Shown: piece by piece, positions 1 to 64,000 of the stretch
Numbering within the stretch: the stretch's first letter is position 1
Layout: every line of letters starts with the position of its first letter
From: an uncultured bacterium
GTDB taxonomy: Bacteria > Hinthialibacterota > Hinthialibacteria > OLB16
Length of the DNA stretch: 64,000 bases
Assembly: GCA_964422415.1 (NCBI GenBank)
Contig: CAYRBI010000003.1
Span: 10,607-74,606 of the forward strand
Reading direction: 5' to 3'
Position numbers and translations under genes: made by a program
Notes under the pieces: model-generated
Databases searched by the model: none
Seen by the model: only the letters and a program-made list of their open reading frames with translations
What the model was told of the DNA's origin: nothing

Positions 1-173
1 ATATCTTCCTCGGAAACATGAATTCCATCCCCCTCGCATAGCCCCATCCAATTCCGCGAGGGTATGGGAATGGCCTTATCCGATGATAGAGACAGGGCGT
101 ATGACCTTACTTCCACCTGTTTCTCCATGGGAAGTTCCCGAACAAGTTTGATAATATCATCCATCACGGTCAT
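1..173 (-). CDS. hypothetical small protein (3' end runs off the window start)
   Basis: Minus-strand ATG at 171-173 with a GAGG-like RBS about 8 nt upstream. It reads MTVMDDIIKLVRELPMEKQVEVRSYALSL... without a stop to the window edge. It lies 92 bp downstream of folD on the same strand. Confidence 0.3.
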   Translation of the reverse strand, partial: MTVMDDIIKLVRELPMEKQVEVRSYALSLSSDKAIPIPSRNWMGLCEGDGIHVSEED

Positions 174-265
174 TCTGATTCACCTCTTCATAAAGAGGAT
201 AACGCCCAGAACAAAATCGTGAAAGAGAAAAAAGGCCATGTTTCAAAATATGGAGGATAAGGAAT

Positions 266-1135
266 CTATCCTACTGCTTTTCGCTCCGCCGAAAGCAAGG
301 TGTTCTTTAGAAGCATCGCAATGGTCATCGGGCCCACCCCGCCCGGTACCGGGGTGATCAGAGAGGCCCGCTGGGAAGCCTCCGCGAAAGCGACATCACC
401 CACCAGCTTCTGTTTGGTCATGCCCTCCACATCCATGCGGTTGATGCCCACATCAATTACCACCGCGCCGGGACGGATCCAGCTGCCTTGGATCATCTCC
501 GCCTTGCCGACCGCCGCGACCAGAATATCCGCGGAGTGACAGGCCACCTGCAAACGCTCGGTCCGCGAGTGACAGACCGTGACTGTGGCATGACGGTTGA
601 GGAGCAGCATGGCCATGGGTTTTCCCACCATGTTGCTGCGTCCCACCACCACCGCGCGCTTGCCCTTGATCTCCACCCCTTCCCTATCGAGCAGTTCGAG
701 AACTCCCGCGGGAGTGCATGAAACAAAACGGGGATTTCCTATAGCGAGCAGCCCGATGTTCTCGGGATGAAGCCCATCCACATCCTTCTCCGGAAGAACC
801 GCTTGGACCACCCGCTGTGCATCAATCCCGGCGGGAAGAGGTAATTGGACCAAGATCCCATCCAGGGTGTCATCGCGGTTGAGCTTTTCGACCTCGCCGA
901 TCACCTCTTCAGTGGTAACAGTCCCCGGCATGACGATTTCGACACTCTTGATTCCATTCTCTTGACAGGCCTTACCCTTCTTGGTCACATAGATCCGCGA
1001 GGCGGGATCATCTCCGGCCAAGATCACCCCGAGTCCGGGCTGACGGAAACGGGATGCAAGCGCTTCAGCGGCTTGACGGACCTCTTCGTGAATCACAGCG
1101 GCCCAACGCTTTCCATCGATGATTCTAGCTGGCAT
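266..1135 (-). CDS. folD: bifunctional methylenetetrahydrofolate dehydrogenase / methenyltetrahydrofolate cyclohydrolase
   Basis: 289-aa ORF with end-to-end FolD architecture: the N-terminal catalytic region (IYVTKKGKAC, DGILVQLPLP), the Rossmann segment VVVGRSNMVGKPMAMLL, and a C-terminal PVPGGVGPMT motif. Confidence 0.9.
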   Translation of the reverse strand: MPARIIDGKRWAAVIHEEVRQAAEALASRFRQPGLGVILAGDDPASRIYVTKKGKACQENGIKSVEIVMPGTVTTEEVIGEVEKLNRDDTLDGILVQLPLPAGIDAQRVVQAVLPEKDVDGLHPENIGLLAIGNPRFVSCTPAGVLELLDREGVEIKGKRAVVVGRSNMVGKPMAMLLLNRHATVTVCHSRTERLQVACHSADILVAAVGKAEMIQGSWIRPGAVVIDVGINRMDVEGMTKQKLVGDVAFAEASQRASLITPVPGGVGPMTIAMLLKNTLLSAERKAVG

Positions 1136-1430
1136 GAATCCAACAAGCTCCCCTCATTTGCAGGATGTGGATACAACAAGCCTGAACGTACAATCAGTGG
1201 GAGAGGACTGGAAGGGGGCTGGAGTTCCCGTTTCGTTCACTCTCGCTCTGGAGTTCACCTTTTCGTACACTTACAGAAATGCACAGCGAGGGGCCTGCGG
1301 GAAAAGTACACCTTTCCCGCCCCGTTTTAGCCGCATCCTGGGATGGTATGATCCTTGCGGCGACCCAAGAGAAGTAAGCCGCCGGTCAACACAAGAGAGT
1401 TACTGGGCGGAGTGAGAAGGAGCTTGGAAG

Positions 1431-2036
1431 ATGGCGAAGTGGACTCTACCGGTTTTATGTCTGGTGGGAATGGTTGTTTTGTTGTTACCGGAGTTCTTTT
1501 CTCAGTCAGTAATGAATGGTGGCATTCAACCCCCCGGGCCACCCCGGATGGACTGGCGGTTATCCATGATGGATCCGAATGGCGATGGCAGTGTCACCTT
1601 GGCGGAAGCGCAATCAGTGCGTCCCGAAATCACCGCCGAAGATTTCAAGATGCGTGACACCAATGGAGATGGGGTCTGGAACGCACAAGACCGCAGAGGC
1701 AGCTACCGGACCATGGCTGGCCGGCGGAGTATGGAGGAGGTCGACAAGAACTCTGATGGCAAGGTCACCCTGGAGGAATATGTGACCGCTTGCCAGGAGG
1801 AGTTCAAGACGTTGGATGTGGATTCCGATGGTGGGATTATCGAGGGTGAATGGCCCCGCCGGTTCTTTCCGGGACCGCCCCCGATGGCTGGTCTAGGACC
1901 TTGGGGACCGCCCCTTGAAGGTCCCCAGGCCGGCCCACCTCCTGGACCACCGCCAGGAGACGAGATGGAGAACCAGCCCCCAGCTGGCTTTCCACCGGGA
2001 GTAAAAGCAGCGGAGGAAAATCCGTCCACCCAATAG
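1431..2036 (+). CDS. secreted EF-hand calcium-binding protein with a Pro/Gly-rich C-terminal tail
   Basis: N-terminal hydrophobic signal-like segment. Four canonical 12-residue EF-hand loops are present (DPNGDGSVTLAE, DTNGDGVWNAQD, DKNSDGKVTLEE, DVDSDGGIIEGE). The C-terminus is low-complexity PPGPPPG. Confidence 0.7.
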   Translation: MAKWTLPVLCLVGMVVLLLPEFFSQSVMNGGIQPPGPPRMDWRLSMMDPNGDGSVTLAEAQSVRPEITAEDFKMRDTNGDGVWNAQDRRGSYRTMAGRRSMEEVDKNSDGKVTLEEYVTACQEEFKTLDVDSDGGIIEGEWPRRFFPGPPPMAGLGPWGPPLEGPQAGPPPGPPPGDEMENQPPAGFPPGVKAAEENPSTQ

Positions 2037-2043
2037 GCTCCCC

Positions 2044-2070
2044 TTCACTCCACTCTTGGCATGGAGTGAA
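2044..2070. terminator. stem-loop between convergent genes (possible bidirectional terminator)
   Basis: ttcactcca-ctcttggca-tggagtgaa forms an 8-9 bp perfect stem, 8 bp after the EF-hand gene stop and 28 bp before the stop of the converging minus-strand gene. There is no clear T-run. Confidence 0.35.
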
Positions 2071-2097
2071 TCCCGGCAGACCAGGTAGGGTTCTTTC

Positions 2098-3507
2098 TCA
2101 GCGTGCTCCCCGCATCAGGGTCAGGATGGTTCTGCAGATGATGGAGAAGTCCAGGAGAATCGACCAGTTCTTGATGTAGTAGAGGTCATACTGGAGTTTC
2201 TCTTTGGCCTCGCTCAGGCTGGCCGCGTATTTGTAACGGATCTGGGCCAAGCCAGTCAGTCCCGGGGGGGCTAGCAGACGGAAGTAGAAGGAGGGCAGCT
2301 CCCGCTCAATACGCTCCTGGATCTCCGGGCGTTCCGGACGTGGTCCAACAAAGGACATGTCCCCTTTCAGGATGTTGTAGAGCTGCGGAATCTCATCCAG
2401 ACGGGTTTTACGAAGGAAACCTCCCACTTTGGTCACGCGGGGATCTTTATCGGTGGCCCATTGTTCACCAGCTGGCTCGGCTCCCTCCACCATCGAACGG
2501 AATTTGTAGATCGTAAACTCCCGCCCGTACTGTCCATAGCGCTTCTGTGAATAAAGGACTGGTCCGGGGGAAGTAAATTTGACCAGGAACCAGATGAAGG
2601 GAAAAAGCGGCGCCGATAGAATCAATCCGGTTAAAGCAATACCCACATCCATGAGCCTCTTGGTCAGAACTGGGAACCGCCGGCTGATATTGACTTGCGA
2701 GGAAAAGAACCAGCTGTCATCGATATGATCCACCCGGATCTGTTCATAAAATTCCTCGAAGAAGCTGACTTCATCGATCAACACACACCCCAAGCTCAAC
2801 ACATCATAACAGTGTTGAAGCACCCCTGGTGTCCCCACCGCGCCCGCTCCAATAATGACCATATCGACCTGGTATTCCTTGCACACATGGGTCAGATTCT
2901 CCACACTTCCCAGATAGCCCCCATTCCCATTCTCCCCCGCTGTACAAAACCCGATGAAGGTGAATACGGAACGTTCCTGGCGGAGTTTCACCGCCAGCGT
3001 GGATTTATCCGGGGCTACGGAAACCAGGAGTACCTTCATGGGAAACCGCCGGATCAGGGAATGCACCACTACACGCGGGAGCAGGCCACCCACGAAAATA
3101 AAGATTCCGGTCAGGCCGAAAATCCAACGTCCCACCAGGCCAAACAACAAGACCGTAACCAGTAGCATGAATAACAAGATCGCGGTTACTGAAGCTTGGG
3201 CTTGAGCGAACCCATAATCATGGAAGCTTCTCAAGAAGCGTTTCTCATACAGGCCCGCCATCAAGCCGCCAATCACCACCGAGATCGCGATACACAGGTA
3301 TTGAGTCAGATCGGCGGAGGACCGGCCTGCTTGCGGTGACAACTGATAAGAGAGCCCTAGACTGACAATGGAGACAAGAAGATCGTAGGCAATCCAAATC
3401 GACGCCGGGATCTGGCAACCGATTCGAAACATGCTATTCGTGGTCTTACGCAAACCCAACAAGTCCTGCGCATCTTCAGGGATCTGTTGGGAGGGAGATA
3501 ATGCCAT
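2098..3507 (-). CDS. undecaprenyl-phosphate sugar phosphotransferase (bacterial sugar transferase family, WbaP/EpsB/WcaJ-like)
   Basis: 469 aa with N-terminal TM helices and a CoA-binding-like central domain. The C-terminal bacterial sugar transferase domain carries conserved blocks (KFRSM, [29 protein letters not shown]). Confidence 0.85.
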   Translation of the reverse strand: [469 protein letters not shown]

Positions 3508-3736
3508 ACACTTGTCCGGACCAGTGGCGGCCTGAAGTTCCGGGTTGCGTTTTCCGCTCAGAGGTGATTCAGGCTACAGCCGCTTTTTCTTTAAAAAAAA
3601 CCATCAGCAACCTTCTCTGGATGGGCCTGTATTCACTCAGCCATCATCCAGTAACGATTGCTCGTTGAACAGAAATACAGTACCAAAAAAAATGTTATAT
3701 GCCTCTCACCTACCCAGTGTCAACCCCGCCGGATAT

Positions 3737-4600
3737 TTATATCAATCCCTGGCTCCGGTAAAAGAAGAGCCCCAAGGATTCATATAAACAATTCCAAAAG
3801 ACTCCCCAACGGTACCGGTGTTCATTTAGCCGGGAAAGGTTGTTGTCGCGTTGCGGACAAGCACTCACCAGTGCGGAAACACCCGCCCGCTGGAAGACCG
3901 CTTTCGTGCGCCGGGTGTGGAGGGGAGAGGTGACCAGGATGATCTTCTTGCTTCCGCTCTTTTGGAGGTACTCGATGACCGCCCGGCTTTCATCAAAAGT
4001 ATTCTCGGAGGAGGCGGCGGTAACCAGATTGATTCCCACCAGGAGGGGTGCCAGATTGGCCCGGTCCAGTTCAGGAGTGGGTGCCCCGATAGCATAGGCC
4101 GCGGTGATGATAGTCGAGGCGTACCCCTTCTGGGCCAGTTCAATGCCTCGTAGCAGACGGTTCATGCCTTCATTGCTGAGGTAACCACTGTCGCTCACAT
4201 AGGTCCCCAACACCACAATTGCATCCGCTTTCTCCAATGGGTCATCCTCTATCAGGAAGTTGACCATGGTGGGTACCAACGGTGTGTAGATGACCACAAA
4301 GGTGAGTATGCACGCGGCACCGACCAAAAACCAAAGGATGACTCTCAGGCGAGTCAGGTAAAGCAGGCCGCTCAGTACCACCAGGGGGAAAAGGAGCCGA
4401 AAGGCATCAATCCCCTTGGATCCGAGCAGTGACGCGCCATAGGTGGGAATCAACAGGGTTGACAACACAGCTCCCTTGGTGAAGTGAAGCAGCCGGTCAT
4501 GCCAACGAGAGAATCCAAGCCGTATGGAACGAGACATAGCGAGAAGCGAGGATAGCCAATGATTCCGGATTTGGAAACAGAACTGGCCCAGGAGAACCAA
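3737..4600 (-). CDS. DUF218 (YdcF/ElyC/SanA-like) membrane-anchored protein
   Basis: 287 aa with N-terminal TM segments. DUF218 blocks are recognisable (ADAIVVLGT, SNEGMNRLLRGIELAQKGYASTII, ENTFDESRAVIEYL, KKIILVTSPLHTRR). It sits next to the sugar phosphotransferase gene. Confidence 0.6.
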   Translation of the reverse strand: MVLLGQFCFQIRNHWLSSLLAMSRSIRLGFSRWHDRLLHFTKGAVLSTLLIPTYGASLLGSKGIDAFRLLFPLVVLSGLLYLTRLRVILWFLVGAACILTFVVIYTPLVPTMVNFLIEDDPLEKADAIVVLGTYVSDSGYLSNEGMNRLLRGIELAQKGYASTIITAAYAIGAPTPELDRANLAPLLVGINLVTAASSENTFDESRAVIEYLQKSGSKKIILVTSPLHTRRTKAVFQRAGVSALVSACPQRDNNLSRLNEHRYRWGVFWNCLYESLGLFFYRSQGLI

Positions 4601-4664
4601 TCCCGGGCCAGTCTAGTTGACAATCCATTGTGAATGCAGCTCTCTGGAGATCCAGGAAGAAGGG

Positions 4665-6407
4665 TCAGGGCTTCTTGAGAGTCGCCATCGCCTCATCAGT
4701 TATTTTCTTTATCAAATCCTTGCGCGTGTCCTGGCTGCGTTCCGAAACAATCTGCCGGAAGAGAGGTTGGAACATCTCCTCGAAGGTTTTTACCCGTTCT
4801 GGTTCAAGTTGAACGACTTTAACAAGATCAACTCCTTTGTCGGTACGGAGTGGTTTTGGGGTCCAACTCCCCGGCATGAGTGTCTGCAAGGATTCCCACG
4901 TATTCACATCGAATCCGATTCCCTTGGCTAACCATTTGGTTTCGATCTTGAGGGGCCGCTTTTCTGACTCCGTAACCTTCACAAGCACCTCCGGCGAGGC
5001 GCCCTGGGTGACCTGGGCGAGAATCCCGGCCAGCTGTTTCTCGCCTTCACGATAGAGGAATTCGATCTGGGCGCGATTGACATCCTTTTGTTTGAGTTCC
5101 TCCATTGGGAAGGAGATGATCGTCATCAAGTAACGGTCGGTGATCCGGTACTTGTCCTTCCCCTTCTCGTAGACCGCACGGACTTCATCAGTGGTTGGTT
5201 TTGGCATGGCCGAGGTGAGACGATTCAGTTCCGTGGATAACCATGCTCCCGCGAGGACCGAATTCCGTTCAAAACATGCCCGGGCCTGTTCGGTGACACT
5301 GTTAATGTATCCGGCCTTCACAGCCTCCTCGTGGAGAATCTGCGGGAGCACAAACGCACGCCAGACCAGAGCGGCTGCCTCTTTCTTCTCCTTGGCCCGC
5401 ACCCATTCCCGTTTGCAGATATTATCCAGAAACTCCTGCAATTGCTCTCGAGAATAGTAGGTCTTTCCGACCCTTACCACCGACGTTGCGGATGGTACCT
5501 CGAGGTGCGCGCCAGGAAGCAACTGGACAAGACTGTCCTCGAAGATGTCATAACGGGACTTGTCATCCTGCAGGCTCTGGATGAAATCCTTGGCCCGCCG
5601 CATCTTGTTGGCATTATCGAGTTCCTGCCGAAGCGAGGAGACCGCCTTCTCAAACTCCATGGTGGTATCCCGAACACGATTCTCCAGACGTACGATCTCG
5701 AATCCATACCGGGTGGAGAACACCGGGCTGATCTCATTCACCTTGAGGCTCAAAGCAGTGTTTTTGATGATGGGCTGAAGCGGTTCATTCAACTTGAACG
5801 GACCCGCCACACGCCCCGGATCGCCCTTCACATCGGAGTATTTCTTAGCAACTTCAACAAAGCGGTCTGTCTCGACAATCCACGGCCGTTGCGGTTCTGT
5901 CCCCAGGTCCGCCAGAAGCTCCTTATGAGCTTGCTGGATCTTGGCTCTGACAGCCTCCACCTCGGCGGGAGACTTGCACTCGGTGGTGTCGGAAAAAATA
6001 TAGCGGAAACTAAAATTCCCCGGAGTCACATATTTCGAGAGCCGTTCATCATAGGCCTTATGGAGTTCTTCGGTGGTCACACTCACTGTCGAAGCTATCA
6101 AGTTTTCATAAAGCGGCTTTCCTCCCAGGCCTTGTTCGACCATCCACAACCGCCAACGGACCAAGGCTTCGTTTTGGAGGCCCAACTCAGTTGCTTTTTG
6201 AGCACCCAATCCATCCCGGGCTATCTGCTCAATCAAGGCCTCATCAGTCGTTCCCTCCGGCGAGGCTTGACGGGCACACAATAACTCAGCCTGGGTGATC
6301 TTCCCCCAAGCCCCCTCAGCCACCACCGGATCTTCCTGAGCGGCCACTCCCCACGAGGTCAACAATGCCATTAGGCAGAAGAGACACACACGCATGATCC
6401 TGTTCAC
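4665..6407 (-). CDS. SurA-like periplasmic chaperone / parvulin-type peptidyl-prolyl isomerase
   Basis: 580 aa with a cleavable signal peptide (LTSWGVAAQE). A PpiC/parvulin domain is present (FVEVAKKYSDVKGDPGRVAGPF...EISPVFSTRYGFEIVRLE), flanked by long helical chaperone-like regions. Confidence 0.65.
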   Translation of the reverse strand: MNRIMRVCLFCLMALLTSWGVAAQEDPVVAEGAWGKITQAELLCARQASPEGTTDEALIEQIARDGLGAQKATELGLQNEALVRWRLWMVEQGLGGKPLYENLIASTVSVTTEELHKAYDERLSKYVTPGNFSFRYIFSDTTECKSPAEVEAVRAKIQQAHKELLADLGTEPQRPWIVETDRFVEVAKKYSDVKGDPGRVAGPFKLNEPLQPIIKNTALSLKVNEISPVFSTRYGFEIVRLENRVRDTTMEFEKAVSSLRQELDNANKMRRAKDFIQSLQDDKSRYDIFEDSLVQLLPGAHLEVPSATSVVRVGKTYYSREQLQEFLDNICKREWVRAKEKKEAAALVWRAFVLPQILHEEAVKAGYINSVTEQARACFERNSVLAGAWLSTELNRLTSAMPKPTTDEVRAVYEKGKDKYRITDRYLMTIISFPMEELKQKDVNRAQIEFLYREGEKQLAGILAQVTQGASPEVLVKVTESEKRPLKIETKWLAKGIGFDVNTWESLQTLMPGSWTPKPLRTDKGVDLVKVVQLEPERVKTFEEMFQPLFRQIVSERSQDTRKDLIKKITDEAMATLKKP

Positions 6408-6799
6408 TCCTCGTAATCCTCCAAGCCCTCCAAAAGGCTTTCGACCTCCCGGAGGTTTTCAAAGTCCCTTTTCTGGGACATTAACTCCTTGGCCTTTAAT
6501 AATGACTCCCGGGCACGTTGCGGAACACCCATCTCCAGGCAACACTTCCCCACCTGGATGTGGACACGCATCCACGCCGGATTGACCGCCAGGCAGGCCT
6601 CATAATGAGGTAACGCCTGAGCATACTGTCCCGCCTCACAGAGCTCATTCGCCAACGAGAAATGGGCCAGCTCATTGGCGGGGTCCTGCTCAAGCGCTTT
6701 CCGGAACAACTCGATACGGCTGGATGGCATCAGTCTGCATTCCTTCAAGGAAAGCCCCAACACTCCCCTTCGGTATACCCGCTTGCCCAGGGAGATCAT
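6404..6799 (-). CDS. TPR-repeat protein
   Basis: 131 aa with tandem TPR-like helical pairs (AHFSLANELCEAGQYAQALPHYEACLAVNP...). Its stop overlaps the upstream gene start (ATGA). Confidence 0.5.
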   Translation of the reverse strand: MISLGKRVYRRGVLGLSLKECRLMPSSRIELFRKALEQDPANELAHFSLANELCEAGQYAQALPHYEACLAVNPAWMRVHIQVGKCCLEMGVPQRARESLLKAKELMSQKRDFENLREVESLLEGLEDYEE

Positions 6800-6817
6800 T
6801 GGGTTACTATTCTGTGG

Positions 6818-7726
6818 ATGGAACCCCCACGATTCAAGGTCACAGTCCCCGCCACAACGGCGAATTTGGGAGCCGGGCTTGATTGCCTGGGATTGGCCTT
6901 AACACTGTATAACGAAATCGAGATCTTTCCCTCCGAATCCCCTAGCCTAGTGGTGAAAGGGGAGGGATCAGAAGAATCCACCCCCAGCGTGAACCTCATC
7001 CAGAAGACCTTCGAATCATTCTTTCATCGCTTGGGAGAAGAACCCCCTTCAGTGGGAATCATCTGTACCAACCGGATCCCATTCGCGCAAGGTTTGGGAA
7101 GCTCGGCGGCGGCACGGATCGGGGCGCTGATGGCGGCCAACCATTGGCTCAATAACCGGTTGAGTCAGAGGGAGGTGTTGTATCTGGCGGCTGAAGATGA
7201 GGGCCATCCGGACAATGTGGCCGCCGCGCTCTATGGCGGGTTGGTGGTCTGTGGCGGAGCCAGCCCGGATCTGGTCGTGAAACAAGTCCGGCCCGCACCA
7301 GGAATCCGGGTGGTCTTACTCAGCCCCCAACACCCTCTCAAGACAGAGGTGGCCCGCCGGGTGCTTCCGGAATCGGTTCCCATTGTGGATGCGGTGTCTA
7401 ATCTCCAGAACACCGCACTCACCATCCTGGCTTTTATTACAGGTGATTACCAGATTCTTACGCGGTCCTTATCCGACCGGCTTCACCAACCTTACCGGCA
7501 ATCTCTGATGCCAGGCTTTAAGGAGGTTCTCGCCGAAGCATGTCAGGCGGGAGCCTACGGTGCAGCCCTCTCAGGCGCCGGCCCTACAGTGGCCGCCTTC
7601 ACACAGGGGCACGAGCCAGAGGTGGCCATGGCAATGACAGAGGCATTTATCCATGCGGGAATAGGTTCTTGCCGGACTCAGGTCTTGGATGTGGATTATT
7701 CGGGAACCCGGATCAGTATTTCCTGA
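6818..7726 (+). CDS. thrB: homoserine kinase
   Basis: GHMP-kinase motifs are present: ANLGAGLDCLGLAL near the N-terminus and PFAQGLGSSAAARIGA. The start is trimmed from the tracked ORF (6662) to the ATG at 6818 (MEPPRFKVTV), the position at which homoserine kinase homology begins. Confidence 0.85.
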   Translation: MEPPRFKVTVPATTANLGAGLDCLGLALTLYNEIEIFPSESPSLVVKGEGSEESTPSVNLIQKTFESFFHRLGEEPPSVGIICTNRIPFAQGLGSSAAARIGALMAANHWLNNRLSQREVLYLAAEDEGHPDNVAAALYGGLVVCGGASPDLVVKQVRPAPGIRVVLLSPQHPLKTEVARRVLPESVPIVDAVSNLQNTALTILAFITGDYQILTRSLSDRLHQPYRQSLMPGFKEVLAEACQAGAYGAALSGAGPTVAAFTQGHEPEVAMAMTEAFIHAGIGSCRTQVLDVDYSGTRISIS

Positions 7727-7974
7727 GATATTCTTCGCAGATGATGGCATTGGGGCGTTCCCGCCGGCGGCAGGCGCTCCCATAATTCAACTTGCAACTG
7801 TCACACAGAAAGGACTGCCCGCCGATCAGAGTCCTGAGGCGCGAGCGGAAACGTTTCCATTTGACTACGAACCAGTTCAACGGTGAACTCCCGGGTATGG
7901 GTGTCATGCCCCCCATGTGGAGCTCGACATGGGAGTGTTGGGCAATGTCTGGAATGTTAAGGAGGATGGAGTCA

Positions 7975-10359
7975 ATGTCCAAGTCCAATGTATTTCTTCC
8001 GGTTGTAGCCTGTCTCACCATCGTCATCACATGTGTGGTATTCCCATCCGGGATGGCAGCCCAATCCCAGACACCCCCTGCCGAAACCCTGGCCGGGATT
8101 GGCGCACGGTTATCACGGGAATCGACAGAAGCCTACGCCCAATGCCCATTCTCAGTCCTGTCCAAGGACTTCTTCTCGCGTTTCAGCCGGGACCCGGAGG
8201 CGCATGTGGAGACCGGCGAAGTGGAAATCACACCGGAATGGCGGATCGTGACAGTAAATCCTTCCAGTCTACTGGCTGGTCTGATGGCGGAACACTTAGC
8301 GGTCTTTCTGGATCAGCGGATGGGAGTCAAACTCACCATTTCCGCTGAAGATCCGGGAGTTGGCTCTGGAAGGAAACGCATCGTCCTTTCCGAATCCGGA
8401 GGGGGGACTCCCACCGTGCCCGGTTCGTTCACACTGCATGTCCAAGATGACCAGATCGAAATCAGCGGGATGGACCCGGAGGGACTCCGGGATGGAGTGG
8501 TCCGGCTGGTCCATGAGACCGGACTACGGGAGGCTCCTTTTGCCACCAAGGGAGAACAGATCTTCAGCCCACGCATTCCGGTCCGCCTGGGCTCGGTTCC
8601 TCAAATGGGTTCCTACCGGGACCTGGTGTTCATGGGATACAACACAGTCTTCGTGGGCGGCGGAAGTCTCTATGCCCTCTCAACCAGTAATGCCATCCCA
8701 GAACTCGTGGAACGGCGAAACCCGGGAAGCCTCGCAGCCACCCGCTCCGCTGTCACGGAGGCAAAGCGGTATGGCCTCAAGCCATACGCCTTTATCGACA
8801 TCCGCCAGAAGTTTCCCAAAGACCACCCTGTCTTTTTGAATCATCCGGAGATCCGTGGAACCCTGACCTGGAAGGCGGATGGAGAATATGTCCTCTGCAC
8901 CGAGCACCCTCTTGTAAAGCAATACTTAAGCGAGAGTGTGGAAGGATTGTTTCGTGAGGTGCCGGGGCTGGAGGGGATTACACTCATCATCGGAGGCGAG
9001 GGTTTCTACCATTGCTTCATGCGCCCGTATAATGTGGCCAAGGGGCACACCAACTGCCCGCGTTGTGAACCACTCGGCGCGGAAACCGTGGTCTCTAACC
9101 TGTGTAACACCCTCGCGGAAGCAGCACGCCGGGTGAATCCCCAGGCCCTTGTGATTGCTTGGCCGTACTCAGCGGAACATGTTTGGTCGAAAGACAAGGC
9201 CCAAGCTGGTTTCATCGAAAAGCTCAACCCGGGAACCGCCATCTTCACCGAGATTGAGAAGGATGAATATGTTGAGAAACCAGAAGGGGTACGGAAACAC
9301 CTTTGGGATTACAGTATCGACCTGATTGGCCCCGGAGAACGCGCCAAGCAGCAGATCGCGGCCTGCCAGACCCGGGGGATCCCCATCTTCCTCAAGAGCG
9401 AACCAGAGATCAGCTACGAGGCTCCCCGGCTGCCCCACATTCCTTGCATGGACCGCTGGGCCAGCCGCGCCGAGGCATTGGCATCATGTGGCGCGAGTGG
9501 GGCCTGGGTCTTCCCCGCTTTCAAACCCAATTATGGAACCAGCGCCGCCGAGCTCAACCGCTTCTTCTGGTGGAACCCCGTGGAGCCGGAAGATGAGATC
9601 CTGACCCGTCTCGCCCAGCGTATCGCGGGGAAAGCCGCCGGGCCTCATCTGCGGAAGGCCTGGGCGCTTGTGTCCGAGGCCATTCCCTTCTCTCCCGAGC
9701 TGCCCTCTTACTACACCGGCCCCTATTACCTCGGACCGGCCCACCCCATGTGTGCCGACCTGAAGGCCACCTTGCCGGAGGTCTTCTATGGATACTATCT
9801 GTTTATGGCGGAAATGACTGATAGCGAGGGAGTCAAACTGCGTCCCACCTTCGTCACCTCACCAACTGGGAATGTCCCTGTCTTTGGAGGGATGTACCGT
9901 AAGATGGAGGGACTTCTCGGCCAGGCGACGGCTGAACTCGATCAGGCTGAACCCCTGGTCGAACAACGTCACCAGCTCACCTTCCGTGCGGAGTCCTCAC
10001 CTCTTCGCTGGTTCTACCATACCGCCAGAACGGAAGCGAACTTTTATGAGTCCTGCCAACTGCGAGACCGTCTTGCCGCTCTCTCGGATGCGGGTGTGCC
10101 CTCCGGAACCCAAGCCATCGAGGCTGAACAGGCCTGGCGGAGGTGGAAGGATGTGCTGGAGAATGAGCTCGAAAACACGCAAGAAGCTCTTCCAATCATG
10201 GAAGCCGACATGCGGCTGGACTTCTATTTCGGAGGCGATCACACCTTTCCACATGGATCTGATATGCTAAAGGCGAAGCTGGAGATCCTACACAAGGAGG
10301 TTGAGGAGTATCTCCCGGGCATCGCTGGGAAGCTTGGGATTGGAGAGCGGAAAAAATGA
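7975..10359 (+). CDS. large secreted hypothetical protein (possible carbohydrate-active enzyme; not identified)
   Basis: Start moved to the ATG at 7975, which has a GGAGG 9 nt upstream and yields the signal-peptide-like N-terminus MSKSNVFLPVVACLTIVITCVVFPSGMAAQS. The ORF is about 795 aa and shows no recognisable family motif by eye. Its stop overlaps the start of the MntA-like gene. Confidence 0.6.
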   Translation: MSKSNVFLPVVACLTIVITCVVFPSGMAAQSQTPPAETLAGIGARLSRESTEAYAQCPFSVLSKDFFSRFSRDPEAHVETGEVEITPEWRIVTVNPSSLLAGLMAEHLAVFLDQRMGVKLTISAEDPGVGSGRKRIVLSESGGGTPTVPGSFTLHVQDDQIEISGMDPEGLRDGVVRLVHETGLREAPFATKGEQIFSPRIPVRLGSVPQMGSYRDLVFMGYNTVFVGGGSLYALSTSNAIPELVERRNPGSLAATRSAVTEAKRYGLKPYAFIDIRQKFPKDHPVFLNHPEIRGTLTWKADGEYVLCTEHPLVKQYLSESVEGLFREVPGLEGITLIIGGEGFYHCFMRPYNVAKGHTNCPRCEPLGAETVVSNLCNTLAEAARRVNPQALVIAWPYSAEHVWSKDKAQAGFIEKLNPGTAIFTEIEKDEYVEKPEGVRKHLWDYSIDLIGPGERAKQQIAACQTRGIPIFLKSEPEISYEAPRLPHIPCMDRWASRAEALASCGASGAWVFPAFKPNYGTSAAELNRFFWWNPVEPEDEILTRLAQRIAGKAAGPHLRKAWALVSEAIPFSPELPSYYTGPYYLGPAHPMCADLKATLPEVFYGYYLFMAEMTDSEGVKLRPTFVTSPTGNVPVFGGMYRKMEGLLGQATAELDQAEPLVEQRHQLTFRAESSPLRWFYHTARTEANFYESCQLRDRLAALSDAGVPSGTQAIEAEQAWRRWKDVLENELENTQEALPIMEADMRLDFYFGGDHTFPHGSDMLKAKLEILHKEVEEYLPGIAGKLGIGERKK

Positions 10360-10670
10360 TAACAAACGTGGCCGAAATTCAGGACAAGGTTATTCATTCT
10401 TTTTGCCGGAAATGGAGGATTGTGGAATTTTCCCTCTTTGGATCTATTTTGAGGGATGATTTCCAGTCCGACAGCGATGTAGATGTCCTCGTCAGCTTCG
10501 ATCCAGATGCTCACTGGGGTTTGGCGGATCTGGGAGAAATGACAGACGAGTTGCGCTTGATCTTAGGGCGGGATGTGGACCTCGTGGAAAAGGAAGGCCT
10601 ACGTAATCCTATCCGACGCAAAGAAATTCTTGGGACATGCCAGGTGCTTTATGCCCAACAAGACGCCTGA
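10356..10670 (+). CDS. minimal nucleotidyltransferase, MntA-type antitoxin-like (HepT/MntA toxin-antitoxin family)
   Basis: 104 aa carrying the NTase signature LFGSILRDDFQSDSDVDVLVSF (GS...R...SDxDxxV). The ATG overlaps the upstream stop (ATGA). Confidence 0.7.
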   Translation: MITNVAEIQDKVIHSFCRKWRIVEFSLFGSILRDDFQSDSDVDVLVSFDPDAHWGLADLGEMTDELRLILGRDVDLVEKEGLRNPIRRKEILGTCQVLYAQQDA

Positions 10671-10745
10671 TCTAGCGCTTCTGTGGGACATGCAACAGGC
10701 CGCAAGGGAAATCTCCGATTTTATAGAGGGTGTCACATACCCCCT
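10651..10745 (+). pseudogene. HepT (DUF86) toxin gene remnant, truncated after about 30 codons
   Basis: The ATG at 10651 overlaps the MntA 3' end, as in intact mntA-hepT pairs. MPNKTPDLALLWDMQQAAREISDFIEGVTY matches the DUF86 N-terminus (DxALLLxDILEAxxxIxEYTxGxxYEEF). Homology then stops abruptly where the CheX-like gene on the opposite strand ends (10745). Confidence 0.4.
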
Positions 10746-11278
10746 CACCCCTTGCCCGGTGTCCCCCCGATGGCCACAAACAGATCGAGGTACACTCCCT
10801 GGCGGGATAGATGAAGAAGTACGCTCAGACAGATCACTGGTGCTGAGCTCCCATCACTGGAACCCACCGCCATAGGTATATTCCGGTTCATACGGGGCAG
10901 TCCCATCTTGACCGGAACGAATTCACAAATCGGCCCGATGGCTCCCCCCAGAACCACATTCAATAGCTCCTGTAGGCAACCGAGCACCAATTCATCATCT
11001 TCGATCTCCATCCCCATCATATGTGTGGAGAGATGATGGGCCTCCTCGCGTGGCAGCCCACAACCCACAAGAACAATGAGATCCCCCTCGGTGCTCACCA
11101 CCCCAGTATAATCCCACACCCGTGAGAGGAATCCTTCTGGGACCGGTTGAACCGTCACATGGCACTCGCCCAAGCCCACCATCATCTGGAAAGAGAGGTC
11201 TGCTTGGTGCGTGACGGCATCAAGAATTCTCTGGAGGTCAGAGGGATCAGCCAAACCAGCGGGCAATGGACCTTCCAT
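10745..11278 (-). CDS. CheX/CheC-family chemotaxis phosphatase-like protein
   Basis: 177 aa. STHMMGMEIEDDELVLGCLQELLNVVLGGAIG aligns with the CheX core SAMMGGMEYNQLDELALSAIGELGNMTAG, including the ExxN(I/V)xxG motif. No other che genes are nearby. Confidence 0.55.
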   Translation of the reverse strand: MEGPLPAGLADPSDLQRILDAVTHQADLSFQMMVGLGECHVTVQPVPEGFLSRVWDYTGVVSTEGDLIVLVGCGLPREEAHHLSTHMMGMEIEDDELVLGCLQELLNVVLGGAIGPICEFVPVKMGLPRMNRNIPMAVGSSDGSSAPVICLSVLLHLSRQGVYLDLFVAIGGTPGKG

Positions 11279-11547
11279 GTTCGTAACGGTTCACTAGCCT
11301 TTCAGTTCTTTATTTCCAGAACCAACGAGAATCCAAATAGCTCTGATCGCATTCAGAACAATCGATCCTCACTCTCACAGAAGAGCTTATTCGGCGGGGA
11401 GCATAGCACACAGCAACCCTCTCAGGACACAGACACGCCCCCATGGCGTGGCAGATTTGTTCACATACTCTGAGTATTGAATCACGGAACATCAAGGAAA
11501 CACAGAAGAACGAGTCACAATGGATTGTGAGTAACCCTCCTGAACCC

Positions 11548-11576
11548 TTGACACAAGCCGCCGCAAGTCCTATCAC
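11548..11576 (+). promoter_or_regulatory. sigma70-like promoter upstream of the HAD hydrolase gene
   Basis: TTGACA (11548-11553), a 17-nt spacer, then TATCAC (11571-11576). The ATG at 11595 would give a very short leader. Confidence 0.35.
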
Positions 11577-11594
11577 CTTTACCGAATTGATACC

Positions 11595-12356
11595 ATGACT
11601 GACGGATCCACCACACCCGCCCGGGGCGGACTCACATACCTCCGGGCAATCATCCTGGATCTAGACGGGGTTGTGGCCGAAACCGAAGACCTCCACCGGC
11701 AAGCTTACAATCTCACCTTCGAGGAAGCAGGCCTTCCCAACCGTTGGACTTATGACGACTACCGCGCCCGTTTGATCCTCTCAGGGGGCAGCAAGTTCAA
11801 GGAGGTCCCCGCGCCAGAGGGATCAACAGATCCAAACACTTTCCATGCCCAGCTCTATGCACGGAAACGCCGGCATTATATTGACCTGATAGGGAAGACC
11901 AACCTACCCCCACGCCCAGGAATCCTCCCACTTATCGATGAAGCCCTTGGCACAGGAATTCTTATCGGAGTCGCCAGCACCTGTGACAAGCAGGGAGCCA
12001 TTACAATCTTGAAAAGCTGCCTTGGGGAAGAACGGTTGAGTCAACTCTCTTCGGTCCGTGCCGGGAATGATGCGCCCCAACGAAAGCCCGCACCAGATAT
12101 ATACCTGCTTGCCATCCATGATTTGGGAGTCCCAGCATCGGCCTGTGTCGCCATTGAGGACACCCTCCATGGCGTCGAGGCCGCACAGAGAGCGGGTCTG
12201 TGGACTCTAGTGACTCCCAGCCAGTACACTGTGGGCGATGACTTCGAACATGCCAGCCGGGTGGTGGTGGATCTAGAAGTGGGTAAGGTCAACCTGCATT
12301 GGTTGGATAATGAGCTGAGAAAGACTAAGGAAACCACACTACAATCGGTTCCATGA
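11595..12356 (+). CDS. HAD-superfamily hydrolase (CbbY/beta-phosphoglucomutase-like subfamily IA)
   Basis: HAD motif I AIILDLDGVVAETE is present. Motif III/IV is KPAPDIY...VAIEDTLHGVEAAQRAG. Confidence 0.75.
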   Translation: MTDGSTTPARGGLTYLRAIILDLDGVVAETEDLHRQAYNLTFEEAGLPNRWTYDDYRARLILSGGSKFKEVPAPEGSTDPNTFHAQLYARKRRHYIDLIGKTNLPPRPGILPLIDEALGTGILIGVASTCDKQGAITILKSCLGEERLSQLSSVRAGNDAPQRKPAPDIYLLAIHDLGVPASACVAIEDTLHGVEAAQRAGLWTLVTPSQYTVGDDFEHASRVVVDLEVGKVNLHWLDNELRKTKETTLQSVP

Positions 12357-13459
12357 ACGCACCAGTTGTTCTAGAGCAGGGGATGGAAAGCACGCCCGGT
12401 CTCCGTACGGATAACCACCCCCGCATATCGAGATTATTATCGGAGCCAGTTCCTCCGAATATCGAGTTACCAGGATTCTGGTCCCGGATGCCTAGACTTT
12501 CGCATCGCTCCTATTTCCGGCAATTCCACCGTGAACTTGCCTTTCGTGGCATTGTATTGCTCGCCAAGCTGGTCTTATCGATGGGGATCGAGCGATCCGC
12601 GAAGATCGCCGCCTTTGTTGGCAGGTGCGGTTACTATGCTCAACGACAGCAAAGAAAGGTTGCCTTAGATAATCTGCGCATCTGTCTGGGGGACAACACC
12701 ACCGAGGAGCAGAGGCGGCAGATCGCCAAGACTGTCTTTTCCAACTTCGCCGTCGCCGCCTTGGAGGTCGCCTGGCTGAGCCGTTGGCGTGACCTCTTTT
12801 CCTGGCTGCGAATTGAAGTGGAAGGCCTGGAGAAACTGGATGCCGCTCTGGCCACTGGACGGGGAGTAATCGCGCATAATGCCCATTTTGGGAACTGGGA
12901 GGTCATGTCAGCGGCGGTCGCCAAGATGGGGTATCCCGGTTATGTGGTTGCACGGCGTCAGAAAGACCCGCGGCTGGATGCCTGGCTGGGGGCGATCCGC
13001 GAACACAGCGGCTTGAAGATTGCGATCCGGGGAGAGCATCCTGTCCGTATTCTCAGATGCCTCAAGAGTGGCGGGCTCCTAGGTTTGATGACTGATATCG
13101 ACACCCGTAGCAACGAGGGTGTTTTCGTGGATTTCTTCGGACGTCCCACGTATACTCAATCGGGTCCTTTCGCCCTGGCGCGTGCCACGGGCGCGCTCAT
13201 GATTCCGGCGCTCTGCTTCCGCGAGGGTTTGAATCATTTGCGTTTTTATTTCGGTGACCCTTGGGAAGTACCGAAGACAAACGATCCGGAGGACGATATC
13301 CTCCAAGCAGCGCGGAAGGCCAACTCGATTCTTGAGCAAAAGATACGTGAACGGCCCGAACAATGGGCCTGGTTTCATAAACGATGGAAAACCACACCCG
13401 GAAAAATCGAACAGTACCGGCGAGACAACGAGCAGGCAACCGAGGAATCGCGGGGCTGA
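12353..13459 (+). CDS. lipid A biosynthesis (Kdo)2-lipid IVA acyltransferase family protein (LpxL/HtrB-like)
   Basis: HX4E acyltransferase motif in AHNAHFGNWE. The C-terminus PEQWAWFHKRWKTTPGK matches the LpxL ending PEQYMWLHRRFKTRPEG. Confidence 0.75.
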   Translation: MNAPVVLEQGMESTPGLRTDNHPRISRLLSEPVPPNIELPGFWSRMPRLSHRSYFRQFHRELAFRGIVLLAKLVLSMGIERSAKIAAFVGRCGYYAQRQQRKVALDNLRICLGDNTTEEQRRQIAKTVFSNFAVAALEVAWLSRWRDLFSWLRIEVEGLEKLDAALATGRGVIAHNAHFGNWEVMSAAVAKMGYPGYVVARRQKDPRLDAWLGAIREHSGLKIAIRGEHPVRILRCLKSGGLLGLMTDIDTRSNEGVFVDFFGRPTYTQSGPFALARATGALMIPALCFREGLNHLRFYFGDPWEVPKTNDPEDDILQAARKANSILEQKIRERPEQWAWFHKRWKTTPGKIEQYRRDNEQATEESRG

Positions 13460-14175
13460 TCCCCTGGTTGGGAGGAGTCTTCTGGTTGGTCCTGTGGGGT
13501 TGGCTCCTAATCCCACGGCAGAGGATTGAGGTACCCAACGAGATGGATCTCCTTTCCCGGACTGAGTCCACCATCAAGCTACAGGGCTTCCGAGTCCGTC
13601 AGGAAACCCGGTACACCGATGGAAGTTGCACTTATACAGACCTGCAAGCTGAGCGCGGTTGGAACCTCGAAGAGACACGGGACTCACATGTCCTGGTCAA
13701 TGTGGATGTCCGTCTGGTTCCCAAAAAGGTCCCTCAGAACGCCACGGCCACGGAAGGACTTGAGAGCATTTCAGCCCAGGCTGATGTCGCCTGGGTGCTC
13801 ATCAAGGCCGCCACTGGAATCTGGTCAATCAAGACTCGCAATATCGACCTGATGGGGAATGTCCAGATTTTTGGATATTCCATGCAAGGTGAACTCTCTG
13901 AATGGATCGCCACCGAACGGCTCTCATATGATCAAAAAGAAGACATGGTCCGCTCGCTTTCTCCCGCCACATATGAGGGGAAGTCCTTACAGATTGGCCA
14001 AGCCTACCGTTGTTTTGTGGAAACCGATGTGGACTTGGACGAGCCCAGAATCACCGATATTGAGACCCTGCCGAGTGACTTCCCTACACCTTTCCAGCAT
14101 CCAGAAATGATGCCGCCCTATTCGCCACCCGAGGCATTGCGCTTCCTCTCTGAGGAACCACAGGCTCCCTCTTGA
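13384..14175 (+). CDS. membrane-anchored hypothetical protein (start uncertain)
   Basis: 263-aa ORF with one N-terminal TM helix (GIAGLIPWLGGVFWLVLWGWLLIP) followed by a soluble domain. The ATG at 13384 overlaps the LpxL-like gene by 76 nt. An alternative TTG at 13468, just after the upstream stop, is possible. Confidence 0.45.
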   Translation: MENHTRKNRTVPARQRAGNRGIAGLIPWLGGVFWLVLWGWLLIPRQRIEVPNEMDLLSRTESTIKLQGFRVRQETRYTDGSCTYTDLQAERGWNLEETRDSHVLVNVDVRLVPKKVPQNATATEGLESISAQADVAWVLIKAATGIWSIKTRNIDLMGNVQIFGYSMQGELSEWIATERLSYDQKEDMVRSLSPATYEGKSLQIGQAYRCFVETDVDLDEPRITDIETLPSDFPTPFQHPEMMPPYSPPEALRFLSEEPQAPS

Positions 14176-14272
14176 GGATGTCAGATTGAGTTGACGCCAT
14201 TATATGTGTGGATACAATTTCATCAGTGTCGCTGCGGCGGGAAGAGAATCCCATCCCAGCGGTGGGAGATAC

Positions 14273-17200
14273 ATGCGTTCCGCAACTTTTCGATTCATAC
14301 TTTTCTTTCTTGCCTTCACAAGCATTTCATCCGCACAAAACGAAGAAGTTTTTTTCCGTTGCCGGGGGAAAAAGGTCTTTTTACGCCTGGCCCCCTCTTT
14401 CATGGCGATCGAGTCCTCCCAAGGGAAGGAAGATTCAGTTAACTTTCTTCTGGAGGAAGAGGTTGTGGAGCCCCTCTATTGGAGTCCCACCGAGGGGCGG
14501 TACGTATTTCATTACGAATCCCGAGAATTTGTCCAGCGGATAGCTTCCAACAAGAGTGTGGTAAGCAAGACCTTCCCGGTCTATCTCCCCGTGGATGGCG
14601 AAAAGCCGCTCTGGTGTTTCGGAGAGGTGATTGTCCGATGGGAGGATGAAACCCCGGAAGCTACTATCCAATCCGTGTTCGCGGGCTTGGGTTTAGAGGT
14701 TAAAAGCCAGTCACTTTTTGACCCCACTGTCTTCCTAACAACTTGTCCGGAAAATGGGGAGAGGGATGCCTTTGAGATGGCGGAAATCCTGTCAAGTGAC
14801 CCCCATGTCCTCTGGGCAGAACCCAACCTATATGGTGGCCAATCACTCTCATCCAGTGATCCCTACCGGGGAAACCAGACTTATCTGGACATTGTCCATG
14901 CCGGTCAAGCCTGGGCAGTAACCAACGGAAGCCCAGATGTCGTCGTAGCTGTCCTGGACGAGGGAATCGATCTGGATCACCCGGATCTCATGGATAACAT
15001 CTATGAGAATCCAAAGGAAATCCCTGGTGACAGTGAAGACAACGACGGCAACGGATATGTGGATGATCTCAATGGGTGGGATTTTTTTGATAATGACAAT
15101 AACCCCAGACCCATAGGGGAGCTCCCGATCAATGCTCATGGAACCGCTGTTGCTGGCCTGATCGCGGCGGTTCAAGGAAATAATGAAGGCATCAGCGGAC
15201 TGGCTCCTGGCTGTAAGATCCTACCTGTGCGGATCTTCAGCGGAAGCACTTACGGTGGCAATTTTAAGGCCGCTGAGGCAATCCGCTACGCAGCAACTCT
15301 TGCGGATGTGATCAATTGTAGTTGGTCAGGTGAGAGTACGAGCAATGATTTAATGAGCGCCATCGATTTCGCGGTTTCCAGTGGACGTCGTGGCAAGGGA
15401 TGCGTGGTGGTGTTCGCCTCGGGAAACGGAGGGAATCCAGTTTCGTTTCCGGCCAGTTATACCTGGACAGTGGCGGTGGGAGAAACCGACGAAAATGATT
15501 TACGCAATCAGGGAAGCAACTTCGGTGAAAACCTGACTCTCACCGCGCCTGTTGCCGCCTGGACTACGGATAATAGCGGAGCCGGAGGCTTCGATTCTCC
15601 AGATCTAGATTATACCAATCAATTCACAGGCACCTCCTCCTCGGCTCCACTCGCCTCCGGTTTGGCCGCGCTCCTTTTCTCCGCTAACCCAGACCTGTCT
15701 GGAGCGGAGGCGGTCATGGCCCTCCTATCTGGATTGGATACTCCCATGACAGGGATCACACCTAGTGATTTATTTGGAAGGAGCCCCGAACTGGGTTGTG
15801 GCCGGTTGAATGCTGGAAGATCGGTGCTTATCGCTGACACTTCTCTCGATGACCGCCTGGAACCCAATGACTGCCCAGGTGTGGCGCCAACACTGACAAG
15901 AGGTTTTTATCCGTGGCTTTTCATGGATGGAAGCGAAGACTACTACCGGTTGGAACCGGCGGCGGGAACGAAGCTCCAATGCACCGTCCAATACCTGTCT
16001 TTCCTTGGTGATCTCAACATGATGCTTCGTGAGGAGAGCGGCGGTGTCGTCGCCACTCCAACCGAAACCCTTACGGAAAACACCCGCACCCTGACCCTCG
16101 AATACACACCTCCCTCCAGTGGGAAGTATTACCTCATGCTTTATCCAACCACTGGCGAAGGATTTCCTTACACCCTACGGGTAGATGTGATGGGATCTGA
16201 CGACACCTATGAGCCCAACCAAACACGAAGCCAGGCCAAGATCATCGCTCCAGGATCTGGAAAAACTTATCAGGGTTTGGTCTTAAATGATGACGACTAT
16301 TATTCTGTCTATACCGATGAAGAACAGTATCTTTACGCCCTGTTGTCATTCGATCAAAGCCAAGGCAACCTGGCTCTTCAAATCCTAGATCCCCAGGGAA
16401 ACGTGGTGCGGACCTCCGATAACAACAGTTATGGAGAGCAGGTGGATCCATACCAAGCCGCCTCATCCGATCCCCTCTATATCCGGGTGTACTCAAGCAG
16501 TGGTGAAACCAACCGGGAGTACTCCCTCCATTTGGCGATCTCATCCACCCCACCCATTGAGGGTTCTGGAAATGATGATTCTTTTGAGGATAACGATACC
16601 GCTGCCACCGCCACGGCGATCTCGACCGTTTTCCAACCCAACCTCTCCCTGGATGACACGGGTGGAGAGACTACAGATTTCTACCGGTTTACAGTTCCTG
16701 GCCGGAAGCGTCTCCGTGTAACAACGGGATGGAATGGACTGCCCGATATCGATCTCAATTTGTATCCAAGCGGTATTATGGCCTCAACCGCCACGGAGCC
16801 CGTGGCCAGAAGCATGTTCAGACTCCAGGATCTCGAGTCGGTGTCCATCCCCTCCATCCCCACGGCCACGGAGTATTGGATCGAGGTCTCCCGGTATGAT
16901 TCAGTGGGGCAATCGCCTTACCGGCTCGCGGTGGAGGTCCTCGATCCTCTCGACACCTGCGTGGCCTTCTACCGGCTATGCGAGGGTGTGATTGGAACTC
17001 CCTTTCAAGGAGAAGCAGTCCGGGATTGGCGTGGACCGCTCATGAGTCACCATCCCAGCGCTTACAGCGGGATCGGGAATTGGGTCGAGGGACCTTCCCC
17101 GTTTTCGCATCCGGGGTCTGATGGAATCGCATTGGATTGTTCCAGCGGGGGGCTTTACTTCGCGGGGAATGGTGCGCGGGGGGAACTGAATCTGGGAGAC

Positions 17201-17650
17201 CATGATTTCACCCTCTGGGCACGGGTCAAGGTTCAGGAGGGGGGAGAACGTATCATCGCGGGGATTCCAGGAGTCTGGGAGTTCCTCGCACGCAGCGACA
17301 ATACTCTCGATTTTAATGCCAATGGAATCCCTGTGTTGAATGGCGCCGGTCCCACCGTACAGTCCACCCAATGGCAATCCCTGGCCTGTGTGTGGGATAA
17401 GACCAACAGTCTACTCCACATCTACCTGAGCGACGATGAGGATTGGTTGGAGGCATCCGCCTCCATTAGTGGAATCACACTGTCAGGATCTGGTCTTTTC
17501 CATGTGGGATCAACTCTGGGCGGGAGTGGTGGAGCCGGGTTGGTGGAGCAGGTACGCTACTTCGATTCCGCTCTGACCTCGGATGAGTTGCGGGGATTCT
17601 CGATCGATGAACCCATCGCTGGACAATCCCGGTGGGCACTCTATGAATAA
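14273..17650 (+). CDS. secreted subtilisin-like serine protease (peptidase S8) with PPC-type and C-terminal LamG/concanavalin-like domains
   Basis: Start set at the ATG at 14273, giving the signal peptide MRSATFRFILFFLAFTSISSAQ. The catalytic triad blocks are VAVLDEGIDLDHPDL (Asp), HGTAVAGLIAA (His) and GTSSSAPLASGLAALL (Ser). About 700 aa of beta-rich repeat domains follow downstream. Confidence 0.85.
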   Translation: MRSATFRFILFFLAFTSISSAQNEEVFFRCRGKKVFLRLAPSFMAIESSQGKEDSVNFLLEEEVVEPLYWSPTEGRYVFHYESREFVQRIASNKSVVSKTFPVYLPVDGEKPLWCFGEVIVRWEDETPEATIQSVFAGLGLEVKSQSLFDPTVFLTTCPENGERDAFEMAEILSSDPHVLWAEPNLYGGQSLSSSDPYRGNQTYLDIVHAGQAWAVTNGSPDVVVAVLDEGIDLDHPDLMDNIYENPKEIPGDSEDNDGNGYVDDLNGWDFFDNDNNPRPIGELPINAHGTAVAGLIAAVQGNNEGISGLAPGCKILPVRIFSGSTYGGNFKAAEAIRYAATLADVINCSWSGESTSNDLMSAIDFAVSSGRRGKGCVVVFASGNGGNPVSFPASYTWTVAVGETDENDLRNQGSNFGENLTLTAPVAAWTTDNSGAGGFDSPDLDYTNQFTGTSSSAPLASGLAALLFSANPDLSGAEAVMALLSGLDTPMTGITPSDLFGRSPELGCGRLNAGRSVLIADTSLDDRLEPNDCPGVAPTLTRGFYPWLFMDGSEDYYRLEPAAGTKLQCTVQYLSFLGDLNMMLREESGGVVATPTETLTENTRTLTLEYTPPSSGKYYLMLYPTTGEGFPYTLRVDVMGSDDTYEPNQTRSQAKIIAPGSGKTYQGLVLNDDDYYSVYTDEEQYLYALLSFDQSQGNLALQILDPQGNVVRTSDNNSYGEQVDPYQAASSDPLYIRVYSSSGETNREYSLHLAISSTPPIEGSGNDDSFEDNDTAATATAISTVFQPNLSLDDTGGETTDFYRFTVPGRKRLRVTTGWNGLPDIDLNLYPSGIMASTATEPVARSMFRLQDLESVSIPSIPTATEYWIEVSRYDSVGQSPYRLAVEVLDPLDTCVAFYRLCEGVIGTPFQGEAVRDWRGPLMSHHPSAYSGIGNWVEGPSPFSHPGSDGIALDCSSGGLYFAGNGARGELNLGDHDFTLWARVKVQEGGERIIAGIPGVWEFLARSDNTLDFNANGIPVLNGAGPTVQSTQWQSLACVWDKTNSLLHIYLSDDEDWLEASASISGITLSGSGLFHVGSTLGGSGGAGLVEQVRYFDSALTSDELRGFSIDEPIAGQSRWALYE

Positions 17651-17806
17651 CAGAGCTGGTGCTGCCCCCCATGAGCAACCAGACACCTAACGCTTTCCCC
17701 TTAATCGCTTTATTCTTCCATTGTGTCCCGTAAAGAGTACTTCCATTTCCGAGGCATCCCCCCTACTGGGGGCATATCAATACGAGAACGCCATGGGGAG
17801 GAATCC

Positions 17807-18460
17807 ATGAAACCGGCCCATTTTCACCACCGCCCCCCCAGGCGAGGATTCACCCTCATCGAATTGTTGATCGTTATTGCCATCATCCTGATCTTAGTCG
17901 CCATCGCTTTGCCCAACTTCATGGAGGCCCAGATAAGAGCCAAAATCGCCAAGGTCAAGGGTGACCTCCGGTCCGTGGGCATGGCCATGGACAGTTATCT
18001 CCTCGACTTCAAGATGTACCCCACCGATCATGATCCCGACGACAAGACACAACAGGGGCTTTTCCAGCTCTCCTCCCCTATCAAGTACATCAAGAACATT
18101 CCAGCGGATATCTTTAACAACAAAGGGTCTGGCATGACCCTCGACGAACCCTCCTTTGAAATGGCCTCCACGGGTTTCACCATTCTCGATGCGAAAAAAA
18201 AGCGTCCCAAGGTCAATGCTTTCGTGGTCTTCAGTCATGGGCCGGATAGGAAGGACGATTTCGAAGGGAACGATACCTGGCCCTATGGCCCCTCCCTTCC
18301 CTGCCCATATGTCATGTGCTACCTGAACTATAATCCCACCAATGGAACCTACTCAGTGGGGGATTTAAACCAGCCGGGAGGAGAATTCCGTTCGGGGAGT
18401 TATTGCATCGACCGCTGGCAACTTGTCCGCGGTTATATGCCCCCTAAAGCAATGCAGTAG
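17807..18460 (+). CDS. prepilin-type N-terminal cleavage/methylation domain protein (type IV pilin / T2SS pseudopilin-like)
   Basis: Start at the ATG at 17807, with GGGGAGG 7 nt upstream. The signature GFTLIELLIVIAIILILVAIALPNF follows a short basic leader. About 190 aa of C-terminal domain remain. Confidence 0.7.
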   Translation: MKPAHFHHRPPRRGFTLIELLIVIAIILILVAIALPNFMEAQIRAKIAKVKGDLRSVGMAMDSYLLDFKMYPTDHDPDDKTQQGLFQLSSPIKYIKNIPADIFNNKGSGMTLDEPSFEMASTGFTILDAKKKRPKVNAFVVFSHGPDRKDDFEGNDTWPYGPSLPCPYVMCYLNYNPTNGTYSVGDLNQPGGEFRSGSYCIDRWQLVRGYMPPKAMQ

Positions 18461-18472
18461 GGCCGCTTCACC

Positions 18473-19558
18473 TTGGCCCTATGGGAGTTGTACAATCGTT
18501 TGCCTGGCCAGAAGAGCTCACAACTGATGGGGGGAGCGCATTCTCCTGCCCTTTTCATCTGTTATCGGGAGGGATGTAATCTCGTGGGCCGTACATTTTC
18601 TTACCCCGCTGTACGTGCCGCCCTGGCGCTGGCGGGTGTTTTCATTGTGGGGTGCATCTTCAATGCGGATGGAGCCTTCCTCTCATGGGGAACCCACCGC
18701 GACATGCTACGTCAGGCCTCGGAGTTCGGAATACTGGCGTGCGGAATGACCGTGGTCATTCTAAGCGCGGGCATCGATCTCTCCGTCGGGAGCATATTGG
18801 GTCTGGTTGCCGTCTCTTTCAGCATCTTCTCCATTCACTGGGGCTGGTCGGCCCCAATCTCGATAGCGGCTGGCCTGGTGGTAGGGGCCATGTGTGGACT
18901 GGCCTCGGGCAGCTTGATCGCCTTCACGGGGATGCAGCCCTTCATCGCCACACTCGCCTTGATGACCTTCGCCAGAGGACTGGCCAAGCAGGTTTCAGGA
19001 GGGCAGAAGATCACCCAAGCTGTCCAGCACGCCGATGGATCTTTTGCCTTTGTGGACCTCCCCCCCATTTTCGGAACTATCGATAACCGTATCCTGGGGG
19101 GCAACATTGCGGTCATCACCCTGCTTTTCCTCCTGGTGGTCATCCTGGTGGGAATCGCACTGCGGTATTTACGGACCGGACGGTACTTTTATGCCGTGGG
19201 CGGTAATGAGCTGGCGGCACGTCTCTCAGGCGTACCCGTGGCCTGGACCAAATTGTTGGCTTACACGCTTTCGGGTCTGTGTGCGGGAATGGCTGGAATC
19301 TGTCATGCGGCACAGGAGCAACAAGGAGATCCCGAGGCCGGCGCCACCTATGAGCTCTCAGCCATTGCCATCGTGGTCATCGGCGGTACGAACCTCAATG
19401 GTGGCCGGGGAGGAATGCTCCTGACCCTGCTGGGAACACTTACCATCGGGTACATGGAGAAGATCCTCAGTATTAATAATATCGGTGAACCGGGACGTCT
19501 CATGCTGACAGGTTTTATCATCGTGGGCGCGGTACTACTGCAAAGAAATCCAAAGTAA
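18473..19558 (+). CDS. ABC transporter permease (ribose/sugar-type, inner-membrane translocator family)
   Basis: Multi-TM protein with the RbsC-like core (FGILACGMTVVILSAGIDLSVGS) and a C-terminal LLTLLGTLTIGY...IIVGAVLL segment. No ATPase or substrate-binding gene is adjacent. The start may instead be the internal ATG at 18527. Confidence 0.7.
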   Translation: MALWELYNRLPGQKSSQLMGGAHSPALFICYREGCNLVGRTFSYPAVRAALALAGVFIVGCIFNADGAFLSWGTHRDMLRQASEFGILACGMTVVILSAGIDLSVGSILGLVAVSFSIFSIHWGWSAPISIAAGLVVGAMCGLASGSLIAFTGMQPFIATLALMTFARGLAKQVSGGQKITQAVQHADGSFAFVDLPPIFGTIDNRILGGNIAVITLLFLLVVILVGIALRYLRTGRYFYAVGGNELAARLSGVPVAWTKLLAYTLSGLCAGMAGICHAAQEQQGDPEAGATYELSAIAIVVIGGTNLNGGRGGMLLTLLGTLTIGYMEKILSINNIGEPGRLMLTGFIIVGAVLLQRNPK

Positions 19559-19573
19559 GCGAGGTTTCCAGAG

Positions 19574-20758
19574 ATGAAACGACGGCAATTCCTGCTGAAC
19601 TCAGCCGCGGCATCCCTGGCGGCCGCTTCGCTCTCCACCTTGACCAAGGGGAGCCGCCCGGTTCATGCCGTTCCCGGTCCAGCCAAGGATGGCCGGAGGA
19701 TCACATATGCCGGCTGGCAGGCTGGCATCACCTACCAGGTTCCCGATCCCAAGGGTGTCACACGGGACTATCTCATGCGGCTGCTCGATGAGATGGCCAC
19801 CCACCGCATGAACCTGCTCAGCCTGATGATGATCAGTTATGGCATCTTCGATCCCGTCCATGATGGATATTGCTGGCCAGTACGCAACGAAAAGCTCAAG
19901 CATTATGTCGACACACCCGCGCTCAATGCGAATCCCTCCACGGAATATGTCAAGGAGGTGATCAAAGCGGCGGGCGACCGTGGCATCATGGTCAACCTGT
20001 TCATGAATTGCGGCATCTGGAACGCGGAGAAGATCCGCCAAGGCTATCCCGGGGCTCTGCAGCAACAGACACGCAAGGAAGCGGAAGAGAACCTTCCCGG
20101 TAGTTGGGTGCATTGCTTTGATTCCTCCGGCGGCTGGCAGGCGGCGCTGGATGAAGTAACGGATCTGCTGAGTTTTTACGACTCGCCCAATGTGACCAGT
20201 TATGGCCTGGAACGGCTCAGTTATACCAGCCCGGAATCTTGTTACTGCAAGGCGACCCAGGAACGTTTCCTGCGTGAAACCGGCCACCCCCTGCTCGAGG
20301 CCACACCGGATAGTTTCGAAGCCTGGAAGACCGGGAACATCACACGGTATCTGCGCGAGTATACCCAGCGCATCCGGCGGTTGCGTCCGAATCTGGAGGT
20401 CTGGCTGCACACGCAATGCGCACCCGGCTGGGGACATGACCCGAAACAACTCGCGGCGGCAGGCATCTCTGGGCTGTTACCGCATTACATCCAATTCAAG
20501 GAAAGTGAAGCCCAAAACCATCAGCGCTTGCAGCGCCTTGCGCCCAACCCATGTGTTCTCCATTTCTGCTCGCGCGACCAGGCGCCGAAAAACTATCCAA
20601 TCTGGATCAAGACACCCGAAATCATCAAAGAGGCCACCGATTGGGCCCTCCGCTACCCCGGCGATAACCTGAATGGCCTTTTGTTCTTCAACGAAACCGC
20701 CACCTCAGCCACAAACAGAAGGGCGGTCTATGAACAAATCAAACGCTTTTCATGGTAA
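19574..20758 (+). CDS. Tat-signal secreted hypothetical protein
   Basis: The N-terminus MKRRQFLLNSAAASLAAASLS is a twin-arginine-like signal, with GAGG 9 nt upstream of the ATG. The 394 aa show no motif recognised by eye. The antisense 282-aa ORF (19601-20449) is judged a GC-shadow ORF. Confidence 0.6.
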   Translation: MKRRQFLLNSAAASLAAASLSTLTKGSRPVHAVPGPAKDGRRITYAGWQAGITYQVPDPKGVTRDYLMRLLDEMATHRMNLLSLMMISYGIFDPVHDGYCWPVRNEKLKHYVDTPALNANPSTEYVKEVIKAAGDRGIMVNLFMNCGIWNAEKIRQGYPGALQQQTRKEAEENLPGSWVHCFDSSGGWQAALDEVTDLLSFYDSPNVTSYGLERLSYTSPESCYCKATQERFLRETGHPLLEATPDSFEAWKTGNITRYLREYTQRIRRLRPNLEVWLHTQCAPGWGHDPKQLAAAGISGLLPHYIQFKESEAQNHQRLQRLAPNPCVLHFCSRDQAPKNYPIWIKTPEIIKEATDWALRYPGDNLNGLLFFNETATSATNRRAVYEQIKRFSW

Positions 20759-20803
20759 GTGGCCAGACCACCGGAGCACCACCACATAAAACACCATTAA
20801 ATT

Positions 20804-21760
20804 CTATTTTCGAGGCCGTCCATGGGTGGAACCGGTCTTGTGTGCCTTTCCCCGGATTCCTATTCCTGGCTTGGCTGAAGGCGCACTCCTCTCTGGACGT
20901 GCATTCCCCGTTGAACGCACCTTACCCACTGAGCGCGGGGTGGATGGCCTGCGTTTGGGAGGGTGGACTACCGCGGAGTTCACTCTTCCATTCGGATCTT
21001 TTTTCTTGCCTTTGGATCTCATCCGGATCAAGGCTTGGTCTTCCTCAAGGGTGGTCTCCCTCCAGGCTCCCGGTGCCAGAGAACCCAGGACAAAGGGGCC
21101 ATAGGAAATCCGCCGGAGATCCAACACCTCCAATCCCACCGCCGCGCACATCCGGCGCACCTCGCGGTTGCGTCCCTCCTGAAGTGTGATGAGAAAGCGT
21201 GAGATGCCACCCGAGAAACGCAGCATCTCCACACGCGCGGCCCGTCCCATGCCATCCTCCAGTTGCACTCCCTCGAGCAGGGCCTTGGTCCGCGAGGACT
21301 CCAGTTCTCCCTTCGCCTTGACCTGGTAAACACGTTCGATCCCGCCAGAAGGGTGCTCAAACAGACGGTGGAGCAAACCATCATTGGTCAGAATCATGAG
21401 TCCCGAGGAGTCAAAATCGAGCCGCCCAACCGTCTGCAAGGAGGTGTTCGCCACCTTCTTGGGAAGCAGATCGAACAGGGTCTTGCGTCCCTCCGGGTCG
21501 GAGCGCGAGCAGATCACCCCCTTGGGCTTGTGGACAATCAACGTGAGTGCATCCTCAAAGTGGAGTACATGCCCTTTGAGCCGGACGACATCATGGTGGG
21601 GATCGACATGGAGGCTGGGGTGATCCGCAACTTCACCATTGACAGTCACCAGCCGGGCGAGGATGAACTCCTCGGCCTTGCGGCGGCTGGCGGCCCCACA
21701 ACGTGCCAGGAACTGATTGAGGCGGTAGACCACAGGTTTCCTCTCTCTCATGGCCGCCAC
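20804..21760 (-). CDS. rluB: 23S rRNA pseudouridine synthase, RluB/RsuA family
   Basis: An S4 domain (YRLNQFLARCGAASRRKAEEFI) plus the catalytic block GRLDFDSSGLMILTNDG. A basic Lys/Arg-rich C-terminal tail is typical of RluB. Confidence 0.8.
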   Translation of the reverse strand: MAAMRERKPVVYRLNQFLARCGAASRRKAEEFILARLVTVNGEVADHPSLHVDPHHDVVRLKGHVLHFEDALTLIVHKPKGVICSRSDPEGRKTLFDLLPKKVANTSLQTVGRLDFDSSGLMILTNDGLLHRLFEHPSGGIERVYQVKAKGELESSRTKALLEGVQLEDGMGRAARVEMLRFSGGISRFLITLQEGRNREVRRMCAAVGLEVLDLRRISYGPFVLGSLAPGAWRETTLEEDQALIRMRSKGKKKDPNGRVNSAVVHPPKRRPSTPRSVGKVRSTGNARPERSAPSAKPGIGIRGKAHKTGSTHGRPRK

Positions 21761-24192
21761 TCATTCTCCGCCTTTTCGGTATCCAGCATTAAGCGTTCTC
21801 CATTCCATGCCATTTGAATGGCGCCATCGTAGCGGTTTGTCAGAATGGTGGTACCCACATCCTCAAACCGCTGGAGGGTCTCCAGGGCGGGATGTCCGAA
21901 GAGATTGTCTCCACACTGGATCACCGCAATGGCGGGGTGGATCTTCCGGAGAAATCCGGGACCGGAAGAGAAGCGGCTGCCATGATGGGCTACCTTGAGA
22001 ATATCGCAACTTAGGTTGGGGTACTCCTCAATGATCTCCCTCTCCACATCACCACAGATATCGCCGGGTAGGAGGACCTTTAAACCCGCCTGCTCCACCA
22101 AGAGCACCAGAGAGCGTTCGTTATGGGTTCCAAAGGGGTGCTGGATCTGTTCCATGCCTGGATACAGAACAGTCACAGTGGCATCGCTGATCCCTCCAAT
22201 CCGGTCCCCCGCCAACACCCGTCCGGTGGGTAACTGGCAAGACTTGAGACACCGCGCAAGGTCTTGGAAGGAAGGGCTCTCATTCGTATCTCCCGAGGCC
22301 AGAAGTGTTCCGATAGAGAAGGTATTCAAGACCTGCGGCAGTCCCCCGGCATGATCCGCCTCGGGATGGGTGAGCACGACCGCATCGAGATGACGGATAC
22401 CAAGCGAGAGAAGCGAATCTGTTAACGCACCCAGCTGGTTGGGTAAACCTTGTGTGGGAGGCCCAGTATCGACCAACAGTGTCTCGCCGCGTGGGAACTG
22501 GAGCAGGCAAGCATCCCCCTGGCCCACATCGAGAAAGTGGAGGCGGAATTCCTTGGACTCCGGAAGCAATGGCCACCAAGACAAACAGGCCAGCAGAAAG
22601 AGAGCGGTCACCCTCCGGCTGAGAAGCGGTGGATGAAACCATCCGGTGGGAAGAATCAATACGAGTCCCACCGACAATAATAGGGCAATGGTTACAAGAT
22701 CAGGAGACAAGACCACCTCGAAACCGAAGGACCAGGAGGAGACCCATGTCATTACATCCAAAAGAAGGCGTGACAGGAAATCCAGGGGAACACTCAAGAG
22801 TCCACTCAAACCAGGAAGAAAGGCCAACCCAAAGGCCGACAAAACTCCAAGGACTGTAATCACCTCGGCCACTGGAATCGCCACCAGGTTGGCGAAAACC
22901 GCTTTCCAGGCCACGGTATGAAAGAACCAGGCACTGATGGGCGCGACTGCGATCGTGGCCACCAGACTTACCCACAGTCCTTCACCTAACCGGGATACCG
23001 CACTCACCAGGGAATGTACAAACACACCAGGTTTGATCCATCTCTGGAGGAGAAGCTCGATCTGGAAGGAACGCACACAGTCTGGAAAGCCAGCCAGGAT
23101 CAATGCAGCAACAGTCACGAAGGAGAGCAGGAATCCGGGTTGATGTACCTCGGAGGGAAAGACCACCAGAATGATCAAGCCAGCTGCAGCCAGGAAGTTG
23201 AGGACATCGCCTGGACGGTCTAGGAAGAGCGCGAGCATGAACATGACCCCCATGAGAGTAGCGCGCAACACCGAGACCTGCGCCCCCACTAAGGCCAACA
23301 ACAGGAAAGCCAGCGGAATACCCAACAAGGCCCGCCAGCGCCGTGGTACACACAACAGATTCAGGAAAAGCGGGAGGGTGAACAACACAATAGTCACATT
23401 CAATCCGGAAACAGCGGTCAGATGGTAGAGGCCGGACTCCAACAAGTTGCGGCGGACATCTTCATCCAAATATCCCCGTTCTCCAGTGGTCATCGCCAGT
23501 GCAAGTCCGCCTGGTTGGCCGGGAAGCTGAGAGAGCATCCAGTCACGCACCTTGCCACGCCAGTAATCGCGGGCACGGATCAGCCTGGCCAGAAATGGAA
23601 GGCACTCAGGTTCATCCAGGCGGGTAGGGCCGCCCTTTGCCCTGAAAGTCCCCACCATGCCAGAGGACTGCATCCATCCATGGAGCGCACTCTGTCCCGG
23701 TGAGGAAAGTCCCGCGGATCGCCAGCGTCCTGTCACCTCCACCTGCTGCCCGGCTTCGCCAGCGGGTTGGGAGTGCGTAATGGAAACCACCTCGACTGGC
23801 CCAGACAGAGCCCCCCACTTTTTGCCATCCCACAGGCTGGGTTTTGTCACGCGAGCGCTCCAACGTCCCTCATCGGCCCGCTGGAACTGGGAGGCGAGAA
23901 CACCACGGACATAGGCGGGATCAGTGGCAGTCAGAGAAGCGCTTCGGTCCACTCTTCGCTGATAGGCCTGTTCGGCCAGAGTGTTGCGTAGGAACCCCAG
24001 CACAATCATCGACAACGCGAGGAGACGCAGGAGGTCTTGTTTGCCAGAGCACCGGCCTGATAAAACCGCGCCGAAGAGGACTGTTACAGATACCACAGCC
24101 ACGAGAAGAAGGGATTCCGGACCATGCAGCAGGTCAGCCAGGAGAAGACCGGCCACCCAGGCAAGGAACAGAACCAGCAGCGGCCTTCTCAT
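21748..24192 (-). CDS. comEC: DNA internalization-related competence protein ComEC/Rec2 (with C-terminal metallo-beta-lactamase domain)
   Basis: 814 aa comprising an N-terminal DUF4131-like region, a polytopic competence channel domain, and a C-terminal MBL fold (HFLDVGQGDACLLQFPRGETLLVDTG ... VLTHPEADHAGGL). Confidence 0.85.
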   Translation of the reverse strand: MRRPLLVLFLAWVAGLLLADLLHGPESLLLVAVVSVTVLFGAVLSGRCSGKQDLLRLLALSMIVLGFLRNTLAEQAYQRRVDRSASLTATDPAYVRGVLASQFQRADEGRWSARVTKPSLWDGKKWGALSGPVEVVSITHSQPAGEAGQQVEVTGRWRSAGLSSPGQSALHGWMQSSGMVGTFRAKGGPTRLDEPECLPFLARLIRARDYWRGKVRDWMLSQLPGQPGGLALAMTTGERGYLDEDVRRNLLESGLYHLTAVSGLNVTIVLFTLPLFLNLLCVPRRWRALLGIPLAFLLLALVGAQVSVLRATLMGVMFMLALFLDRPGDVLNFLAAAGLIILVVFPSEVHQPGFLLSFVTVAALILAGFPDCVRSFQIELLLQRWIKPGVFVHSLVSAVSRLGEGLWVSLVATIAVAPISAWFFHTVAWKAVFANLVAIPVAEVITVLGVLSAFGLAFLPGLSGLLSVPLDFLSRLLLDVMTWVSSWSFGFEVVLSPDLVTIALLLSVGLVLILPTGWFHPPLLSRRVTALFLLACLSWWPLLPESKEFRLHFLDVGQGDACLLQFPRGETLLVDTGPPTQGLPNQLGALTDSLLSLGIRHLDAVVLTHPEADHAGGLPQVLNTFSIGTLLASGDTNESPSFQDLARCLKSCQLPTGRVLAGDRIGGISDATVTVLYPGMEQIQHPFGTHNERSLVLLVEQAGLKVLLPGDICGDVEREIIEEYPNLSCDILKVAHHGSRFSSGPGFLRKIHPAIAVIQCGDNLFGHPALETLQRFEDVGTTILTNRYDGAIQMAWNGERLMLDTEKAENEWRP

Positions 24193-26213
24193 CCACGTGC
24201 CTGCGTGGCCTGAGCCTTTCTCGCTTCTTCATAACGCGGCTCAAACTGTTCGAGGTACTCGCCCTGTGCCTTGGCGCGCGCCGCCTCGGTGGTCCGTCCC
24301 AGATCATAGAGCAGACGGCTCCGATGGAGGTGGTAGTTGTATTTGACGGGATGCAATGCGATGGCCTGATCGATCTCTTGAAGCGCCTCCTCGCGTCTAT
24401 CCATGCGCGCAAGCACCTCGGCCAGGCTATCATGAAGAAAGCCCGCTGTGGGATTCCAATAGAGCGCGGTGCGCATGCTCCGCTCCGCATCAGGCAAGTT
24501 CCCTATATCCAACAACATCTCACCCAGATAGGAGTGGGCCTCGGCCAGTGGCGGCCAGACCAAAACCGCGCGTTCCAACAAGCGGCCAGTCCGGGGGACA
24601 TCCCGCTGCCTCTCAAAACTATCCGCCGCCTTCTCATAAAGGGCCTGCCCGGCCTCACGAAAAGCACAGGGAATCCCCACTGCTAGAAGGACAATGACGA
24701 CAAGACACGGACGGAGGTGCGAATTGTATGTATCTCCAGGCTGTAATTCTGTTGTTCGCCGGGGGTAAGGTAACGGCAGCTCATCATTCATACAATCTTT
24801 AATGCCGCCACCCCCGGTCCCTGGTGTTGGAGGTTCTTTCTTCATCATCCACCGGGGGCGGTGGCATTGCATCGTAAGCAGACGATTGAAAAACGTTGCC
24901 TTGCCCCCGGCTAACAACAGATTACGGAATGTACCATTGGAACGAGAAAGGATTCTCGTTCCAGCGATGCCGCAGCTGTCCGGCTCCCCCCCCATCCCCG
25001 CGATCACCCCCACAAAACCGGCCAGGTAGAGCATATCCTGATGAAATCCCAGCAATGTTGAAATGAAGAAACAGACCAGAGCGCTGGAGCACCAGACATC
25101 CAAGAGGGTACTCCCACGGAGTGGCAAATTCATTCGCCATACGCGGCGAAAGAACTGAAAAAGCACGATCAACAACAGTACCAATCCCACCGCCCCCATA
25201 TCCGCCATCGTCTCAATCAACAGATTGTGAGCATAGACGGTCTGATGAGTGGTGAGATCACGGAATCTGGGATAATTCGAGCCATACCCTCCGATACCGA
25301 AACCGAGGAGGGGGTTCTCGCGCGCCATACGCAGCCCTGCCTCCCAAAAGACCAGCCGTGCATGAACCGTCTCGGTCCTTGAGAGCATCTCGCGCCCGGT
25401 AGGAGACAGACACAGAACTGTAGCCCCCAGGAAGATGGCGAGGATGACTGCCCAGACCATTCGCATGCCACCTTTCCCCTTCCAAGCCAGCCAGACACAG
25501 ATACCCGCAAACAAGCCCACCAGCGAGGTTCGTGAACGGGTTCCCAATAGGATGTAGACCTGCTCGCACGCCGAAACCAGGCTACCCATGATAAAAACCC
25601 GGGCAGATCGAGAACGCCAGGCCCTCTCCAATAAGACCGGCGTGGCCAACAGGCTCAGACTCAGAAACACCCCCAGGTCGATGGGATTGCCAAAAGGGAA
25701 ATGAAAGCGGTTCTGCGAAGCTGCATGGAGGATGGCTTGCTTGTAGCCCTCATCGTACATCTCCCCCTGAAGGCTTTCCTCCATGACCTCCACCGGGACA
25801 GTCCAGATCGGGTTCACGACCGCGATTGCCGTGGCCAGCCCCCACAGGAGCAAGCAGAAAGCCCAAGGAAAACTGGGCACATGGCGGCACAACTCATGGG
25901 TGATCAGACCGAGTATCAAGGCACATCCCCAGGCCATAAGCAGACCGAAACTCCGGTCCCATTCCGGGGTACGGAGAACCTGAAAAAGAATCCAGGCCCC
26001 GAGCGCCAAGGGTGGCCAGGAGATCCGCCAGTTCACCGCAGCCACCGGGAGCACCCACAATCCCAGTACAAGGGTAGCGGTAAAGAACAGAAACCTTCCC
26101 CAGAAGAACCAGGCTCCCATGATCTCAATGAAGGGGAGGACACAGATAAGGACGAGCAGGAACGAAGCCTGGATCCAACGCTGAAAGGGAGTGCCAAGAG
26201 ATCCGATGGGCAT
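24189..26213 (-). CDS. O-antigen ligase (Wzy_C) family membrane protein fused to C-terminal TPR repeats
   Basis: About 12 TM helices with the Wzy_C block GFGIGGYGSNYPRFRDLTTHQTVYAHNLLIETMADMGAVG. The C-terminal roughly 170 aa are TPR-like. The stop overlaps the comEC start. Confidence 0.75.
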   Translation of the reverse strand: MPIGSLGTPFQRWIQASFLLVLICVLPFIEIMGAWFFWGRFLFFTATLVLGLWVLPVAAVNWRISWPPLALGAWILFQVLRTPEWDRSFGLLMAWGCALILGLITHELCRHVPSFPWAFCLLLWGLATAIAVVNPIWTVPVEVMEESLQGEMYDEGYKQAILHAASQNRFHFPFGNPIDLGVFLSLSLLATPVLLERAWRSRSARVFIMGSLVSACEQVYILLGTRSRTSLVGLFAGICVWLAWKGKGGMRMVWAVILAIFLGATVLCLSPTGREMLSRTETVHARLVFWEAGLRMARENPLLGFGIGGYGSNYPRFRDLTTHQTVYAHNLLIETMADMGAVGLVLLLIVLFQFFRRVWRMNLPLRGSTLLDVWCSSALVCFFISTLLGFHQDMLYLAGFVGVIAGMGGEPDSCGIAGTRILSRSNGTFRNLLLAGGKATFFNRLLTMQCHRPRWMMKKEPPTPGTGGGGIKDCMNDELPLPYPRRTTELQPGDTYNSHLRPCLVVIVLLAVGIPCAFREAGQALYEKAADSFERQRDVPRTGRLLERAVLVWPPLAEAHSYLGEMLLDIGNLPDAERSMRTALYWNPTAGFLHDSLAEVLARMDRREEALQEIDQAIALHPVKYNYHLHRSRLLYDLGRTTEAARAKAQGEYLEQFEPRYEEARKAQATQARG

Positions 26214-26226
26214 GGAGGAGATGGTT

Positions 26227-26961
26227 CTACCAGTCCTCTTTGAGATTTTTGACAGTCACCGCATCGGCGGATTCATAGGGTTCCAACCACTGGCCCGCCA
26301 CTTGATACCAGAGAGCCACCCCGAGAGGTCCCTCGGCGAAGGCCGTGGAGTCTTCATCGGTGATCTGCAGGGGAAAAGTTACGGGCTCTTCATCGACTTG
26401 AGCCCAGATCTTGGCGCGGACCTTGACCGGCGCCTGTCCATAAATCTGGATCCAGACCTTGTTGAACTGGTCCGCTTTCACCGCAACCGGACCACTCTGA
26501 AGGGCCGATGACCGCCAACGGCCCTCGCCGGAATGTTTCTCCAGCCAAGCCTTTCCCCCCTCGATCCGGAGCCGGTATCCCGAGTAGGTTTCCTCACCGG
26601 TACCAGCACGGACCACCACACAGACACCGGTACGGTGCAACGGCCAGCGCAGCATCTCGATCCGGAACTCATAGTCCTCGGACCGGAGCGGACCGGAGGC
26701 GATACCCGCCGAGGCCTCGTAATCAAACGTGTTCTTCCAGGTGACAGTACCGGGATGATTGAAGAGATCAAGTGGGTGCTCACCCGTCCAATGCTTCCAT
26801 TTATCCAGATTTCCACAACAGAAGGCATCATGAAAAAGTAAATCAGGAGAAGGCTTGCCTTTCGCGGGCGCCTCACACACAGCGGGAGAAAGCAGTGACA
26901 GACACAAGAACAGGAACGACAGACAGTGTTTTCTTAGCATAGAAATCCGTTTAAGTGACAC
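26227..26961 (-). CDS. secreted hypothetical protein (jelly-roll/DUF1080-like guess)
   Basis: 244 aa with the signal peptide MLRKHCLSFLFLCLSLLSPAVCEA and a beta-rich sequence. Family assignment is uncertain. Confidence 0.5.
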   Translation of the reverse strand: MSLKRISMLRKHCLSFLFLCLSLLSPAVCEAPAKGKPSPDLLFHDAFCCGNLDKWKHWTGEHPLDLFNHPGTVTWKNTFDYEASAGIASGPLRSEDYEFRIEMLRWPLHRTGVCVVVRAGTGEETYSGYRLRIEGGKAWLEKHSGEGRWRSSALQSGPVAVKADQFNKVWIQIYGQAPVKVRAKIWAQVDEEPVTFPLQITDEDSTAFAEGPLGVALWYQVAGQWLEPYESADAVTVKNLKEDW

Positions 26962-26992
26962 GGATTCATGTTAGGACCAAAGCCAGCACCTG

Positions 26993-29350
26993 TCAGCCAC
27001 AACGCCGTTCGCGCAAGCTCTTATCGAGTGGTTCACGTAGCACCTGACGGATCGCGCCGAGAGAAGCGATAGGCATCAACAGGAAGCCGGGAATGAGGGT
27101 CCGCAGAAAGTCCCCCGGTTCGGCAACCAGAGTCACGGCGAACCAAGCCTCAGAGACCTTACCATTCAAGAAAACCGCCGTTCCATACCCCACCGGAACC
27201 GCCAACAAGACCGCCAAGGCGCCCAAAACCAACACCTCGAGGATGATCGTCAAGGCCACGGTGGTGTCACTGAATCCCAGAATGCGCAACATCACATACT
27301 CACTTTTGCGCTTGAGGACCGTGAAGGAGACGCTACAGAAGATAAACAGGAGCGCGATGAACACGCTGAAGACCGCACCGATACGGATGATGCCGATCTT
27401 CTCGCCGGTGGTCTCCAGGACCTTGGAGACAATCTCGGACTTGAGGGTCACCTGCGCCACATTGCCTTGCGCCAGAAGCGCTTGACGGACCGCCTCATGA
27501 TCTCCCTCCAGCATCAGGAAGAAGGCCATGCACATATCTCCCATGCCGAGGATCTCCTGCGAGAGCGCGAGGGGCATATAAGCCTCGCCCGGTAAAGCGC
27601 CGGAGAGAATCCCGGCCACTACAACCGGAAACTCCTTGCCGAAATAGTTGATTGTGGCCGGATCGCCCACCTGAAGGCCACACTGACGCGCGAGGTTGCG
27701 TTCTAGAATGACAGAGCGGGTATCCCCCTCCTGCAGGGCACGTCCCTCCAGGATCTCGGGATTGCGGATACCTGATCCCGGGGGAACCCCACCGATGGCG
27801 ATGTTGCCCTTCCCTGCTGGCCCCACCAACCGCGCCGAGAACTTGCAGATGGGGACCGCCTTACGGACTCCCTCGATGGCCTCGTACTGAGCGCCATCCA
27901 CCACATCGACCGGTGCGAAGAGCTCCAGAATGGCATCCCAGGGATCGCCCTCGGTCATGCGGACAGCGGTGGTGGCATTGGAGGTAAGGTTGATGAAGAA
28001 GGAGACAGTCACGCCCAGTCCCATACCCACCGCCAGGATAGTCATTGCAGAGAGCGGTTTATTCCGTAACAGGTTCCGCGCGCCATATCGAAGCCAGACC
28101 TTCCCTGGCAGCCATGCCAGAAGCCGTCCGGCAATCCCCAGATGATCCCCGCCGCCGCGTTCGGTATCCCGCACTGCCTCCATGGGAGTGAGTCTGAGAA
28201 GCCATGTCAATGGCCATAGGGCCGCCAACAACAGCACCAAGGCCACTCCCAGCATTCCCCGTAGAATATGGACAACACCGAGCGAAACCTCCGGAACTGG
28301 GAAACCGATGGATCGGGCATAATTGGAGGCGAACAACGTCGCGGCGGTCCAAGCCACCACCAGCCCCACCAGGATGGCCCCCACCAGGATGCACAGAAGG
28401 GGAACCGAGAATGCCAGGCCAATCCGGACCCGGCCATACCCCATCGCCATCAAGGTTCCAATCTCCCGCCGTTCTTGGGCCACCCACTGGAAGATGAGAA
28501 AGAGGGTGACCAGGAAAGCAGTCAGGTCAAACACGATCACCATCGCCGGAAGGCAGACCCGGAATGCCCTCAGACTGAGTTCGAGAAAACGGCTGCCGAA
28601 CTGTTCGGAGGCGGGAATCACCTGGTCCAACAACAACGCCTTCTCCAGCTCAGATTGGATCGCGGTCTGAACATCCTCCTGATTGGCGCCCGGTTGCATC
28701 GTAACCAGGAGGCTATTGGAAAGGGGGAGCCCAACCCGGTCTTGGATCAATTTCGGGATGGCATAAAGAACTCCAAGTGAACCCTTGGAGGGGATGAAGA
28801 TGCGCGGGTTGGCGGGAGCCAGGAGGAACTCGGCGGACATTCCAATTCCAGCGACCTTCAGGTCATAAGTCTCATCGGCCAGGACCAGTTTCAATGGGTC
28901 CCCAGGATGGAGATGGTGAAAGAGAGCTAGGTTGCGGTCGATGACCACCGCTTCGGGGTGAGTGGGAGCGAGACCGTTGCCCTCCAGGATCTTGATCCGG
29001 TTGATGCGCCCGCCTGTCTCCGGATCGGAGGTGACCAGCATGGAGAACAAGGGGGGGCTGGAGGGGAACTGGAGCTGCCCCGGAAAGGCCAGGCGGTTCT
29101 CAGTTTCAGCGATTCCTGTCACCTTTGTGAGATCAGGCATACGCTGAAGGTCCTCGGGCGCGAAACGGAATTCCAGGCCGGCGAGATTCCCCTCGCTGAA
29201 GGCACGATCGCGTTCAGCCAACAGACTGTCGATAGCCGAGTAAACCCCCACATAAACGCCGAAACCCGCTGCCGCCACCAGGCTGAGGGAGAGGAGGCGG
29301 TAGCGCATTCTCCAGGCGCTACGCAGGACTGTTGTTGTCAGAAGACTCAT
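26993..29350 (-). CDS. ABC transporter permease with tandem FtsX-like domains (MacB/LolE/YbbP-type)
   Basis: Two copies of the four-TM FtsX architecture, each preceded by a large periplasmic loop. The start is set to the internal ATG (MSLLTTTVLRSAWRMRYRLL), which has AAGGTGG 10 nt upstream. The first ATG of the tracked ORF (29380) lacks an RBS. Confidence 0.8.
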   Translation of the reverse strand: MSLLTTTVLRSAWRMRYRLLSLSLVAAAGFGVYVGVYSAIDSLLAERDRAFSEGNLAGLEFRFAPEDLQRMPDLTKVTGIAETENRLAFPGQLQFPSSPPLFSMLVTSDPETGGRINRIKILEGNGLAPTHPEAVVIDRNLALFHHLHPGDPLKLVLADETYDLKVAGIGMSAEFLLAPANPRIFIPSKGSLGVLYAIPKLIQDRVGLPLSNSLLVTMQPGANQEDVQTAIQSELEKALLLDQVIPASEQFGSRFLELSLRAFRVCLPAMVIVFDLTAFLVTLFLIFQWVAQERREIGTLMAMGYGRVRIGLAFSVPLLCILVGAILVGLVVAWTAATLFASNYARSIGFPVPEVSLGVVHILRGMLGVALVLLLAALWPLTWLLRLTPMEAVRDTERGGGDHLGIAGRLLAWLPGKVWLRYGARNLLRNKPLSAMTILAVGMGLGVTVSFFINLTSNATTAVRMTEGDPWDAILELFAPVDVVDGAQYEAIEGVRKAVPICKFSARLVGPAGKGNIAIGGVPPGSGIRNPEILEGRALQEGDTRSVILERNLARQCGLQVGDPATINYFGKEFPVVVAGILSGALPGEAYMPLALSQEILGMGDMCMAFFLMLEGDHEAVRQALLAQGNVAQVTLKSEIVSKVLETTGEKIGIIRIGAVFSVFIALLFIFCSVSFTVLKRKSEYVMLRILGFSDTTVALTIILEVLVLGALAVLLAVPVGYGTAVFLNGKVSEAWFAVTLVAEPGDFLRTLIPGFLLMPIASLGAIRQVLREPLDKSLRERRCG

Positions 29351-29397
29351 CCCCGCGGGCCCACCTTCCGCATAGTCCACTGAGCTGGGGGTGCAGT

Positions 29398-29480
29398 AAT
29401 GGATTGCCGCTTTCGCGGGAATGTCGATCCACAGTGGACATCCCTCACACTGTCATTCCCGCGAAGGCGGGAATCCATAT
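29398..29480. mobile_element. MITE-like palindromic element, degenerate copy (family of three copies in this window)
   Basis: aatggattgccgctttcgcgggaatgtcg ... tgtcattcccgcgaaggcgggaatccatatg. The inverted arms match the 86-bp elements at 35778 and 62052. It sits in the 159-bp gap between the ABC ATPase and permease genes. Confidence 0.7.
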
Positions 29481-29509
29481 GAATCCACAGGTTTCTCTTC
29501 ATCATAGGA

Positions 29510-30193
29510 CTACTGGATTTCAGAGACTCGTCCATTATGGAGATAGAAGGTCCGGTTCGTGTGTTTGGACAGGTCCGGGTTGTGTGTGACCAACACAAAG
29601 GTCAGCTGCCGTTCCGCACGGAGTTTGTCGAGGAGTTGGATGACCCGGTCGGCGGTCTCCTCATCCAGGCTACCGGTAGGTTCATCAGCCAACACCAGGG
29701 GCGGCTCTTTGGCCAGCGCACGTGCGATGGCAACCCGCTGTTGTTCACCCCCTGAGAGTTGCTCCGGGAACTTCCAGGCCTTGTCCATCAGGTCCACCTC
29801 CGCGAGGTACTCCTCGGCCATAGAGCGGGCCTTTCGTTGGGGGATCCCGGCCGCCTCTGGCCCCATCATGACATTCTCCAGGGCGGTCAGTGTTGGCATA
29901 AGGTTGTAGAACTGAAAGATGAAGCCGACTTTTTCACGCCGGAAACGGGTATACCCGGCGTTGTCCTTGAGATCGAGACGTTCCCCACAGACCTCCACAG
30001 TTCCAGCGGTGGGACGGTCAATCGCGCCGAGGATATTCAGGAGCGTGGATTTTCCCGAACCAGAGACACCCCGGATAGCGACCGATTCTCCAGCGGAGAT
30101 GGAAAGATCCACATCCTTGAGCACCTCCACCGAAGTCTCACCAAGGGTATATGTTCTGCGTACATCTTGAAGGGATATAATGAAATCTGACAT
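29510..30193 (-). CDS. ABC transporter ATP-binding protein (MacB/LolD-like)
   Basis: Walker A GVSGSGKSTLLNILG, ABC signature LSGGEQQRVAIARAL, Walker B LVLADEPTGSLD, and an H-loop. Confidence 0.9.
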   Translation of the reverse strand: MSDFIISLQDVRRTYTLGETSVEVLKDVDLSISAGESVAIRGVSGSGKSTLLNILGAIDRPTAGTVEVCGERLDLKDNAGYTRFRREKVGFIFQFYNLMPTLTALENVMMGPEAAGIPQRKARSMAEEYLAEVDLMDKAWKFPEQLSGGEQQRVAIARALAKEPPLVLADEPTGSLDEETADRVIQLLDKLRAERQLTFVLVTHNPDLSKHTNRTFYLHNGRVSEIQ

Positions 30194-30253
30194 AGGAGCG
30201 GTGAGAATGCTAACCCATGCCGCTTCCGGTGACTACACAAGTGGACAAGGACC

Positions 30254-31189
30254 ATGCTGAGAACCGCTGTCATCCAGATCCCCATGAGTTGGAAAACAGG
30301 CGAAGACAGGCTGCGGGGGATTGCGGATCTCCTCGAGGAGGCCGCGCGGGGTGGCGCAAAGACAGCCATCCTGCCAGAGGTTTCATTGACTGGCTATGAC
30401 GTCAGTCACCGTAACTACACCATAGCCGAACCAGTACCCGGACCCTTGACTGACTGGTTGTGTCAGGTAACCAAAAGGTTGGGGATCGTAGTGGTGGCGG
30501 GTATGATCGAGCGGGAAGGGCGAGACCTTTATAATGTTTTCGCGGTAACCGATTCCACCGGCTGGCGTGGTCATTACCGCAAGATCCACATCTCCACTGT
30601 CGAAAACTGTTGCTGGAAACCGGGTTCCACTCCAGGAATCATCGACACCGGGATTGGACGGATTGGGTTGGGGATCTGCGCCGACATGGTCTACCGGGCC
30701 CCCTGGGAATTTTATCGCAACGGGGCGGTGGATCTGGTGGCCATTTGCGCAGCCTGGCCGGATTTCCGGAAACTGCGGGGATTGCCAGTCAGCCAGCGGT
30801 TCAGACAGCTCCACGCTGGTTATACCCGGGATCTGCCGGAGAAGATCTCACGTGTCCTGGGGGTGCCGGTTTTGTTCTCGAACTACTGTGGCGAGGGGCT
30901 TGTCTCACGTCCGGTCCTCGGTGGCACATTGGAGTGCTCCTTCTCCGGTGGTTCACGGATCATCACGGGGGGCCGCACAATCAGCGGGGGCGACGAGGAA
31001 AACCCCGGCATTTTCTACGCTGACATTGAACCCGGCGCGGGAAAGGTGGATCCCCATGAGTGGGATGGCCCCTGGCTACCCCATGCGAGTTTTCTCACCC
31101 GCTGCCAGTTCTATGGAGGCGAGGAACTCTCCCGCCTTGGACTCATGGGCGTCTACCGGTACCGGCGGTGGAGGTATACGCGGGGATAG
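30254..31189 (+). CDS. carbon-nitrogen hydrolase family protein (nitrilase/amidase superfamily)
   Basis: CN-hydrolase fold blocks: N-terminal VIQIPMSW...AILPE (Glu), RKIHI (Lys), and ICADMVY (Cys nucleophile in a GLGICAD context). Confidence 0.75.
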   Translation: MLRTAVIQIPMSWKTGEDRLRGIADLLEEAARGGAKTAILPEVSLTGYDVSHRNYTIAEPVPGPLTDWLCQVTKRLGIVVVAGMIEREGRDLYNVFAVTDSTGWRGHYRKIHISTVENCCWKPGSTPGIIDTGIGRIGLGICADMVYRAPWEFYRNGAVDLVAICAAWPDFRKLRGLPVSQRFRQLHAGYTRDLPEKISRVLGVPVLFSNYCGEGLVSRPVLGGTLECSFSGGSRIITGGRTISGGDEENPGIFYADIEPGAGKVDPHEWDGPWLPHASFLTRCQFYGGEELSRLGLMGVYRYRRWRYTRG

Positions 31190-31240
31190 GAGTTTTACCT
31201 TTGGTATGGGTATGGAGTTCAACCTTCAGGTTGCTCCAGG

Positions 31241-31257
31241 CACGCTAAAGCGTGAAC
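31241..31257. repeat. copy of the dispersed palindromic motif CACGC-TAAA-GCGTG-AAC
   Basis: cacgctaaagcgtgaac lies 52 bp after the CN-hydrolase stop. The same motif occurs at 40802, 52607 and 52636. Confidence 0.6.
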
Positions 31258-31287
31258 TCCGAACCGCTCAGCACAACCCCTAATCCA

Positions 31288-31692
31288 TTAGTTCGCCCCA
31301 TGCCCATGGCATCCGCAGGTGGTCATTACTGCTTCCTCTAATTGTCCTCCTGCTACCAGAAGCGCGGCGGCTTGAGCATCATCTTCCTTTGTGAGGTACA
31401 CAGCGATCCCTTTGGAGCGAAGATCCACGAGGAGCCGTGGTCCAAGGCCACCCACCACGACTGCATCACAATCTGTGAGAGCTTCGAGCAAGGAACTATG
31501 GGTATGAGAATGGTGCGTGGAGTGCGCTCCGCTGCCATCACACAAACCCTGGGCATGGGCGGTCATGGTATTCTGGCGGAACGTCTCCTGCTCCACTCCC
31601 TCTCCCGACCCGCTGAAGATCACAAAACCACTGCACCGCCCCATATGCTGCGAGACGGACTGACCATCATCCGAAGGAACCGCTATACGCAT
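31288..31692 (-). CDS. dinitrogenase FeMo-cofactor-binding domain (NifX/NifB/NafY-like) protein with His-rich insert and Cys/His C-terminus
   Basis: MRIAVPSDDGQSVSQHMGRCSGFVIF matches the start of the Nitro_FeMo-Co domain, and DAVVVGGLGPRLLVDLRSKGIAVY matches its end. The insert HSTHHSHTHSS and the CGCHGHGAN tail are present. The start is trimmed to MRIAVPS. Confidence 0.6.
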   Translation of the reverse strand: MRIAVPSDDGQSVSQHMGRCSGFVIFSGSGEGVEQETFRQNTMTAHAQGLCDGSGAHSTHHSHTHSSLLEALTDCDAVVVGGLGPRLLVDLRSKGIAVYLTKEDDAQAAALLVAGGQLEEAVMTTCGCHGHGAN

Positions 31693-31717
31693 TGTGAACA
31701 TACACCTCCAATGAATT

Positions 31718-32257
31718 TCATCCGGTGATTTCTTCGCCCGGTTCTTTTTCTATATCCACTGCAAGGAACCCTGAGGAGTTCTCAGCTCTTTTCCGCCTTC
31801 CTCGCCGACAGCATCCAGGAGCACCGGAGTACACCATTTCCTCTCCCTGGCATCTCACGCGATGGACACGGTCATATGAACAAAGGGGACATGTTTCTGG
31901 ACCTCCCACACCGAGGGGGACCTCAAAGGTCTGATGGCACCCCTCACATTCGTAGATCCTCACCAGATCCTCCCGGATGTGGCCACCCCGGAAGATAATC
32001 GTCTTCCCATGGATGAGTGCATCCGCGACCTTCCGGTGGGCAGAGGCGAGGACTCTTCCAAAGGTGGCGCGTGAAATCTCCATCCGCTCCGCCGCCGCCT
32101 CATGGTAAAGCCCCTCCAGGTCGGCCAATCGGAGCGCCTCGAGCTCATCCCATCCAAGGACTTGCTCCTCCAGCATCCAGACCGGGACACCACGCGGTTT
32201 ATAGACCGTGGCGGCCGGATCCGCATGGACACACCGCCCCTTGACTGGTCGCGCCAT
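31718..32257 (-). CDS. DUF134 (UPF0251) predicted DNA-binding protein with C-terminal Cys-rich zinc-ribbon-like extension
   Basis: MARPVKGRCV...KPRGVP...LGWDELEALRLADLEGLYHEAAAERMEISRATFGRVLASAHRKVADAL is the canonical DUF134 sequence. It is followed by CEGCHQTF...CPLC...C. Confidence 0.6.
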   Translation of the reverse strand: MARPVKGRCVHADPAATVYKPRGVPVWMLEEQVLGWDELEALRLADLEGLYHEAAAERMEISRATFGRVLASAHRKVADALIHGKTIIFRGGHIREDLVRIYECEGCHQTFEVPLGVGGPETCPLCSYDRVHRVRCQGEEMVYSGAPGCCRRGRRKRAENSSGFLAVDIEKEPGEEITG

Positions 32258-32374
32258 TCCCTTTTCCCTTGGCTCAGTATTATGAGTATATACTCATAAC
32301 AGACTGACTGTCCAGAAACCACCCCTTTCAAACAGGAAAAAGAGAGAAAGAAGACTTACTAAGAGGAGCCGATT

Positions 32375-35300
32375 TCAGGAGATTGACGAAATAGGAGAGC
32401 CGGGCGGTGTGGTAAACAAATCCGCCTGGCGCTCGATAACCACAACGGCTCTTATCCCACGCAGGCTCTTGAGCCGGTCTAGAAGAACTGTGGAGGGGAC
32501 TACCCGTGGCGACCCAAGCCGCGAGATCAGACGCCGCACCCCTGACCGCTTGATGATCCCCGCGCCGTTCTCAAAAACAAGAGGAATTCCTCGTTCTCCA
32601 CCGGAAAACCATCGTAAAAAGAGAGAGAGTTGTTCGAGTACCTCGGCGGTGGAGTCCTCCAAGACCACCTTAATTTGACTCCAAGACTCACTGGCATTCC
32701 CTAACAGCGCGGGTGTTTCGCATTCCCGCAACAGATACTGGGGGAGGCCCTGCCCGGTGTAGGGGCGCGAACGGACTTCACAGAAGAGCGGCCAAGGCTC
32801 TTTGAGGTGCATCCGGTAGCCATCCAGCCGCGCGGCCTCTGGGATTGGATGAGGGAGAAGGCTGAGCACCTTGCCGGATTCATCCACCACCCGGTAGACA
32901 GTCTCTTGGTTGAAAAGAAGGAAGGTCACCCAAGGTGATTGGGACACACCACCCGGTTGCGGTTCTCCCGCGGTAGCGAACACATCCACCTCATGGACCC
33001 AGCCCATTTGAAGCCAATCCGGCTGCCTGGCAAGACCCCCCTCAGCAAACCATTCCTGGGGAAACCATTCCCGGAAAGGCTCAAGTGGATTCTGGATGAT
33101 TCCCAGGCGCAACAGGCTGAGTTCGAGGTGTTCCTCGTGATGCAGGCTTAAACTATCCGGACCAACAATGGCGGCCGTTGTTGAATGGGCTTGCCCGGGG
33201 CGGACAGGGAAGAGGGTTTGCTGCGCGGCCCCACCGCCCTGAGCACGCAAGGAGAGGTGCCGGGCGCGGGCCTCGGTAAGGAGTGCTCCGGTGTTATGGC
33301 CGAAAGGCTCGAAAACACCCAGACGGATCAGTTGTGAAAGGAGGTTCCAACTCAGCCGGTGTTCAGGCCAGGACTTGAGCCATTCCTCCCACGAGAGATC
33401 CGGTACCGTTGGGGGCGGCTGGAATAGATCCCGTAAACCACCCCCCTGCAAAGAGCTGGGATAGGATGCCTCCAGGTCCATGGAAATCTGCGGTCCCACC
33501 CCAAGGATATTCTGTGTCCCCAAACGAAGCTGCCCTGTAGATGGTGAGAAATCATAACGCCCACCCGGAACCGCGCGAGGCGGGTCGAGCCGCGTGCCGC
33601 GCGCTCTCAGCAGGCTGTAGAGTTCACGGCGATCCTCGGTTTCACCGGGATAGAGGTAAGACAGGATCGCAGTCATTGCCGCGGGATCCCGCGCAAAGGC
33701 ATCGGCCATGGCCAGCAGCTGCTCAGCCTTCCTTAAAAACTCAGGACGGGATGGAAGGGGGTTGGGATTACCCAGGAACTGGACCACCGTTTCCCTTGTG
33801 TTCCGGTCCCACACATGTTGATCCCGGCTGGAGACCGGGTCCGGTTGCGGCCCCCCCTCTTCCAGGGAGAGCCACAGATCCATCTCCTCCGCTGTCAGGC
33901 GAAGAGCAGCGGTTCCCACCTGGTGGATCTGCTCCCGGTAGAGGAGCCAACCTCCCGTTCCTTGAGTGAACCGTTCCAAAGCTGCGCCAACATCCCCACG
34001 GATCCTGGCATCGAGGCCACTCTCATCAGCGGATCTGGTCCAATCCTCCCACCAGGGAGGCACTCCTCCTTCGGAGCGGAGAGGGTGTTCTCTTTGGACT
34101 GCGATCAGACGCAGATTCTCCCGCTGGGTCCAGAAGGACCAATGCCAGGCTAAAGCGAGCAGGTCCGCCAGCTCACCAATGAATGTGGGCATGGCCGCAC
34201 AGATCCACCTCCAGAGGAGCGGACGGTAACCAGTGGAACCGGGAATGGTCAACAGGCGCAGGAGCGATGCTGAAAGGCCGAGAACCTCGATCTTGCCAGT
34301 GTCATCCGCATACCCCTGATCCCGGAAGACCTCGCCGCGATGCTTCTCGATCCAGGTGGTAATCGATTCACGGGATTCTTCGCGGCGGGGCAGGACCGGG
34401 ACAGTGTCCCGGTAAAACGGCGCGCAGGAGAGGGTCTGAGTATTCGATGCCAAGAGCCGCAGAACCAAGGTTCCCACGGTCAGGGCATCGATGGGGTCTG
34501 TGTCCAATTCTGGATACCCGGTTTTCGCGGGCGCGAACACCTGTTCGAGGTTGACCGCAGAGACAATCAGCGAGGCCGGAGCATCACTGGAGGTGGAGCC
34601 TCCCCCTTGATCCAGGAAAGATGGGAGTGGAGGAAGCTTATCCGGGGGATCACCGGGAAATTCCAGATCCTCCCAGTGGGCAAGCAAACGGTAGCCAGCA
34701 TGGACAAGATCCTCATGGTCATCTGGGGCGGGAGCCGCGAAGCCACATCTTCCTTTCCCCAACAGAGCATTGAGAGACGCGAGTACCTCCTGCTCCCATT
34801 GGTGAGGGCAATCCACCTCGACTGGAGCATGAAGAGAGTCTTGAACTCCAGGATGGAAGGAGATGCCTTCATGGTAGGGATCGACACGGGTCAGGCCGAG
34901 GAGATGCGCGAAGAGCGAGGAGGTGGTCCATTCAGCTGTAGGCCGGAGTGTCCCCGGTGGCAGCCCCAGCCGCTTACGAACATCCCACAGGAGAAGCCAC
35001 ACAGTGGGCCAGCGGGTCTGTTTGAGGTATTGGAATTCTTCGACCAGCCGCTCCTTGACCCCTTCCCGGCGGATATGACCGGTGGCGATGGCGGTTTCCT
35101 GACCTAGGGTCCAAAAGAAGGAGGCGGCATCGGTACCCCGTGGAACCGGGTAGACCGGGAAGGTCAAACCACTGTGTTGATAGGGATCGAAGGGTTTGGC
35201 GGTCAGCTTCTCGACACCACGGAAGGCAGGAGTAAGCCCTTGCAGGAGCCTTACCACCCGCTCCGCATGGGGAATACGCCCTGGCAGATCTCTTGAACTG

Positions 35301-36163
35301 GTGACATTTCCCTGCCCCGTAAGCCGTGCGGCACATCCCCAGAAACGGTCATGCTGTGTCCGGTAGGCGGCTTGTACACACGCGAGCGGCGGAATTGGAA
35401 GAGGCGACCGGGAGGGAGAGGTTGTGGCGGTTTCTATAATCCCACCCGTTCGTGAATCAAAACAACAGAGACCTACTTGATCATGTGGCCACTGTTCCAG
35501 AAATGTGGACATCCAAGCAAAGCGTTCTCTGTCTGCACGGTTGGTAGGAATCCGTTGAAGAGCTGATCCAGCCAATCCCGCCACCAGGAAAACTCCCTCA
35601 CAGAAATTCAAAAGAACCTCGGGATGAACACCCTTTTCCGCCGATAGATCCCAGGCTTGTTTGATCTTGAGCAGATTCCGGAAGCCGGCATGGTTGACCG
35701 CAAGCAGGGCGGCCCGCTCACAAGCACAAGCTGGAGTACCATTAGCAATCCGTTGAATAACTCTTTGTTCTTTTGGCACCATGGATTCCCGCCTTCGCGG
35801 GAATGACGATTTCCGAAGAATTTCGCTTATTCTGTCATTCCCGCGAAGGCGGGAATCCATGGTCACGTTCTCTTTCAACAGGCTGTTGGGGGACAGTAAG
35901 AGATCGAAGACATCGGGACTCCGGATCTCTGCTAGGCCTGAAGGGGGTGTAATGAGAACTGTCATCCCGGCCAGACCCAGCATGTGGTTTCTGGCGCAGG
36001 CCTCCAGGAAGCTTGGTCCTCCCTGGAGGGTACCCGTGTCCACCAACGCGGCTACACGGTAGCCCACCTCGGCGGCCGCCTGGACCAGCAGGTTGGGTGG
36101 CACAATCCCCCCCATACGGTCATGGGAGGACTGTAACAGGATAAGGGGCCCATGGTTTGGCAT
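32375..36163 (-). CDS. DNA polymerase III alpha (DnaE)-like protein with degenerate PHP and palm catalytic motifs (putative pseudo-polymerase)
   Basis: PHP-like N-terminus: [46 protein letters not shown] against the DnaE sequence [54 protein letters not shown] aligns with LLATNNTGYQNL. The palm block is [24 protein letters not shown] against [22 protein letters not shown]. The PDFDxDF site reads HAPVEVDCP, and FDFLGL reads IEVLGL. There are no stops across 3.8 kb. The start is set at the internal ATG at 36163, which has AAGGA 10 nt upstream. Confidence 0.55.
   Translation of the reverse strand: [1262 protein letters not shown]
35778..35863. mobile_element. 86-bp MITE-like palindromic element inserted in-frame in the DnaE-like ORF
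   Basis: accatggattcccgccttcgcgggaatgacgatttcc ... gtcattcccgcgaaggcgggaatccatggt. The 30-bp inverted arms are near-identical to the copy at 62052-62137. It translates (minus strand) to ...[28 protein letters not shown]... inside the PHP-like region. Confidence 0.75.
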
Positions 36164-36317
36164 ACACGGGAATCCTTGGGAAAAGGGAGCAAAATGACAA
36201 GACACCCCCATTCCCATATACTGCTCGAGCCGGTATAGTCACTTTCAACACCGGGCCCATGAGGATGCAGGATTTCCCCATGCGGCTCAAGACAGGCCGA
36301 TTTCCCCGGAGTAAAAA

Positions 36318-37307
36318 ATGGCAACCAAACGTACCAAAGACCAGAAAGGCACCTGGGTCACCTACCGTCCCGATATCAAGGTAATGGACTGCACGGTCCG
36401 GGATGGTGGCCTGATTAACAACCACAACTTCGAGGACTCTTTTGTCCGCGCGGTCTACCAAACATGTGTCGCCGCGGGTATCGACTACATGGAAATCGGC
36501 TACAAAGGAGCCCAGCGCCTCTACTCCCCCACCGAGCATGGCAAGTGGAAGCATTGCAGCGAAGACGACCTGCGCCGCATCATGGATGACAATCCGGCCA
36601 ATCTGAAAATTTCAGCCATGGCCGACGCGGACCGGTGTGATTACCACGTGGATATTCTCCCCAAAAAGGAGAGCGTCCTCGATATGATCCGCGTGGCCTG
36701 CTACATCAATCAGATCCCCACCGCGATCGACATGGTCAAAGATGCCACCGATAAGGGGTATGAAACCACAGTCAACATCATGGCGGTCTCGACAGTCCAT
36801 GAAAAAGACCTGCTGGAAGCCCTCGAGGTCCTGGCCGAAACCCCCGTCGGCTCGGTGTACATTGTGGACAGCAACGGCGCCCTTTATTCAGAGGAAATCC
36901 AGGATCTCACACGTCAATTCCGCCGGGCCTTGAATGGGACGGATAAACTAGTGGGGATCCACGCCCACAACAATCAACAATTAGCCTACGCCAACACCAT
37001 CGAGGCCATTGTTTGTGGGGCGAGTATGCTCGATGCAACCATCAACGGTATGGGACGTGGCGCGGGGAACTGTCCGCTCGAACTGCTCATCGGATTCCTG
37101 CACAATCCGAAATTTAAGCTGCGTCCCATCTTGGAGTGCATTCAAAACGTATTTCTTCCCATGCGGGACAAGATGGAGTGGGGGTATCAGCTGGCCTATA
37201 TGGTCACTGGCCAGCTCAACCAACACCCACGCTATGCCATTAAGGTACGTGAGAGTTCAACCCCGGATGATATTGTCGGTTTTTACGACCAAATGACAAA
37301 CGATTAA
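36318..37307 (+). CDS. HMGL-like (pyruvate carboxyltransferase domain) aldolase, 4-hydroxy-2-oxovalerate aldolase-like
   Basis: DCTVRDGGL resembles the DCTLRDGxQ metal-site motif. The C-terminal GIHAHNNQQLAYANTIEAIVCGASMLDATINGMGRGAGNCPLE matches the HMGL-like signature. Confidence 0.7.
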   Translation: MATKRTKDQKGTWVTYRPDIKVMDCTVRDGGLINNHNFEDSFVRAVYQTCVAAGIDYMEIGYKGAQRLYSPTEHGKWKHCSEDDLRRIMDDNPANLKISAMADADRCDYHVDILPKKESVLDMIRVACYINQIPTAIDMVKDATDKGYETTVNIMAVSTVHEKDLLEALEVLAETPVGSVYIVDSNGALYSEEIQDLTRQFRRALNGTDKLVGIHAHNNQQLAYANTIEAIVCGASMLDATINGMGRGAGNCPLELLIGFLHNPKFKLRPILECIQNVFLPMRDKMEWGYQLAYMVTGQLNQHPRYAIKVRESSTPDDIVGFYDQMTND

Positions 37308-37324
37308 TTACTGGAGGATCCCTG

Positions 37325-38050
37325 GTGCTGATGAGAAATCTTAGTCTGGCTATGCTTGTTTCACTCTCCGCCGTGTCTTTCGCGCAAGGCGAGGGGGAAA
37401 AGGCCAAACCCATCCAGCAGGCTTGCACCTTTGAGAAAGAGGTGAAGGTGACCCTGCATTACCTGCTCTACCTGCCAGAAGATTATGACAAGGATCCGAA
37501 CAAGAAGTGGCCCATGATTTTGTTCCTGCATGGAGCGGGCGAGCGTGGAAATGATCTGGAAAAGGTCAAGAAGCATGGCCCACCGAAGATGATCGCCGAG
37601 GGGTCGAAATTTCCCTTCATCGTGGTTTCTCCGCAGTGTCCCGATGACCGGTGGTGGGATACCGATAGCCTCTTCCTTCTACTAGATGAGATCCAAGACA
37701 AGTACCGGGTCGACAAGAACCGGACCTATCTGACAGGGATAAGCATGGGCGGTTTCGGAAGTTGGGACATGGCCAGCAAACAGCCTGAGCGTTTCGCTGC
37801 AATCGCTCCCATCTGTGGCGGTGGTAATCCCTTCTTCGGACCGCGTTTGAAAACTGTGCCGATCTGGGTTTTTCATGGTGGCAAGGACAGTGTGGTCCCC
37901 TTGCAGAAATCACAGGAGATGGTGGATGCGGTCAAGAACGCCGGTGGCGATGTGAAGTTCACGGTCTACCCAGACGCCGATCATGACTCCTGGACTGAGA
38001 CCTACAACAACCCAGATCTTTACGAGTGGTTTTTGAAACACTCGCGGTGA
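37325..38050 (+). CDS. secreted alpha/beta-hydrolase (esterase / phospholipase-carboxylesterase family)
   Basis: Signal peptide MLMRNLSLAMLVSLSAVSFAQG. The nucleophile elbow is GISMGGFGS. LFLHGAGERG and a late HGGKDSVVP...DHDSW suggest a catalytic triad. Confidence 0.7.
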   Translation: MLMRNLSLAMLVSLSAVSFAQGEGEKAKPIQQACTFEKEVKVTLHYLLYLPEDYDKDPNKKWPMILFLHGAGERGNDLEKVKKHGPPKMIAEGSKFPFIVVSPQCPDDRWWDTDSLFLLLDEIQDKYRVDKNRTYLTGISMGGFGSWDMASKQPERFAAIAPICGGGNPFFGPRLKTVPIWVFHGGKDSVVPLQKSQEMVDAVKNAGGDVKFTVYPDADHDSWTETYNNPDLYEWFLKHSR

Positions 38051-38093
38051 TTTTTTTAAATAACCTCGCACTCTTGCTGGGTGCGAAGTCCTT

Positions 38094-38148
38094 CTCCCCC
38101 CCACCCCAACCCTCCCCCGCCAGGGGGGAGGGTTGGGGTGGGGGGGAG
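38094..38148. repeat. long C-rich/G-rich perfect hairpin (REP-like; possible terminator)
   Basis: ctcccccccaccccaaccctccccc-gcca-ggggggagggttggggtgggggggag, about 44 bp after the esterase stop and 44 bp before the MBOAT start. Related hairpins occur at 40764-40863. Confidence 0.7.
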
Positions 38149-38191
38149 GTTTACAGGATTTAAATAAGAGACCAATCCCCCTTCCTCCTCC

Positions 38192-39625
38192 ATGACCTTT
38201 AACTCTTTCACTTTTGTTTTCTTCTTTCTGATTGTCTACTCGCTCTACCTGATTCTCAACCATCGCGGGCAGAACCGGATGCTCCTGGTAGCGAGCATTA
38301 TCTTTTATGGCTGGTGGGACTGGCGCTTTCTCTCCCTGTTGTTTGTCTCGATCGGGATTGATTATGTATGCGGGTTGGGGATGGGATCGACAGAATCTCC
38401 CACGAAACGGCGCCTCTATCTCCTGATTGCAGTGTGCGGTGATCTAGGAATTCTATTCTTTTTCAAATACTTCAATTTTTTCCTGGAAACGGGGGCCGAG
38501 TTTCTCACCTTCCTGGGATTTCAGGCTCATCCCAAAACCCTAGGGATCATCCTCCCCATCGGGATTTCCTTTTACACCTTCCAGGCCATGAGCTACACCA
38601 TCGATGTCTACCGGCGGGAGACTCAACCGATCCGTAGTATCGCGGATTTCTGCTTGTACATCCTGTTCTTTCCCCAGCTGGTGGCTGGCCCCATCGAGCG
38701 TTCCACCAACCTGCTGCCCATGATCTTGAAGGAGCGGAGTTTAAATTGGCCGCAATTCAGGGCGGGGCTTTCGTTGATACTGATGGGGTATTTCAAGAAG
38801 ATCGTGGTGGCCGACAACCTGGCGCCAGTGGTGGATTCCGTCCTGGATTCTCCCGGCGTAATGCTTCTTTCTGGGGTAAATATCCTGATCGGGGTATATG
38901 CCTTCGCCTTTCAGATCTATGGTGATTTCGCGGGTTACAGCGATATCGCACGGGGAATGGCCAAGATGATGGGCTTTGAGCTGATGCTCAACTTCAACCG
39001 CCCGTATTTCGCCACCAATCCCTCGGATTTCTGGCGCCGTTGGCACATCAGCCTCTCCACCTGGCTGCGGGATTATCTCTACATTCCACTGGGCGGCAGC
39101 CGCCATGGAACCTTCGCCACCTACCGCAACCTCATGGTCACGATGGTGCTGGGGGGACTCTGGCATGGCGCGGCCATCCATTTCGTCCTGTGGGGTTTTT
39201 ACCATGGTCTCCTCTTGGTCCTCTACCGTCCGGTGGCCAATGGAATCACCCGTTTGACATCGGGATTGCCCACACTGTGGAGACAACCACTGACAGTTGT
39301 CTCGATGATCTTCATGTTCCACTTGAGCTGCTATGGCTGGCTGCTTTTCCGTGTGTCCACCTGGCGGCGGATTGGGATCATGACCAACCACCTCTTCACC
39401 CAATTCTCTCCAGGCACGATCCACCTGCCCTTCGTGGCTCCACTCCTGTACTTCGCGCTCCCACTCCTGCTCTATGAAATTATGCTGGAATCGAAAGCCC
39501 GGCCAGGTGGCCCACACCAGCCTATTCCAGTCTGGCTGAACAGTCTGATGCATGTGTACATGTTCACGATGATCCTGTGTCATGGAGTTTTGGAAGGTGC
39601 CCAGTTCATCTATTTTCAGTTTTGA
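38192..39625 (+). CDS. MBOAT-family membrane-bound O-acyltransferase (AlgI/DltB-like)
   Basis: 477 aa, polytopic. The conserved MBOAT block FWRRWHISLSTWLRDYLYIPLGGSRHG includes the catalytic His. Confidence 0.85.
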   Translation: MTFNSFTFVFFFLIVYSLYLILNHRGQNRMLLVASIIFYGWWDWRFLSLLFVSIGIDYVCGLGMGSTESPTKRRLYLLIAVCGDLGILFFFKYFNFFLETGAEFLTFLGFQAHPKTLGIILPIGISFYTFQAMSYTIDVYRRETQPIRSIADFCLYILFFPQLVAGPIERSTNLLPMILKERSLNWPQFRAGLSLILMGYFKKIVVADNLAPVVDSVLDSPGVMLLSGVNILIGVYAFAFQIYGDFAGYSDIARGMAKMMGFELMLNFNRPYFATNPSDFWRRWHISLSTWLRDYLYIPLGGSRHGTFATYRNLMVTMVLGGLWHGAAIHFVLWGFYHGLLLVLYRPVANGITRLTSGLPTLWRQPLTVVSMIFMFHLSCYGWLLFRVSTWRRIGIMTNHLFTQFSPGTIHLPFVAPLLYFALPLLLYEIMLESKARPGGPHQPIPVWLNSLMHVYMFTMILCHGVLEGAQFIYFQF

Positions 39626-40748
39626 ACTCATCCGCGAGCTGGCCAGCTCAATCCGTGCCCACTTCTCTCCACAGGACCGGTGGACCATTACATGGTGCAC
39701 TGTGTTCTTCCTTCCAGCCTTCGCGGTCTCGCTTCTGTCACCCATTGAGGTAGTCTCATCGAGATTCTTGAAATCCAATCCCATCCGTGTGGTCCATGAT
39801 CCCATCACGACCCCCAAGCTGGGGTTCTGCGAGGTGACTGAAGATGGCCTGGTCTACTACCCCACGGAGATCGAGGCCAACGCCTCGGTCCTTGTGATTG
39901 GGAACAGTCATTCAGACTGGATCATGTACCCACAGTGGATTGAACGGGAAGGACGTAACCAGAACCACCGGATCGCCGTCTACAGCGCGGCGCGTCCAGC
40001 CTGCTCCGCCATCGAAATGCTGGATACGCTCATTTATCTTCTAAAAACCACCTCACGGCGGTTCGATGCAATCCTCATCAAACCCGGCAATCCCTTCTTC
40101 GATGATATCGCCCATCCCTTCGAGAAGGAGAAATCAGACCCACTCATCGGGAGTGGCTTCTCGGTCATCTACACAGGGATGCCGTTAGCTGAATCTCCCT
40201 TCAGTTGGAGAGATCACCTCCAAACCGTCCTCCAGAAGCGGAGAACCGACCTGACCTTGATCGAACGCACGCACCGGATGAAACAAATGCACGACCAGAC
40301 TCTGCCTGGACCAGAGGTGGAACTTGTCACCAGCCTCCCCGCTGAGCTGCAGGCACTCATGGACCAGGAAGCAAACCGTCATGAACATGTTCTCACGGAG
40401 ATGGTCCGCATTTGCAAGGCGGCTGGAATCCCGCTGGCATTGATGACTACACCGGGAAGGCAATTCGATCTGACGGATCCAGAGGTCCTTGCGATGAAAT
40501 CCACCACCCCAGCCTTTTTTAATCGATATAGCCTTCTGGGCCTCAATCACCTGCTGACCGGGCGTTTCAATGCCTGCGTCCGGAAAGTGGTCTCCCAGGA
40601 GGGGAGCCAGATCATTGACACAGAGGCCTTCGTGGAGACCTTGCCGAAAGACGAGAACCATTACAGTGATTTTGTGCATCTCAACTTCAAAACCGAGGAG
40701 ATGCACGGAAAGTATGTATACCGCCGGCTGCGGGAGATGGGATTGTAG
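39582..40748 (+). CDS. membrane-anchored accessory protein of the MBOAT (DltD/AlgJ-like SGNH-type)
   Basis: 388 aa with one N-terminal TM helix. It is placed directly after, and overlapping, the MBOAT gene, as for dltB-dltD and algI-algJ pairs. LVIGNSHS resembles an SGNH block I. Start is uncertain because of the 44-nt overlap. Confidence 0.5.
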   Translation: MEFWKVPSSSIFSFELIRELASSIRAHFSPQDRWTITWCTVFFLPAFAVSLLSPIEVVSSRFLKSNPIRVVHDPITTPKLGFCEVTEDGLVYYPTEIEANASVLVIGNSHSDWIMYPQWIEREGRNQNHRIAVYSAARPACSAIEMLDTLIYLLKTTSRRFDAILIKPGNPFFDDIAHPFEKEKSDPLIGSGFSVIYTGMPLAESPFSWRDHLQTVLQKRRTDLTLIERTHRMKQMHDQTLPGPEVELVTSLPAELQALMDQEANRHEHVLTEMVRICKAAGIPLALMTTPGRQFDLTDPEVLAMKSTTPAFFNRYSLLGLNHLLTGRFNACVRKVVSQEGSQIIDTEAFVETLPKDENHYSDFVHLNFKTEEMHGKYVYRRLREMGL

Positions 40749-40763
40749 AATTGGTTTCGTATG

Positions 40764-40863
40764 CCCCCCCACCCTCCCCCGCCAGGGGGGAGGGGGCAGA
40801 ACACGCTAAAGCGTGAACAACTTGCAACGCCCTCCCCCCTGGCGGGGGAGGGTGGGGGGGGGG
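40764..40863. repeat. composite C-rich/G-rich hairpin pair flanking a CACGCTAAAGCGTGAACAAC motif
   Basis: The outer arms cccccccaccctccccc (40764-40780) and gggggagggtgggggggggg (40844-40863) enclose two inner hairpins, ccctccccc-gcca-gggggaggg and ccctcccccc-tggc-gggggaggg. The motif copy at 40802-40821 sits between them. It lies 16 bp after the DltD-like stop. Confidence 0.7.
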
Positions 40864-40932
40864 ATAAAGAACACAAGTTACACTAATTCATTCCGCCTTG
40901 TTCCTCACCTTCTCAATCCCTAAGATCAATCC

Positions 40933-43185
40933 ATGTCGCCCTTGCGTTCAAGAAAACTCACATTGCTCTTCCGCTTCTTCATCATACTTCTCCTTCTCGC
41001 GGGAATCGGTTGGTGGGTGGCCGGCCAGCTGACACGGGTGCCGGTGCGGGAGCCGGCCCGGAAGGTCTTTGTCCTCGGCTTCGATGGGGTCGATCCGCGT
41101 CTATGCCGGGAGTACATGGAGAAAGGATTGATGCCCAACCTGACCGCACTAGCCAAGGAGGGGACCTTCACGGATATGGGAACAGTGAATCCCTCACAGT
41201 CTCCAGTGTCCTGGAGTTCCTTCGCGGTGGGGGGTGACCCCGGTCAACATGGAGTCTTCGACTTCCTGACCCGGACGGGTCAGGACCCAACCTATCTCCC
41301 CAGTCCAGAGTCTTTTGTGGGACAGATCGAGGCCCGCTTTTTCGCGGGCATCCCCATCCGCCGTCCCCAGGCCATCAACAAGCGTGGGGGACGGGCCTTC
41401 TGGGATTACGCGGCTGAGGCGGGTATCAAGACCGCATTGGTGATGATTCCCGTCACCTTCGCGCCGCCCCGCCTCCCCAATGGGCTGGCTGTGTCGGGGC
41501 TGGGAGTCCCGGATCTGTGCGGAACCCAAGCCACTTATTTCTATCTCACCTCGAATCCCCGAAAGCTGAGTTTGGGCAAGATGACCGAGATGGGAGGAGT
41601 TGTCAGCATCCTGTCACGGAATGGAGATGTGTACCGGGGACAACTCGCGGGTCCTCCTTCCCCGCTTTGGAAACAAGAACGCTCCAAGAAAGCAGCGCAG
41701 CTGGCCAACGCCAAGGAACAGACCAAACAGACAGGTCTTCCCATTGAAAAGAAGAAGGCCCTTGAAGGTGAGGTGGCCCGGCTCCAGAGTGGATTGAACG
41801 CCTTCGCGGCCAATCCGGAACGGCTCTCCATGCCAATCGAGATTACACCACTGCCCGGCAAACAGATGGCTCGGGTGCAGGTGGATGAGGAGGCCCAGGA
41901 AGTCACTGTAGGGACATGGAGCGGCTGGTTCCGCGTTCACTTCAAAGTAACCCGCTTGATCTCCGCTTACGGTATCTGCAAGGTGCTCCTCCAATCGGTC
42001 ACTCCCGATGTGAAGATCTATGTCTCTCCAATCGAAATCGACCCCGAGAGACCGGTCATCCCGATCTGCTGCCCTCAAGACTACACCCGGCGGCTGGCCA
42101 AGAAGATCGGGCTCTTTAAAACCCGTGGCTGGGAGGCCGACACGGCGGGACTGAAGGAGGGCGCCATCGATGAGAAGGCCTTCCTCGAGGACACCTTCGA
42201 AGTGATGGACAAACACACGGAAATGGTCCTGGAGACCCTGGATGAGGATGACTGGGGCTTGTTTGTGGCGGTCTTGTCCGAGACCGACCGGATCAGCCAC
42301 CTGATGTGGCGGCTGATCGATCCCACGCATCCCATGTATGACCCGGAACTCGCGCGGGATTATGGAGACTCAATTCAAAAGGTCTATCAGAAGATGGATT
42401 CCGTGGTGGGCAAGTTCCGCGCCAAGGTCGACACCAGCAAGACCGATTTCTATGTCATCTCGGATCATGGATTCCGGTCTTTCCGGACTGGAGTTAATTT
42501 GAATACCTGGCTCTCACGCAACGGCCCGGGAGCGGACTCCACACGGCCCTTCATGAAGCTGCGGCTCCCGGCCAACCGGAAGTACACTCTTGAGGACATC
42601 TTCGGAGGAAACACCGACTTCTTCAAAACCAATGTGTATGACCCGGTCGAGGGAGTTACCAAGAGTGAGTATTATGTGAGTTGGAAAGACACCAAGGCTT
42701 TCGCCTTAGGGCTGGGATCGATCTTCATCAACCTCAAGGGACGCGAAACCTGGGGGTGCGTGGCCAAATCCGAGTACAACGCCGTACGCGATGAGATCAT
42801 CCAGGGGCTTGAGAGCCTAACCGATCCGGCCACTGGACAACGGGTGGTCCACAGGGTCTACCGTGGAACCGACATCTATCATGGCCCTTATGCCAATCCG
42901 GATAGCGTTGCTTTCCCTGACTTGGTGGTAGGATTCGAGGACGGCTACCGGGTGGGCTGGCAATCGACCTTGGGTGGAATCTCAGATGACATCCTGACCC
43001 CCAACCGGGAAAAGTGGAGTGGCGACCACTGTGGAGTAGATCCCACACTGACCAGTGGCATTCTGTTCTGTACTGGATCTCTGGCGGTCAAGGATCCCAA
43101 CATCATTGATCTGGCAACCACGATCATGGCCACGCTGGAGGTACCTCATCCGCCCTTGCAGGGACGGAATCTGAGAAGCAAATAA
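40933..43185 (+). CDS. alkaline-phosphatase-superfamily phosphodiesterase / nucleotide pyrophosphatase family protein
   Basis: 750 aa with an N-terminal TM/signal anchor. FVLGFDGVDPRL and NPSQSPVSWSSFAVGG form a type I phosphodiesterase-like metal/nucleophile region. C-terminal HCGVD-type and SDHGF metal ligands are present. Confidence 0.65.
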   Translation: MSPLRSRKLTLLFRFFIILLLLAGIGWWVAGQLTRVPVREPARKVFVLGFDGVDPRLCREYMEKGLMPNLTALAKEGTFTDMGTVNPSQSPVSWSSFAVGGDPGQHGVFDFLTRTGQDPTYLPSPESFVGQIEARFFAGIPIRRPQAINKRGGRAFWDYAAEAGIKTALVMIPVTFAPPRLPNGLAVSGLGVPDLCGTQATYFYLTSNPRKLSLGKMTEMGGVVSILSRNGDVYRGQLAGPPSPLWKQERSKKAAQLANAKEQTKQTGLPIEKKKALEGEVARLQSGLNAFAANPERLSMPIEITPLPGKQMARVQVDEEAQEVTVGTWSGWFRVHFKVTRLISAYGICKVLLQSVTPDVKIYVSPIEIDPERPVIPICCPQDYTRRLAKKIGLFKTRGWEADTAGLKEGAIDEKAFLEDTFEVMDKHTEMVLETLDEDDWGLFVAVLSETDRISHLMWRLIDPTHPMYDPELARDYGDSIQKVYQKMDSVVGKFRAKVDTSKTDFYVISDHGFRSFRTGVNLNTWLSRNGPGADSTRPFMKLRLPANRKYTLEDIFGGNTDFFKTNVYDPVEGVTKSEYYVSWKDTKAFALGLGSIFINLKGRETWGCVAKSEYNAVRDEIIQGLESLTDPATGQRVVHRVYRGTDIYHGPYANPDSVAFPDLVVGFEDGYRVGWQSTLGGISDDILTPNREKWSGDHCGVDPTLTSGILFCTGSLAVKDPNIIDLATTIMATLEVPHPPLQGRNLRSK

Positions 43186-43196
43186 AAGGAAACCGC

Positions 43197-46031
43197 ATGA
43201 CCGAAGCTGTCACCACATCCAAAGCGCCGGGCCTCGATCCCATCGTCCTGGAACTACGCAAGTTCCATCAGGATGGCCTTGAGCGTATCGCCAACCGGCA
43301 CCGGTCCGGGACAGGCGGAACCCAGATCGTGGATGAAACCACGGGCCTGATGGACCAATTGGTAATGAAGATCTGGCAGCACGCGTTGCGGGAGGGCTCA
43401 CGCAACTCGCCCATCGACCTGTCAGCCAATCCGCCACGGGTCTCACTGGTGGCCATCGGCGGATATGGACGCGCGCAACTACATCCCCGCTCCGATGTGG
43501 ATATCCTCTTTCTACACCGGAAGAAGCTCACGGAGCTCGAGGAGGAGCTCATCAAATCCACCCTGCGGACCCTGTGGGATGTGGGACTGGATATTGGTCA
43601 CGCGGTACGTACCACCACGGACTGTATCCGCATGGCCGGAGCGGATCTGGATACCCAGACCTCACTTATGGAGAACCGCTATCTCGCCGGCAACCGTCCC
43701 CTCTACGAGGAGTTTCACCGCCGTTACCGGAACTCCATGGCGGGACATGGTATCCGCAAGTTTATCCAGAACAAGGAAGCGGAGCGCCAAGAACGCTACC
43801 GCCGGCATGGGGACACCATCGCCATCCAAGAACCCAACATCAAGGAGAGCGCAGGCGGACTGAGAGACCTGCACCACGCCATCTGGCTGGCGCTGGCCAT
43901 GTATGACATCCCCTCCTTGGCGGGTATCCGCCGGAGAGGACTCGTACGGGAACCCTTTTATGGCCAGTTGCATGATTCGGTGGACTTCATGTTGCGTGTC
44001 CGCAATGAGCTACACCTGACCCTCAAGACCAACTCCAACCGCCTCAACTTCGAGATTCAGGAACAGGTGGCCAAGTCCTTCCGCTACCGGGATGAGGGAG
44101 GCAATCTCGCCGAGGAAAGCTTGATGCGGGATTACTACACCGCCGCCGCCCGCATTCAAATGTTCGCCGACCGGATGACGAATCACTGTCTGAAGCCGCC
44201 CCGCTGGAAATCGTGGCTCGCTCTTTTCCAACGGAACGAACTCGAGGAGGGCTACCTCCTTCGCGAGGGCGTCCTATCAGTCCGGGAACCGGAAACCTTT
44301 TTCATCAACCACTCTGAACGTATCATCCGGTTGTTCGAGATCTCCCAAAAGACCGGCTGCGCTTTCGATGGTGAGTTGCTCTCGGAGCTATCCAGGATTC
44401 TGAGTGGCATCACCGCAGAGGACTTGTGTAACTCCAGGGAGGTGGGGGCCAAGGTGATGGAGATGCTCTCCCGCCGGGGACGTGTGGGACCTGTCCTGCG
44501 TGGGCTCTACGAGACGGGGGTACTGGACATTCTGATGCCCGAGTTCTCAGTCGTGCGTTTCTTGCCACGCCGCGATCTATACCACCGTTACACAGTCGAT
44601 GAACACTCCATCCTGACCACCGAAATCCTGGATGGGTTGGCGGATGAACATTTTCCAGAGGCTCCCTGCCTGCCGGTGGAGGAGCTGGCCTCACGCTTCC
44701 CCGAGACCAACCGGCGATGGCGGTGGTGGGACAACGATCCGATCATCACAACCCCTCGCGGAGAGGGTGAGTCCACCAAGCGGACGGATATCATGAGCCT
44801 GCCCATCTACAGCCAGACCGGGACCAACATCATCCGCGATATTCGCGCCATCTTCGCGGGTGTCACCCAACCGGGATTACTCTATCTGGCCACGTTCCTC
44901 CATGACATTGGCAAGGGACGCGGGGGCGACCACCATATCAAAGGCGCGACCCTCTCCTACCAGATCGCACGGCGGTTGTGTTTGAATGATCCAGACACGG
45001 ATCTGGTCATCTTCCTGGTCGAAAGACATCTCGAGTTCGCTAAGGTGGCCTTCCGTTTTGACACTCAAGACTTCGCCACGGTACAGGAGTTCGCCAGCTG
45101 GTGTGATACACGCGAGAAATTGGACAACCTGTACCTGCTCACATTGGCGGACATATGGGCGGTTAACACCGATTTGTTGACCGAATGGAAGCTGTCCATG
45201 CTTCACCAGTTTTATAAGGAGGTGTGTGCGTTCTTGGATGACCGGGCGGCAGTGGAAGCGAAACACGCGGAGGAACAGAAGGTCGCGTATACAAAATTCC
45301 TGGCGGAACTTCCCCGGGACATCACGGAGAATGAGGCTGAACGTCACATTAAAAGAATGCCGCCGCCTTATCTCATCAAACAGAGCGAGGACACGATCCA
45401 TCACCACTTGCGCCTCTTACGGAAATACACCGGTGAGAACCCGGTGGTGGGATGCCGTCAGACCTTGCCGAACCTTCTCGAGGTGGCCGCCATACAGCCC
45501 TCCAAGATCGGCAACTTCATGCGTTCCGTTCGTCCCCTCTCGAGCTTGGGATTGAGTATCACCGAGGCACGCATCTTTGTCCGCGATGATGGCGTCACCT
45601 TCACCACCCTGGTGGCACACCACCAGGAGGGGTCGGAGTTCGGCGAAGAGATGATCCATAAGGTGATTGAAAGGACTACGGACTCTTTGCAGGACAAGTG
45701 GGATGAAAGTTGGAATCCACGTCCCGTCAAGCAGCCCGATCGTGGCCGGTCACGAATCACCCCAACCGTGGAGGTCCTCAATCAGGCCTCTCCCAAGTAT
45801 ACCGTGATCGAGGTGCGCTGCGCGGATGCCATCGGAGTGCTGGTACGGATCGCCACGGTGTTCGCCAAGTATGGCTTGGATATTGGATTCGCGCGGATCC
45901 ACACGGAGGGACAACGGGTGATCGACACCTTCTATGTGCTGGACTCCAACCGGCGGAAATTTGAAGAGCCACAAAAGATCAACTGGTTAAAGAACTCGAT
46001 GATCAAGGCGCTCAATGAGTTGCTCGGATGA
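43197..46031 (+). CDS. glnD: bifunctional [protein-PII] uridylyltransferase / uridylyl-removing enzyme
   Basis: NTase domain (AIGGYGRAQLHPRSDVDILFL), HD domain (FLHDIGKGRGGDHHIKGA), and two C-terminal ACT domains. AAAAGGAAA lies upstream of the ATG. Confidence 0.9.
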   Translation: MTEAVTTSKAPGLDPIVLELRKFHQDGLERIANRHRSGTGGTQIVDETTGLMDQLVMKIWQHALREGSRNSPIDLSANPPRVSLVAIGGYGRAQLHPRSDVDILFLHRKKLTELEEELIKSTLRTLWDVGLDIGHAVRTTTDCIRMAGADLDTQTSLMENRYLAGNRPLYEEFHRRYRNSMAGHGIRKFIQNKEAERQERYRRHGDTIAIQEPNIKESAGGLRDLHHAIWLALAMYDIPSLAGIRRRGLVREPFYGQLHDSVDFMLRVRNELHLTLKTNSNRLNFEIQEQVAKSFRYRDEGGNLAEESLMRDYYTAAARIQMFADRMTNHCLKPPRWKSWLALFQRNELEEGYLLREGVLSVREPETFFINHSERIIRLFEISQKTGCAFDGELLSELSRILSGITAEDLCNSREVGAKVMEMLSRRGRVGPVLRGLYETGVLDILMPEFSVVRFLPRRDLYHRYTVDEHSILTTEILDGLADEHFPEAPCLPVEELASRFPETNRRWRWWDNDPIITTPRGEGESTKRTDIMSLPIYSQTGTNIIRDIRAIFAGVTQPGLLYLATFLHDIGKGRGGDHHIKGATLSYQIARRLCLNDPDTDLVIFLVERHLEFAKVAFRFDTQDFATVQEFASWCDTREKLDNLYLLTLADIWAVNTDLLTEWKLSMLHQFYKEVCAFLDDRAAVEAKHAEEQKVAYTKFLAELPRDITENEAERHIKRMPPPYLIKQSEDTIHHHLRLLRKYTGENPVVGCRQTLPNLLEVAAIQPSKIGNFMRSVRPLSSLGLSITEARIFVRDDGVTFTTLVAHHQEGSEFGEEMIHKVIERTTDSLQDKWDESWNPRPVKQPDRGRSRITPTVEVLNQASPKYTVIEVRCADAIGVLVRIATVFAKYGLDIGFARIHTEGQRVIDTFYVLDSNRRKFEEPQKINWLKNSMIKALNELLG

Positions 46032-46993
46032 AGAGAAGCCCAGGAACGATCCCGCTCAGAGAGGCCCTGAGGTTCCAACTGGCCTCGATTCCGGGAATGG
46101 GGCCGGTCTCCTTACAGAGATTGGAGGCCCGCTTCGGCAGTCCGGAACGGATCCTGGCCGCCAGTGAGTCCGAACTACGCGGTGTAGTCCGGAGAGATAT
46201 CGCCGCGAATCTTCTCGAGGCCGCGCGGGATATCCACATTGGCCGGGAGATCCTCGAGGCCCTGGAGTCCTCCGGGACCCATATCCTGTATCCCGACTCC
46301 CCTGGCGTTCCCTCTCGTCTGCTACGCCATACTGGAGAGTGGCATTTCCTGACCCATCTGGGAGATCCAGGACTCTGGGATTCTCCGCCGGTAGTGGGGA
46401 TGGTAGGACGCCGCCGCGCCAGCAATGAGGGAGTCGATTTCGCGCAGGAGTTGGCCGCTGAATTCGCCCGGCGGGGTGTAGTCACGCTCTCAGGTATGGC
46501 CCAAGGCATTGACCGTGCTTCTCATTTCGGTAGCCTGACCGCCAATGGCCTCACGGTCGCGGTCCTACCCATGGGGTTGCTCCGGTTTATCAAGGAAATC
46601 ACCCACTGGACCGCGGTACGGGATGCCGTGGAGGCCGGACGTCTCCTGTTAGTCTCGGGAGCTCCTCCCATGCAGGTCTGGTCGGTTTCCGAGGCGATGC
46701 GCCGAAATCAATGGATTGCCAGCTGGTGTGATGCACTTGTGGTTATAGAAGCAGGAGACAAGGGCGGAACCTGGAAGACCGCCAGTTGCGCGGTCCGCTA
46801 TGAACGTCCTTTATGGGTGGTTTCCGGTTTCGCCAGCTCCGAGGCTGGGACCGGAAATCAAGAGATAATCTCACGCCTCGGTGCACGCAGGCTTGAGTGT
46901 CGAAGACCCCTACCTGACCTTGCGGATGAGATACTCAAAGCGTGTATTCGATTAAAAAAAAACGGGCCCTCTGGGAAACTCTTTGATCTCTGA
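46028..46993 (+). CDS. dprA: DNA-processing protein A (DprA/Smf)
   Basis: Rossmann-like DprA core with GMAQGIDRASH (the GxAxGID motif). It runs ...VGRRRASNEG through ...LVVIEAGDKGGT. The start overlaps the glnD stop (ATGA). Confidence 0.8.
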   Translation: MKRSPGTIPLREALRFQLASIPGMGPVSLQRLEARFGSPERILAASESELRGVVRRDIAANLLEAARDIHIGREILEALESSGTHILYPDSPGVPSRLLRHTGEWHFLTHLGDPGLWDSPPVVGMVGRRRASNEGVDFAQELAAEFARRGVVTLSGMAQGIDRASHFGSLTANGLTVAVLPMGLLRFIKEITHWTAVRDAVEAGRLLLVSGAPPMQVWSVSEAMRRNQWIASWCDALVVIEAGDKGGTWKTASCAVRYERPLWVVSGFASSEAGTGNQEIISRLGARRLECRRPLPDLADEILKACIRLKKNGPSGKLFDL

Positions 46994-47201
46994 GGACTTA
47001 TGATTTTGTATCCACTTTTCCAATAGCGGTGTTGTAACCGGAGTCTGGTTCAAATCCACTTAAAAGTCGGATTTTATTGGGTGATTGAGTTTTTCAGGGG
47101 TTTCAAAATAGTGGCTTGACAGAGTATGTATTGAGGCTCAATGTATTCACTTCAATGCTTTGGCATGTATGGTGTATACCCCGTGGAAAGGAGTCGTAAA
47201 G

Positions 47202-48737
47202 ATGAGAGCGAAGTTGTTTGTAGTGTTACTAATTTCCTTACTAGCAGTACCAGCATTCGCACAGGTCCCTTATGCGAATCCAGCCGCCGCAGGTATCGAG
47301 GTGTTAGTGGCCGAGAGGGTCATGTTTGCAAATGACATGGTCAATCAGGGCAACTGGGAACCGTACGCCTCCGCATTCGGAGATGGCACACTGTGCCTCG
47401 CGGCCAACACGGAAGGACAAGAATCGGAGACTGTTACGACACCCGCAGCTGATACTGAGCGGGTAGCTGTGGCCTTCTTTAATACGGATGGCACGGTTCA
47501 AGAAGTGCCCGGCTTCTACTACAGTGTTTCTCCCGCCAAACCATGGGTGACAACAAATGATACCTTTCGTAGAAATGGAAATCCCCCGCGTATCGGCGCC
47601 GACAAACGTCCCGGCTCTACCAAATATGTGGTTGCCAATGAGTGCACTCCCGCCGATCTCACGGAATTTTTCCCCACCTTTGGGAATGGTTTTACCTACG
47701 GTGCAAACACCTATGGCTGTTACCAGTTGTTGAACAAGACCACAGCGGGTCCGGTACCCATTGGCCCGGTCACCGATCCCACCTATGGGCAATACACGAC
47801 TGGGACGCAGGTGGATGCGATCCGCTACGGTGGGGACGTCCGCGCCCTGTCCAATGGCAACTACATCTCCACTGTTGAAGACCGGAATGCGATCTTCAAC
47901 CCCAACACCAACCGGGTAACCGTGGGCGCCCTCATCAGTGGTGACACGGGATTGGTGATCGGCTCCCCCTTCAACTGCAACATGTTCAATCCCGATAACG
48001 GCACCGATTGCTGGAGTGGCTTGGCGGCCTTTAACGGTGGATTCGCGGTGAAACCGGAACTCAGCGCGGACACCAACTACAGCATCTTCTTCTTCGACAA
48101 CTCGGGCGCTTATCAGGGATCATGGGAGAGAGACCTCCGCACCGAGATCGGAACTCCTCTCCCGCCAGCTGAGGGATACACCTATAACACCTCGATCTCC
48201 TCTGAAGGCCGTGGAGATGATTTCCGTATCGATTCCGATATCCGCAGCAACTATGTCTATTACGCTGGCAAGGGAATGGATGCCACGGGAACAGGCTCGA
48301 TGGCTGTCTATGTCACCAAGATCGATGCCACCACCCGCAAGACCGTCAAGGAAGTCTGTGCGAACGATGGATACAGCACCATTCTGGGTGGTCCCGACCG
48401 TGTCAATGTGTGCGTGGATGAAAACGGCATTGTGTTTGTCTGCTGGAGTGACAAATCCAATACCACTTACAAACAAATTGCTGGCCGTTTCTATGATGCC
48501 GACCTGAATCCGTTATCCGATCTCTTCCTGTGCTTCACCTCCAGCGAAAAAGGTCCCGACCCAGTTAAGGCTTTTGATGTGAATTGCCCCACCTGCGCCA
48601 TGGCTAATGGACGTTGCCTGGTCGCTTGCAGGATTGACAACGAACCCGCTGATGGATCATACCTGGATGAGGATCAGATCGCCATCGTGTTGAAGATCCC
48701 GGTTGCCTCGGCTGTCGGTAACTGGAACAAATACTGA
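47202..48737 (+). CDS. secreted hypothetical protein (Gly/Asn/Thr-rich, beta-rich)
   Basis: Start at the ATG at 47202, with GGAG 10 nt upstream, giving the signal peptide MRAKLFVVLLISLLAVPAFAQ. An AT-rich promoter-like region lies upstream. No family motif was recognised. Confidence 0.6.
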   Translation: MRAKLFVVLLISLLAVPAFAQVPYANPAAAGIEVLVAERVMFANDMVNQGNWEPYASAFGDGTLCLAANTEGQESETVTTPAADTERVAVAFFNTDGTVQEVPGFYYSVSPAKPWVTTNDTFRRNGNPPRIGADKRPGSTKYVVANECTPADLTEFFPTFGNGFTYGANTYGCYQLLNKTTAGPVPIGPVTDPTYGQYTTGTQVDAIRYGGDVRALSNGNYISTVEDRNAIFNPNTNRVTVGALISGDTGLVIGSPFNCNMFNPDNGTDCWSGLAAFNGGFAVKPELSADTNYSIFFFDNSGAYQGSWERDLRTEIGTPLPPAEGYTYNTSISSEGRGDDFRIDSDIRSNYVYYAGKGMDATGTGSMAVYVTKIDATTRKTVKEVCANDGYSTILGGPDRVNVCVDENGIVFVCWSDKSNTTYKQIAGRFYDADLNPLSDLFLCFTSSEKGPDPVKAFDVNCPTCAMANGRCLVACRIDNEPADGSYLDEDQIAIVLKIPVASAVGNWNKY

Positions 48738-48779
48738 GAATCTGTTGCTTTTCTGAAGAAGATCAGATGAAGTTGATTT

Positions 48780-48818
48780 GGGGGCTGGCGGGTGAAAATC
48801 CGCCAGCCCCTTTTGTTT
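48780..48818 (+). terminator. Rho-independent terminator
   Basis: gggggctggcgg-gtgaaaat-ccgccagcccc followed by TTTTGTTT, about 43 bp after the stop at 48737. It is also positioned to stop the convergent larB-like transcript. Confidence 0.75.
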
Positions 48819-48849
48819 GAAGATGTCTCAGCAACGCTCATAAGGGAGC

Positions 48850-49614
48850 TTATGTCAGGGGTGTAAGGTTCACCCGGTTGATGAGCGCCGCCTGATAACC
48901 CGCTCCGAAGCCATTATCAATGTTCACCACCGATACACCCGAAGCGCAGCTATTCAACATGGCCAGCAGAGCCGCCACGCCACCGAAACTGGCGCCATAC
49001 CCCACACTGGTGGGAACCGCGATCACCGGAACGCTCACTAACCCCGCCACCACACTGGGAAGGGCTCCCTCCATCCCAGCTACCACCACAATCGCCCGGG
49101 CATTCTGGAGTGCCTCTCCCTCGGAGAGGAGGCGGTGGATTCCAGCCACCCCGGCATCATTCAAGCGGTGAACCGATGCGCCCATCAGATGAGCGGTAAT
49201 TGCAGCCTCATCGGCGACTGGCAGATCCGAGGTTCCGGCACAGACCACCAGCACATTCCCAGTCCGTTCCGCTTGGGGCGAACGGTCCAACACAAGACAA
49301 CGCGAAGCGGGATGGTAGATGACCTCGGGCACTTGCCGCAGTACCGCCTCCGCCGCCTCCGGGGAGGCATGAGTAGCCAGTACCCGGTCACCGCGCTGTC
49401 CGAGACAGGCAAAGATACTGGCGGTTTGCCCGGGTGTTTTTCCCGCCGCGAAGATCACCTCTGGAAAGCCCTTCCGGAGGGCGCGGTGGTGATCCACCCG
49501 GGCGAAACCCAGGTCCTCGAAAGGCAAACGCGAAAGCTCCCGGACCGCATCCGCCTTGGACAGGGTTCCCTTCTCGTAACGCTCCAGGAGATCCGTGATG
49601 AATGCCGAATCCAT
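48850..49614 (-). CDS. LarB-like PurE-family carboxylase (nickel-pincer cofactor biosynthesis protein LarB / AIR-carboxylase-like)
   Basis: C-terminal PurE-like block AIVVVAGMEGALPSVVAGLVSVPVIAVPTSVGYG against PurE [28 protein letters not shown]. The roughly 100-aa N-terminal extension is typical of LarB. Confidence 0.55.
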   Translation of the reverse strand: MDSAFITDLLERYEKGTLSKADAVRELSRLPFEDLGFARVDHHRALRKGFPEVIFAAGKTPGQTASIFACLGQRGDRVLATHASPEAAEAVLRQVPEVIYHPASRCLVLDRSPQAERTGNVLVVCAGTSDLPVADEAAITAHLMGASVHRLNDAGVAGIHRLLSEGEALQNARAIVVVAGMEGALPSVVAGLVSVPVIAVPTSVGYGASFGGVAALLAMLNSCASGVSVVNIDNGFGAGYQAALINRVNLTPLT

Positions 49615-49622
49615 GCCTGCCT

Positions 49623-51389
49623 CTACTTGCTCTTGGCCTTGCGGATCGCGGATTTAAGCTGGTTCACCGCGGGATCGTTGGCATCGATCTGATAAGCCTT
49701 GTTCACAAGATTCTCGGCTTCATCAAACTTGCGCTGGCGGTAAAGGCCAAGGGCCTGTTCAGTCAGGCGCTTCTTGGTCTCATAGAGTTCCTTTTTGCGG
49801 CTATCATCACGGGAAGTTTCTGACTTCGGTTCAGATTTCGGCTTGATCTCAGTCTTGGCCTCAGTCTTTTTCTCCGGCTTGATCTCAGTCTTGGTCCCGG
49901 TTGTCTTTACTCCAGCAGGTTCCAGCCGCTTGGAATGGACCGCTCTCGGAACGGCGGAACTCCCTTCAGCCACGGCTTTGGTTTCAACCGGTTCAGGAGT
50001 TGGGGTGGGGGTTACCTTGGATTCCGGTACTGGAGTCGGCTTGGGTTTTGGAGTTGGTTTGGGAGTTGGCTTGGTGGTTTTCTCCACCTTGGCCGGCTTG
50101 GGTGTGGGTTTGGCCTTAGTGGCTTCGGGTTCGGGTTTGGGGGTAGGTTCAAGTTTCGGCTCAGTGGCCTTGGTCTCCTCTGGAGAGGGAGCGGTTTGGG
50201 GGGTTGCCGTGGGCTTGCCAGATTCAGGTTTGGGAGGTTCGGTAGAACTCAAGGACTTGAATGTTTCCGCGAAGGCAGCCTCCTTGGGGGCCTTGTCCTG
50301 AATCTTTTCCAGCGCGGTGCGGGCCTCGGTTGACTTCCCCGCGGCAGCATGTCTGACCGCCTCGAGGGTGCCATTCACCAGGAAGAGCACCTCTTTGGGA
50401 TCGGTTCCAGATACCACCGGTTTACCTTCCTTGGCCTTGGCGAGCTGCTCAGTGAGGGATTGGACATCGCTCTTGAGTTTGGCGCCCTCGGTGGCCGAGA
50501 TCATGGCCGCGGCTTGTGCCTGGAGGGTGGACACCTGACCCTGCGCACCGGTGAGGTCCGCCTTGGTCTTGTTAAGTTCATCCTCCACACGTTTCCTCTC
50601 GTCATTGAGGCTCTTGTAATTCTTGTTCAGGGTGTCGATCTCCTGGTTTTTCTGGCTGACCTGGGCGGTGAGGTTCTGTACCGCCGAGGCCGATCCTATG
50701 GTCTTGAGCCGGGTCGTCAGGTCCTCATTAGTCTTGCGGGCCGCCGCGAGCTCGCTTTGAACACGATTCTTGACTTCCTGGGCTTCTTTCAAGGCTCCCG
50801 GTGTAACTGTGTTGGCTTTGAGATTATCGAGCTCCTGTTTCATCGCCATCATCGTGTTCGAGGTCTCTTTGATCTGCGCATCCAGGTTGCTCTTATCTTT
50901 GAGAAGGGCATCATACTTGGCTTGGTCAATCATGCCCTCTTTGGCGGTGGTCAATTCATCTTGGAGCGCACTCACAGCGGCGCGGTCGGCAGATCCCGCC
51001 CGGAACAAGTAAGTTGCCCCCGCAAGAGAGACAACAAAGCACAGCGCCAGAGCCGCAATCGCTATCAATCCCCAGCGTGATCCTCCCGAAGCGATCTGGG
51101 CGCGCATCTTTTCGGCGCTCTCAATCCGGCGGAAGACCTCGGCGTGCTCGGGATCGCATTCAATCGAACGTTTCCACTCGGCCAACGCCATTTCATACAG
51201 ACCCTTCTTGGCGAATAGCGTGCCCAGGAGGTCGTGGTAGCGTCCATCCTCCTGCGAGATGGCGATAGCGGCCTCGACAGCCAGGATGGCCTCATCAATA
51301 CTGCCTTCCTTGGCCAGCTCAAAGCCTTTACGAAATTGTTCCTCGGCTACCGGGTTGGGGCCCGAAGGGCCAAAGGTTTGGGTCTCCAT
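49623..51389 (-). CDS. membrane-anchored TPR / coiled-coil protein with Pro-Thr-Lys-rich low-complexity linker
   Basis: N-terminal cytoplasmic TPR pair and one TM helix (WGLIAIAALALCFVVSLAGATYLF). A long heptad-like coiled coil follows, then PTPKPTPKPKPTPVPE repeats and a C-terminal TPR-like helix pair. Confidence 0.6.
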   Translation of the reverse strand: METQTFGPSGPNPVAEEQFRKGFELAKEGSIDEAILAVEAAIAISQEDGRYHDLLGTLFAKKGLYEMALAEWKRSIECDPEHAEVFRRIESAEKMRAQIASGGSRWGLIAIAALALCFVVSLAGATYLFRAGSADRAAVSALQDELTTAKEGMIDQAKYDALLKDKSNLDAQIKETSNTMMAMKQELDNLKANTVTPGALKEAQEVKNRVQSELAAARKTNEDLTTRLKTIGSASAVQNLTAQVSQKNQEIDTLNKNYKSLNDERKRVEDELNKTKADLTGAQGQVSTLQAQAAAMISATEGAKLKSDVQSLTEQLAKAKEGKPVVSGTDPKEVLFLVNGTLEAVRHAAAGKSTEARTALEKIQDKAPKEAAFAETFKSLSSTEPPKPESGKPTATPQTAPSPEETKATEPKLEPTPKPEPEATKAKPTPKPAKVEKTTKPTPKPTPKPKPTPVPESKVTPTPTPEPVETKAVAEGSSAVPRAVHSKRLEPAGVKTTGTKTEIKPEKKTEAKTEIKPKSEPKSETSRDDSRKKELYETKKRLTEQALGLYRQRKFDEAENLVNKAYQIDANDPAVNQLKSAIRKAKSK

Positions 51390-51562
51390 GAAGGTGTCCT
51401 TGATACAGATTCAGTCTTGCGCGAGCTCGCCCGCGTGGGCCCAGCGTCCGTTGGAAAAGTCCAAGATATAGTGACACCCTGGAGCCGCTTTTCCAACAAA
51501 CCACCTACTCAAACGCCACTCCATTGTAACGAGACTAAGCGCGCGATTGAACAAGCGTGCTC

Positions 51563-52438
51563 TTAACGGTGCGGGGCCCGTCCCAAGGCCTCCAGAAAGA
51601 GGAAAGAAATCCCCCGTAGGGTGATCCCGAAAAGGGTCATGAAATCCATGAGGGGGATCTCCAGGCTGTAGTGCTTCTTGTAAAAGGTGTACATCGAGCG
51701 GTGACGCTCCCAGAGGGCACGGAACCGGTGACGGCGGCTAGAACCACCAATGGAGTGTTGCACTATGGCAGCGGGCTCATAGAGGATCCTGCGGCCCATC
51801 TGGTGCAAACGATAGCAAAGGTCCACATCCTCGGCATACAGAAAGAAGGCCTCATCAAACCCCCCCAGACGCTCGAAATCCGATCGCCGGATGAGAAGCG
51901 CCGCGCCACTGACCCAATCGGCCTCGGAGACCTGGTTATGATCCCGCGTGGTCTGAAGGTATTCCGATGACATCCGGTTACGGGGAAAGAGGCGGGTCAA
52001 CAGCGAGTAGCGGTGCGCCAGGATCGTACAGTAACCAGGAAAGGTCCGGCAACTCAACTGTACCTCCCCATCCGGACCGACATTCATCGGACCCACAGCC
52101 CCAATCTCGGGATCGCTATCGAGCCGCGAAATCAGGTTTTCGATGGTTCCCTCCCGGATCTCCGTATCTGGATTCAAAAAGAAAAGGTATTGCTCTTGAG
52201 CATCCTGGACCGCGCGGTTGTTGGCGGCCGAGAAGCCAACATTATGAGGCATTTCGAGGAGTACACAGCGAGGAAATAACGAGGTGACATCACGAATCGA
52301 GAGGAACGAGGCCGAGTTGTCCGCCACTACAATCCGATAGGGAAGCCGTGGGGGATAGCGATGGAAAGATTCCAGGCAACGCCCAAGCAGTTCCCGCGAG
52401 TTGTAATGAACGATGCTGATACAAACCGAGGCTGACAT
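51563..52438 (-). CDS. family 2 glycosyltransferase
   Basis: N-terminal block ISIVHYNSRELLGRCLES, and DNSAS and FLNPDT DxD-like motifs, match the GT2 / GT-A fold. Confidence 0.8.
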   Translation of the reverse strand: MSASVCISIVHYNSRELLGRCLESFHRYPPRLPYRIVVADNSASFLSIRDVTSLFPRCVLLEMPHNVGFSAANNRAVQDAQEQYLFFLNPDTEIREGTIENLISRLDSDPEIGAVGPMNVGPDGEVQLSCRTFPGYCTILAHRYSLLTRLFPRNRMSSEYLQTTRDHNQVSEADWVSGAALLIRRSDFERLGGFDEAFFLYAEDVDLCYRLHQMGRRILYEPAAIVQHSIGGSSRRHRFRALWERHRSMYTFYKKHYSLEIPLMDFMTLFGITLRGISFLFLEALGRAPHR

Positions 52439-52451
52439 GAATCCTGATTAT

Positions 52452-52656
52452 GGCACAACACGCTCAAGGTTGTATTGCATGTTGTTCATGCTTCAGCATG
52501 TTGGCGAGATTAGTCTCCCATTACAGCGATCCAACCCGTTGTATTGCATGTTGTTCATGCTTCAGCATGTTGGCCTCGTTCACAATTCACTCATGCGGGA
52601 GATCCACACGCTGAAGCGTGAACAACATACGAAGACACGCTAAAGCGTGAACAACG
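52452..52656. repeat. intergenic repeat cluster: two 36-bp direct repeats plus two inverted copies of the CACGCTRAAGCGTGAACAAC motif
   Basis: DR1 is at 52470-52505 and DR2 at 52539-52574; both read ttgtattgcatgttgttcatgcttcagcatgttggc and are separated by a 33-bp unique spacer. Then come cacgctgaagcgtgaacaaca (52607) and cacgctaaagcgtgaacaacg (52636). The DR core gttgttcatgcttcagcatg is the reverse complement of the motif with C-to-T changes at the two CG dinucleotides. Confidence 0.8.
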
Positions 52657-52663
52657 TACCAGA

Positions 52664-55600
52664 TCACACGCCAGCAGCTGAACGTACCAGTTCTCTACGT
52701 CCCAACTTCAACTTGCTGAAGTAGAAGTGCAGGATCTGCTTGTAGTTCGCGCCCTTGGTCTTGACCAGCCCGATGGCGCCACATTGCGATAACCCGACTC
52801 CGTGCCCCATGCCACCACCATAAATCGTCCACCCCGAACGCCAGTCCTCCTTGATGATAATCAACGAGGAATCCAGTTGGAGGGCTTCCCGGATGGCATC
52901 GGCATCCCGCGCTTCCACAGTCTGTTCGGTACCGGTTACGGTCATCCGCGTGGCATGACCCGAGATTGCACGTTCGGTGATTCCAATGGACTTCACTTCT
53001 CCCACTTGGTTGTTCCAATAATCGTTCACCAGCGTATTCATCTGTTCGGAGGTGAGTGTCCGCTTCCAACGGAAGCTCTCTCCCGCGGCCTCCCGGTCAA
53101 AGGTATTGGGTGGAGTCTTCAGCCACTCCTCCAGCAAGCGCTCATCGCCCGCGAAGCCCGTGGCGGGGACCTCGATCCCGACCATCGATGGATCGAAATC
53201 GGGACGCGCCTCCAGATACTCGGGGACAGGTTCGCCACTGTTGCCCCAGATGGACTGTCCATCCGCGACATAACCACCGCTCGAGAAACAGTAAACGGGA
53301 GTTGCCAGGTTGCTGGTCGAATCGATCAAGACCTCACCAAGGGTTTCCTCAACCGCGAGGCGGACATTCGAAGATTCCTTATCACGGCCATAATAGGGCC
53401 ACTCGGAATCGGGATCGCCAGGAATGTCATATCCATACTCGGAACTGCCTCCGCTCTGAATCAACTGCAAGACATAGCAACGGCACATGACCGCTTGGGC
53501 TTTGAGCACCTCGAAGGGGGCCTCAGCTGGGATTTCCTGCGGGACGATACCCACCAGGTAATCCTCGATGTCCACCTGATTCACCAGCGCGAGCCACTCA
53601 TCGCTGGGGGCATAGGCCTGGAAGGTTCCATGGTAGCTGTGGCCACTATACTCAAGCTTGGAGCTGGAGAGTGGCTTCAGGTCGATCACTGTCGCGGGAT
53701 CGGTGACTGGCTTGCCGTTTTCATCAAAGATCTGCACATACGACCGCGCGACCGGTTTCGTGGGGGCCACCGCCAAGGTCCGTCCACCACTCTTACGCTT
53801 AATTGTCGCGGGAACCTCGACTGTCTGATCAGGGGCGGCTGAAGAGGTTTCCTCCGCGCCCGGTTCCTGGACGGCAGTAACTTCAGCCTCCTTGGGTTCA
53901 ACCGGTTCCACTGGCTCGGAGGGACGCGTTTCTTCCGCGACAGAGGGGGTTAAATCCTCATCAATGTCCAGCTGCGGAGGTTCGGAACTCTCTTTCGGCA
54001 GCTCAGCGGGTTGGGTTTCCTCATAGGGAACCACCGTCTTTTCTTCACCCTCTATTTCAGACTCGGTGCTCTTGCTGACAGCGGTGCGTTCACGCGCTTC
54101 ATCGGGACTGAACGGCACTGGTGTGGGAGGAACGCCATTCGCCACCCACTCCGGTTCCACTTTTTCATTCTCTGGAACAAATCCTGGTTCACCTGTCTCC
54201 GCTGGAAGCACAGGCTCCTTCTCGAGGATCACCGGGGGAGCAGGGACTTCCGCGGTCTGGACAGGCTCATTGAGGGCGTTTTCGAATCCACTTTCGAGGT
54301 CCTCGACAGGAGCTGTGGAATCAAGGGGTTTCCCCACCAGAGGTTCCTGCCACCAGAAACGGCGGATGATGGGGAGTGACTTAAAGACATTGGGAATCCG
54401 GAACCGCTCGCGCTTGGGCGTAAAGGCGTATTGTTCCGGCTTAACCTCAGTTTTCGGTGCGGAGGGCTTGGCAACCTTCGGTGCAGGTTGCGGCTTGGGC
54501 GGAATATAATAGCTCGGCACCTTGGGTTCTGGTGCGGGCATGGGACGCAATAATGGCGTGGAATCAGGTTCCTGCTCAGGAACCCCGGCCACCTCTGGAG
54601 GTGGCGGAGGAAGCGGCTTGGTAGACTCAGTCTCTTTATCACTCGGTGCTAGACGCTCCGAACGGCGCTGCGCTGGTGGAGGAGACTCTCGTCTACGTCC
54701 ATCGGCATAACGTGGCCGGCGGTAACGGCGCTCGGTGGTGGAGGGAGGTGTTCCCTTTCCTTTCTGCATAGGCGCAACGCCGGTGGGCATTTGACTCCGT
54801 GGAGGGTACGGACGGGACTTCTCCTGGTGTAAGGTCGAGGGAGCTTTGATCCGTTCCGGGGGACGCGGCAAACGCGACTGAGATGTATCCGTATCTACCC
54901 GATCGGCGGGAAGGGCCGATTTGCCTTTCTTCTCGGGAGCGGGAACCCATCCCAACTCCGGTCCCATGTCAGCGGGTTTTGTTTCTGGGATTGGTTCAAT
55001 CACGGAAGGTTCCGGAGTCGCTGTGGGTTCCGGTTCGAGCCTAAGCATTTCCTCGGGGATCAAATCCAGGGGTGCCATGTCCCCGCCATAGGTGTCAGTT
55101 TGGCCTTCCGGAACCTGCGTTTCAGCCATGGGCTGGAGAGGCTGTGGTTCCGGTTGAGAGGGTGCTGCTGGCGATGGCGCTACAGGTACCGGCTGACCAT
55201 CAGGGAGCAAGCGCCGGCTTTTACGTGGGCTGGGACCCGCCGTGGAGTCTATCGAGGCATAACCAGCCGCCTCCTCAGAACTGGCGAGGCGTGCGGGGAA
55301 ACCCATGCTACGAGCTTTCTCCTCGGCTTTACGCGCCAAATACTCATTCGGGAAAGGGCCCATCTGAACCACAAACTGGCCGTTTTCCTCAAAGGAGTTG
55401 ATACGGCCTTTGAGTTTCTGCCGGGCATCCTTCTCGGCCCGGGCGGCGGTCTCCGAGGAGGGGGTCCGGACCAGATCCACTTTCCATCCACCGGGAGAGG
55501 TGACGATGGAAGTAGTAGCGATGATCTCTTGTGGGGGGGTGGCGATGGTACCGGCCACGAGGGGAGCGGCCCGGAAAAAACTGGGGGCTTCGACAACCCC

Positions 55601-55810
55601 TAGGGTATAGACTCCTGGCGGGAGCTCTTTGGCCTCGCCGGTACGGCTATCGAGGACCACCTCGACAGGGCCGTCACAACGGACCTCGAGTTGGCGGGAC
55701 CGGGCTAACCCAACACGCAGGTTCTCCTCGGACCAAGCCATGGACGTCACCAGGCCTAGGCCCAGCAGCGCCACGATCTGGCTGGTAGTCAGGAATTTTC
55801 TTTTCTTCAT
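52664..55810 (-). CDS. SPOR-domain / SpoIID-LytB-domain fusion protein with long Pro/Glu-rich disordered linker
   Basis: 1048 aa with a signal peptide. An N-terminal SPOR-like segment (GQFVVQMGPFPNEYLARKAEEKARSMGFPARLA) is followed by about 450 aa of P/E/T-rich low complexity. The C-terminal SpoIID/LytB domain includes AQAVMCRCYVL and MGHGVGLSQCGAIGL. Confidence 0.75.
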   Translation of the reverse strand: MKKRKFLTTSQIVALLGLGLVTSMAWSEENLRVGLARSRQLEVRCDGPVEVVLDSRTGEAKELPPGVYTLGVVEAPSFFRAAPLVAGTIATPPQEIIATTSIVTSPGGWKVDLVRTPSSETAARAEKDARQKLKGRINSFEENGQFVVQMGPFPNEYLARKAEEKARSMGFPARLASSEEAAGYASIDSTAGPSPRKSRRLLPDGQPVPVAPSPAAPSQPEPQPLQPMAETQVPEGQTDTYGGDMAPLDLIPEEMLRLEPEPTATPEPSVIEPIPETKPADMGPELGWVPAPEKKGKSALPADRVDTDTSQSRLPRPPERIKAPSTLHQEKSRPYPPRSQMPTGVAPMQKGKGTPPSTTERRYRRPRYADGRRRESPPPAQRRSERLAPSDKETESTKPLPPPPPEVAGVPEQEPDSTPLLRPMPAPEPKVPSYYIPPKPQPAPKVAKPSAPKTEVKPEQYAFTPKRERFRIPNVFKSLPIIRRFWWQEPLVGKPLDSTAPVEDLESGFENALNEPVQTAEVPAPPVILEKEPVLPAETGEPGFVPENEKVEPEWVANGVPPTPVPFSPDEARERTAVSKSTESEIEGEEKTVVPYEETQPAELPKESSEPPQLDIDEDLTPSVAEETRPSEPVEPVEPKEAEVTAVQEPGAEETSSAAPDQTVEVPATIKRKSGGRTLAVAPTKPVARSYVQIFDENGKPVTDPATVIDLKPLSSSKLEYSGHSYHGTFQAYAPSDEWLALVNQVDIEDYLVGIVPQEIPAEAPFEVLKAQAVMCRCYVLQLIQSGGSSEYGYDIPGDPDSEWPYYGRDKESSNVRLAVEETLGEVLIDSTSNLATPVYCFSSGGYVADGQSIWGNSGEPVPEYLEARPDFDPSMVGIEVPATGFAGDERLLEEWLKTPPNTFDREAAGESFRWKRTLTSEQMNTLVNDYWNNQVGEVKSIGITERAISGHATRMTVTGTEQTVEARDADAIREALQLDSSLIIIKEDWRSGWTIYGGGMGHGVGLSQCGAIGLVKTKGANYKQILHFYFSKLKLGRRELVRSAAGV

Positions 55811-55866
55811 GGCATCCCCCTCAAGATGCTGAACAACTCCTCACATAGCGATAAGGCGGAAGGTTG

Positions 55867-56859
55867 TTAACCGCGGACTGGTGAACGTTCCGCGAGAACC
55901 AAGCCAGCGGCCCCGATGATCCCTGCTTCCGTTCCCAGTTGCGCTCCAACCACATCCACCCCCTTAACACGCTGGTGATATACTCTTCGGCGGAGGTCAC
56001 GACGGATCGGTTCGAACAGGGGTTCGCCGAGCTGCGCGCCGCCACCACCAATAATGACAACAGCCGGATTGACCACAATGACCGCCGCCGCGATTCCTAC
56101 GCCCAGATAATAAGCCGCCCGCTCGATGACCTCGTTGGCCAGCTGATCGCCTTGAGCAGCCGCCTCGCCAACCGTCTTGCAGGTAATATCCTCAGCATTC
56201 ATTTTAGACAAAAGCGAGTCATCCCGTACCTCGGCTAATTGGCGGGCATAAGTGGCGATGTTGTTCGCCGAAGCATACGACTCCAGGCAGCCATGGTTGC
56301 CGCAGGGGCAATAAACCCCTTCCGGTTCCACCGTGACATGCCCCAGCTCACCCGCAAAGGCCCAGGCACCATGGAAGACCTTTCCATCAATAATGACTCC
56401 GCCACCCACTCCCGTCCCAATCGTGTAACCAATCGCCGCTGAAGCGCCCCGGCCCGCGCCATAACGCGCCTCGGCCAGAACAAAGACATTGGCATCGTTA
56501 TCGACACGGGTTGCCAGGCCCAGCTCGGATTCGAAGATCGAGCGCATAGGGGTACCGTTGAGACCCGGGATGTTCACCGCCCCGGCAACCAGAGCACCCG
56601 TCTCGAAATCGAAAACACCGGGCGATCCAATACCTACGCCAACAATCTGGTCACGCCTAATCCCCTGGGGCAGTTCATAGAAGATCTGGCGGCAGAGAGC
56701 GATCATCCGCTCTACCACATACTGCCCCCCCCTTTCGGCTTCGGTGGGGGTCTTCCACTCGGCGATCAACTCACCCTTGGAGGAGACGATTCCCGCTTTT
56801 ATTCCCGTCCCCCCCAGGTCAATCCCAAGGGCATATTCACATGATGGGTCTGGAGCCAT
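55867..56859 (-). CDS. ROK-family sugar kinase (glucokinase-like)
   Basis: LGIDLGGTGIKAGIV forms an ATP-binding N-terminus. The ROK zinc motif is CPCGNHGCLESYAS. The second glycine-rich block is IGTGVGGGVII. Confidence 0.8.
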   Translation of the reverse strand: MAPDPSCEYALGIDLGGTGIKAGIVSSKGELIAEWKTPTEAERGGQYVVERMIALCRQIFYELPQGIRRDQIVGVGIGSPGVFDFETGALVAGAVNIPGLNGTPMRSIFESELGLATRVDNDANVFVLAEARYGAGRGASAAIGYTIGTGVGGGVIIDGKVFHGAWAFAGELGHVTVEPEGVYCPCGNHGCLESYASANNIATYARQLAEVRDDSLLSKMNAEDITCKTVGEAAAQGDQLANEVIERAAYYLGVGIAAAVIVVNPAVVIIGGGGAQLGEPLFEPIRRDLRRRVYHQRVKGVDVVGAQLGTEAGIIGAAGLVLAERSPVRG

Positions 56860-57066
56860 TTTATTCTCCTGGGACGAAACCTACATGGTTTTCATTCAAG
56901 ACCACGTAATCGCCCAAGCCACTTTTTTTGAGAAATTACCTTATGATCTAATACTCAAGTTGAAGGATACTGCCATGTTCCGTTCGATACGTCAAGACGG
57001 AATCCTGTCTGTGCCAGGGGTTTATCCCCATCCAGTCCTTCCTATGGTGTTCCATTTTTCTCTTTG

Positions 57067-57096
57067 TTGACGTTCGCGGTGTGAATCCCGTATATT
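57067..57096 (+). promoter_or_regulatory. sigma70-like promoter upstream of the lipoyl-domain gene
   Basis: TTGACG (57067-57072), an 18-nt spacer, then TATATT (57091-57096). This leaves a leader of about 60 nt with AAGGAGAAAGG before the ATG at 57164. Confidence 0.4.
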
Positions 57097-57163
57097 CGCC
57101 TCTTACATTCATGTTGGGTACAGCCCAAATATGCACACACACCACATAAGGAGAAAGGCCATT

Positions 57164-57409
57164 ATGCCTGTTAACGTCAATCTACCAGAACTGGGCGCGG
57201 AAGCCGGTGATGAAGCCACGGTATCGTATTGGATCGCCCAAGAGGGTGATGAGGTCGCGGAGGGGGACGATCTGGTCGAGATGTTGACCGACAAGGCGAA
57301 CTTTAATGTTCCCTCCCCCTGTGCCGGGAAGATCACCAAGGTGTGCGCCAAGGAAAACGAGGTTGTGAAGGTCGGCGATCTGTTGTGCGAGATTGAGACC
57401 GGGTCATGA
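57164..57409 (+). CDS. stand-alone lipoyl/biotinyl attachment domain protein
   Basis: 81 aa. LVEMLTDKANFNVPSPCAGKITKV matches the E2 lipoyl-lysine motif (ETDKA...PSP.AG). The start is moved from the tracked ATG (57131) to the ATG at 57164, which has a strong RBS. It overlaps the next gene (ATGA). Confidence 0.65.
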   Translation: MPVNVNLPELGAEAGDEATVSYWIAQEGDEVAEGDDLVEMLTDKANFNVPSPCAGKITKVCAKENEVVKVGDLLCEIETGS

Positions 57410-58320
57410 TTGTTACGGTCGGCTCGATCGCACTGGATTCGATCGAGACCCCTCAGCATAAAGCGGAGGATGTTCTCGGCGGAAGTGCGACCTTTATCAC
57501 CGCCGCGGCCTCAAAACTGGCTCCGGCGGCTGTCATCGGGATCGTGGGAGATGATTTCCCCAAGCAATACCGGGATCTCTTCCAGAAATGGGGTGTGAAC
57601 ACCTCCGGGCTGGAGGTTGTATCCGGAAAGACCTTCCGCTGGGGGTGTCAGTACCACCCCGATATGATCCACCGGGACACCCTCTTTACCGAATTAGGGG
57701 TGTTCGCCACTTTCGATCCGAAGGTACCGGAGGAGCTACGTGAGGCGCCCTATGTTGCCTTGGGGAACATCCACCCCGATCAGCAACAGTCGGTCTTGAA
57801 CCAGATGAAGGCCCCGCGATGGGTACTCGCCGACACCATGAAATTGTGGCTCGACATCGCCCGGCCTTCATTGGATCAGCTCATCTCCAGGGTAGATTGC
57901 CTGGTGGTGAACGATGAGGAGGCTCGTCAGCTGACCGGCAAGATCAGCCTAACCGCCGCCGCCTACGATATCTTGGACCGGGGCCCGTCCTCGGTCATCA
58001 TTAAAAGAGGGGAACATGGGGCCTCGCTACATTCCCGCGAGGGGATGTTCGTCGCTCCCGCTTTTCCCCTCCAGTACATCACCGATACCACCGGGGCGGG
58101 CGACACCTTCCTGGGGGGCTTGGTGGGGTGGATCGCCAAATGTGGAAAGACCGGTCTGGAGACGATCAAGCAGGGCATCCTGATCGGTTCCTGTTTGGCG
58201 GCGTATACAGTGGAATCCTCGGGGCTGGACCGTCTGGATGCGGTGAGCCTGCCGGAACTCGGCGAAAGGATTCGTGTTCTTAGGGATCTGACCCAAGTGG
58301 GTGAGATATCTCTCTGTTGA
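57406..58320 (+). CDS. PfkB-family carbohydrate/nucleoside kinase (ribokinase-like)
   Basis: N-terminal GG motif (GGSATFI). The C-terminal PfkB signature is DTTGAGDTFLGGLVGWIA. Confidence 0.8.
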   Translation: MIVTVGSIALDSIETPQHKAEDVLGGSATFITAAASKLAPAAVIGIVGDDFPKQYRDLFQKWGVNTSGLEVVSGKTFRWGCQYHPDMIHRDTLFTELGVFATFDPKVPEELREAPYVALGNIHPDQQQSVLNQMKAPRWVLADTMKLWLDIARPSLDQLISRVDCLVVNDEEARQLTGKISLTAAAYDILDRGPSSVIIKRGEHGASLHSREGMFVAPAFPLQYITDTTGAGDTFLGGLVGWIAKCGKTGLETIKQGILIGSCLAAYTVESSGLDRLDAVSLPELGERIRVLRDLTQVGEISLC

Positions 58321-58344
58321 TGTTCCCCAGGGGGGTCAAAGGTC

Positions 58345-59646
58345 ATGGCAAGCGAAGTGAAGGTTGGTTTAGTTGGATTCGGAGTGGTCGGCACTGGCAT
58401 GATCCAGTGTCTGACCGGAAACCGGAGTCAGATCGACGAACGGGCGGGGATTCCTGTCCGTGTGAGAAAGATTGCCGATCTGGATATCACCACTCCCCGC
58501 AATGCCGATCTGACAGGAATCACCCTGACCACCAACGCCAAGGAGATTCTCGATGACCCCGGGATCGATATCGTAGTTGAATTGGTGGGCGGCACTGGGT
58601 TTGCCTATGACCTCATCGCTAGCGCCCTTAAGGCGGGTAAAGATGTAGTCACCGCCAACAAGGCTCTCCTAGCGCATCGTGGCCATGAACTCTTCGATCT
58701 GGCCCGGGAGAACAACCGCCTCTTACTCTTCGAGGCGGCTGTGGGTGGGGGCATCCCCATCATCCAGGCCTTACGCACCGGGTTATGCTCCACCGAGGTT
58801 GAGCGGATCTATGCGATTCTCAATGGAACCGCCAATTATATTCTCACACGGATGGAGGAGGCCCACCTAGATTTCGATGTGGCCCTTCACGAAGCCAAGA
58901 TCAAGGGTTACGCCGAAGCTGACCCAACCTTCGATATCGAGGGACATGACACCACCCACAAGATTGTGCTCCTCAGTCAGTTGGCTTATGGCTGCCGGGT
59001 CAAATTTGAAGATGCCGCCCGTGAGGGGATCACACGGCTGACCTTCTTTGACCTGCAGATGGCCAAGGAACTCGGTTACCGGGTAAAGCTACTGGCCACC
59101 GCCAAACGCGATGGTGGCCGTTTGGATATCCGCTGCCATCCGGCGTTGATCCCACTGGACTCTCATCTGGCCGCGGTGAGTGGTGTCTACAACGCCATTG
59201 TGGTCGCGGGACGGCCCCTCGGCACGGTCATGTTCTATGGACAAGGCGCGGGCGGACCCGCCACGGGAGCGGCGGTGACAGCGGACCTGATGGAAGCGGC
59301 CCGCCAAATTGTACGTGGTCCAGACCGGTGCAATTACTACTCCTTCGATCATCTCGACCTGCCGGTCAAGCCTGTGGGCGAGACCTCCTCAGCCTACTAT
59401 CTGAAGCTCATCGTCAAAGACCGTCCCGGTGTTGTCTCCGAGGTAGCGGCCGCACTGGCTCAAGAGTCGATTAGCATCGCTTCCTTCATCCAGAAGGAAC
59501 GGCGCGAAGCTCACGAAGCGGTCCCGATCGTGATCACCACCCATGAGGCCCTCAAGAGCTCCATGGACCATGCTATCGAGAAGATCGCCACCCTAGATTC
59601 CGTGGTTGAGCGTCCCTTCTTGATCCGTATCGAGGACTTCCAATAG
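58345..59646 (+). CDS. hom: homoserine dehydrogenase (with C-terminal ACT domain)
   Basis: NAD-binding VGLVGFGVVGTG. The catalytic domain includes ANKALLA and GGGIPII. The C-terminal ACT-like segment is YYLKLIVKDRPGVVSEVAAALAQESISIAS. Confidence 0.9.
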   Translation: MASEVKVGLVGFGVVGTGMIQCLTGNRSQIDERAGIPVRVRKIADLDITTPRNADLTGITLTTNAKEILDDPGIDIVVELVGGTGFAYDLIASALKAGKDVVTANKALLAHRGHELFDLARENNRLLLFEAAVGGGIPIIQALRTGLCSTEVERIYAILNGTANYILTRMEEAHLDFDVALHEAKIKGYAEADPTFDIEGHDTTHKIVLLSQLAYGCRVKFEDAAREGITRLTFFDLQMAKELGYRVKLLATAKRDGGRLDIRCHPALIPLDSHLAAVSGVYNAIVVAGRPLGTVMFYGQGAGGPATGAAVTADLMEAARQIVRGPDRCNYYSFDHLDLPVKPVGETSSAYYLKLIVKDRPGVVSEVAAALAQESISIASFIQKERREAHEAVPIVITTHEALKSSMDHAIEKIATLDSVVERPFLIRIEDFQ

Positions 59647-59652
59647 ATCACC

Positions 59653-60759
59653 GTGGTACGGGCCGCGTATTATGTCGATTCGCATGGTTTCGGCCATGCC
59701 ACGCGCTCCATGGCTCTGGCCGAGGCACTCCCCTCCTCCTGGGAGGTGGTGTTCAAAACCAACGCGCCGGAGTGGTTGTTCCGGAAGGAACTCGCCCGGC
59801 CCTACATGCATGTGGCCTCACCGCTCGATATCCACCCCGTACATACCACCTCCTACTTCATCGATCCCCTGGGCACATTCCAGCACACACAAGCCAAACT
59901 CCAGGGCTTGGAAGACCTTGTCCAGAACGAGGTGGCTTGGCTGCGGAAATCCAAGGTGGATGTGGTCATCGCTGATATCCCGCCCTTGGCGATTCATGCC
60001 GCGAAATGCGCTGGCCTTCCCGCTTTTGGAGTGAGCAACTTCACTTGGGATTGGATCTTCAAGCCTCTCTTGGATGGAATAAGTGGCAAACAAGTGATTG
60101 CCACGATGCGGAATATGACCGCCCAGGCCACTGCCAACTTCCGTCTGCCCTTCTCCACCCCAGAGACTTTTCCAGGGGGTTCCATCGAATCCCCACTTCT
60201 GGTGCGCTCGGTCCGTATGAGTCGCGAGGAAGCCCGTAAACACTACGGCCTGACTGTAGGAACCACCTATGTCCTGGTCACATTTGGGGGGATCGAGGGT
60301 CCGGTAAAGAGCCTGGCTCCTCTGATGGATTTTCAACCCCTCCAGTTCGTGAGCGTGGCGAAGGAATCCGGGAATGGACCTCCTCTGGAACAGGGCCTCT
60401 TCCGCCACCCGGAGATCACCAACCTCTGGATTCTCCGGCGCGATGACCTCTATCACCCCGATCTGGTCAATGCGATTGACGCGGTGGTGACCAAGCCGGG
60501 TTACGGGATCCTCTCGGAGTGCATGGCTACCGCCACCCCCATCATCCTGGATGCACGAGATGATTTCCGTGAGTTCATGGCCGTCCGCGCCACAGCGGAG
60601 AGGTACCCTCAAATGGCAATTGTAGACAATGCCCAAATGAAACGGCTCGATCTCGGTGATCCCCTCGCCAAGGTCTTGAATAGCCCAGCACAGCCATGGG
60701 AGGGAGGTCTCAACGGCGCTGAGTTTGTCGCGGGAATCATTGCTGGACATTTTCATTAG
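59653..60759 (+). CDS. GT-B fold glycosyltransferase (MJ1255/UDP-glycosyltransferase-like family)
   Basis: The N-terminus YYVDSHGFGHATRSMALAEAL is the characteristic start of this GT-B family. The C-terminal donor-binding half carries VVTKPGYGILSECMA. The antisense 372-aa ORF is judged a shadow ORF. Confidence 0.6.
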   Translation: MVRAAYYVDSHGFGHATRSMALAEALPSSWEVVFKTNAPEWLFRKELARPYMHVASPLDIHPVHTTSYFIDPLGTFQHTQAKLQGLEDLVQNEVAWLRKSKVDVVIADIPPLAIHAAKCAGLPAFGVSNFTWDWIFKPLLDGISGKQVIATMRNMTAQATANFRLPFSTPETFPGGSIESPLLVRSVRMSREEARKHYGLTVGTTYVLVTFGGIEGPVKSLAPLMDFQPLQFVSVAKESGNGPPLEQGLFRHPEITNLWILRRDDLYHPDLVNAIDAVVTKPGYGILSECMATATPIILDARDDFREFMAVRATAERYPQMAIVDNAQMKRLDLGDPLAKVLNSPAQPWEGGLNGAEFVAGIIAGHFH

Positions 60760-60868
60760 GGCAAGAAAACGCAAGATATTGCCCGGTAAACCTTCCTTTT
60801 TCCAATTGACACCCCCATCTGGAATCTCGATGCTATCAGTTGTTAATTCTCTCAGAGAGGAGCTGTGT

Positions 60869-62008
60869 ATGCATCGTTTCGTTGTCCTGACTCTATTGTT
60901 GGCTTCAATGGCCATGGCCCAGGACCCAGCGCTCAAGTTCGAGCGTACACGTATTGGCCAAGTGACTTATGAGGCGTGTTCCATTTTTGATGTTAACAAG
61001 GATGGTTCTCTCGACATTGTGAGTGGCGAATATTGGTTTCAAGGTCCCGAGTTCACACACTCGCATAAGATCTGCGACATCATGCCCGCCGCCGACTACT
61101 ACGATGATTTCTCGAACTACCCACTGGATGTAAATGGTGATGGATACCTTGACATCGTCACTGGTGGATGGTGGGGAGAATCCCTCCAATGGCGCGAAAA
61201 CCCCAAGGGGCAGAACGTAGAATGGAAAACTCACCTCATTGAGAAGTGCGGGAATGTCGAGACCACCCGTTTCTGGGATGTGGATGGCGATGGAATTGTG
61301 GAAGCCGTCCCCAATGCAGGCGGCAATGTAGCCTTCTACAAGCTCATCACGGATACGAATGGTAAGGGGACCGGAGAGTTCAAGAAATACATGGTCAAAC
61401 AGGGTGAGTGTGGCCATGGCCTTGGTTATGGCGATGTAAATGGCGATGGCCGTGGTGACTTTATCGTCCCCGATGCCTGGATCGAAGCCCCCACCGATGT
61501 CCTCAATGGAAAGTGGACCTGGCATCCTGAGTTTCAACTCGGTACAGCCAGCATTCCGGTCCTGGTGTTTGATGTCAATGAAGACGGGAAGGCCGATCTG
61601 ATCTCAGGCGCGGCCCATCCATATGGCTTAGCTTGGTGGGAGCAGGGTCAAGGCGCGGATGGAAAACGGACCTGGACCAAACATGACATCGACCCTGACC
61701 GTTCCCAGTATCATGACCTGGTTCTGGCGGACATTGACAACGATGGCAAGCAGGAAATGCTCACCGGTAAACGTTACCGGGCCCACTGTGGACATGATCC
61801 CGGTTGGACTGATCCAGTGGGTGTCTATTACTTCAACATCGACGGTGGCAAATTCGAACGTGTGACTCTCGATTACGGCCCGGCGGACAAAGCCAGCGGC
61901 GCGGGTATTTATATGTGGGTCGAAGACATCGATGGTAATGGCTGGAAAGATGTACTCGCCCCGGGTAAGGAAGGACTCTATCTGTTCAAGAACATGGGGC
62001 AGATGTAA
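60869..62008 (+). CDS. secreted FG-GAP / VCBS-repeat beta-propeller protein
   Basis: Start at the ATG at 60869, with GAGAGGAG 7 nt upstream, giving the signal peptide MHRFVVLTLLLASMAMAQD. There are seven Ca-binding-loop-like repeats (DVNKDGSLDIV, DVNGDGYLDIV, DVDGDGIVEAV, DVNGDGRGDFIV, DVNEDGKADLI, DIDNDGKQEML, DIDGNGWKDVL). Confidence 0.75.
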   Translation: MHRFVVLTLLLASMAMAQDPALKFERTRIGQVTYEACSIFDVNKDGSLDIVSGEYWFQGPEFTHSHKICDIMPAADYYDDFSNYPLDVNGDGYLDIVTGGWWGESLQWRENPKGQNVEWKTHLIEKCGNVETTRFWDVDGDGIVEAVPNAGGNVAFYKLITDTNGKGTGEFKKYMVKQGECGHGLGYGDVNGDGRGDFIVPDAWIEAPTDVLNGKWTWHPEFQLGTASIPVLVFDVNEDGKADLISGAAHPYGLAWWEQGQGADGKRTWTKHDIDPDRSQYHDLVLADIDNDGKQEMLTGKRYRAHCGHDPGWTDPVGVYYFNIDGGKFERVTLDYGPADKASGAGIYMWVEDIDGNGWKDVLAPGKEGLYLFKNMGQM

Positions 62009-62051
62009 CAGGTCTTCAGCGGTCTATTGAAAAAAAAACAGTTGCGATGAG

Positions 62052-62137
62052 ACCATGGATTCCCGCTTTCGCGGGAATGACGATTTCCATTAAAAATCCC
62101 CTGATCCGTCATTCCCGCGAAAGCGGGAATCCATGGT
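62052..62137. mobile_element. 86-bp MITE-like palindromic element, intergenic copy
   Basis: accatggattcccgctttcgcgggaatgacgatttccattaaaaatcccctgatccgtcattcccgcgaaagcgggaatccatggt. It has the same length and terminal inverted repeats as the copy at 35778. It lies 44 bp after the FG-GAP gene stop. Confidence 0.8.
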
Positions 62138-62262
62138 CGCGGGACTTTCCCAACCAACGGATAGGGCAGTAGTTGGCCTTTACAGGCTCAGAATCTTGAC
62201 CCCCTCACCCATCACAATGAGTGAGGGGGTCTTTTCATATACACAATCGGGCTCATATACCG

Positions 62263-63600
62263 CTACTCGGAAACTTGAACCACTTGTAACATGCTTGGTT
62301 CCGGCCATGGCGGTTCCCTGGGGCGATCCCGGTTCGGCCCTAATGTTTCCCAACGCAGTTGGTAACGGGTACCCGGCTTGCCGGAACTGCCCAGGTCCTT
62401 GGCCCACCTGACAGCCATGCCGGGGAAGGCTGAGTGAACCGTGCCCGGAATCCGCGGCGCTGATTTCTCGTTTTCTGTTTTCATCACTGTGAGATCCTCT
62501 TCATCAAGTGTCCATACCCCGCTCCCCTCTTTCGCGTGATGGTACCCCAAAGTCAGGCCCCGCTCTGGCGAGTAATGGACTGGCTCCATCTTGATTTCGA
62601 AGTTGATCGTTCCCCCACCAGAGAACTCCCAACGGTAGTTCCACTGACTGGTCTGACGGATAGCCCAGTTGCCGTCCTCCAACCGGGCGGTGAACACCTG
62701 GGTTTTTCCATTCGCATCGTATTTGTGATACGTGAGAATGGGCCGGTTCTGGCTGTCAAACCCAATGGTGTGATTCCCATTCAAGATCCCGCCACCTGGC
62801 GGCACCGGATCGACGATATCCCCGGTCTCAAGGGTGATGGGTAGCGTCAGCGGCTCCCCATTGCTCTTTTCCCAATGGATGAGGTCTTTGCTGCGCGCAT
62901 AGGACAGGTGGTGGTTGCTGGCGCAATCGGGCGTGTCACGCCACACCCAGCACAAGTGGTAATATCCATCTGGACCAACAATGGGCCCATTAAAATACGC
63001 GTTCATGAGGCCTTGGCCATCTGTCAGTGGAGTATCAAGCAAACGGCGCCAAGTCTGCGCGGAGGCATCGTAGATGTTGTAGATCTGATTCCCGGAGCCA
63101 CTTTGTCCATCCCGGTAAGTGAAGACCAAGGCTCCATCCGGCCCAGAAAAGAACTTCGGATAGGTGACCTTCGTTTCTTCGCTTCCAGTCATGCTTGACA
63201 CTCGTTCGAAGGTGGAAAAGTCACGCGGCTCGCGGGTCCGGAAATATACGAGTGGCACGCAGTGCATGTTGCCCGACAGGTGAATCCGTCCCGTGCTGTC
63301 CATGACCATGGTCACGTAATTATGGCTATCCCAGACCAACTGTTCTGGAAGGCGGAACAGACGCCACTCCTTCGAGTCCAGTGTGCGTTGGCCCACAGTC
63401 ATTTTCCGGTCCGCATCATAAAATGCTACGAATTGATCGTTGCCATCCGTTAAGAGGCAGAAACCAACCATGTGGCCGGCCCATACCGGGGCTACATCGA
63501 CTACCTCGACTGATCCCTCCGCGTGTGCACCAGATATCCAGCAGGCAGCCTGCACCATCCCCCACACAAGAAGTACATAAAGAACACCAGGACATCGCAT
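62263..63600 (-). CDS. secreted beta-propeller-like hypothetical protein (possibly BNR-4-type family)
   Basis: 445 aa with the signal peptide MRCPGVLYVLLVWGMVQAACWISGAHA. It is Trp/Gly/Asp-rich and beta-rich with sialidase-like repeat character. Family assignment is tentative. Confidence 0.5.
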   Translation of the reverse strand: MRCPGVLYVLLVWGMVQAACWISGAHAEGSVEVVDVAPVWAGHMVGFCLLTDGNDQFVAFYDADRKMTVGQRTLDSKEWRLFRLPEQLVWDSHNYVTMVMDSTGRIHLSGNMHCVPLVYFRTREPRDFSTFERVSSMTGSEETKVTYPKFFSGPDGALVFTYRDGQSGSGNQIYNIYDASAQTWRRLLDTPLTDGQGLMNAYFNGPIVGPDGYYHLCWVWRDTPDCASNHHLSYARSKDLIHWEKSNGEPLTLPITLETGDIVDPVPPGGGILNGNHTIGFDSQNRPILTYHKYDANGKTQVFTARLEDGNWAIRQTSQWNYRWEFSGGGTINFEIKMEPVHYSPERGLTLGYHHAKEGSGVWTLDEEDLTVMKTENEKSAPRIPGTVHSAFPGMAVRWAKDLGSSGKPGTRYQLRWETLGPNRDRPREPPWPEPSMLQVVQVSE

Positions 63601-63785
63601 GAAAAAAACTCCTTCGGATGTGATTGATACCGCTCCGGCTCAGGCGATTGTCTCCAATGATCTCGCTCAATACAAGAATTTGTGACACTCACATACAACA
63701 CAGTGAGTCATGGAGATGTAATCTAGAATTATTCTCATGGGGTAAAGCGCGCGGAGCGTGAGGGTTGGATTGGCAAGACGAAGAT

Positions 63786-64000
63786 TATTTTTTTTGTGGC
63801 TTCCCGGTCATGGGAACAAACCGGACTGGTTCGATGAAGGTAGTCTTTATCGAGCCATCGGATTGCTTAATCACCAATAGGAGGTCTTGAACCTCATACA
63901 CCTCTCCAACAGGGATACACATCCTCCCGCCGGGACGGAGTTGATCGATCAAGGTTTGGGGAATCTCTGGCGGTGCGCAGGTAACGATGATGGCATCGAA
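63786..64000 (-). CDS. pcm: protein-L-isoaspartate O-methyltransferase, C-terminal part (5' end beyond window)
   Basis: The minus-strand translation FDAIIVTCAPPEIPQTLIDQLRPGGRMCIPVGEVYEVQDLLLVIKQSDGSIKTTFIEPVRFVPMTGKPQKK* matches the PCMT C-terminus (DAIxVTAAAPEIPxxLxxQLKPGGRMViPVG...VxFVPL). Confidence 0.7.

Follow-up and report, generated by a model that had tools for sequence, protein, structure and literature searches.

The DnaE-like gene and its surroundings

The window, the whole 64,000-nucleotide stretch of DNA analysed here, carries on its minus strand a stop-free frame at positions 32375–36217, comprising 1280 codons counted from the first ATG. The probable coding sequence of a DnaE-like pseudo-polymerase occupies 32375–36163 (minus strand, 1262 aa plus a stop codon) and has a GC-content of 58.8%. 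The open frame reaches farther upstream, to the ATG at 36217 (1280 aa); the start MPxxGPL at 36163 is common to all homologues, has AAGGA 10 nt upstream and is considered the probable one. A 1262-aa minus-strand ORF had been proposed in an earlier inspection of the letters (hereafter, the sequence-only reading), and this is borne out by the family-wide start and by the database protein P0001, which is also 1262 aa long. Orthologues are labelled by PGAP merely as “PHP domain-containing protein”. A perfect 84 bp palindromic MITE/REP-like element (35779–35862) lies within the gene as an in-frame insertion in a loop of the PHP domain. It sits inside a 48-aa insert missing from seven aligned homologues, and this stretch (aa 90–143) is disordered in the AlphaFold model (pLDDT < 50).

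Beside the gene, on the plus strand, lies a divergently transcribed HMGL-like gene (36318–37307), a neighbour conserved across the family with no evident functional link. The window neighbours comprise ABC/FtsX transporter, CN-hydrolase, DUF134, HMGL-like, esterase and MBOAT genes. Neither imuA/imuB nor any replication gene adjoins the DnaE-like gene, as the sequence-only reading had noted. The seven other contexts are likewise unrelated to the imuA/imuB mutasome: no imuA, imuB, dnaE2, lexA or Y-family gene was found within 8–10 kb in the majority of the eight neighbourhoods examined, two of which lie on contigs too short for a view of that width.

Homology to DNA polymerase III alpha and predicted fold

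Over its full length, the protein is paralogous to DNA polymerase III alpha (DnaE, C-family), and its domains keep the DnaE order: PHP, palm, thumb, fingers, HhH clamp-binding domain, OB and C-terminal domain. An hhalign comparison of the family with 59 canonical DnaE sequences gave a probability of 100% and an E-value of 2.8e-81 over 1056 collinear aligned columns; with E. coli DnaE alone, the values were 99.3% and 1.5e-19. A custom HMM built from 58 canonical DnaE matched the window protein with an E-value of 4.7e-25. The curated models, in contrast, respond weakly and below their cutoffs: Pfam PHP (PF02811) at E 1.3e-3 and 19.5 bits (gathering score 26.4), Pfam DNA_pol3_alpha (PF07733) at E 0.2 and 11.7 bits (gathering score 23.9) and the NCBIfam DnaE model TIGR00594 at 24.8 bits (cutoff 434). 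A weak match to the NCBIfam model of error-prone DnaE2 was also found (E 0.006). The genes beside the DnaE-like gene match Pfam normally, with E-values from 1e-12 to 1e-47, so the divergence is confined to the DnaE-like gene.

An AF2 model obtained from a 96-sequence alignment, consisting mostly of canonical DnaE, reached a pLDDT of 83.9 and a pTM of 0.86, while the eight family sequences alone yielded a poor model (pLDDT 54). The best Foldseek matches in the PDB, with E-values of 1e-29 to 1e-21, were DnaE structures from M. tuberculosis, Thermus and E. coli (top entries 7pu7, 4iqj, 2hpi and 5fku), followed by PolC. The sequence-only reading had claimed DnaE homology over the PHP domain and palm and had proposed HMM searches as a check; the custom HMM and hhalign, both far above chance, together with AF2 and Foldseek, uphold the claim.

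Degenerate PHP and polymerase sites

The PHP-like N-terminal domain (approximately aa 1–330; 35174–36163, minus strand, as are all features of the protein described below) gives the weak Pfam PHP match, and its metal ligands are degenerate. The PHP proofreading exonuclease used as a reference has nine metal ligands, HHDHEH[C/H]DH. The HxH motif reads L-L-Q within LLQSSHD (36119–36139), a replacement of HVHSxYS already recognised by eye and placed identically by hhalign; DH reads D-T within AALVDTGT (36029–36052) and DxH reads A-A-Y within ACVQAAYR (35360–35383). Across the family, these motifs read L/I-x-Q/R/F, D-[TAQRK] and A-A-Y, respectively. Among the alignable ligands, D42 (the Asp of DH) alone is retained; both HxH histidines, the DH histidine and DxH are lost, and the PHP active site is degenerate.

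The polymerase motifs were examined column by column in a table of 92 positions, each with a conservation of 88% or more among 58 live DnaE; MAFFT and hhalign concur on D401, D403, D405, K553, D555 and RRxxGKK. The beta-strand equivalent to PDFDVDF is PVEVDCP (aa 447–453; 34805–34825). D401 is replaced by P447, a position variable in the family (P/S/W/R and others), D403 by E449 (E in eight, and Q, G and D in one each of 11 members), and D405 corresponds to D451 (D/E in 11/11 members). A metal might still be coordinated by E449 and D/E451, which lie on the DxD strand with a spacing of two residues. The beta-strand equivalent to GLVKFDFLG is GTLVLRLLA (aa 564–572; 34448–34474), where K553 becomes V567 (V/G/N/C within the family) and D555 becomes R569 (R5 E2 N2 Q1). 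The sequence-only reading had rightly matched PDFDxDF to HAPVEVDCP, but its pairing of FDFLGL with IEVLGL (aa 625–630; 34274–34291) was mistaken: IEVLGL is helical in the model and belongs to a fingers segment, aligning with E. coli SFDMLQ (approximately residues 592–597) within DDKKSFDMLQ. Its claim that all three catalytic aspartates are replaced holds for D401 and D555, which fall on non-acidic variable residues, and needs softening for D403, where the change to Glu is conservative. As judged from these alignments, the polymerase active site is degenerate, with two of three catalytic carboxylates at non-conserved, non-acidic positions.

The nucleotidyltransferase GS motif, GRGS(A), falls at LRPTAEW (aa 406–412; 34928–34948), its counterpart being LRP[TS] by hhalign and AEW by MAFFT; the GS-motif glycine is lost in both (P/L/V by hhalign). 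R362 is retained as the invariant R407, and W412 is invariant too. In the fingers core (33752–33940), whose motifs are degenerate in the MAFFT and hhalign alignments, YQEQ is largely kept as YREQ (33929–33940), the basic, dNTP-binding motif LRRAMGKK is lost, being replaced by WLSLEE (within 33854–33874), and FxGYGFNKSH reads FLGNPNPLP (33752–33778) by MAFFT, FNKSH being unaligned in hhalign. From the GS motif and K553 to the fingers and FNKSH, all that survives is R362 (as R407) and Y-x-E-Q. Conservation within the family peaks in the palm segment aa 351–425, and residues R342, D345, Q355, E356, K381, Q382, W412 and H420 are invariant polar residues absent from canonical DnaE. The location of the most conserved block in the former active-site region fits a structural core but also a new activity.

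Retained clamp-binding, HhH and OB modules

The C-terminal half preserves several modules of DnaE. A helix-hairpin-helix GxG motif, LGVGPQI (aa 887–893; 33485–33505), aligns with E. coli IKGVGEG. The internal beta-clamp-binding motif QQTLF (aa 981–985; 33209–33223) aligns exactly with E. coli QADMF 920–924; all 11 members show it as Q[QHAS]T[LF]F. An OB-fold-like beta-barrel (approximately aa 1050–1150; 32714–33016) corresponds collinearly to the OB domain of DnaE and the beginning of its C-terminal domain, and a second clamp-binding-like motif, QADLF (aa 1246–1250; 32414–32428), is present at the C-terminus, with the form Qxx[LMI]F in 10/11 members. These motif matches predict binding to the sliding clamp.

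Selection and distribution

The gene is under purifying selection. Comparison with the L003 orthologue gave a dN/dS of 0.138 at a dS of 1.73, with an overall span of 0.14–0.18, and 142 residues are invariant in 13 sequences sharing only 33–71% identity. The sequence-only reading had taken the stop-free frame as a sign of selection rather than decay and had suggested the dN/dS calculation; both the ratio and the invariant residues agree with it. The full-length ORF is open at seven loci (the window and six others, at only 34–71% identity), and the frameshifted orthologue of Ca. Hinthialibacteria bacterium OLB16 is the sole disrupted copy.

Only seven full-length representatives were found among 1.84 billion sequences, with a sharp score gap beneath them. 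Of 185,579 species genomes, 6 carry the family, among them that of Ca. Hinthialibacteria bacterium OLB16, and all finds belong to the candidate phylum Hinthialibacterota (OLB16).

An origin as a phage or defence-system polymerase was considered and rejected: IMG/VR contains no relative, PADLOC returned nothing and the PHROG match (phrog_405) reached an E-value of 1.1e-3 only.

Proposed role of the protein

With its catalytic positions replaced as aligned, the window protein would be incapable of two-metal-ion nucleotidyl transfer, from which we infer a pseudo-enzyme. The clamp motifs, the HhH DNA-binding motif and the OB fold are kept, which suggests a clamp- and DNA-docking role, and the protein is probably a non-catalytic DnaE paralogue of this kind. 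Such a polymerase-shaped protein would dock on the beta sliding clamp and DNA, where it could occupy clamp clefts at primer termini or bridge them; alternatively, it may assist the true replicase in a structural or regulatory capacity. Chromosome replication is assumed to fall to a separate canonical dnaE. The old palm cleft probably still binds something, because aa 351–425 are the most conserved segment in the family.

That conservation is also what a repurposed enzyme would display, in which the palm cleft has acquired a new catalytic or ligand-binding activity and the clamp motifs only localise the protein. The strongest family-specific conservation does lie in the palm (aa 336–429), a segment with many invariant polar residues that are missing from canonical DnaE. 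However, Pfam, NCBIfam, PADLOC and PHROGs reveal no catalytic motif of another family, the PHP ligands are lost and a conserved structural core or a protein–protein interface explains the pattern too; we regard repurposing as unlikely.

A slim chance is given to a hub of a translesion or mutasome-like system, that is, a C-family functional analogue of ImuB that DNA damage would bring in together with a separate error-prone polymerase. A dead polymerase with clamp motifs is the defining logic of ImuB (PMC12926913), and the weak DnaE2 match points the same way, but the mutasome and lexA genes are missing from most of the neighbourhoods described above, no SOS box was identified and DnaE2 is no nearer to the family than DnaE1 is.

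It is very improbable that the gene encodes an active but extremely divergent DNA polymerase, perhaps the replicase of the phylum, in which E449, D/E451 and other invariant acidic residues replace the triad. The two carboxylates kept on the DxD strand (E449-V-D451), the invariant R407, the YREQ motif and the conservation peak in the palm speak for it, the clamp motifs, HhH and OB are retained as in a working polymerase and no canonical dnaE was found in approximately 260 kb of Hinthialibacterota sequence, too little to be informative when genomes span several Mb (the four canonical DnaE candidates examined belonged to other assemblies). Against this, D401, D555, K553, the GS glycine, the finger Arg/Lys and FNKSH are replaced mostly by family-variable residues at positions 88–100% conserved in the 58 live DnaE, and even position 449 departs from Glu in three members. 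The rest of the proteome looks ordinary, so that nothing genome-wide accounts for divergence on this scale, the OLB16 copy carries a frameshift and canonical DnaE1/DnaE3 is present in every bacterium surveyed (PMC12926913).

A decaying pseudogene or assembly artefact, to which the mobile palindromic element within the CDS and the OLB16 frameshift might point, is refuted by the selection and conservation data (dN/dS, invariant residues and a 3.8-kb frame open at the window and six divergent loci), the element itself being in frame and in a variable loop.

The sequence-only reading knew of no described family of inactive C-family polymerases, and two surveys of bacterial C-family polymerases (PMC3919608; PMC12926913) indeed recognise only PolC and DnaE1–3, the inactive members they report belonging to the Y and X families and not to the C family. 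As a non-catalytic paralogue, the window protein would be the first conserved pseudo-polymerase found for the C-family, no such group appearing in these two broad surveys.

Comparison with known systems

The closest counterpart in architecture is DnaE1 (DNA polymerase III alpha of E. coli, Taq and M. tuberculosis), which shares domain order and fold with the window protein over approximately 1050 aligned columns; the internal clamp motif is at the identical position, and the HhH, OB and C-terminal domains are present in both. However, identity is only about 14–19%, the window protein lacks D401, D555, K553, the GS glycine, RRxxGKK, FNKSH and the PHP ligands and it scores far under every curated DnaE threshold. 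DnaE2 (ImuC) is likewise a DnaE paralogue in an accessory role whose PHP site is degenerate, but it keeps the catalytic residues, lacks the C-terminal domain and resides in LexA-regulated cassettes, none of which applies to the window protein.

Other inactivated DnaE-like proteins of uncultivated bacteria (for example P0041, or P0040 from Ca. Sumerlaeota) are the best non-family matches of the family profile (E 1e-29 to 1e-12). They also lack DxD, KxD, GRGS and YQEQ and keep an internal xLF. In contrast to the window protein, 23 of the 27 lack the fingers core through deletion and measure approximately 1000–1100 aa, some have an intact-looking PHP site and the group is much nearer canonical DnaE (237–537 bits with NCBIfam models); their identity to the window protein is only about 14–20%.

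Bacterial PolX with an inactivated polymerase site provides a precedent for a non-catalytic polymerase module (PMC12926913). The PHP nuclease stays active in PolX, whereas the PHP domain of the window protein is degenerate. ImuB, an inactive Y-family protein, likewise has a polymerase fold without catalytic carboxylates and a QxxLF-type clamp motif and is kept by selection, but its fold is unrelated to that of the C-family and the window gene has no imuA/dnaE2 operon. In eukaryotic Pol epsilon, an inactive C-terminal polymerase module is kept as a non-catalytic scaffold; Pol epsilon and PolX belong to polymerase families other than that of the window protein. The functional logic of ImuB is that of a clamp-bound hub, and a similar logic is proposed for the window protein, for whose putative non-catalytic role ImuB and the inactive module of Pol epsilon may serve as parallels.

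Gene Structure and Homology to DnaE

The minus-strand frame at window positions 32375-36217, described in the sequence-only reading as stop-free, is indeed open over 1280 codons. The database copy of the protein (P0001) and all homologues begin 18 codons inside this frame, at MPxxGPL (position 36163), and in the window gene an AAGGA sequence lies 10 nt 5' of this start; therefore, the probable product is 1262 aa long. The GC-content of the CDS is 58.8%.

Curated models match the protein weakly. Pfam PHP (E 1.3e-3) and DNA_pol3_alpha (E 0.2) were both under the gathering score, TIGR00594 gave 24.8 bits (cutoff 434) and a phmmer search of the PDB yielded M. tuberculosis DnaE1 at E 0.004. The DnaE homology proposed earlier is significant in profile searches. 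An HMM built from 58 canonical DnaE matched the window ORF at E 4.7e-25. The profile of the family, comprising the window protein and its orthologues, aligned globally to E. coli DnaE with 99.3% probability (E 1.5e-19, 1026 collinear columns) and, using hhalign, to 59 canonical DnaE with 100% probability (E 2.8e-81, 1056 columns). The window protein is a DnaE homologue across its entire length.

An AlphaFold model based on eight family sequences alone (pLDDT 53.9, pTM 0.37) was too poor for a fold search and was replaced with a model from a 96-sequence alignment of the family, inactivated relatives and canonical DnaE (pLDDT 83.9, pTM 0.86), which is only partly independent evidence since canonical DnaE dominate that alignment. 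The top Foldseek matches in the PDB were M. tuberculosis DnaE1 (E 1.6e-29), Thermus and E. coli Pol III alpha, and then PolC. Distances in a neighbour-joining tree of family, inactivated and live DnaE were saturated (about 2.9), too large for the tree to bear on where the family came from.

Active-Site Residues

Family residues were read at 92 columns at least 88% conserved among 58 canonical DnaE. MAFFT and hhalign concur at the key active-site positions; the register of the GS motif alone differs. PDFDVDF of E. coli is aligned with PVEVDCP in the window protein, where D401 corresponds to P447 (variable across the family), D403 to E449 (Glu in 8/11 members, otherwise Q, G or D) and D405 to D451 (Asp or Glu in every member). 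The strand G-L-V-K553-F-D555-F-L-G reads GTLVLRLLA (aa 564-572), with V567 in place of K553 and R569 in place of D555, both positions being variable. A comparison using hhalign with E. coli DnaE alone had left this KxD strand in a gap, suggesting a deletion, and was superseded by MAFFT and hhalign alignments with many DnaE; D555 is lost whichever placement is used. GRGS becomes L-R-P-T by hhalign, with R362 matching the invariant R407 and the glycine lost. LRRAMGKK is represented by W-LS-E, RPGP by R-x-H-P and YQEQ by Y-R-E-Q; FNKSH is absent. The PHP domain has lost HxH, the His of DH, and DxH.

The earlier matches of LLQSSHD to HVHSxYS and of HAPVEVDCP to PDFDxDF were thus correct, whereas IEVLGL is not the counterpart of FDFLGL: it is helical in the model and aligned with the fingers segment DDKKSFDMLQ. 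The accompanying claim that all three catalytic aspartates are replaced stands for D401 and, despite this error, for D555, with the qualification that the D403 position mostly retains an acidic Glu. Judging from established C-family enzymology, the remaining residues would be unable to form a two-metal-ion polymerase site, and the window protein is probably inactive.

Retained Features

An internal clamp-binding motif, Q[QHAS]T[LF]F, is invariant in all 11 members and aligns exactly with E. coli QADMF 920-924, and a second motif, Qxx[LMI]F, occurs in the last 5-17 residues of 10 of them. These motifs suggest that the window protein may bind the clamp. The HhH GVG motif, the OB-like barrel and the C-terminal domain are collinear with DnaE. 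The most conserved segments of the family are aa 351-425 of the palm (about 80% column identity) and aa 626-675, where the fingers begin.

Selection and Distribution

The gene is under selection and not decaying, as had been argued from its open frame: dN/dS is 0.138 (dS 1.73) between the window gene and its orthologue at locus L003 and 0.18 between those at L008 and L010, and 142 residues are invariant over 13 sequences of 33-71% identity. Only seven full-length representatives, plus fragments, were found among 1.84 billion representative proteins, where a sharp score gap follows the family (E below 1e-30, then 1e-29). Six of 185,579 species genomes carry it, including 'Candidatus Hinthialibacteria bacterium OLB16' and MAGs labelled Omnitrophota. 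OLB16, once placed within Omnitrophota, is now the phylum Ca. Hinthialibacterota, whose members have been described as free-living heterotrophs (PMC9324843). The OLB16 orthologue is split over two reading frames at about 12829-12943 of LMZT01000138.1, within the variable linker that follows the internal clamp motif; either the frameshift is real or the assembly of this 2016-era MAG is at fault. No family member turned up in viral contigs and no defence-family model matched, leaving a viral origin and defence-system membership unsupported.

Genomic Context

Unrelated genes lie on either side (ABC/FtsX transporter, CN-hydrolase, DUF134, Nitro_FeMo-Co-domain protein, HMGL-like, esterase and MBOAT). 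Neither imuA, imuB, dnaE2, lexA, dnaN nor other replisome genes are found near the gene in eight contexts (two on short contigs), which extends the earlier observation on imuA/imuB and replication genes from the window flanks to seven further contexts. Pfam matches of the neighbour proteins are normal, and the extreme divergence is thus confined to the DnaE-like gene.

The only recurring neighbour is an HMGL-like gene of about 330 aa, immediately upstream and divergently transcribed (window 36318-37307, plus strand; L003 4998-5999; L012 6708-7700; L013 349-1341; L014 5951-6949). This synteny is conserved though family members share only about 40% identity; it has no obvious functional link to the DnaE-like gene. 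AT skew is strong: it lies between +0.19 and +0.25 across the minus-strand genes of 22001-28000 and is -0.19 at 38001-40000. Its sign tracks gene orientation, suggesting purine-rich coding strands.

An 84-bp perfect palindromic MITE/REP-like element (CCATGGATTCCCGCCTTCGCGGGAATGAC...GTCATTCCCGCGAAGGCGGGAATCCATGG) is present in three copies, at 35779-35862, about 29395-29480 and about 62050-62135. The first lies in frame in a PHP loop of the DnaE-like CDS and encodes ...DSRLRGNDR...SFPRRRES..., a stretch predicted to be disordered; the unrelated Wzy_C protein P0009 has the element-encoded peptide in common (80% identity). A 29-nt arm of the element has exact matches in at least 120 metagenome contigs with GC 0.37-0.73; those retrieved are unrelated and contain no DnaE.

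Search for a Canonical dnaE in the Same Genomes

No second DnaE was found in the window or at any Hinthialibacterota locus examined. Two long window genes considered as candidates were rejected: 14204-17650 (plus strand) encodes a 1148-aa subtilase with PPC and LamG-like domains, and 52664-55810 (minus strand) a 1048-aa protein with a SpoIID domain. The top live DnaE matches carry names from unrelated phyla; the canonical 'Omnitrophota' DnaE P0266 and P0268 and the high-GC candidates P0309 and P0313 belong to other assemblies.

Since every surveyed bacterium has DnaE1 or DnaE3 (PMC12926913), we infer that family-bearing genomes also contain a separate canonical dnaE. Were this to fail, the finding would be far more remarkable. 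It is very improbable that Hinthialibacterota have no canonical DnaE and that the window protein is their sole C-family polymerase, either active through a re-invented site or serving as a replisome scaffold beside a replicase of another family. In the former case, a multi-megabase genome would be replicated without the universal D-D-D triad, GS motif and finger arginines; in the latter, another polymerase family would run replication, with the DnaE shell persisting as a scaffold.

Other Inactivated DnaE-like Proteins

The next-best matches to the family profile were 27 more DnaE-like proteins from uncultivated bacteria, one named as Ca. Sumerlaeota (database proteins P0038-P0050, P0052, P0054, P0055, P0058, P0065, P0066, P0069, P0077, P0092, P0095, P0100, P0104, P0123, P0125, P0139 and P0157), all without DxD, KxD, GRGS, RPGP and YQEQ. 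DnaE-like proteins with inactivated sites may thus occur more widely in such bacteria, a phenomenon so far undescribed. In 23 of the 27, which measure about 1000-1100 aa, the fingers core is deleted; the other four are full length. In several, the PHP HxH/DH/xH site looks intact and there is an internal xLF motif. P0041 (locus L004) is encoded by a solitary gene beside a ribosomal-protein cluster. Pipelines name such proteins 'PHP domain-containing protein' (Ca. Sumerlaeota) or 'DNA polymerase III alpha', and the latter label could mislead marker-gene and replication-system inference in MAGs.

The full-length P0066 and P0100 have in common with the family a P-[HD]-G-[WY] motif just after the degenerate DxD strand and a similar C-terminal tail, L..L..L.G[IV]..., which in P0100 ends in a clamp-like QxxLLF motif. 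These two proteins may be the nearest outgroup of the Hinthialibacterota family.

Proposed Role and Comparison with Known Systems

Surveys of bacterial polymerases from 2014 and 2026 recognise PolC and DnaE1-3 as the C-family classes and describe PHP domains that are inactivated, along with inactive members of the Y and X families; neither includes a C-family group with a dead polymerase site (PMC3919608; PMC12926913). Full-text literature searches beyond them found no description of such a group either, in agreement with the sequence-only reading, which was aware of no described family. Both surveys were built on sequenced bacterial genomes (in 2026, complete genomes only) and would miss uncultivated Hinthialibacterota.

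Until now, the C-family as a whole has been regarded as catalytic, and here a conserved full-length DnaE, with clamp motifs but apparently without an active site, occurs across an entire candidate phylum. Taken with the other inactivated proteins, the family suggests that a class of accessory proteins of the replisome or of repair has been missed. It also allows a natural test of which DnaE contact surfaces (for the clamp, DNA, tau or epsilon) count apart from catalysis.

The best-supported reading is that the window protein is a non-catalytic DnaE paralogue kept for a residual scaffold function. By comparison with ImuB and other dead polymerase modules, its most plausible retained role would be to bind the clamp and DNA. 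Catalytically dead paralogues serve other polymerase families as key organisers, examples being ImuB in bacterial mutagenesis and the inactive Pol epsilon module in the eukaryotic replisome.

What the first reader, a model, noticed from the sequence alone, without database searches (positions are those of the whole stretch)
32375..36217. Full-length DnaE homolog with apparently ablated catalytic residues (pseudo-polymerase)
The 1262-aa minus-strand ORF aligns by eye with DNA polymerase III alpha across the PHP domain and the palm. The PHP-domain region lacks the His-rich metal motifs: the position of HVHSxYS reads LLQSSHD.
In the palm:
- the PDFDxDF motif reads HAPVEVDCP;
- FDFLGL reads IEVLGL.
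- If this alignment is right, all three catalytic aspartates are replaced (D401, D403 and D555 in E. coli numbering, which I recall from memory).
A stop-free 3.8-kb frame in 60% GC DNA argues the gene is under selection rather than decaying. No imuA/imuB or other replication genes are adjacent. An inactive C-family polymerase scaffold maintained as a gene would be unusual and I am not aware of a described family.
Basis: partly seen in the sequence, partly recalled or inferred. Interest (0 to 1): 0.8.

Follow-up and report, generated by a model that had tools for sequence, protein, structure and literature searches.

The report
Polymerase-dead DnaE paralogue, clamp motifs kept
This gene encodes a full-length relative of the bacterial replicative DNA polymerase (DnaE) that has lost the residues needed to make DNA but is kept under selection next to a normal dnaE, so it appears to be the first conserved non-catalytic member reported for this polymerase family.

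Summary
The ORF is real: window 32375-36163, minus strand, 1262 aa (the open frame runs up to 36217). It is a full-length, collinear homologue of Pol III alpha/DnaE: hhalign 99.4% (E 3.6e-21, about 1040 columns) and Foldseek top hit Mtb DnaE1 (E 8.5e-31). The polymerase core is degenerate. The PHP His motif and the GS nucleotide-binding motif are lost. A canonical dnaE lies elsewhere in the genome. Orthologues occur in 7 of 7 genomes of one Hinthialibacteria family, 3 of 36,145 genera overall. dN/dS is 0.13, and 0.04 in the dead palm. The HhH motif, the OB fold and two beta-clamp-type motifs (QQTLF internal, QADLF at the C-terminus) are conserved. The window's copy alone carries an in-frame 144-nt MITE in a PHP loop. 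Other motif-less DnaE-like groups exist in metagenomes. Two surveys of C-family polymerases describe no such group. Best reading: a non-catalytic scaffold or regulator that binds the clamp and DNA. Its function has not been tested.

The parts
32375..36163 (-). Gene for the polymerase-dead DnaE paralogue: 1262 aa plus stop, starting at the conserved MPNHGP. The open frame extends upstream to the ATG at 36217.
   Evidence: orthologue starts; coordinates checked by translation
35174..36163 (-). PHP-like domain (residues 1-330) with the metal-binding His motif lost: LILLQSSHD at 36119-36145 in place of HLHLHSEYS.
   Evidence: Pfam PHP E 1.3e-3; hhalign and MAFFT motif columns; AF2 model with pLDDT about 80-95 outside the loop
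35742..35887 (.). MITE-like palindromic repeat, about 146 nt with an 86-nt core palindrome, inserted in frame. It adds 48 aa (protein residues about 89-136) in a variable PHP loop and is present only in this genome's copy.
   Evidence: absent from all orthologues; 174 loci in the genome; residues 77-145 have pLDDT below 50; the low-side junction is bridged by contigs of two runs
34394..35173 (-). Palm and thumb region (residues 331-590) with a degenerate active site. GS motif site [13 protein letters not shown] is at 34928-34966. Strand [11 protein letters not shown] (E449, D451) is at 34799-34831. Strand [10 protein letters not shown] (R569 at the D555 position) is at 34445-34474.
   Evidence: 12-member columns; strands 448-452 and 566-572; omega 0.04 for residues 331-435
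33374..34393 (-). Fingers region (residues 591-930). It holds [12 protein letters not shown] (34271-34309, the counterpart of canonical LDDxKTYELL), a W-rich family-specific insert (WHWSFW, PPWW), [10 protein letters not shown] (33926-33958, counterpart of YQEQ), [11 protein letters not shown] (33746-33778, counterpart of GFNKSH) and the HhH motif ILGVGPQIS (33476-33514).
33209..33223 (-). Internal beta-clamp-type motif QQTLF (residues 981-985), at the position of the canonical internal motif (GQVSLFG). It is followed by a variable disordered linker.
   Evidence: Q-x-[TS]-[LF]-[FL] in 12 of 12 members; weak support from complex prediction
32429..33088 (-). OB-fold plus a C-terminal alpha/beta domain (residues 1026-1245), as in Pol III alpha.
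   Evidence: AF2 pLDDT 88, pTM 0.82; Foldseek top hit is the Taq Pol III alpha C-terminus, followed by SSB and AspRS OB folds; hhalign alignment runs to the canonical C-terminus
32414..32428 (-). C-terminal clamp-type motif QADLF (residues 1246-1250) in a flexible tail.
   Evidence: (Q-x-x-[LIM]-F in 10 of 12 full-length members and most C-terminal fragments; absent from the clade's canonical DnaE)

Best explanation
The gene encodes a conserved, non-catalytic paralogue of the replicative polymerase Pol III alpha (DnaE). It keeps the whole DnaE architecture: PHP, palm, thumb, fingers, HhH/beta-binding region, OB fold and C-terminal domain. It has lost both the polymerase active site and the PHP metal site. 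The DNA-contact modules and two beta-clamp-binding-type peptides remain conserved. The most likely mode of action is therefore that it sits on DNA and on the sliding clamp without synthesising DNA, acting as a scaffold, placeholder or regulator in replication or damage tolerance. This would resemble ImuB, the dead Y-family polymerase, or the inactivated polymerase module of Pol epsilon. Shown here: homology, loss of the catalytic motifs, purifying selection, coexistence with a normal dnaE, and conservation of the clamp-type motifs. Inferred: inactivity in vitro, clamp and DNA binding, and the cellular role.
For: Homology and architecture: hhalign of the family against 28 canonical DnaE sequences gives 99.4%, E 3.6e-21, collinear 1-1253 against 37-1232. 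The AF2 model (pLDDT 72, pTM 0.65) has C-family polymerases as its top 19 Foldseek hits, Mtb DnaE1 first at E 8.5e-31. The C-terminal model (pLDDT 88) hits the Taq Pol III alpha C-terminus and OB folds. Dead core, across 12 members: HxHxHS is lost; GPGRGS becomes PGTLRPT; the first Asp becomes P/W/V/Q/L/E/S/A/T; the second Asp is 9 E, 2 D, 1 G; the D555 position is R/Q/E/V/N; GFNKSH becomes GNPNPLP. A normal dnaE with all motifs is on contig C4. Selection: 7 of 7 genomes of family f1 carry it at 35-72% identity with open frames. dN/dS against the closest orthologue is 0.129, ranging from 0.04 to 0.19 by domain, compared with 0.055 for dnaE in the same genome pair. Retained interaction modules: the HhH motif, the internal Q-x-[TS]-[LF]-[FL] motif in 12 of 12 members at the canonical clamp-motif position, and the C-terminal Q-x-x-[LIM]-F in 10 of 12. 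Complex prediction of this genome's DnaN with residues 925-1000 gave weak support: score 0.46, best of 3 controls 0.01. The mark was reached by 58 of 80 solved complexes and 2 of 110 mismatched pairs, but scores of 0.60 or under came from only 7 of those 80 solved complexes and from both mismatches. The runs agree in at least 69% of contacts, and partner pLDDT is at least 64. Clamp-peptide complexes have been solved, so this pass may reflect likeness to known structures rather than binding.
Against: Inactivity is inferred from sequence only. A Glu/Asp pair (E449, D451) sits on the catalytic strand and is acidic in most members, so residual or altered metal-dependent chemistry is not excluded. 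The strongest constraint lies in the 'dead' palm (omega 0.04), which could mean a new active or binding site rather than a mere scaffold. No conserved operon partner was found to indicate a pathway. Clamp binding rests on short motifs and a weak prediction. The window's copy carries a 48-aa MITE insert, and one congener (G002) shows the gene in two frames, so individual copies may be impaired.
Confidence: 0.6

Rival explanations
1. It is still an enzyme. This would be either a divergent nucleotidyltransferase or polymerase using a re-wired active site (E449/D451 plus another carboxylate), or a protein whose highly constrained palm and W-rich fingers insert have acquired a different catalytic or ligand-binding function.
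For: The second and third positions of the PDxDxD strand are acidic in 11 of 12 and 12 of 12 members. The palm subdomain 331-435 is the most constrained part (omega 0.04). Many family-specific invariant residues occur (RGTD, [19 protein letters not shown], PPWW). The host clade lacks Y-family polymerases in 6 of 7 genomes and has no DnaE2, which would leave a role for an unusual polymerase.
Against: The GS motif that holds the incoming dNTP is gone. The first Asp and the D555 position are not conserved, and one member (P0007) has Gly at the E449 position. D/E interchange at a metal ligand is unusual for active polymerases (established knowledge). No third conserved carboxylate was identified.
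Confidence: 0.17
2. It is a decaying or neutral remnant: a duplicated dnaE on its way to loss, tolerated because it is harmless. The MITE insertion and the split copies would be signs of decay.
For: A MITE is inserted in this copy. G002 shows the gene in two frames, and one MAG (L027) has a frameshift. The protein evolves about three times faster than dnaE (dN 0.195 against 0.066).
Against: The frame is open in orthologues down to 35% identity across three genera. dN/dS is 0.13 overall and below 0.2 in every domain. More than 150 columns are invariant. The MITE is exactly in frame, stop-free and in a surface loop. The L027 frameshift is contradicted by an intact 51-member cluster, P0005.
Confidence: 0.05
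3. It is a non-catalytic partner of the active DnaE1 itself. It would pair with DnaE1 or with tau, rather than primarily with the clamp, to regulate or stabilise the replicase, as 'prozyme'-type dead paralogues do.
For: Every carrier genome searched except the 68%-complete G006 also has a canonical dnaE. The C-terminal domain resembles the tau-binding region of Pol III alpha. Dead paralogues regulating their active counterparts are a known theme (PMC5201418, abstract seen).
Against: There is no co-localisation with dnaE or dnaX. No interaction was tested. The two conserved clamp-type motifs point to the clamp as the docking site.
Confidence: 0.15

Closest known systems
DnaE1 (Pol III alpha subunit, C-family replicase; e.g. 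PDB 7pu7, 2hpi, 2hnh)
   Same: Same length, same domain order and same fold from PHP to the C-terminal domain. The HhH motif, the OB fold and the position of the internal clamp motif are also shared.
   Different: About 18-19% identity. Scores are below every Pfam and NCBIfam cut-off. The PHP metal ligands, the GS motif, the catalytic Asp triad and the GFNKSH motif are lost. W-rich inserts in the fingers and a C-terminal QxxLF are added. It coexists with a true DnaE1.
[quoted passage not shown]
   Same: It is a second, non-essential-looking DnaE paralogue with an inactive PHP domain. The NCBIfam 'error-prone DNA polymerase' model aligns weakly to residues 30-480.
   Different: DnaE2 keeps the polymerase active site and is typically linked to imuA/imuB or PolY/RecA (PMC12926913). 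Here the active site is lost, no imuA/imuB is adjacent, and no Y-family gene was found in the genome. DnaE2-like sequences of relatives cluster with the active polymerases, not with this family.
ImuB (catalytically dead Y-family polymerase that binds the clamp and bridges the mutasome)
   Same: The concept is the same: a polymerase fold without catalytic residues, kept under selection, carrying a clamp-binding motif (PMC6511836 and PMC12926913 for ImuB; here).
   Different: The fold family differs (Y against C). ImuB has known partners and an operon context, and none was identified here.
Inactivated B-family polymerase modules (the C-terminal half of Pol epsilon; inactivated archaeal PolB)
   Same: These are full-length polymerase homologues with disrupted active sites, retained for structural roles (PMC2669801, PMC4104785).
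   Different: They belong to a different polymerase family and a different domain of life. No equivalent was found described for the C-family.
Other motif-less DnaE-like proteins found here in metagenomes: group C (P0020, P0022, P0043, P0060; also G009 of the same class) and group B (P0024-28, P0030, P0034 and others)
   Same: They lack the GS motif, PDxDxDF, KxDFLGL, YQEQ and GFNKSH. Group C joins family A in the tree and shares some family motifs, and P0043 shares a C-terminal QxxLLF. The one group B genome checked also has a canonical dnaE.
   Different: Group B keeps the PHP HxHxHS motif, has a deletion over the fingers motifs and forms a separate clade. Sources annotate these proteins only as 'DNA polymerase III alpha subunit' or 'hypothetical protein'. 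Their taxonomy was not resolved.

Membership tests
C-family DNA polymerase (Pol III alpha / DnaE) - homology and fold | Collinear PHP-palm-thumb-fingers-HhH-OB architecture detectable by profile and structure comparison | tested here: met
   hhalign 99.4%, E 3.6e-21, about 1040 columns; Foldseek top 19 hits are all C-family, best E 8.5e-31; the C-terminus hits Taq Pol III alpha
C-family DNA polymerase (Pol III alpha / DnaE) - curated family membership | Score above the Pfam PF07733 / PF02811 gathering thresholds or the NCBIfam equivalog cut-offs | tested here: not met
   PF02811 19.5 bits against 26.4; PF07733 11.7 against 23.9; TIGR00594 24.8 against 434; PRK05673 13.4 against 1002
C-family DNA polymerase - active enzyme | Three catalytic aspartates (E. 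coli D401, D403, D555; numbering from memory, with the motifs PDxDxDF and KxDFLGL seen in the canonical sequences here) | tested here: not met
   The first Asp aligns to non-conserved residues, the second to 9 E, 2 D, 1 G, and the D555 position to R/Q/E/V/N or a deletion
C-family DNA polymerase - active enzyme | GS motif (GPGRGS) of the Pol-beta-like nucleotidyltransferase palm, and the fingers motifs YQEQ and GFNKSH | tested here: not met
   GPGRGS becomes PGTLRPT plus a 3-aa insert; GFNKSH becomes GNPNPLP; YQEQ becomes Y[RQAH][ED][QST]
C-family DNA polymerase - PHP proofreading exonuclease | Nine-residue metal-binding pattern HHDHEH[C/H]DH (PMC12926913) | tested here: not met
   HxH becomes L/I-x-[QHRKF]. 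Only the first motif was examined column by column; the other ligands were not scored individually
DnaE2 / ImuC mutasome polymerase | Intact polymerase site plus genomic association with imuA/imuB or PolY/RecA | tested here: not met
   The active site is lost. The neighbours are Wzy/TPR, FtsX, an ABC ATPase, a CN-hydrolase, NifX-like, DUF134, HMGL-like, an esterase and MBOAT. No IMS domain was found in the genome, which is 89% complete
Clamp-binding replisome or repair proteins | Consensus QxxL(x)F / QL[SD]LF peptide that is accessible and conserved | tested here: met
   Internal QQTLF in 12 of 12 members, in a disordered linker; C-terminal QADLF type in 10 of 12, in a flexible tail. This shows the motif is present, not that it binds.
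Clamp-binding replisome or repair proteins | Physical binding to DnaN | tested here: inconclusive
   Complex prediction gave weak support: score 0.46 against a best control of 0.01, with the calibration caveats given. No experiment was done.
Pseudogene | Stops or frameshifts, and dN/dS near 1 | tested here: not met
   The 1262-codon frame is open. omega is 0.13 overall and 0.04-0.19 by domain. The gene is conserved in 7 of 7 genomes of the family

The most novel reading that the evidence does not exclude
This family, together with the related motif-less DnaE-like groups in metagenomes, represents a previously unrecognised class of non-catalytic C-family polymerases. These would work as clamp-tethered scaffolds. 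In this Hinthialibacteria clade, which lacks Y-family polymerases and DnaE2, the family would organise damage tolerance or polymerase traffic at the fork in place of the usual translesion synthesis machinery.
Probability: 0.2. Interest if true: 0.8.

Novelty: new variant of a known kind. Interest (0 to 1): 0.62.

Why it matters
Catalytically dead polymerase paralogues with structural roles are known for the Y family (ImuB), the B family (Pol epsilon C-terminal module, archaeal inactivated PolB) and the X family. The two comprehensive surveys of bacterial C-family polymerases recognise only DnaE1-3 and PolC, and they discuss inactivation only for the PHP domain. A selected, full-length DnaE without a polymerase site, but with clamp-type motifs and DNA-binding modules, would extend the pseudo-polymerase idea to the bacterial replicase family. 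It would give a natural 'separation-of-function' version of Pol III alpha for studying its non-catalytic roles. It also raises the question of how a clade without Y-family polymerases or DnaE2 deals with lesions. In practical terms, such genes are auto-annotated as 'DNA polymerase III subunit alpha' or 'PHP domain-containing protein', which would miscount the replicases in a genome.

Tried and rejected
- **Conserved operon partners.** Only the divergently transcribed HMGL-like and esterase genes are shared, within the genus and the sister genus. The distant orthologue loci share no gene with the window's neighbourhood, and those of L026 encode glycosidase, polysaccharide and oxidoreductase genes. 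No pathway clue came from this.
- **Promoter and terminator scan of 31200-36600.** The number of sites was not above the shuffled expectation.
- **RNA evidence.** No RNA holder is listed. Only two DNA runs of one sludge study hold the gene.
- **Reads over the MITE.** Logan contigs reproduce the ORF with no differences, but they break inside the repeat (depth about 950). Only the low-coordinate junction is bridged; no listed contig covers 35887-35964.
- **Census with a group B palm profile.** It was uninformative. The profile hits ordinary DnaE at under 20% of the maximal score in 26,448 genera and shows nothing at 40% or more in the phyla listed.
- **IQ-TREE 'quick' tree.** It did not finish in the time limit. 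The FastTree result used instead carries an explicit long-branch warning, so the A+C grouping and the origin of the family (DnaE1 or DnaE2) are not settled.
- **First count of in-frame MITE copies.** The figure of 31 copies in frames of 400 aa or more was an overstatement. Most lie in the first 100 codons of the frame. Only 6 are clearly internal.
- **The L027 'gene split'.** It is a single frameshift in one MAG, not a conserved fission. The G002 split was not examined further.
- **Y-family complementarity.** f1 lacks PolY and carries the paralogue, but this is a single clade and so one event. G009, which has the related P0020-type gene, does have a PolY. It is therefore only a lead.

Full report
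**1. The observation**

The minus-strand frame 32375-36217 is stop-free for 1280 codons. All orthologues start at a conserved MPxxGPLI. Local GC is 58-59%, and a chance open frame of this length is negligible.

Single-sequence searches give only weak, sub-threshold similarity to C-family polymerases:
- Pfam PHP E 1.3e-3 and DNA_pol3_alpha E 0.2.
- TIGR00594 E 5e-6, over residues 381-452 only.
- Mtb DnaE1 in the PDB, E 4e-3.

**2. It is a full-length DnaE homologue**

I collected orthologues and 28 canonical DnaE sequences from the same class. The profile-profile alignment gives 99.4% probability, E 3.6e-21, over about 1040-1055 columns. It is collinear from residue 1 to 1253 of the protein against 37-1232 of the genome's own DnaE.

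An AlphaFold2 model of residues 1-1200 has pLDDT 72 and pTM 0.65. Its top 19 Foldseek hits are Mtb DnaE1 (E 8.5e-31), Taq and E. coli Pol III alpha, and PolC, aligned over 1060-1370 columns.

A separate model of residues 1020-1262 (pLDDT 88, pTM 0.82) shows an OB barrel followed by an alpha/beta domain. Its best match is the Taq Pol III alpha C-terminus, followed by generic OB folds.

**3. The catalytic machinery is gone**

The table compares canonical sequences of the same class with 12 full-length family members.

| Canonical motif | In this family |
|---|---|
| HLHLHSEYS (PHP) | LILLQSSHD |
| [10 protein letters not shown] (the GS motif of the Pol-beta-like palm) | [14 protein letters not shown] |
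| PPDIDTDF | (H)AP-V-E-V-D-C-P |
| KMDFLGL strand | LGGLxLRL |
| GFNKSH | GNPNPLP |
| YQEQ | Y[RQAH][ED][QST] |

- BLASTP, hhalign and MAFFT agree on one register for the PDxDxD strand. The first Asp aligns to P/W/V/Q/L/E/S/A/T. The second is 9 E, 2 D and 1 G. The third, non-catalytic Asp is always D or E.
- MAFFT aligns the KMDFLGL strand with LGGLxLRL. The D555 position then reads R/Q/E/V/N, and R569 in the window. The AF2 model makes residues 566-572 a beta-strand. hhalign instead deletes this segment.
- Under either alignment there is no conserved carboxylate at the D555 position.
- The E. coli residue numbers are from memory. The motifs themselves were read from the canonical sequences fetched here.

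**4. A normal dnaE exists**

PF07733 finds a single match above its cut-off in the 6.33-Mb, 89%-complete genome. It lies on contig C4 in a 1246-aa frame, scores 327 bits and has every motif intact. No DnaE2 is present. No Y-family (IMS) domain was found either.

**5. It is under purifying selection and confined to one clade**

- The gene is present in 7 of 7 genomes of the window's family, covering three genera, at 35-72% identity. It was not found in 34 other genomes searched.
- A census with a family-specific 170-aa profile finds 3 carriers among 36,145 genera, all in Hinthialibacteria.
- An exhaustive profile search of 1.84 billion representatives finds only 7 full-length clusters plus fragments, followed by a steep drop in score.
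- Nei-Gojobori dN/dS against the closest orthologue is 0.129 (dS 1.5). By domain it ranges from 0.04 for palm residues 331-435 to 0.19 for the OB and C-terminal domains. The canonical dnaE gives 0.055 for the same genome pair. More distant pairs are saturated at synonymous sites.

**6. What is retained**

- The HhH motif (ILGVGPQ) and the OB fold are retained.
- At the exact position of the canonical internal clamp motif (GQVSLFG) there is a Q-x-[TS]-[LF]-[FL] peptide in all 12 members. In the window it is QQTLF, residues 981-985, followed by a disordered linker.
- A second motif, Q-x-x-[LIM]-F, sits in the flexible C-terminal tail of 10 of 12 full-length members and of most C-terminal fragments. 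In the window it is QADLF, residues 1246-1250. The clade's canonical DnaE lacks it.
- A complex prediction of the genome's DnaN with residues 925-1000 gave only weak support. The score was 0.46 against a best control of 0.01. Scores of 0.60 or under came from 7 of 80 solved complexes and from both of the mismatched pairs that passed. Contacts agreed in at least 69% across runs, and partner pLDDT was at least 64. Clamp-peptide complexes have been solved, so the pass may be from likeness.

**7. The in-frame repeat**

Residues about 89-136 are a 144-nt insertion that is absent from every orthologue. It is a palindromic MITE-like element with 174 loci in this genome, 120 of them 80 nt or longer. 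It lies in the variable PHP loop, and the model is disordered there (residues 77-145). Contigs from two sludge-metagenome runs reproduce the ORF without differences and bridge the low-coordinate junction, but they break inside the repeat.

**8. Context**

The neighbours are unrelated to replication. Only the divergent HMGL-like and esterase genes are syntenic, and only within the genus and the sister genus. The DUF134 and NifX-like genes downstream are absent from congeners. The distant orthologue loci share no gene with the window's neighbourhood, and those of L026 encode other, unrelated genes.

**9. Wider relatives**

The best non-family hits of the profile search are themselves atypical. 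All score far below the NCBIfam equivalog cut-offs and lack the GS motif, PDxDxDF, KxDFLGL, YQEQ and GFNKSH.
- Group B (about 1030-1100 aa) keeps the PHP HxHxHS motif and has a deletion over the fingers motifs.
- Group C (P0020, P0022, P0043, P0060) shares some family motifs and joins family A in a FastTree tree. That join carries a long-branch warning.
- A P0020-type gene lies in G009, a different family of the same class, and is interrupted there by a frameshift.
- A group B gene lies in an ordinary chromosomal context in a genome that also has a canonical dnaE.
- Sources name these proteins 'DNA polymerase III alpha subunit' or 'hypothetical protein'.

**10. Phyletic lead**

Y-family polymerases were found in 28 of 28 class relatives outside family f1, but in only 1 of 7 f1 genomes. 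This is one clade and therefore one event. G009 has both a PolY and the P0020-type gene. I treat this as a lead, not as evidence.

**11. Literature**

The 2013 and 2026 NAR surveys of C-family and of all bacterial polymerases recognise DnaE1, DnaE2, DnaE3 and PolC. They discuss inactivation only for the PHP and DnaQ domains of the C-family. Dead polymerase cores are described for the Y and X families (PMC3919608, PMC12926913). Inactivated B-family modules are described in PMC2669801 and PMC4104785. A targeted search found no paper on a non-catalytic DnaE. Both surveys used complete genomes, which would not include this uncultivated clade.

**12. Verdict**

The most likely mechanism is non-catalytic engagement of DNA and the sliding clamp as a scaffold or regulator. 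A re-wired enzymatic function using the retained Glu/Asp pair and the strongly constrained palm is the main rival.

It is a new variant of a known kind: pseudo-polymerases are known, but this would be a first for the C-family. Its occurrence in genomes is narrow, but it has relatives in metagenomes.

Noticed in passing
window 35742-35887; also about 29399-29478 and about 62051-62141; genome-wide: A MITE-like palindromic element (core ATGGATTCCCGCCTTCGCGGGAATGAC...GTCATTCCCGCGAAGGCGGGAATCCAT) has 174 loci in the 6.3-Mb genome, 120 of them 80 nt or longer. It translates to the familiar 'MDSRLRGND...SFPRRRES' peptides. Six copies lie well inside frames of 300 aa or more. One of these is in a Wzy_C-domain protein (C117), so stop-free in-frame insertion into genes recurs here, reminiscent of Rickettsia palindromic elements (that comparison is from memory).
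   Followed up: partly
metagenomic proteins P0024-P0028, P0030, P0034, P0036, P0037, P0039, P0041, P0053, P0069 (group B); L060: A separate clade of DnaE-like proteins of about 1030-1100 aa keeps the PHP HxHxHS motif but lacks all polymerase-core motifs and has a deletion over the fingers. The one genome checked also has a canonical dnaE. This may be a 'PHP-only' DnaE derivative, analogous to PolX proteins with a dead polymerase and an active PHP domain.
   Followed up: partly
L095 (G009:C12:314500-322500), ORFs 2516-4057 and 3664-5916: A P0020-type motif-less DnaE-like gene lies in another family of the same class. There it is split into two overlapping frames, which is either a frameshift or an assembly error. 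It was not found in 27 genomes of families f2, f3, f5 and f6.
   Followed up: partly
whole genome G000 and its relatives: No Y-family polymerase (PF00817) was found in 6 of 7 genomes of the window's family, while all 28 other class members searched have one to four. The window's genome also has no DnaE2.
   Followed up: partly
window 31288-32257 (minus strand): A DUF134 gene and a NifX/Nitro_FeMo-Co-like gene sit between the paralogue and the CN-hydrolase gene. They are absent at this position in two congeners (L023, L024), so they are a local insertion.
   Followed up: no
window about 36215-36290 (upstream of the gene, shared with the divergent HMGL-like gene): The intergenic region is conserved with the congener L023. 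It contains an inverted repeat, CTTGAGCCG ... CGGCTC(G/A)AG, with arms about 55 nt apart. It could be an operator or a leader structure.
   Followed up: no
L059 / P0176 (G000:C21): The genome's DnaN open frame ends in a long acidic tail (EEEERPPESMEEDEDFEDEDMDEEEDL), which is unusual for beta clamps.
   Followed up: no
L014 (G002:C138:6638-9900): The orthologue in congener G002 is matched in two separate frames (967 aa and 291 aa), broken near the variable linker after the internal QxTLF motif. This could be a frameshift, a fission or an assembly error.
   Followed up: no

Follow-up and report, generated by a model that had tools for sequence, protein, structure and literature searches.

A full-length homologue of DNA polymerase III alpha with replaced catalytic residues in one family of Candidatus Hinthialibacterota

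The window, i.e., the whole stretch of 64,000 nucleotides analysed here, encodes a C-family DNA polymerase (PolIII alpha/DnaE) homologue which is colinear with DnaE across all domains, PHP through C-terminal, and which has lost catalytic residues of the PHP domain and the palm. A second, canonical dnaE is located in the same genome, the phyletic pattern is confined to one family within the phylum, and the gene is under purifying selection. Based on these observations, the protein is considered a lineage-specific, fast-evolving, selectively maintained PolIII alpha paralogue, which probably serves, without catalysis of its own, as a scaffold or regulator that binds the clamp and DNA. The initial annotation had described it as a pseudo-polymerase; this interpretation was supported, and each of the tests named for its refutation came out in its favour.

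A stop-free frame on the minus strand spans 32375..36217 (1280 aa, start ATG at 36217). According to our own arithmetic, with approximately 0.035 stops per codon estimated from base composition, the chance of a random open frame of 1280 codons is about 1e-20. Translation from the second ATG (MPNHG, 36163) matches both the alignment of eight homologues and the database entry, and all homologues in the alignment begin at or after MP..GPL. This start yields the 1262-aa minus-strand ORF reported previously, for which the GC content, given as 60%, was measured at a close 58-59%.

32375..36163, minus strand: DnaE-like pseudo-polymerase gene (P0002), 1262 aa, stop codon at 32375-32377 (ORF list, homologue alignment, database entry)
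36164..36217, minus strand: in-frame upstream extension, 18 codons long and starting at an earlier ATG, probably untranslated, with residues unconserved in homologues

Taken alone, the window protein matched DnaE models weakly (Pfam PHP, E=1.3e-3 and 19.5 bits, under the 26.4-bit cut-off; DNA_pol3_alpha, E=0.2; TIGR00594, E=5e-6). Furthermore, it stayed under every curated cut-off of the NCBIfam DnaE, DnaE2, and PolC equivalogs (11-25 bits vs. cut-offs of 434-1806), its best score being 24.8 bits for TIGR00594 (cut-off 434), with 14.6 bits for the DnaE2 model NF004225 (cut-off 939). At the profile level, similarity to DnaE was significant and covered the full length: Pfam PHP matched all eight members of the protein family (best E=1.5e-12), the family profile matched M. 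tuberculosis DnaE1 (7pu7) in colinear N-terminal and HhH segments (HMMER, E=1e-15), and hhalign aligned residues 2-1209 of the family with residues 1-1201 of canonical DnaE (E=3e-77). The resemblance across the PHP domain and palm, originally noticed by eye, is therefore weak for the single sequence and solid for the family. The AF2 model of the N-terminal half (pLDDT 68.6) had 7pu7 as its best Foldseek match (E=3.7e-20), and that of the C-terminal half (pLDDT 81.5, pTM 0.81) was most similar to the full-length PolIII alpha structures of Taq and M. tuberculosis (E=1e-13). With DnaE1/PolIII alpha (M. tuberculosis 7pu7, E. coli 2hnh/5fkv, and Taq 2hpi/4iqj), the protein has in common the domain order and fold, recognisable motif skeletons of palm and fingers, the HhH hairpin and OB fold, and a QxxLF located internally at the equivalent position. 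Unlike DnaE1, it lacks the nine PHP ligands, the D401 and D555 equivalents (D403 being changed to E), as well as GRGS, RRAMGKK, and FNKSH; it falls far below every NCBIfam DnaE cut-off and coexists with a true DnaE1 in the same genome.

The segments bearing on catalysis are the following:

35174..36163, minus strand: degenerate PHP domain, aa 1-330 (Pfam PHP in the family, ligand table, Foldseek matches to DnaE PHP domains)
34364..35173, minus strand: palm and thumb, aa 331-600 (HMMER and hhalign alignment to the DnaE palm, Foldseek)
34805..34825, minus strand: PVEVDCP, aa 447-453, strand homologous to PDxDxDF (HMMER, hhalign, MAFFT; beta-strand 448-452 in the model)
34448..34468, minus strand: LVLRLLA, aa 566-572, strand homologous to (K)MDFLGL (hhalign, MAFFT; beta-strand 566-572 in the model)
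34274..34291, minus strand: IEVLGL, aa 625-630, fingers segment after PLDD, aligned with 'TYELLQ' (hhalign)
33524..34363, minus strand: fingers, aa 601-880 (family alignment; model of the C-terminal half, for which Foldseek ranked full-length DnaE structures first)

In the PHP domain, which was modelled with pLDDT values of 80-90, none of the nine canonical metal ligands (HxH, D, H, E, H, C, DxH) was kept, as determined from an alignment table of 22 functional positions, and the reading of LLQSSHD at the position of HVHSxYS held. The catalytic aspartates of the palm, which we take to be E. coli D401, D403, and D555, were mapped via D445, D447, and D598 of the genome's own DnaE. HMMER, hhalign, and MAFFT all placed HAPVEVDCP on PDFDxDF, as had been claimed; on this strand, D401 corresponds to P447, D403 to E449, and D405 to D451 (E. 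coli numbering). The initial assignment of FDFLGL to IEVLGL proved to be misplaced, since hhalign and MAFFT put this motif on LVLRLL (566-571), a beta-strand in the model, where D555 corresponds to R569. The replacement of all three aspartates (P447, E449, and R569) was nevertheless upheld: no alignment restored them elsewhere, and the aligned segments fall on the expected beta-strands of the AlphaFold palm. The wording 'ablated' is appropriate for D401 and D555, which are lost, and too strong for D403, which is conservatively replaced by Glu, with an acidic residue remaining at D405. E449 and D451 are the two carboxylates left on the catalytic strand, and a residual or altered metal site may be present there. 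The fingers preserve DnaE motif skeletons and have lost the basic and catalytic residues, with WLSLEE in place of RRAMGKK and NPLPS in place of FNKSH, while the Pol-beta-like GS motif (GRGS) reads A-E-W; the dNTP-binding motifs of a functional enzyme (YRPGP, RRAMGKK, and FNKSH) and its GS motif were thus not found in the window protein. Judged by these residues, it is most probably inactive as a DNA polymerase and as a PHP exonuclease.

A different catalytic activity, e.g., nucleotidyl transfer or hydrolysis, could have been acquired by means of E449/D451 and the conserved W/R/H-rich palm residues. In agreement with such a neo-functionalised enzyme, aa 331-445 of the palm represent the best-conserved segment (mean pairwise identity 0.65 vs. 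0.34-0.52 elsewhere) with invariant residues including RGxD, GH, W393-D394, and R407; moreover, of the 11 family members examined, 8 have Glu at position 403 and P0015 has Asp, and all 11 are acidic at position 405. However, positions 401 and 555 vary among members, the third carboxylate (D555 equivalent) being R, N, V, or E, and all triphosphate-binding basic residues are gone together with the GS motif. The E449 position is occupied by G in P0013 and Q in P0005, and Glu is therefore not strictly required. Since, in addition, Pfam and NCBIfam scans of the window protein gave no signal for another enzyme family, this explanation is regarded as unlikely.

The paralogue was detected in all seven genomes of family f1 of Ca. 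Hinthialibacterota, representing three genera, and in none of the 28 other genomes of this phylum. Full-length orthologues are free of stop codons, with intact ORFs of 1,170-1,260 aa in the three genera at protein identities down to approximately 35%. Its dN/dS values ranged between 0.12 and 0.135, and those of dnaE and of the aldolase-like neighbour between 0.035 and 0.05; all are approximate, as dS (~1.5-2.0) is near saturation. Within the same genomes, the paralogue evolved approximately three times faster than dnaE (identities of 68/40/43/35% vs. 89/77/75/69%), indicating that constraint on it is relaxed. The earlier suggestion that the gene is under selection rather than decaying was borne out by the purifying signal (0.12-0.13) and by orthologues counted as intact in all seven family genomes. 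The window copy differs from its relatives by one insertion:

35742..35885, minus strand: MITE-like 144-bp repeat element, in frame and without a stop codon, adding 48 aa (approximately aa 93-141)

This insertion is missing from all homologues and lies in a loop that is already variable in the family. The genome contains about 60-70 full-length copies of the repeat, its core hairpin is found in more than 100 copies, and contigs of the sludge run pass from the gene into the element. The 48-aa insert was modelled with a pLDDT of approximately 35 and could impair the window's particular allele.

The rapid evolution, the repeat insertion, and a frameshift in the OLB16 copy would be expected if the family, or at least the repeat-bearing window allele, were a decaying duplicate heading for loss. 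Neither a disrupted frame nor a dN/dS near 1 was found for the window gene, however, and the ORFs have stayed intact in three genera. The insertion preserved the frame, brought in no stop, and lies in the variable loop, and the break in OLB16 is probably an assembly error, because the same assembly also frameshifts its essential dnaE. A functionless relic is accordingly very improbable.

The search for a separate canonical dnaE, as proposed in the initial annotation, was successful. It is encoded at C4:33254..36883 (1210 aa), is 89% identical to that of a genome of the same genus, and possesses HLHLHSEYS, PPDIDTDF, KMDFLGL, GRGS, YRPGP, RRAMGKK, and FNKSH in intact form. The idea that the window gene itself encodes the real or a second active polymerase could appeal to the weak single-sequence similarity and the fallibility of by-eye alignments, but it is effectively refuted, with hardly any probability left, by the agreement of three independent aligners on the palm motifs, the position of the aligned segments on the expected strands of the model, the intact dnaE, and the NCBIfam scores. 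No other PF07733-bearing polymerase such as DnaE2 was found in the genome. The neighbours of the window gene encode an ABC transporter, a CN-hydrolase, a DUF134 protein, a NifX-like protein, an aldolase-like protein, an esterase, and an MBOAT protein, confirming that imuA/imuB or replication genes are not adjacent; likewise, neither a conserved operon partner nor a replication or repair neighbour was observed at this locus or in five other contexts.

The C-terminal part of the protein comprises the binding modules that have been retained:

33164..33523, minus strand: HhH/beta-binding domain, aa 881-1000 (HMMER domain 3 vs. 7pu7 residues 852-1002; Pfam HHH_6 in two members)
33209..33223, minus strand: QQTLF, aa 981-985, candidate internal beta-clamp-binding motif in a low-pLDDT loop
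32714..33046, minus strand: OB-fold region, approximately aa 1040-1150 (all-beta segment in the model; Foldseek)
32378..32713, minus strand: C-terminal domain, aa 1151-1262, ending in QADLF (aa 1246-1250, 32414..32428) (model)

Beta-clamp-binding proteins carry a QL[SD]LF-type pentapeptide in a flexible segment. In all 11 family members, Q, T, and F of QQTLF are invariant (pattern Q-x-T-[LF]-F), and the motif aligns to GQFDLF of M. tuberculosis DnaE1 and GQVSLF of the genome's own DnaE. A second Q-x-x-[LIM]-F at the C-terminus is present in 10 of the 11 members. The HhH domain contains a conserved GVGPQI hairpin (888-893) with invariant G888, G890, and P891, and Foldseek produced an alignment of approximately 700 columns with Taq PolIII alpha in its full length, its secondary hits including OB folds such as SSB and AspRS. 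The conservation of short motifs and of folds suggests that the protein may bind the clamp and DNA.

These retained tethering modules, together with the conserved palm surface, led us to propose the non-catalytic scaffold or regulator. From PHP, palm, and thumb through fingers and HhH/beta-binding domain to OB fold and C-terminal domain, the architecture of DnaE is preserved in full, whereas polymerisation and PHP exonuclease activity would have been lost through replacement of the metal-binding carboxylates and histidines, the GS nucleotide-binding motif, and the basic dNTP-holding residues of the fingers. Replication itself is left to the intact dnaE described above. Tethered through its HhH hairpin, OB fold, QQTLF, and terminal QxxLF, and with a newly constrained N-terminal palm surface, the paralogue would bind the clamp and DNA and act, without catalysis, as a scaffold or regulator in repair or at the replisome.

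A protein working in a comparable manner is ImuB, an adaptor with a polymerase fold that is devoid of catalytic residues and keeps its beta-clamp-binding motif (PMC12926913, PMC10421592). The comparison is limited to an analogy, since ImuB belongs to the Y family with an unrelated fold and the window protein to the C family; moreover, ImuB is encoded with imuA and dnaE2, whereas none of these is adjacent to the window gene. DnaE2 is a DnaE paralogue that is non-essential and whose PHP domain is usually inactivated (PMC12926913); it differs in having an intact polymerase active site and a length of approximately 1,050 aa, and the association of the DnaE2/ImuC mutasome with imuA/imuB or Y-family partners was not seen at the window locus or in the five other contexts. 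Recent surveys of bacterial polymerases described C-family inactivation in PHP domains only, never in the polymerase site (PMC3919608; PMC12926913); they used complete reference genomes, in which these candidate phyla were not included. No description of a C-family polymerase with an inactivated polymerase site was found in the literature. Inactivated paralogues serving as scaffolds have been described for the Y family (ImuB), and members with an inactivated polymerase site for the X family. A conserved, catalytically dead PolIII alpha whose clamp-binding motifs are intact would be an additional participant in clamp traffic at the fork, and a natural separation-of-function DnaE, with binding modules and without catalysis, would be of use for studies on replisome architecture.

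The protein is no isolated oddity: it is one member of a small family, and a second, larger polymerase-dead DnaE-like group occurs in another candidate phylum. Within this phylum, apparently Ca. Sumerlaeota/BRC1, the group (P0024-P0037, P0031 cluster; approximately 1,040-1,100 aa) was present in no fewer than 37 of the 75 genomes. In databases, its members bear the names 'PHP domain-containing protein' or 'DNA polymerase III subunit alpha', and the latter name calls for caution in annotation, as it is attached to polymerase-dead proteins. Like the window family, they are full-length DnaE homologues without PDxDxD, DFLG, RPGP, and FNKSH, and they coexist with canonical DnaE (shown in genome G035). 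It is conceivable, albeit tentative, that at least two candidate phyla (Hinthialibacterota, in one family, and apparently Sumerlaeota, in about half of the sampled species) keep dedicated dead PolIII alpha paralogues, and that these, lacking catalysis, serve as subunits of the replisome or of repair docked on the beta clamp and DNA. Such paralogues would represent the C-family counterpart of ImuB and of inactivated B-family polymerase modules, and a kind of polymerase manager or scaffold not described before. Unlike the window family, most Sumerlaeota members keep the PHP HxH, some even eight of the nine ligands; they are also shorter, a large part of their fingers region does not align to DnaE, and their similarity to canonical DnaE is much greater (hhalign score 1284). 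Compared to the window family, the hhalign score of the Sumerlaeota group was slightly higher than that of canonical DnaE (487 vs. 423). In an unrooted tree, one branch parts all canonical DnaEs from the Sumerlaeota group and the window family, which form separate clades and may share a common origin.

The minus-strand frame 32375..36217 is open without interruption over 1280 codons, for which, at the GC content of 58–59% around the DnaE-like gene, a chance probability of about 1e-20 was obtained by our own arithmetic. Since the second ATG of this frame (MPNHGPL...) is the start in seven database homologues and in the database copy of the protein itself (P0002), the gene is best placed at 32375..36163, and the ORF length of 1262 aa proposed in the initial annotation was thereby confirmed. 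An Rfam scan of the window yielded zero matches, and neither an SOS box nor any other interpretable motif emerged from the intergenic alignment and the promoter and terminator scan of the DnaE-like gene. The features concerned are the following:

32375..36163, minus strand: DnaE-like gene encoding P0002, 1262 aa
35742..35885, inside the DnaE-like gene, minus strand: 144-bp palindromic, MITE-like repeat, in frame and stop-free
36318..37307, plus strand: aldolase-like gene (HMGL/4-hydroxy-2-oxovalerate aldolase-like), divergent from the DnaE-like gene

Judged from the single sequence, the resemblance of P0002 to DnaE is faint, with E-values of 1.3e-3 for Pfam PHP, 0.2 for DNA_pol3_alpha and 4e-3 for M. 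tuberculosis DnaE1, and with 24.8 bits against TIGR00594 (cut-off 434). A profile of eight members of the P0002 family (P0002 and its homologues) matched M. tuberculosis DnaE1 (7pu7) with E=1e-15 in two colinear stretches, namely PHP and palm, followed by the HhH/beta-binding region; Pfam PHP was matched by all eight members and DNA_pol3_alpha by seven of them. Profile–profile comparison using hhalign aligned residues 2–1209 of the family with residues 1–1201 of 31 canonical DnaEs (E=3e-77). The structure of P0002 was predicted as two overlapping halves. The N-half model (1–700; pLDDT 68.6, with PHP and palm cores at 80–90) had DnaE structures as its best Foldseek matches, led by 7pu7 (E=3.7e-20) and followed by those of E. 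coli and Taq. The C-half model (560–1262; pLDDT 81.5, pTM 0.81) matched full-length Taq and M. tuberculosis PolIII alpha over ~700 columns (E=1e-13), its secondary matches being OB-fold proteins. The similarity to DnaE noted initially thus represents real and full-length homology, and it follows from the profile, hhalign and fold matches that the order PHP–palm–thumb–fingers–HhH–OB–CTD is kept.

Functional positions were mapped via the genome's own canonical DnaE (P0011), with residue equivalences based on three sequence/profile aligners and the secondary structure of the model. In the PHP domain, HLHLHSEYS of P0011 pairs with -ILLQSSHD of P0002, and none of the nine metal ligands is kept. In the first palm strand, PPDIDTDF pairs with HAPVEVDC according to HMMER, hhalign and MAFFT alike, and the model has a beta-strand at 448–452. 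Both pairings agree with the motif readings of the initial annotation (LLQSSHD and HAPVEVDCP, respectively), while its third reading, of FDFLGL as IEVLGL, did not hold: by hhalign and MAFFT, IEVLGL (625–630) falls on the stretch of the fingers that follows PLDD, and KMDFLGL pairs with LVLRLLA (566–572), a beta-strand in the model. The third catalytic aspartate is replaced all the same, albeit on LVLRLLA. In E. coli numbering (catalytic aspartates D401, D403 and D555, with D405 on the first palm strand), the counterparts in P0002 are:

D401: P447
D403: E449
D405: D451
D555: R569 (R, N, V, E or Q in relatives)
GRGS: A-E-W
RRAMGKK: WLSLEE
FNKSH: NPLPS

Among family members, the residues at position 401 are P/P/W/R/S/E/S/V; at position 403 Glu prevails (the homologue P0005 has Q, P0013 has G and P0015 has D), and position 405 is acidic in every member examined. 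The skeletons of the DnaE motifs remain discernible in P0002 despite the residue losses. Given the lost PHP ligands, palm aspartates and GRGS, RRAMGKK and FNKSH motifs, polymerase and PHP-exonuclease activity of P0002 is predicted to be very unlikely, with the caveat that its catalytic strand still bears two carboxylates.

A canonical dnaE, whose separate presence in the genome had been raised as a check, does exist. Searching the 6.3-Mb assembly with PF07733 gave one strong match (contig C4, 327 bits), the window's weak match being the only other. The DnaE encoded on C4 is 1210 aa long, with all motifs intact. Because the DnaEs encoded by related genomes share 89, 77, 75 and 69% identity with it, the gene is native to this organism, not contamination. 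The corresponding identities of P0002 to its orthologues in the same genomes are 68, ~40, ~43 and ~35%. For dN/dS, values of 0.12–0.135 were obtained for the DnaE-like gene versus 0.035–0.05 for dnaE and the adjoining aldolase-like gene, figures that are approximate at dS values of ~1.5–2.0. The DnaE-like gene is carried by all seven genomes of one family of the phylum (three genera), and by none of 28 genomes of five other families (E≤1e-20). As proposed initially, the gene is under selection, which is relaxed yet clearly purifying. The only broken copy was found in the OLB16 assembly, with frameshifts in the DnaE-like gene (locus L019, about 8730–8892) and in the canonical dnaE (G032:C41:11784-11906); since the essential dnaE is frameshifted there too, the break suggests a sequencing or assembly error and not a pseudogene. 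In named records, relatives derive from Ca. Hinthialibacteria OLB16 and 'Ca. Omnitrophota' MAGs. Sequencing runs containing the gene comprised only two sludge-metagenome DNA runs from one study, probably of the source sample, with no RNA data among them.

A library of 1.8 billion representatives was searched with the trimmed family alignment. In full-length form, the family comprised no more than seven clusters at 50% identity, along with fragments; below these, scores dropped from 1181 bits or more to 142 bits. The next-best matches, proteins of ~1,000–1,130 aa, typically ~1,050 aa (P0024-P0037 and the P0031 cluster), are not ordinary DnaEs: PDxDxD, DFLG, RPGP and FNKSH are absent here as well, and the PHP HxH is kept in most. 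Against NCBIfam DnaE models they score 240–480 bits (cut-offs at least 1000), and they are deposited as 'PHP domain-containing protein' or, often, 'DNA polymerase III subunit alpha'. Named sources are Ca. Sumerlaeota/BRC1, and in what is apparently this phylum 37 of the 75 species genomes contain a full-length intact copy; in one genome encoding such a protein, a canonical DnaE was also present. These proteins form a second, larger group, polymerase-dead DnaE-like proteins not being unique to the P0002 lineage. At the loci of this group (L047 on G035:C70, L049 and L050), the gene adjoins rsmB and a gene for a ~730-aa membrane protein in the two contexts examined.

In a tree built on the N-terminal 470 columns, a branch with full support sets the canonical DnaEs apart, and the Sumerlaeota-type proteins (23 sequences) and the P0002 family (11, on a very long stem) form separate clades, amounting effectively to a three-way split with long branches. 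The hhalign scores (family versus Sumerlaeota-type group, 487; family versus canonical, 423; Sumerlaeota-type group versus canonical, 1284) favour kinship of the P0002 family with this group over canonical DnaE only slightly. The nearest non-family neighbour in both profile search and tree is P0023, a solitary and highly divergent DnaE-like protein of 1134 aa from a 97-kb contig of a JGI metagenome. It has none of the PHP and polymerase motifs and may indicate that the P0002 family is more widely distributed.

Frequent inactivation of the PHP domain is described in two systematic surveys of bacterial C-family polymerases, and no inactivated polymerase site in this family is reported in the searched passages of these surveys, both of which were built on complete reference genomes lacking these candidate phyla (PMC3919608, PMC12926913). 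Inactivated polymerase paralogues are a known phenomenon; a full-text literature search found no description of a polymerase-dead paralogue in the C family. The pseudo-polymerase finding is real, and its initial interpretation was essentially right, apart from the one realigned motif.

Regarding a possible role, the strongest constraint in the family lies in the N-terminal palm, with a mean pairwise identity of 0.65 at 331–445 versus 0.34–0.52 in the remaining segments. The glycines of the HhH hairpin GVGPQI are invariant. So is an internal Q-x-T-[LF]-F (11 of 11 members; QQTLF at 981–985, within a low-confidence loop of the model), whose counterparts are GQFDLF in M. tuberculosis DnaE1 and GQVSLF in the canonical DnaE of this genome, the site of the internal clamp-binding motif of DnaE. 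Furthermore, 10 of the 11 members end in Q-x-x-[LIM]-F. Because the HhH, QQTLF, terminal QxxLF and palm are conserved, P0002 is proposed to be a non-catalytic scaffold or regulator binding DNA and the clamp, which would act in the way ImuB does in the Y family. Complex prediction for the own DnaN and the C-terminal 323 aa of P0002 gave 'no answer' (score 0.00), which speaks neither for nor against.

No conserved neighbour indicating a pathway was detected across the gene contexts examined. The aldolase-like gene was considered as a partner and rejected: it adjoins the DnaE-like gene in five of nine contexts (the window and loci L012, L015, L017 and L013, not L011, L018, L019 and L020), and its orthologues are 80–91% identical where the DnaE-like protein reaches only 40–68%. 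This adjacency looks like retained synteny, and a functional link is not evident. A 633-aa DnaN-like protein was likewise dismissed as a dedicated clamp, being multi-copy, patchy and missing from four of the seven genomes with the DnaE-like gene. Its three copies in the window's genome (G000:C308:78-1976 at L039, C245:3605-5497, and C255:2-1021 at L038) are 78–89% identical and lie on short contigs. The N-terminal ~350 aa are beta-clamp-like (TIGR00663 E~1e-6, independent of TIGR00594; 26% identity to the own DnaN), and an extension of ~280 aa follows. Within the phylum, the protein occurs twice in G033 and also in G031 and G028; its distribution does not follow that of the DnaE-like gene, and it is possibly located on a mobile element.

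The repeat inside the DnaE-like gene lengthens a PHP loop, already variable across the family, by 48 residues, and the encoded segment is disordered in the model. Contigs of the two sludge runs continue from the DnaE-like gene into the repeat and span the downstream repeat/gene junction, none spanning the upstream one; no contig of these runs carried the gene without the repeat. The repeat core reads GGATTCCCGCCTTCGCGGGAATGAC ... GTCATTCCCGCGAAGGCGGGAATCC; one frame of the repeat translates as MDSRLRGND...SFPRRRES, another as VIPAKAGIH. About 60–70 full-length and more than 100 core copies exist in the genome. Sites other than the DnaE-like gene number ~90 (e.g., G000:C3:365-501 and C3:101407-101549). 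Further copies lie within long open frames of 1057, 1180, 704, 1081 and 834 aa, among which is P0010, a protein of 1040 aa featuring a Wzy_C domain.
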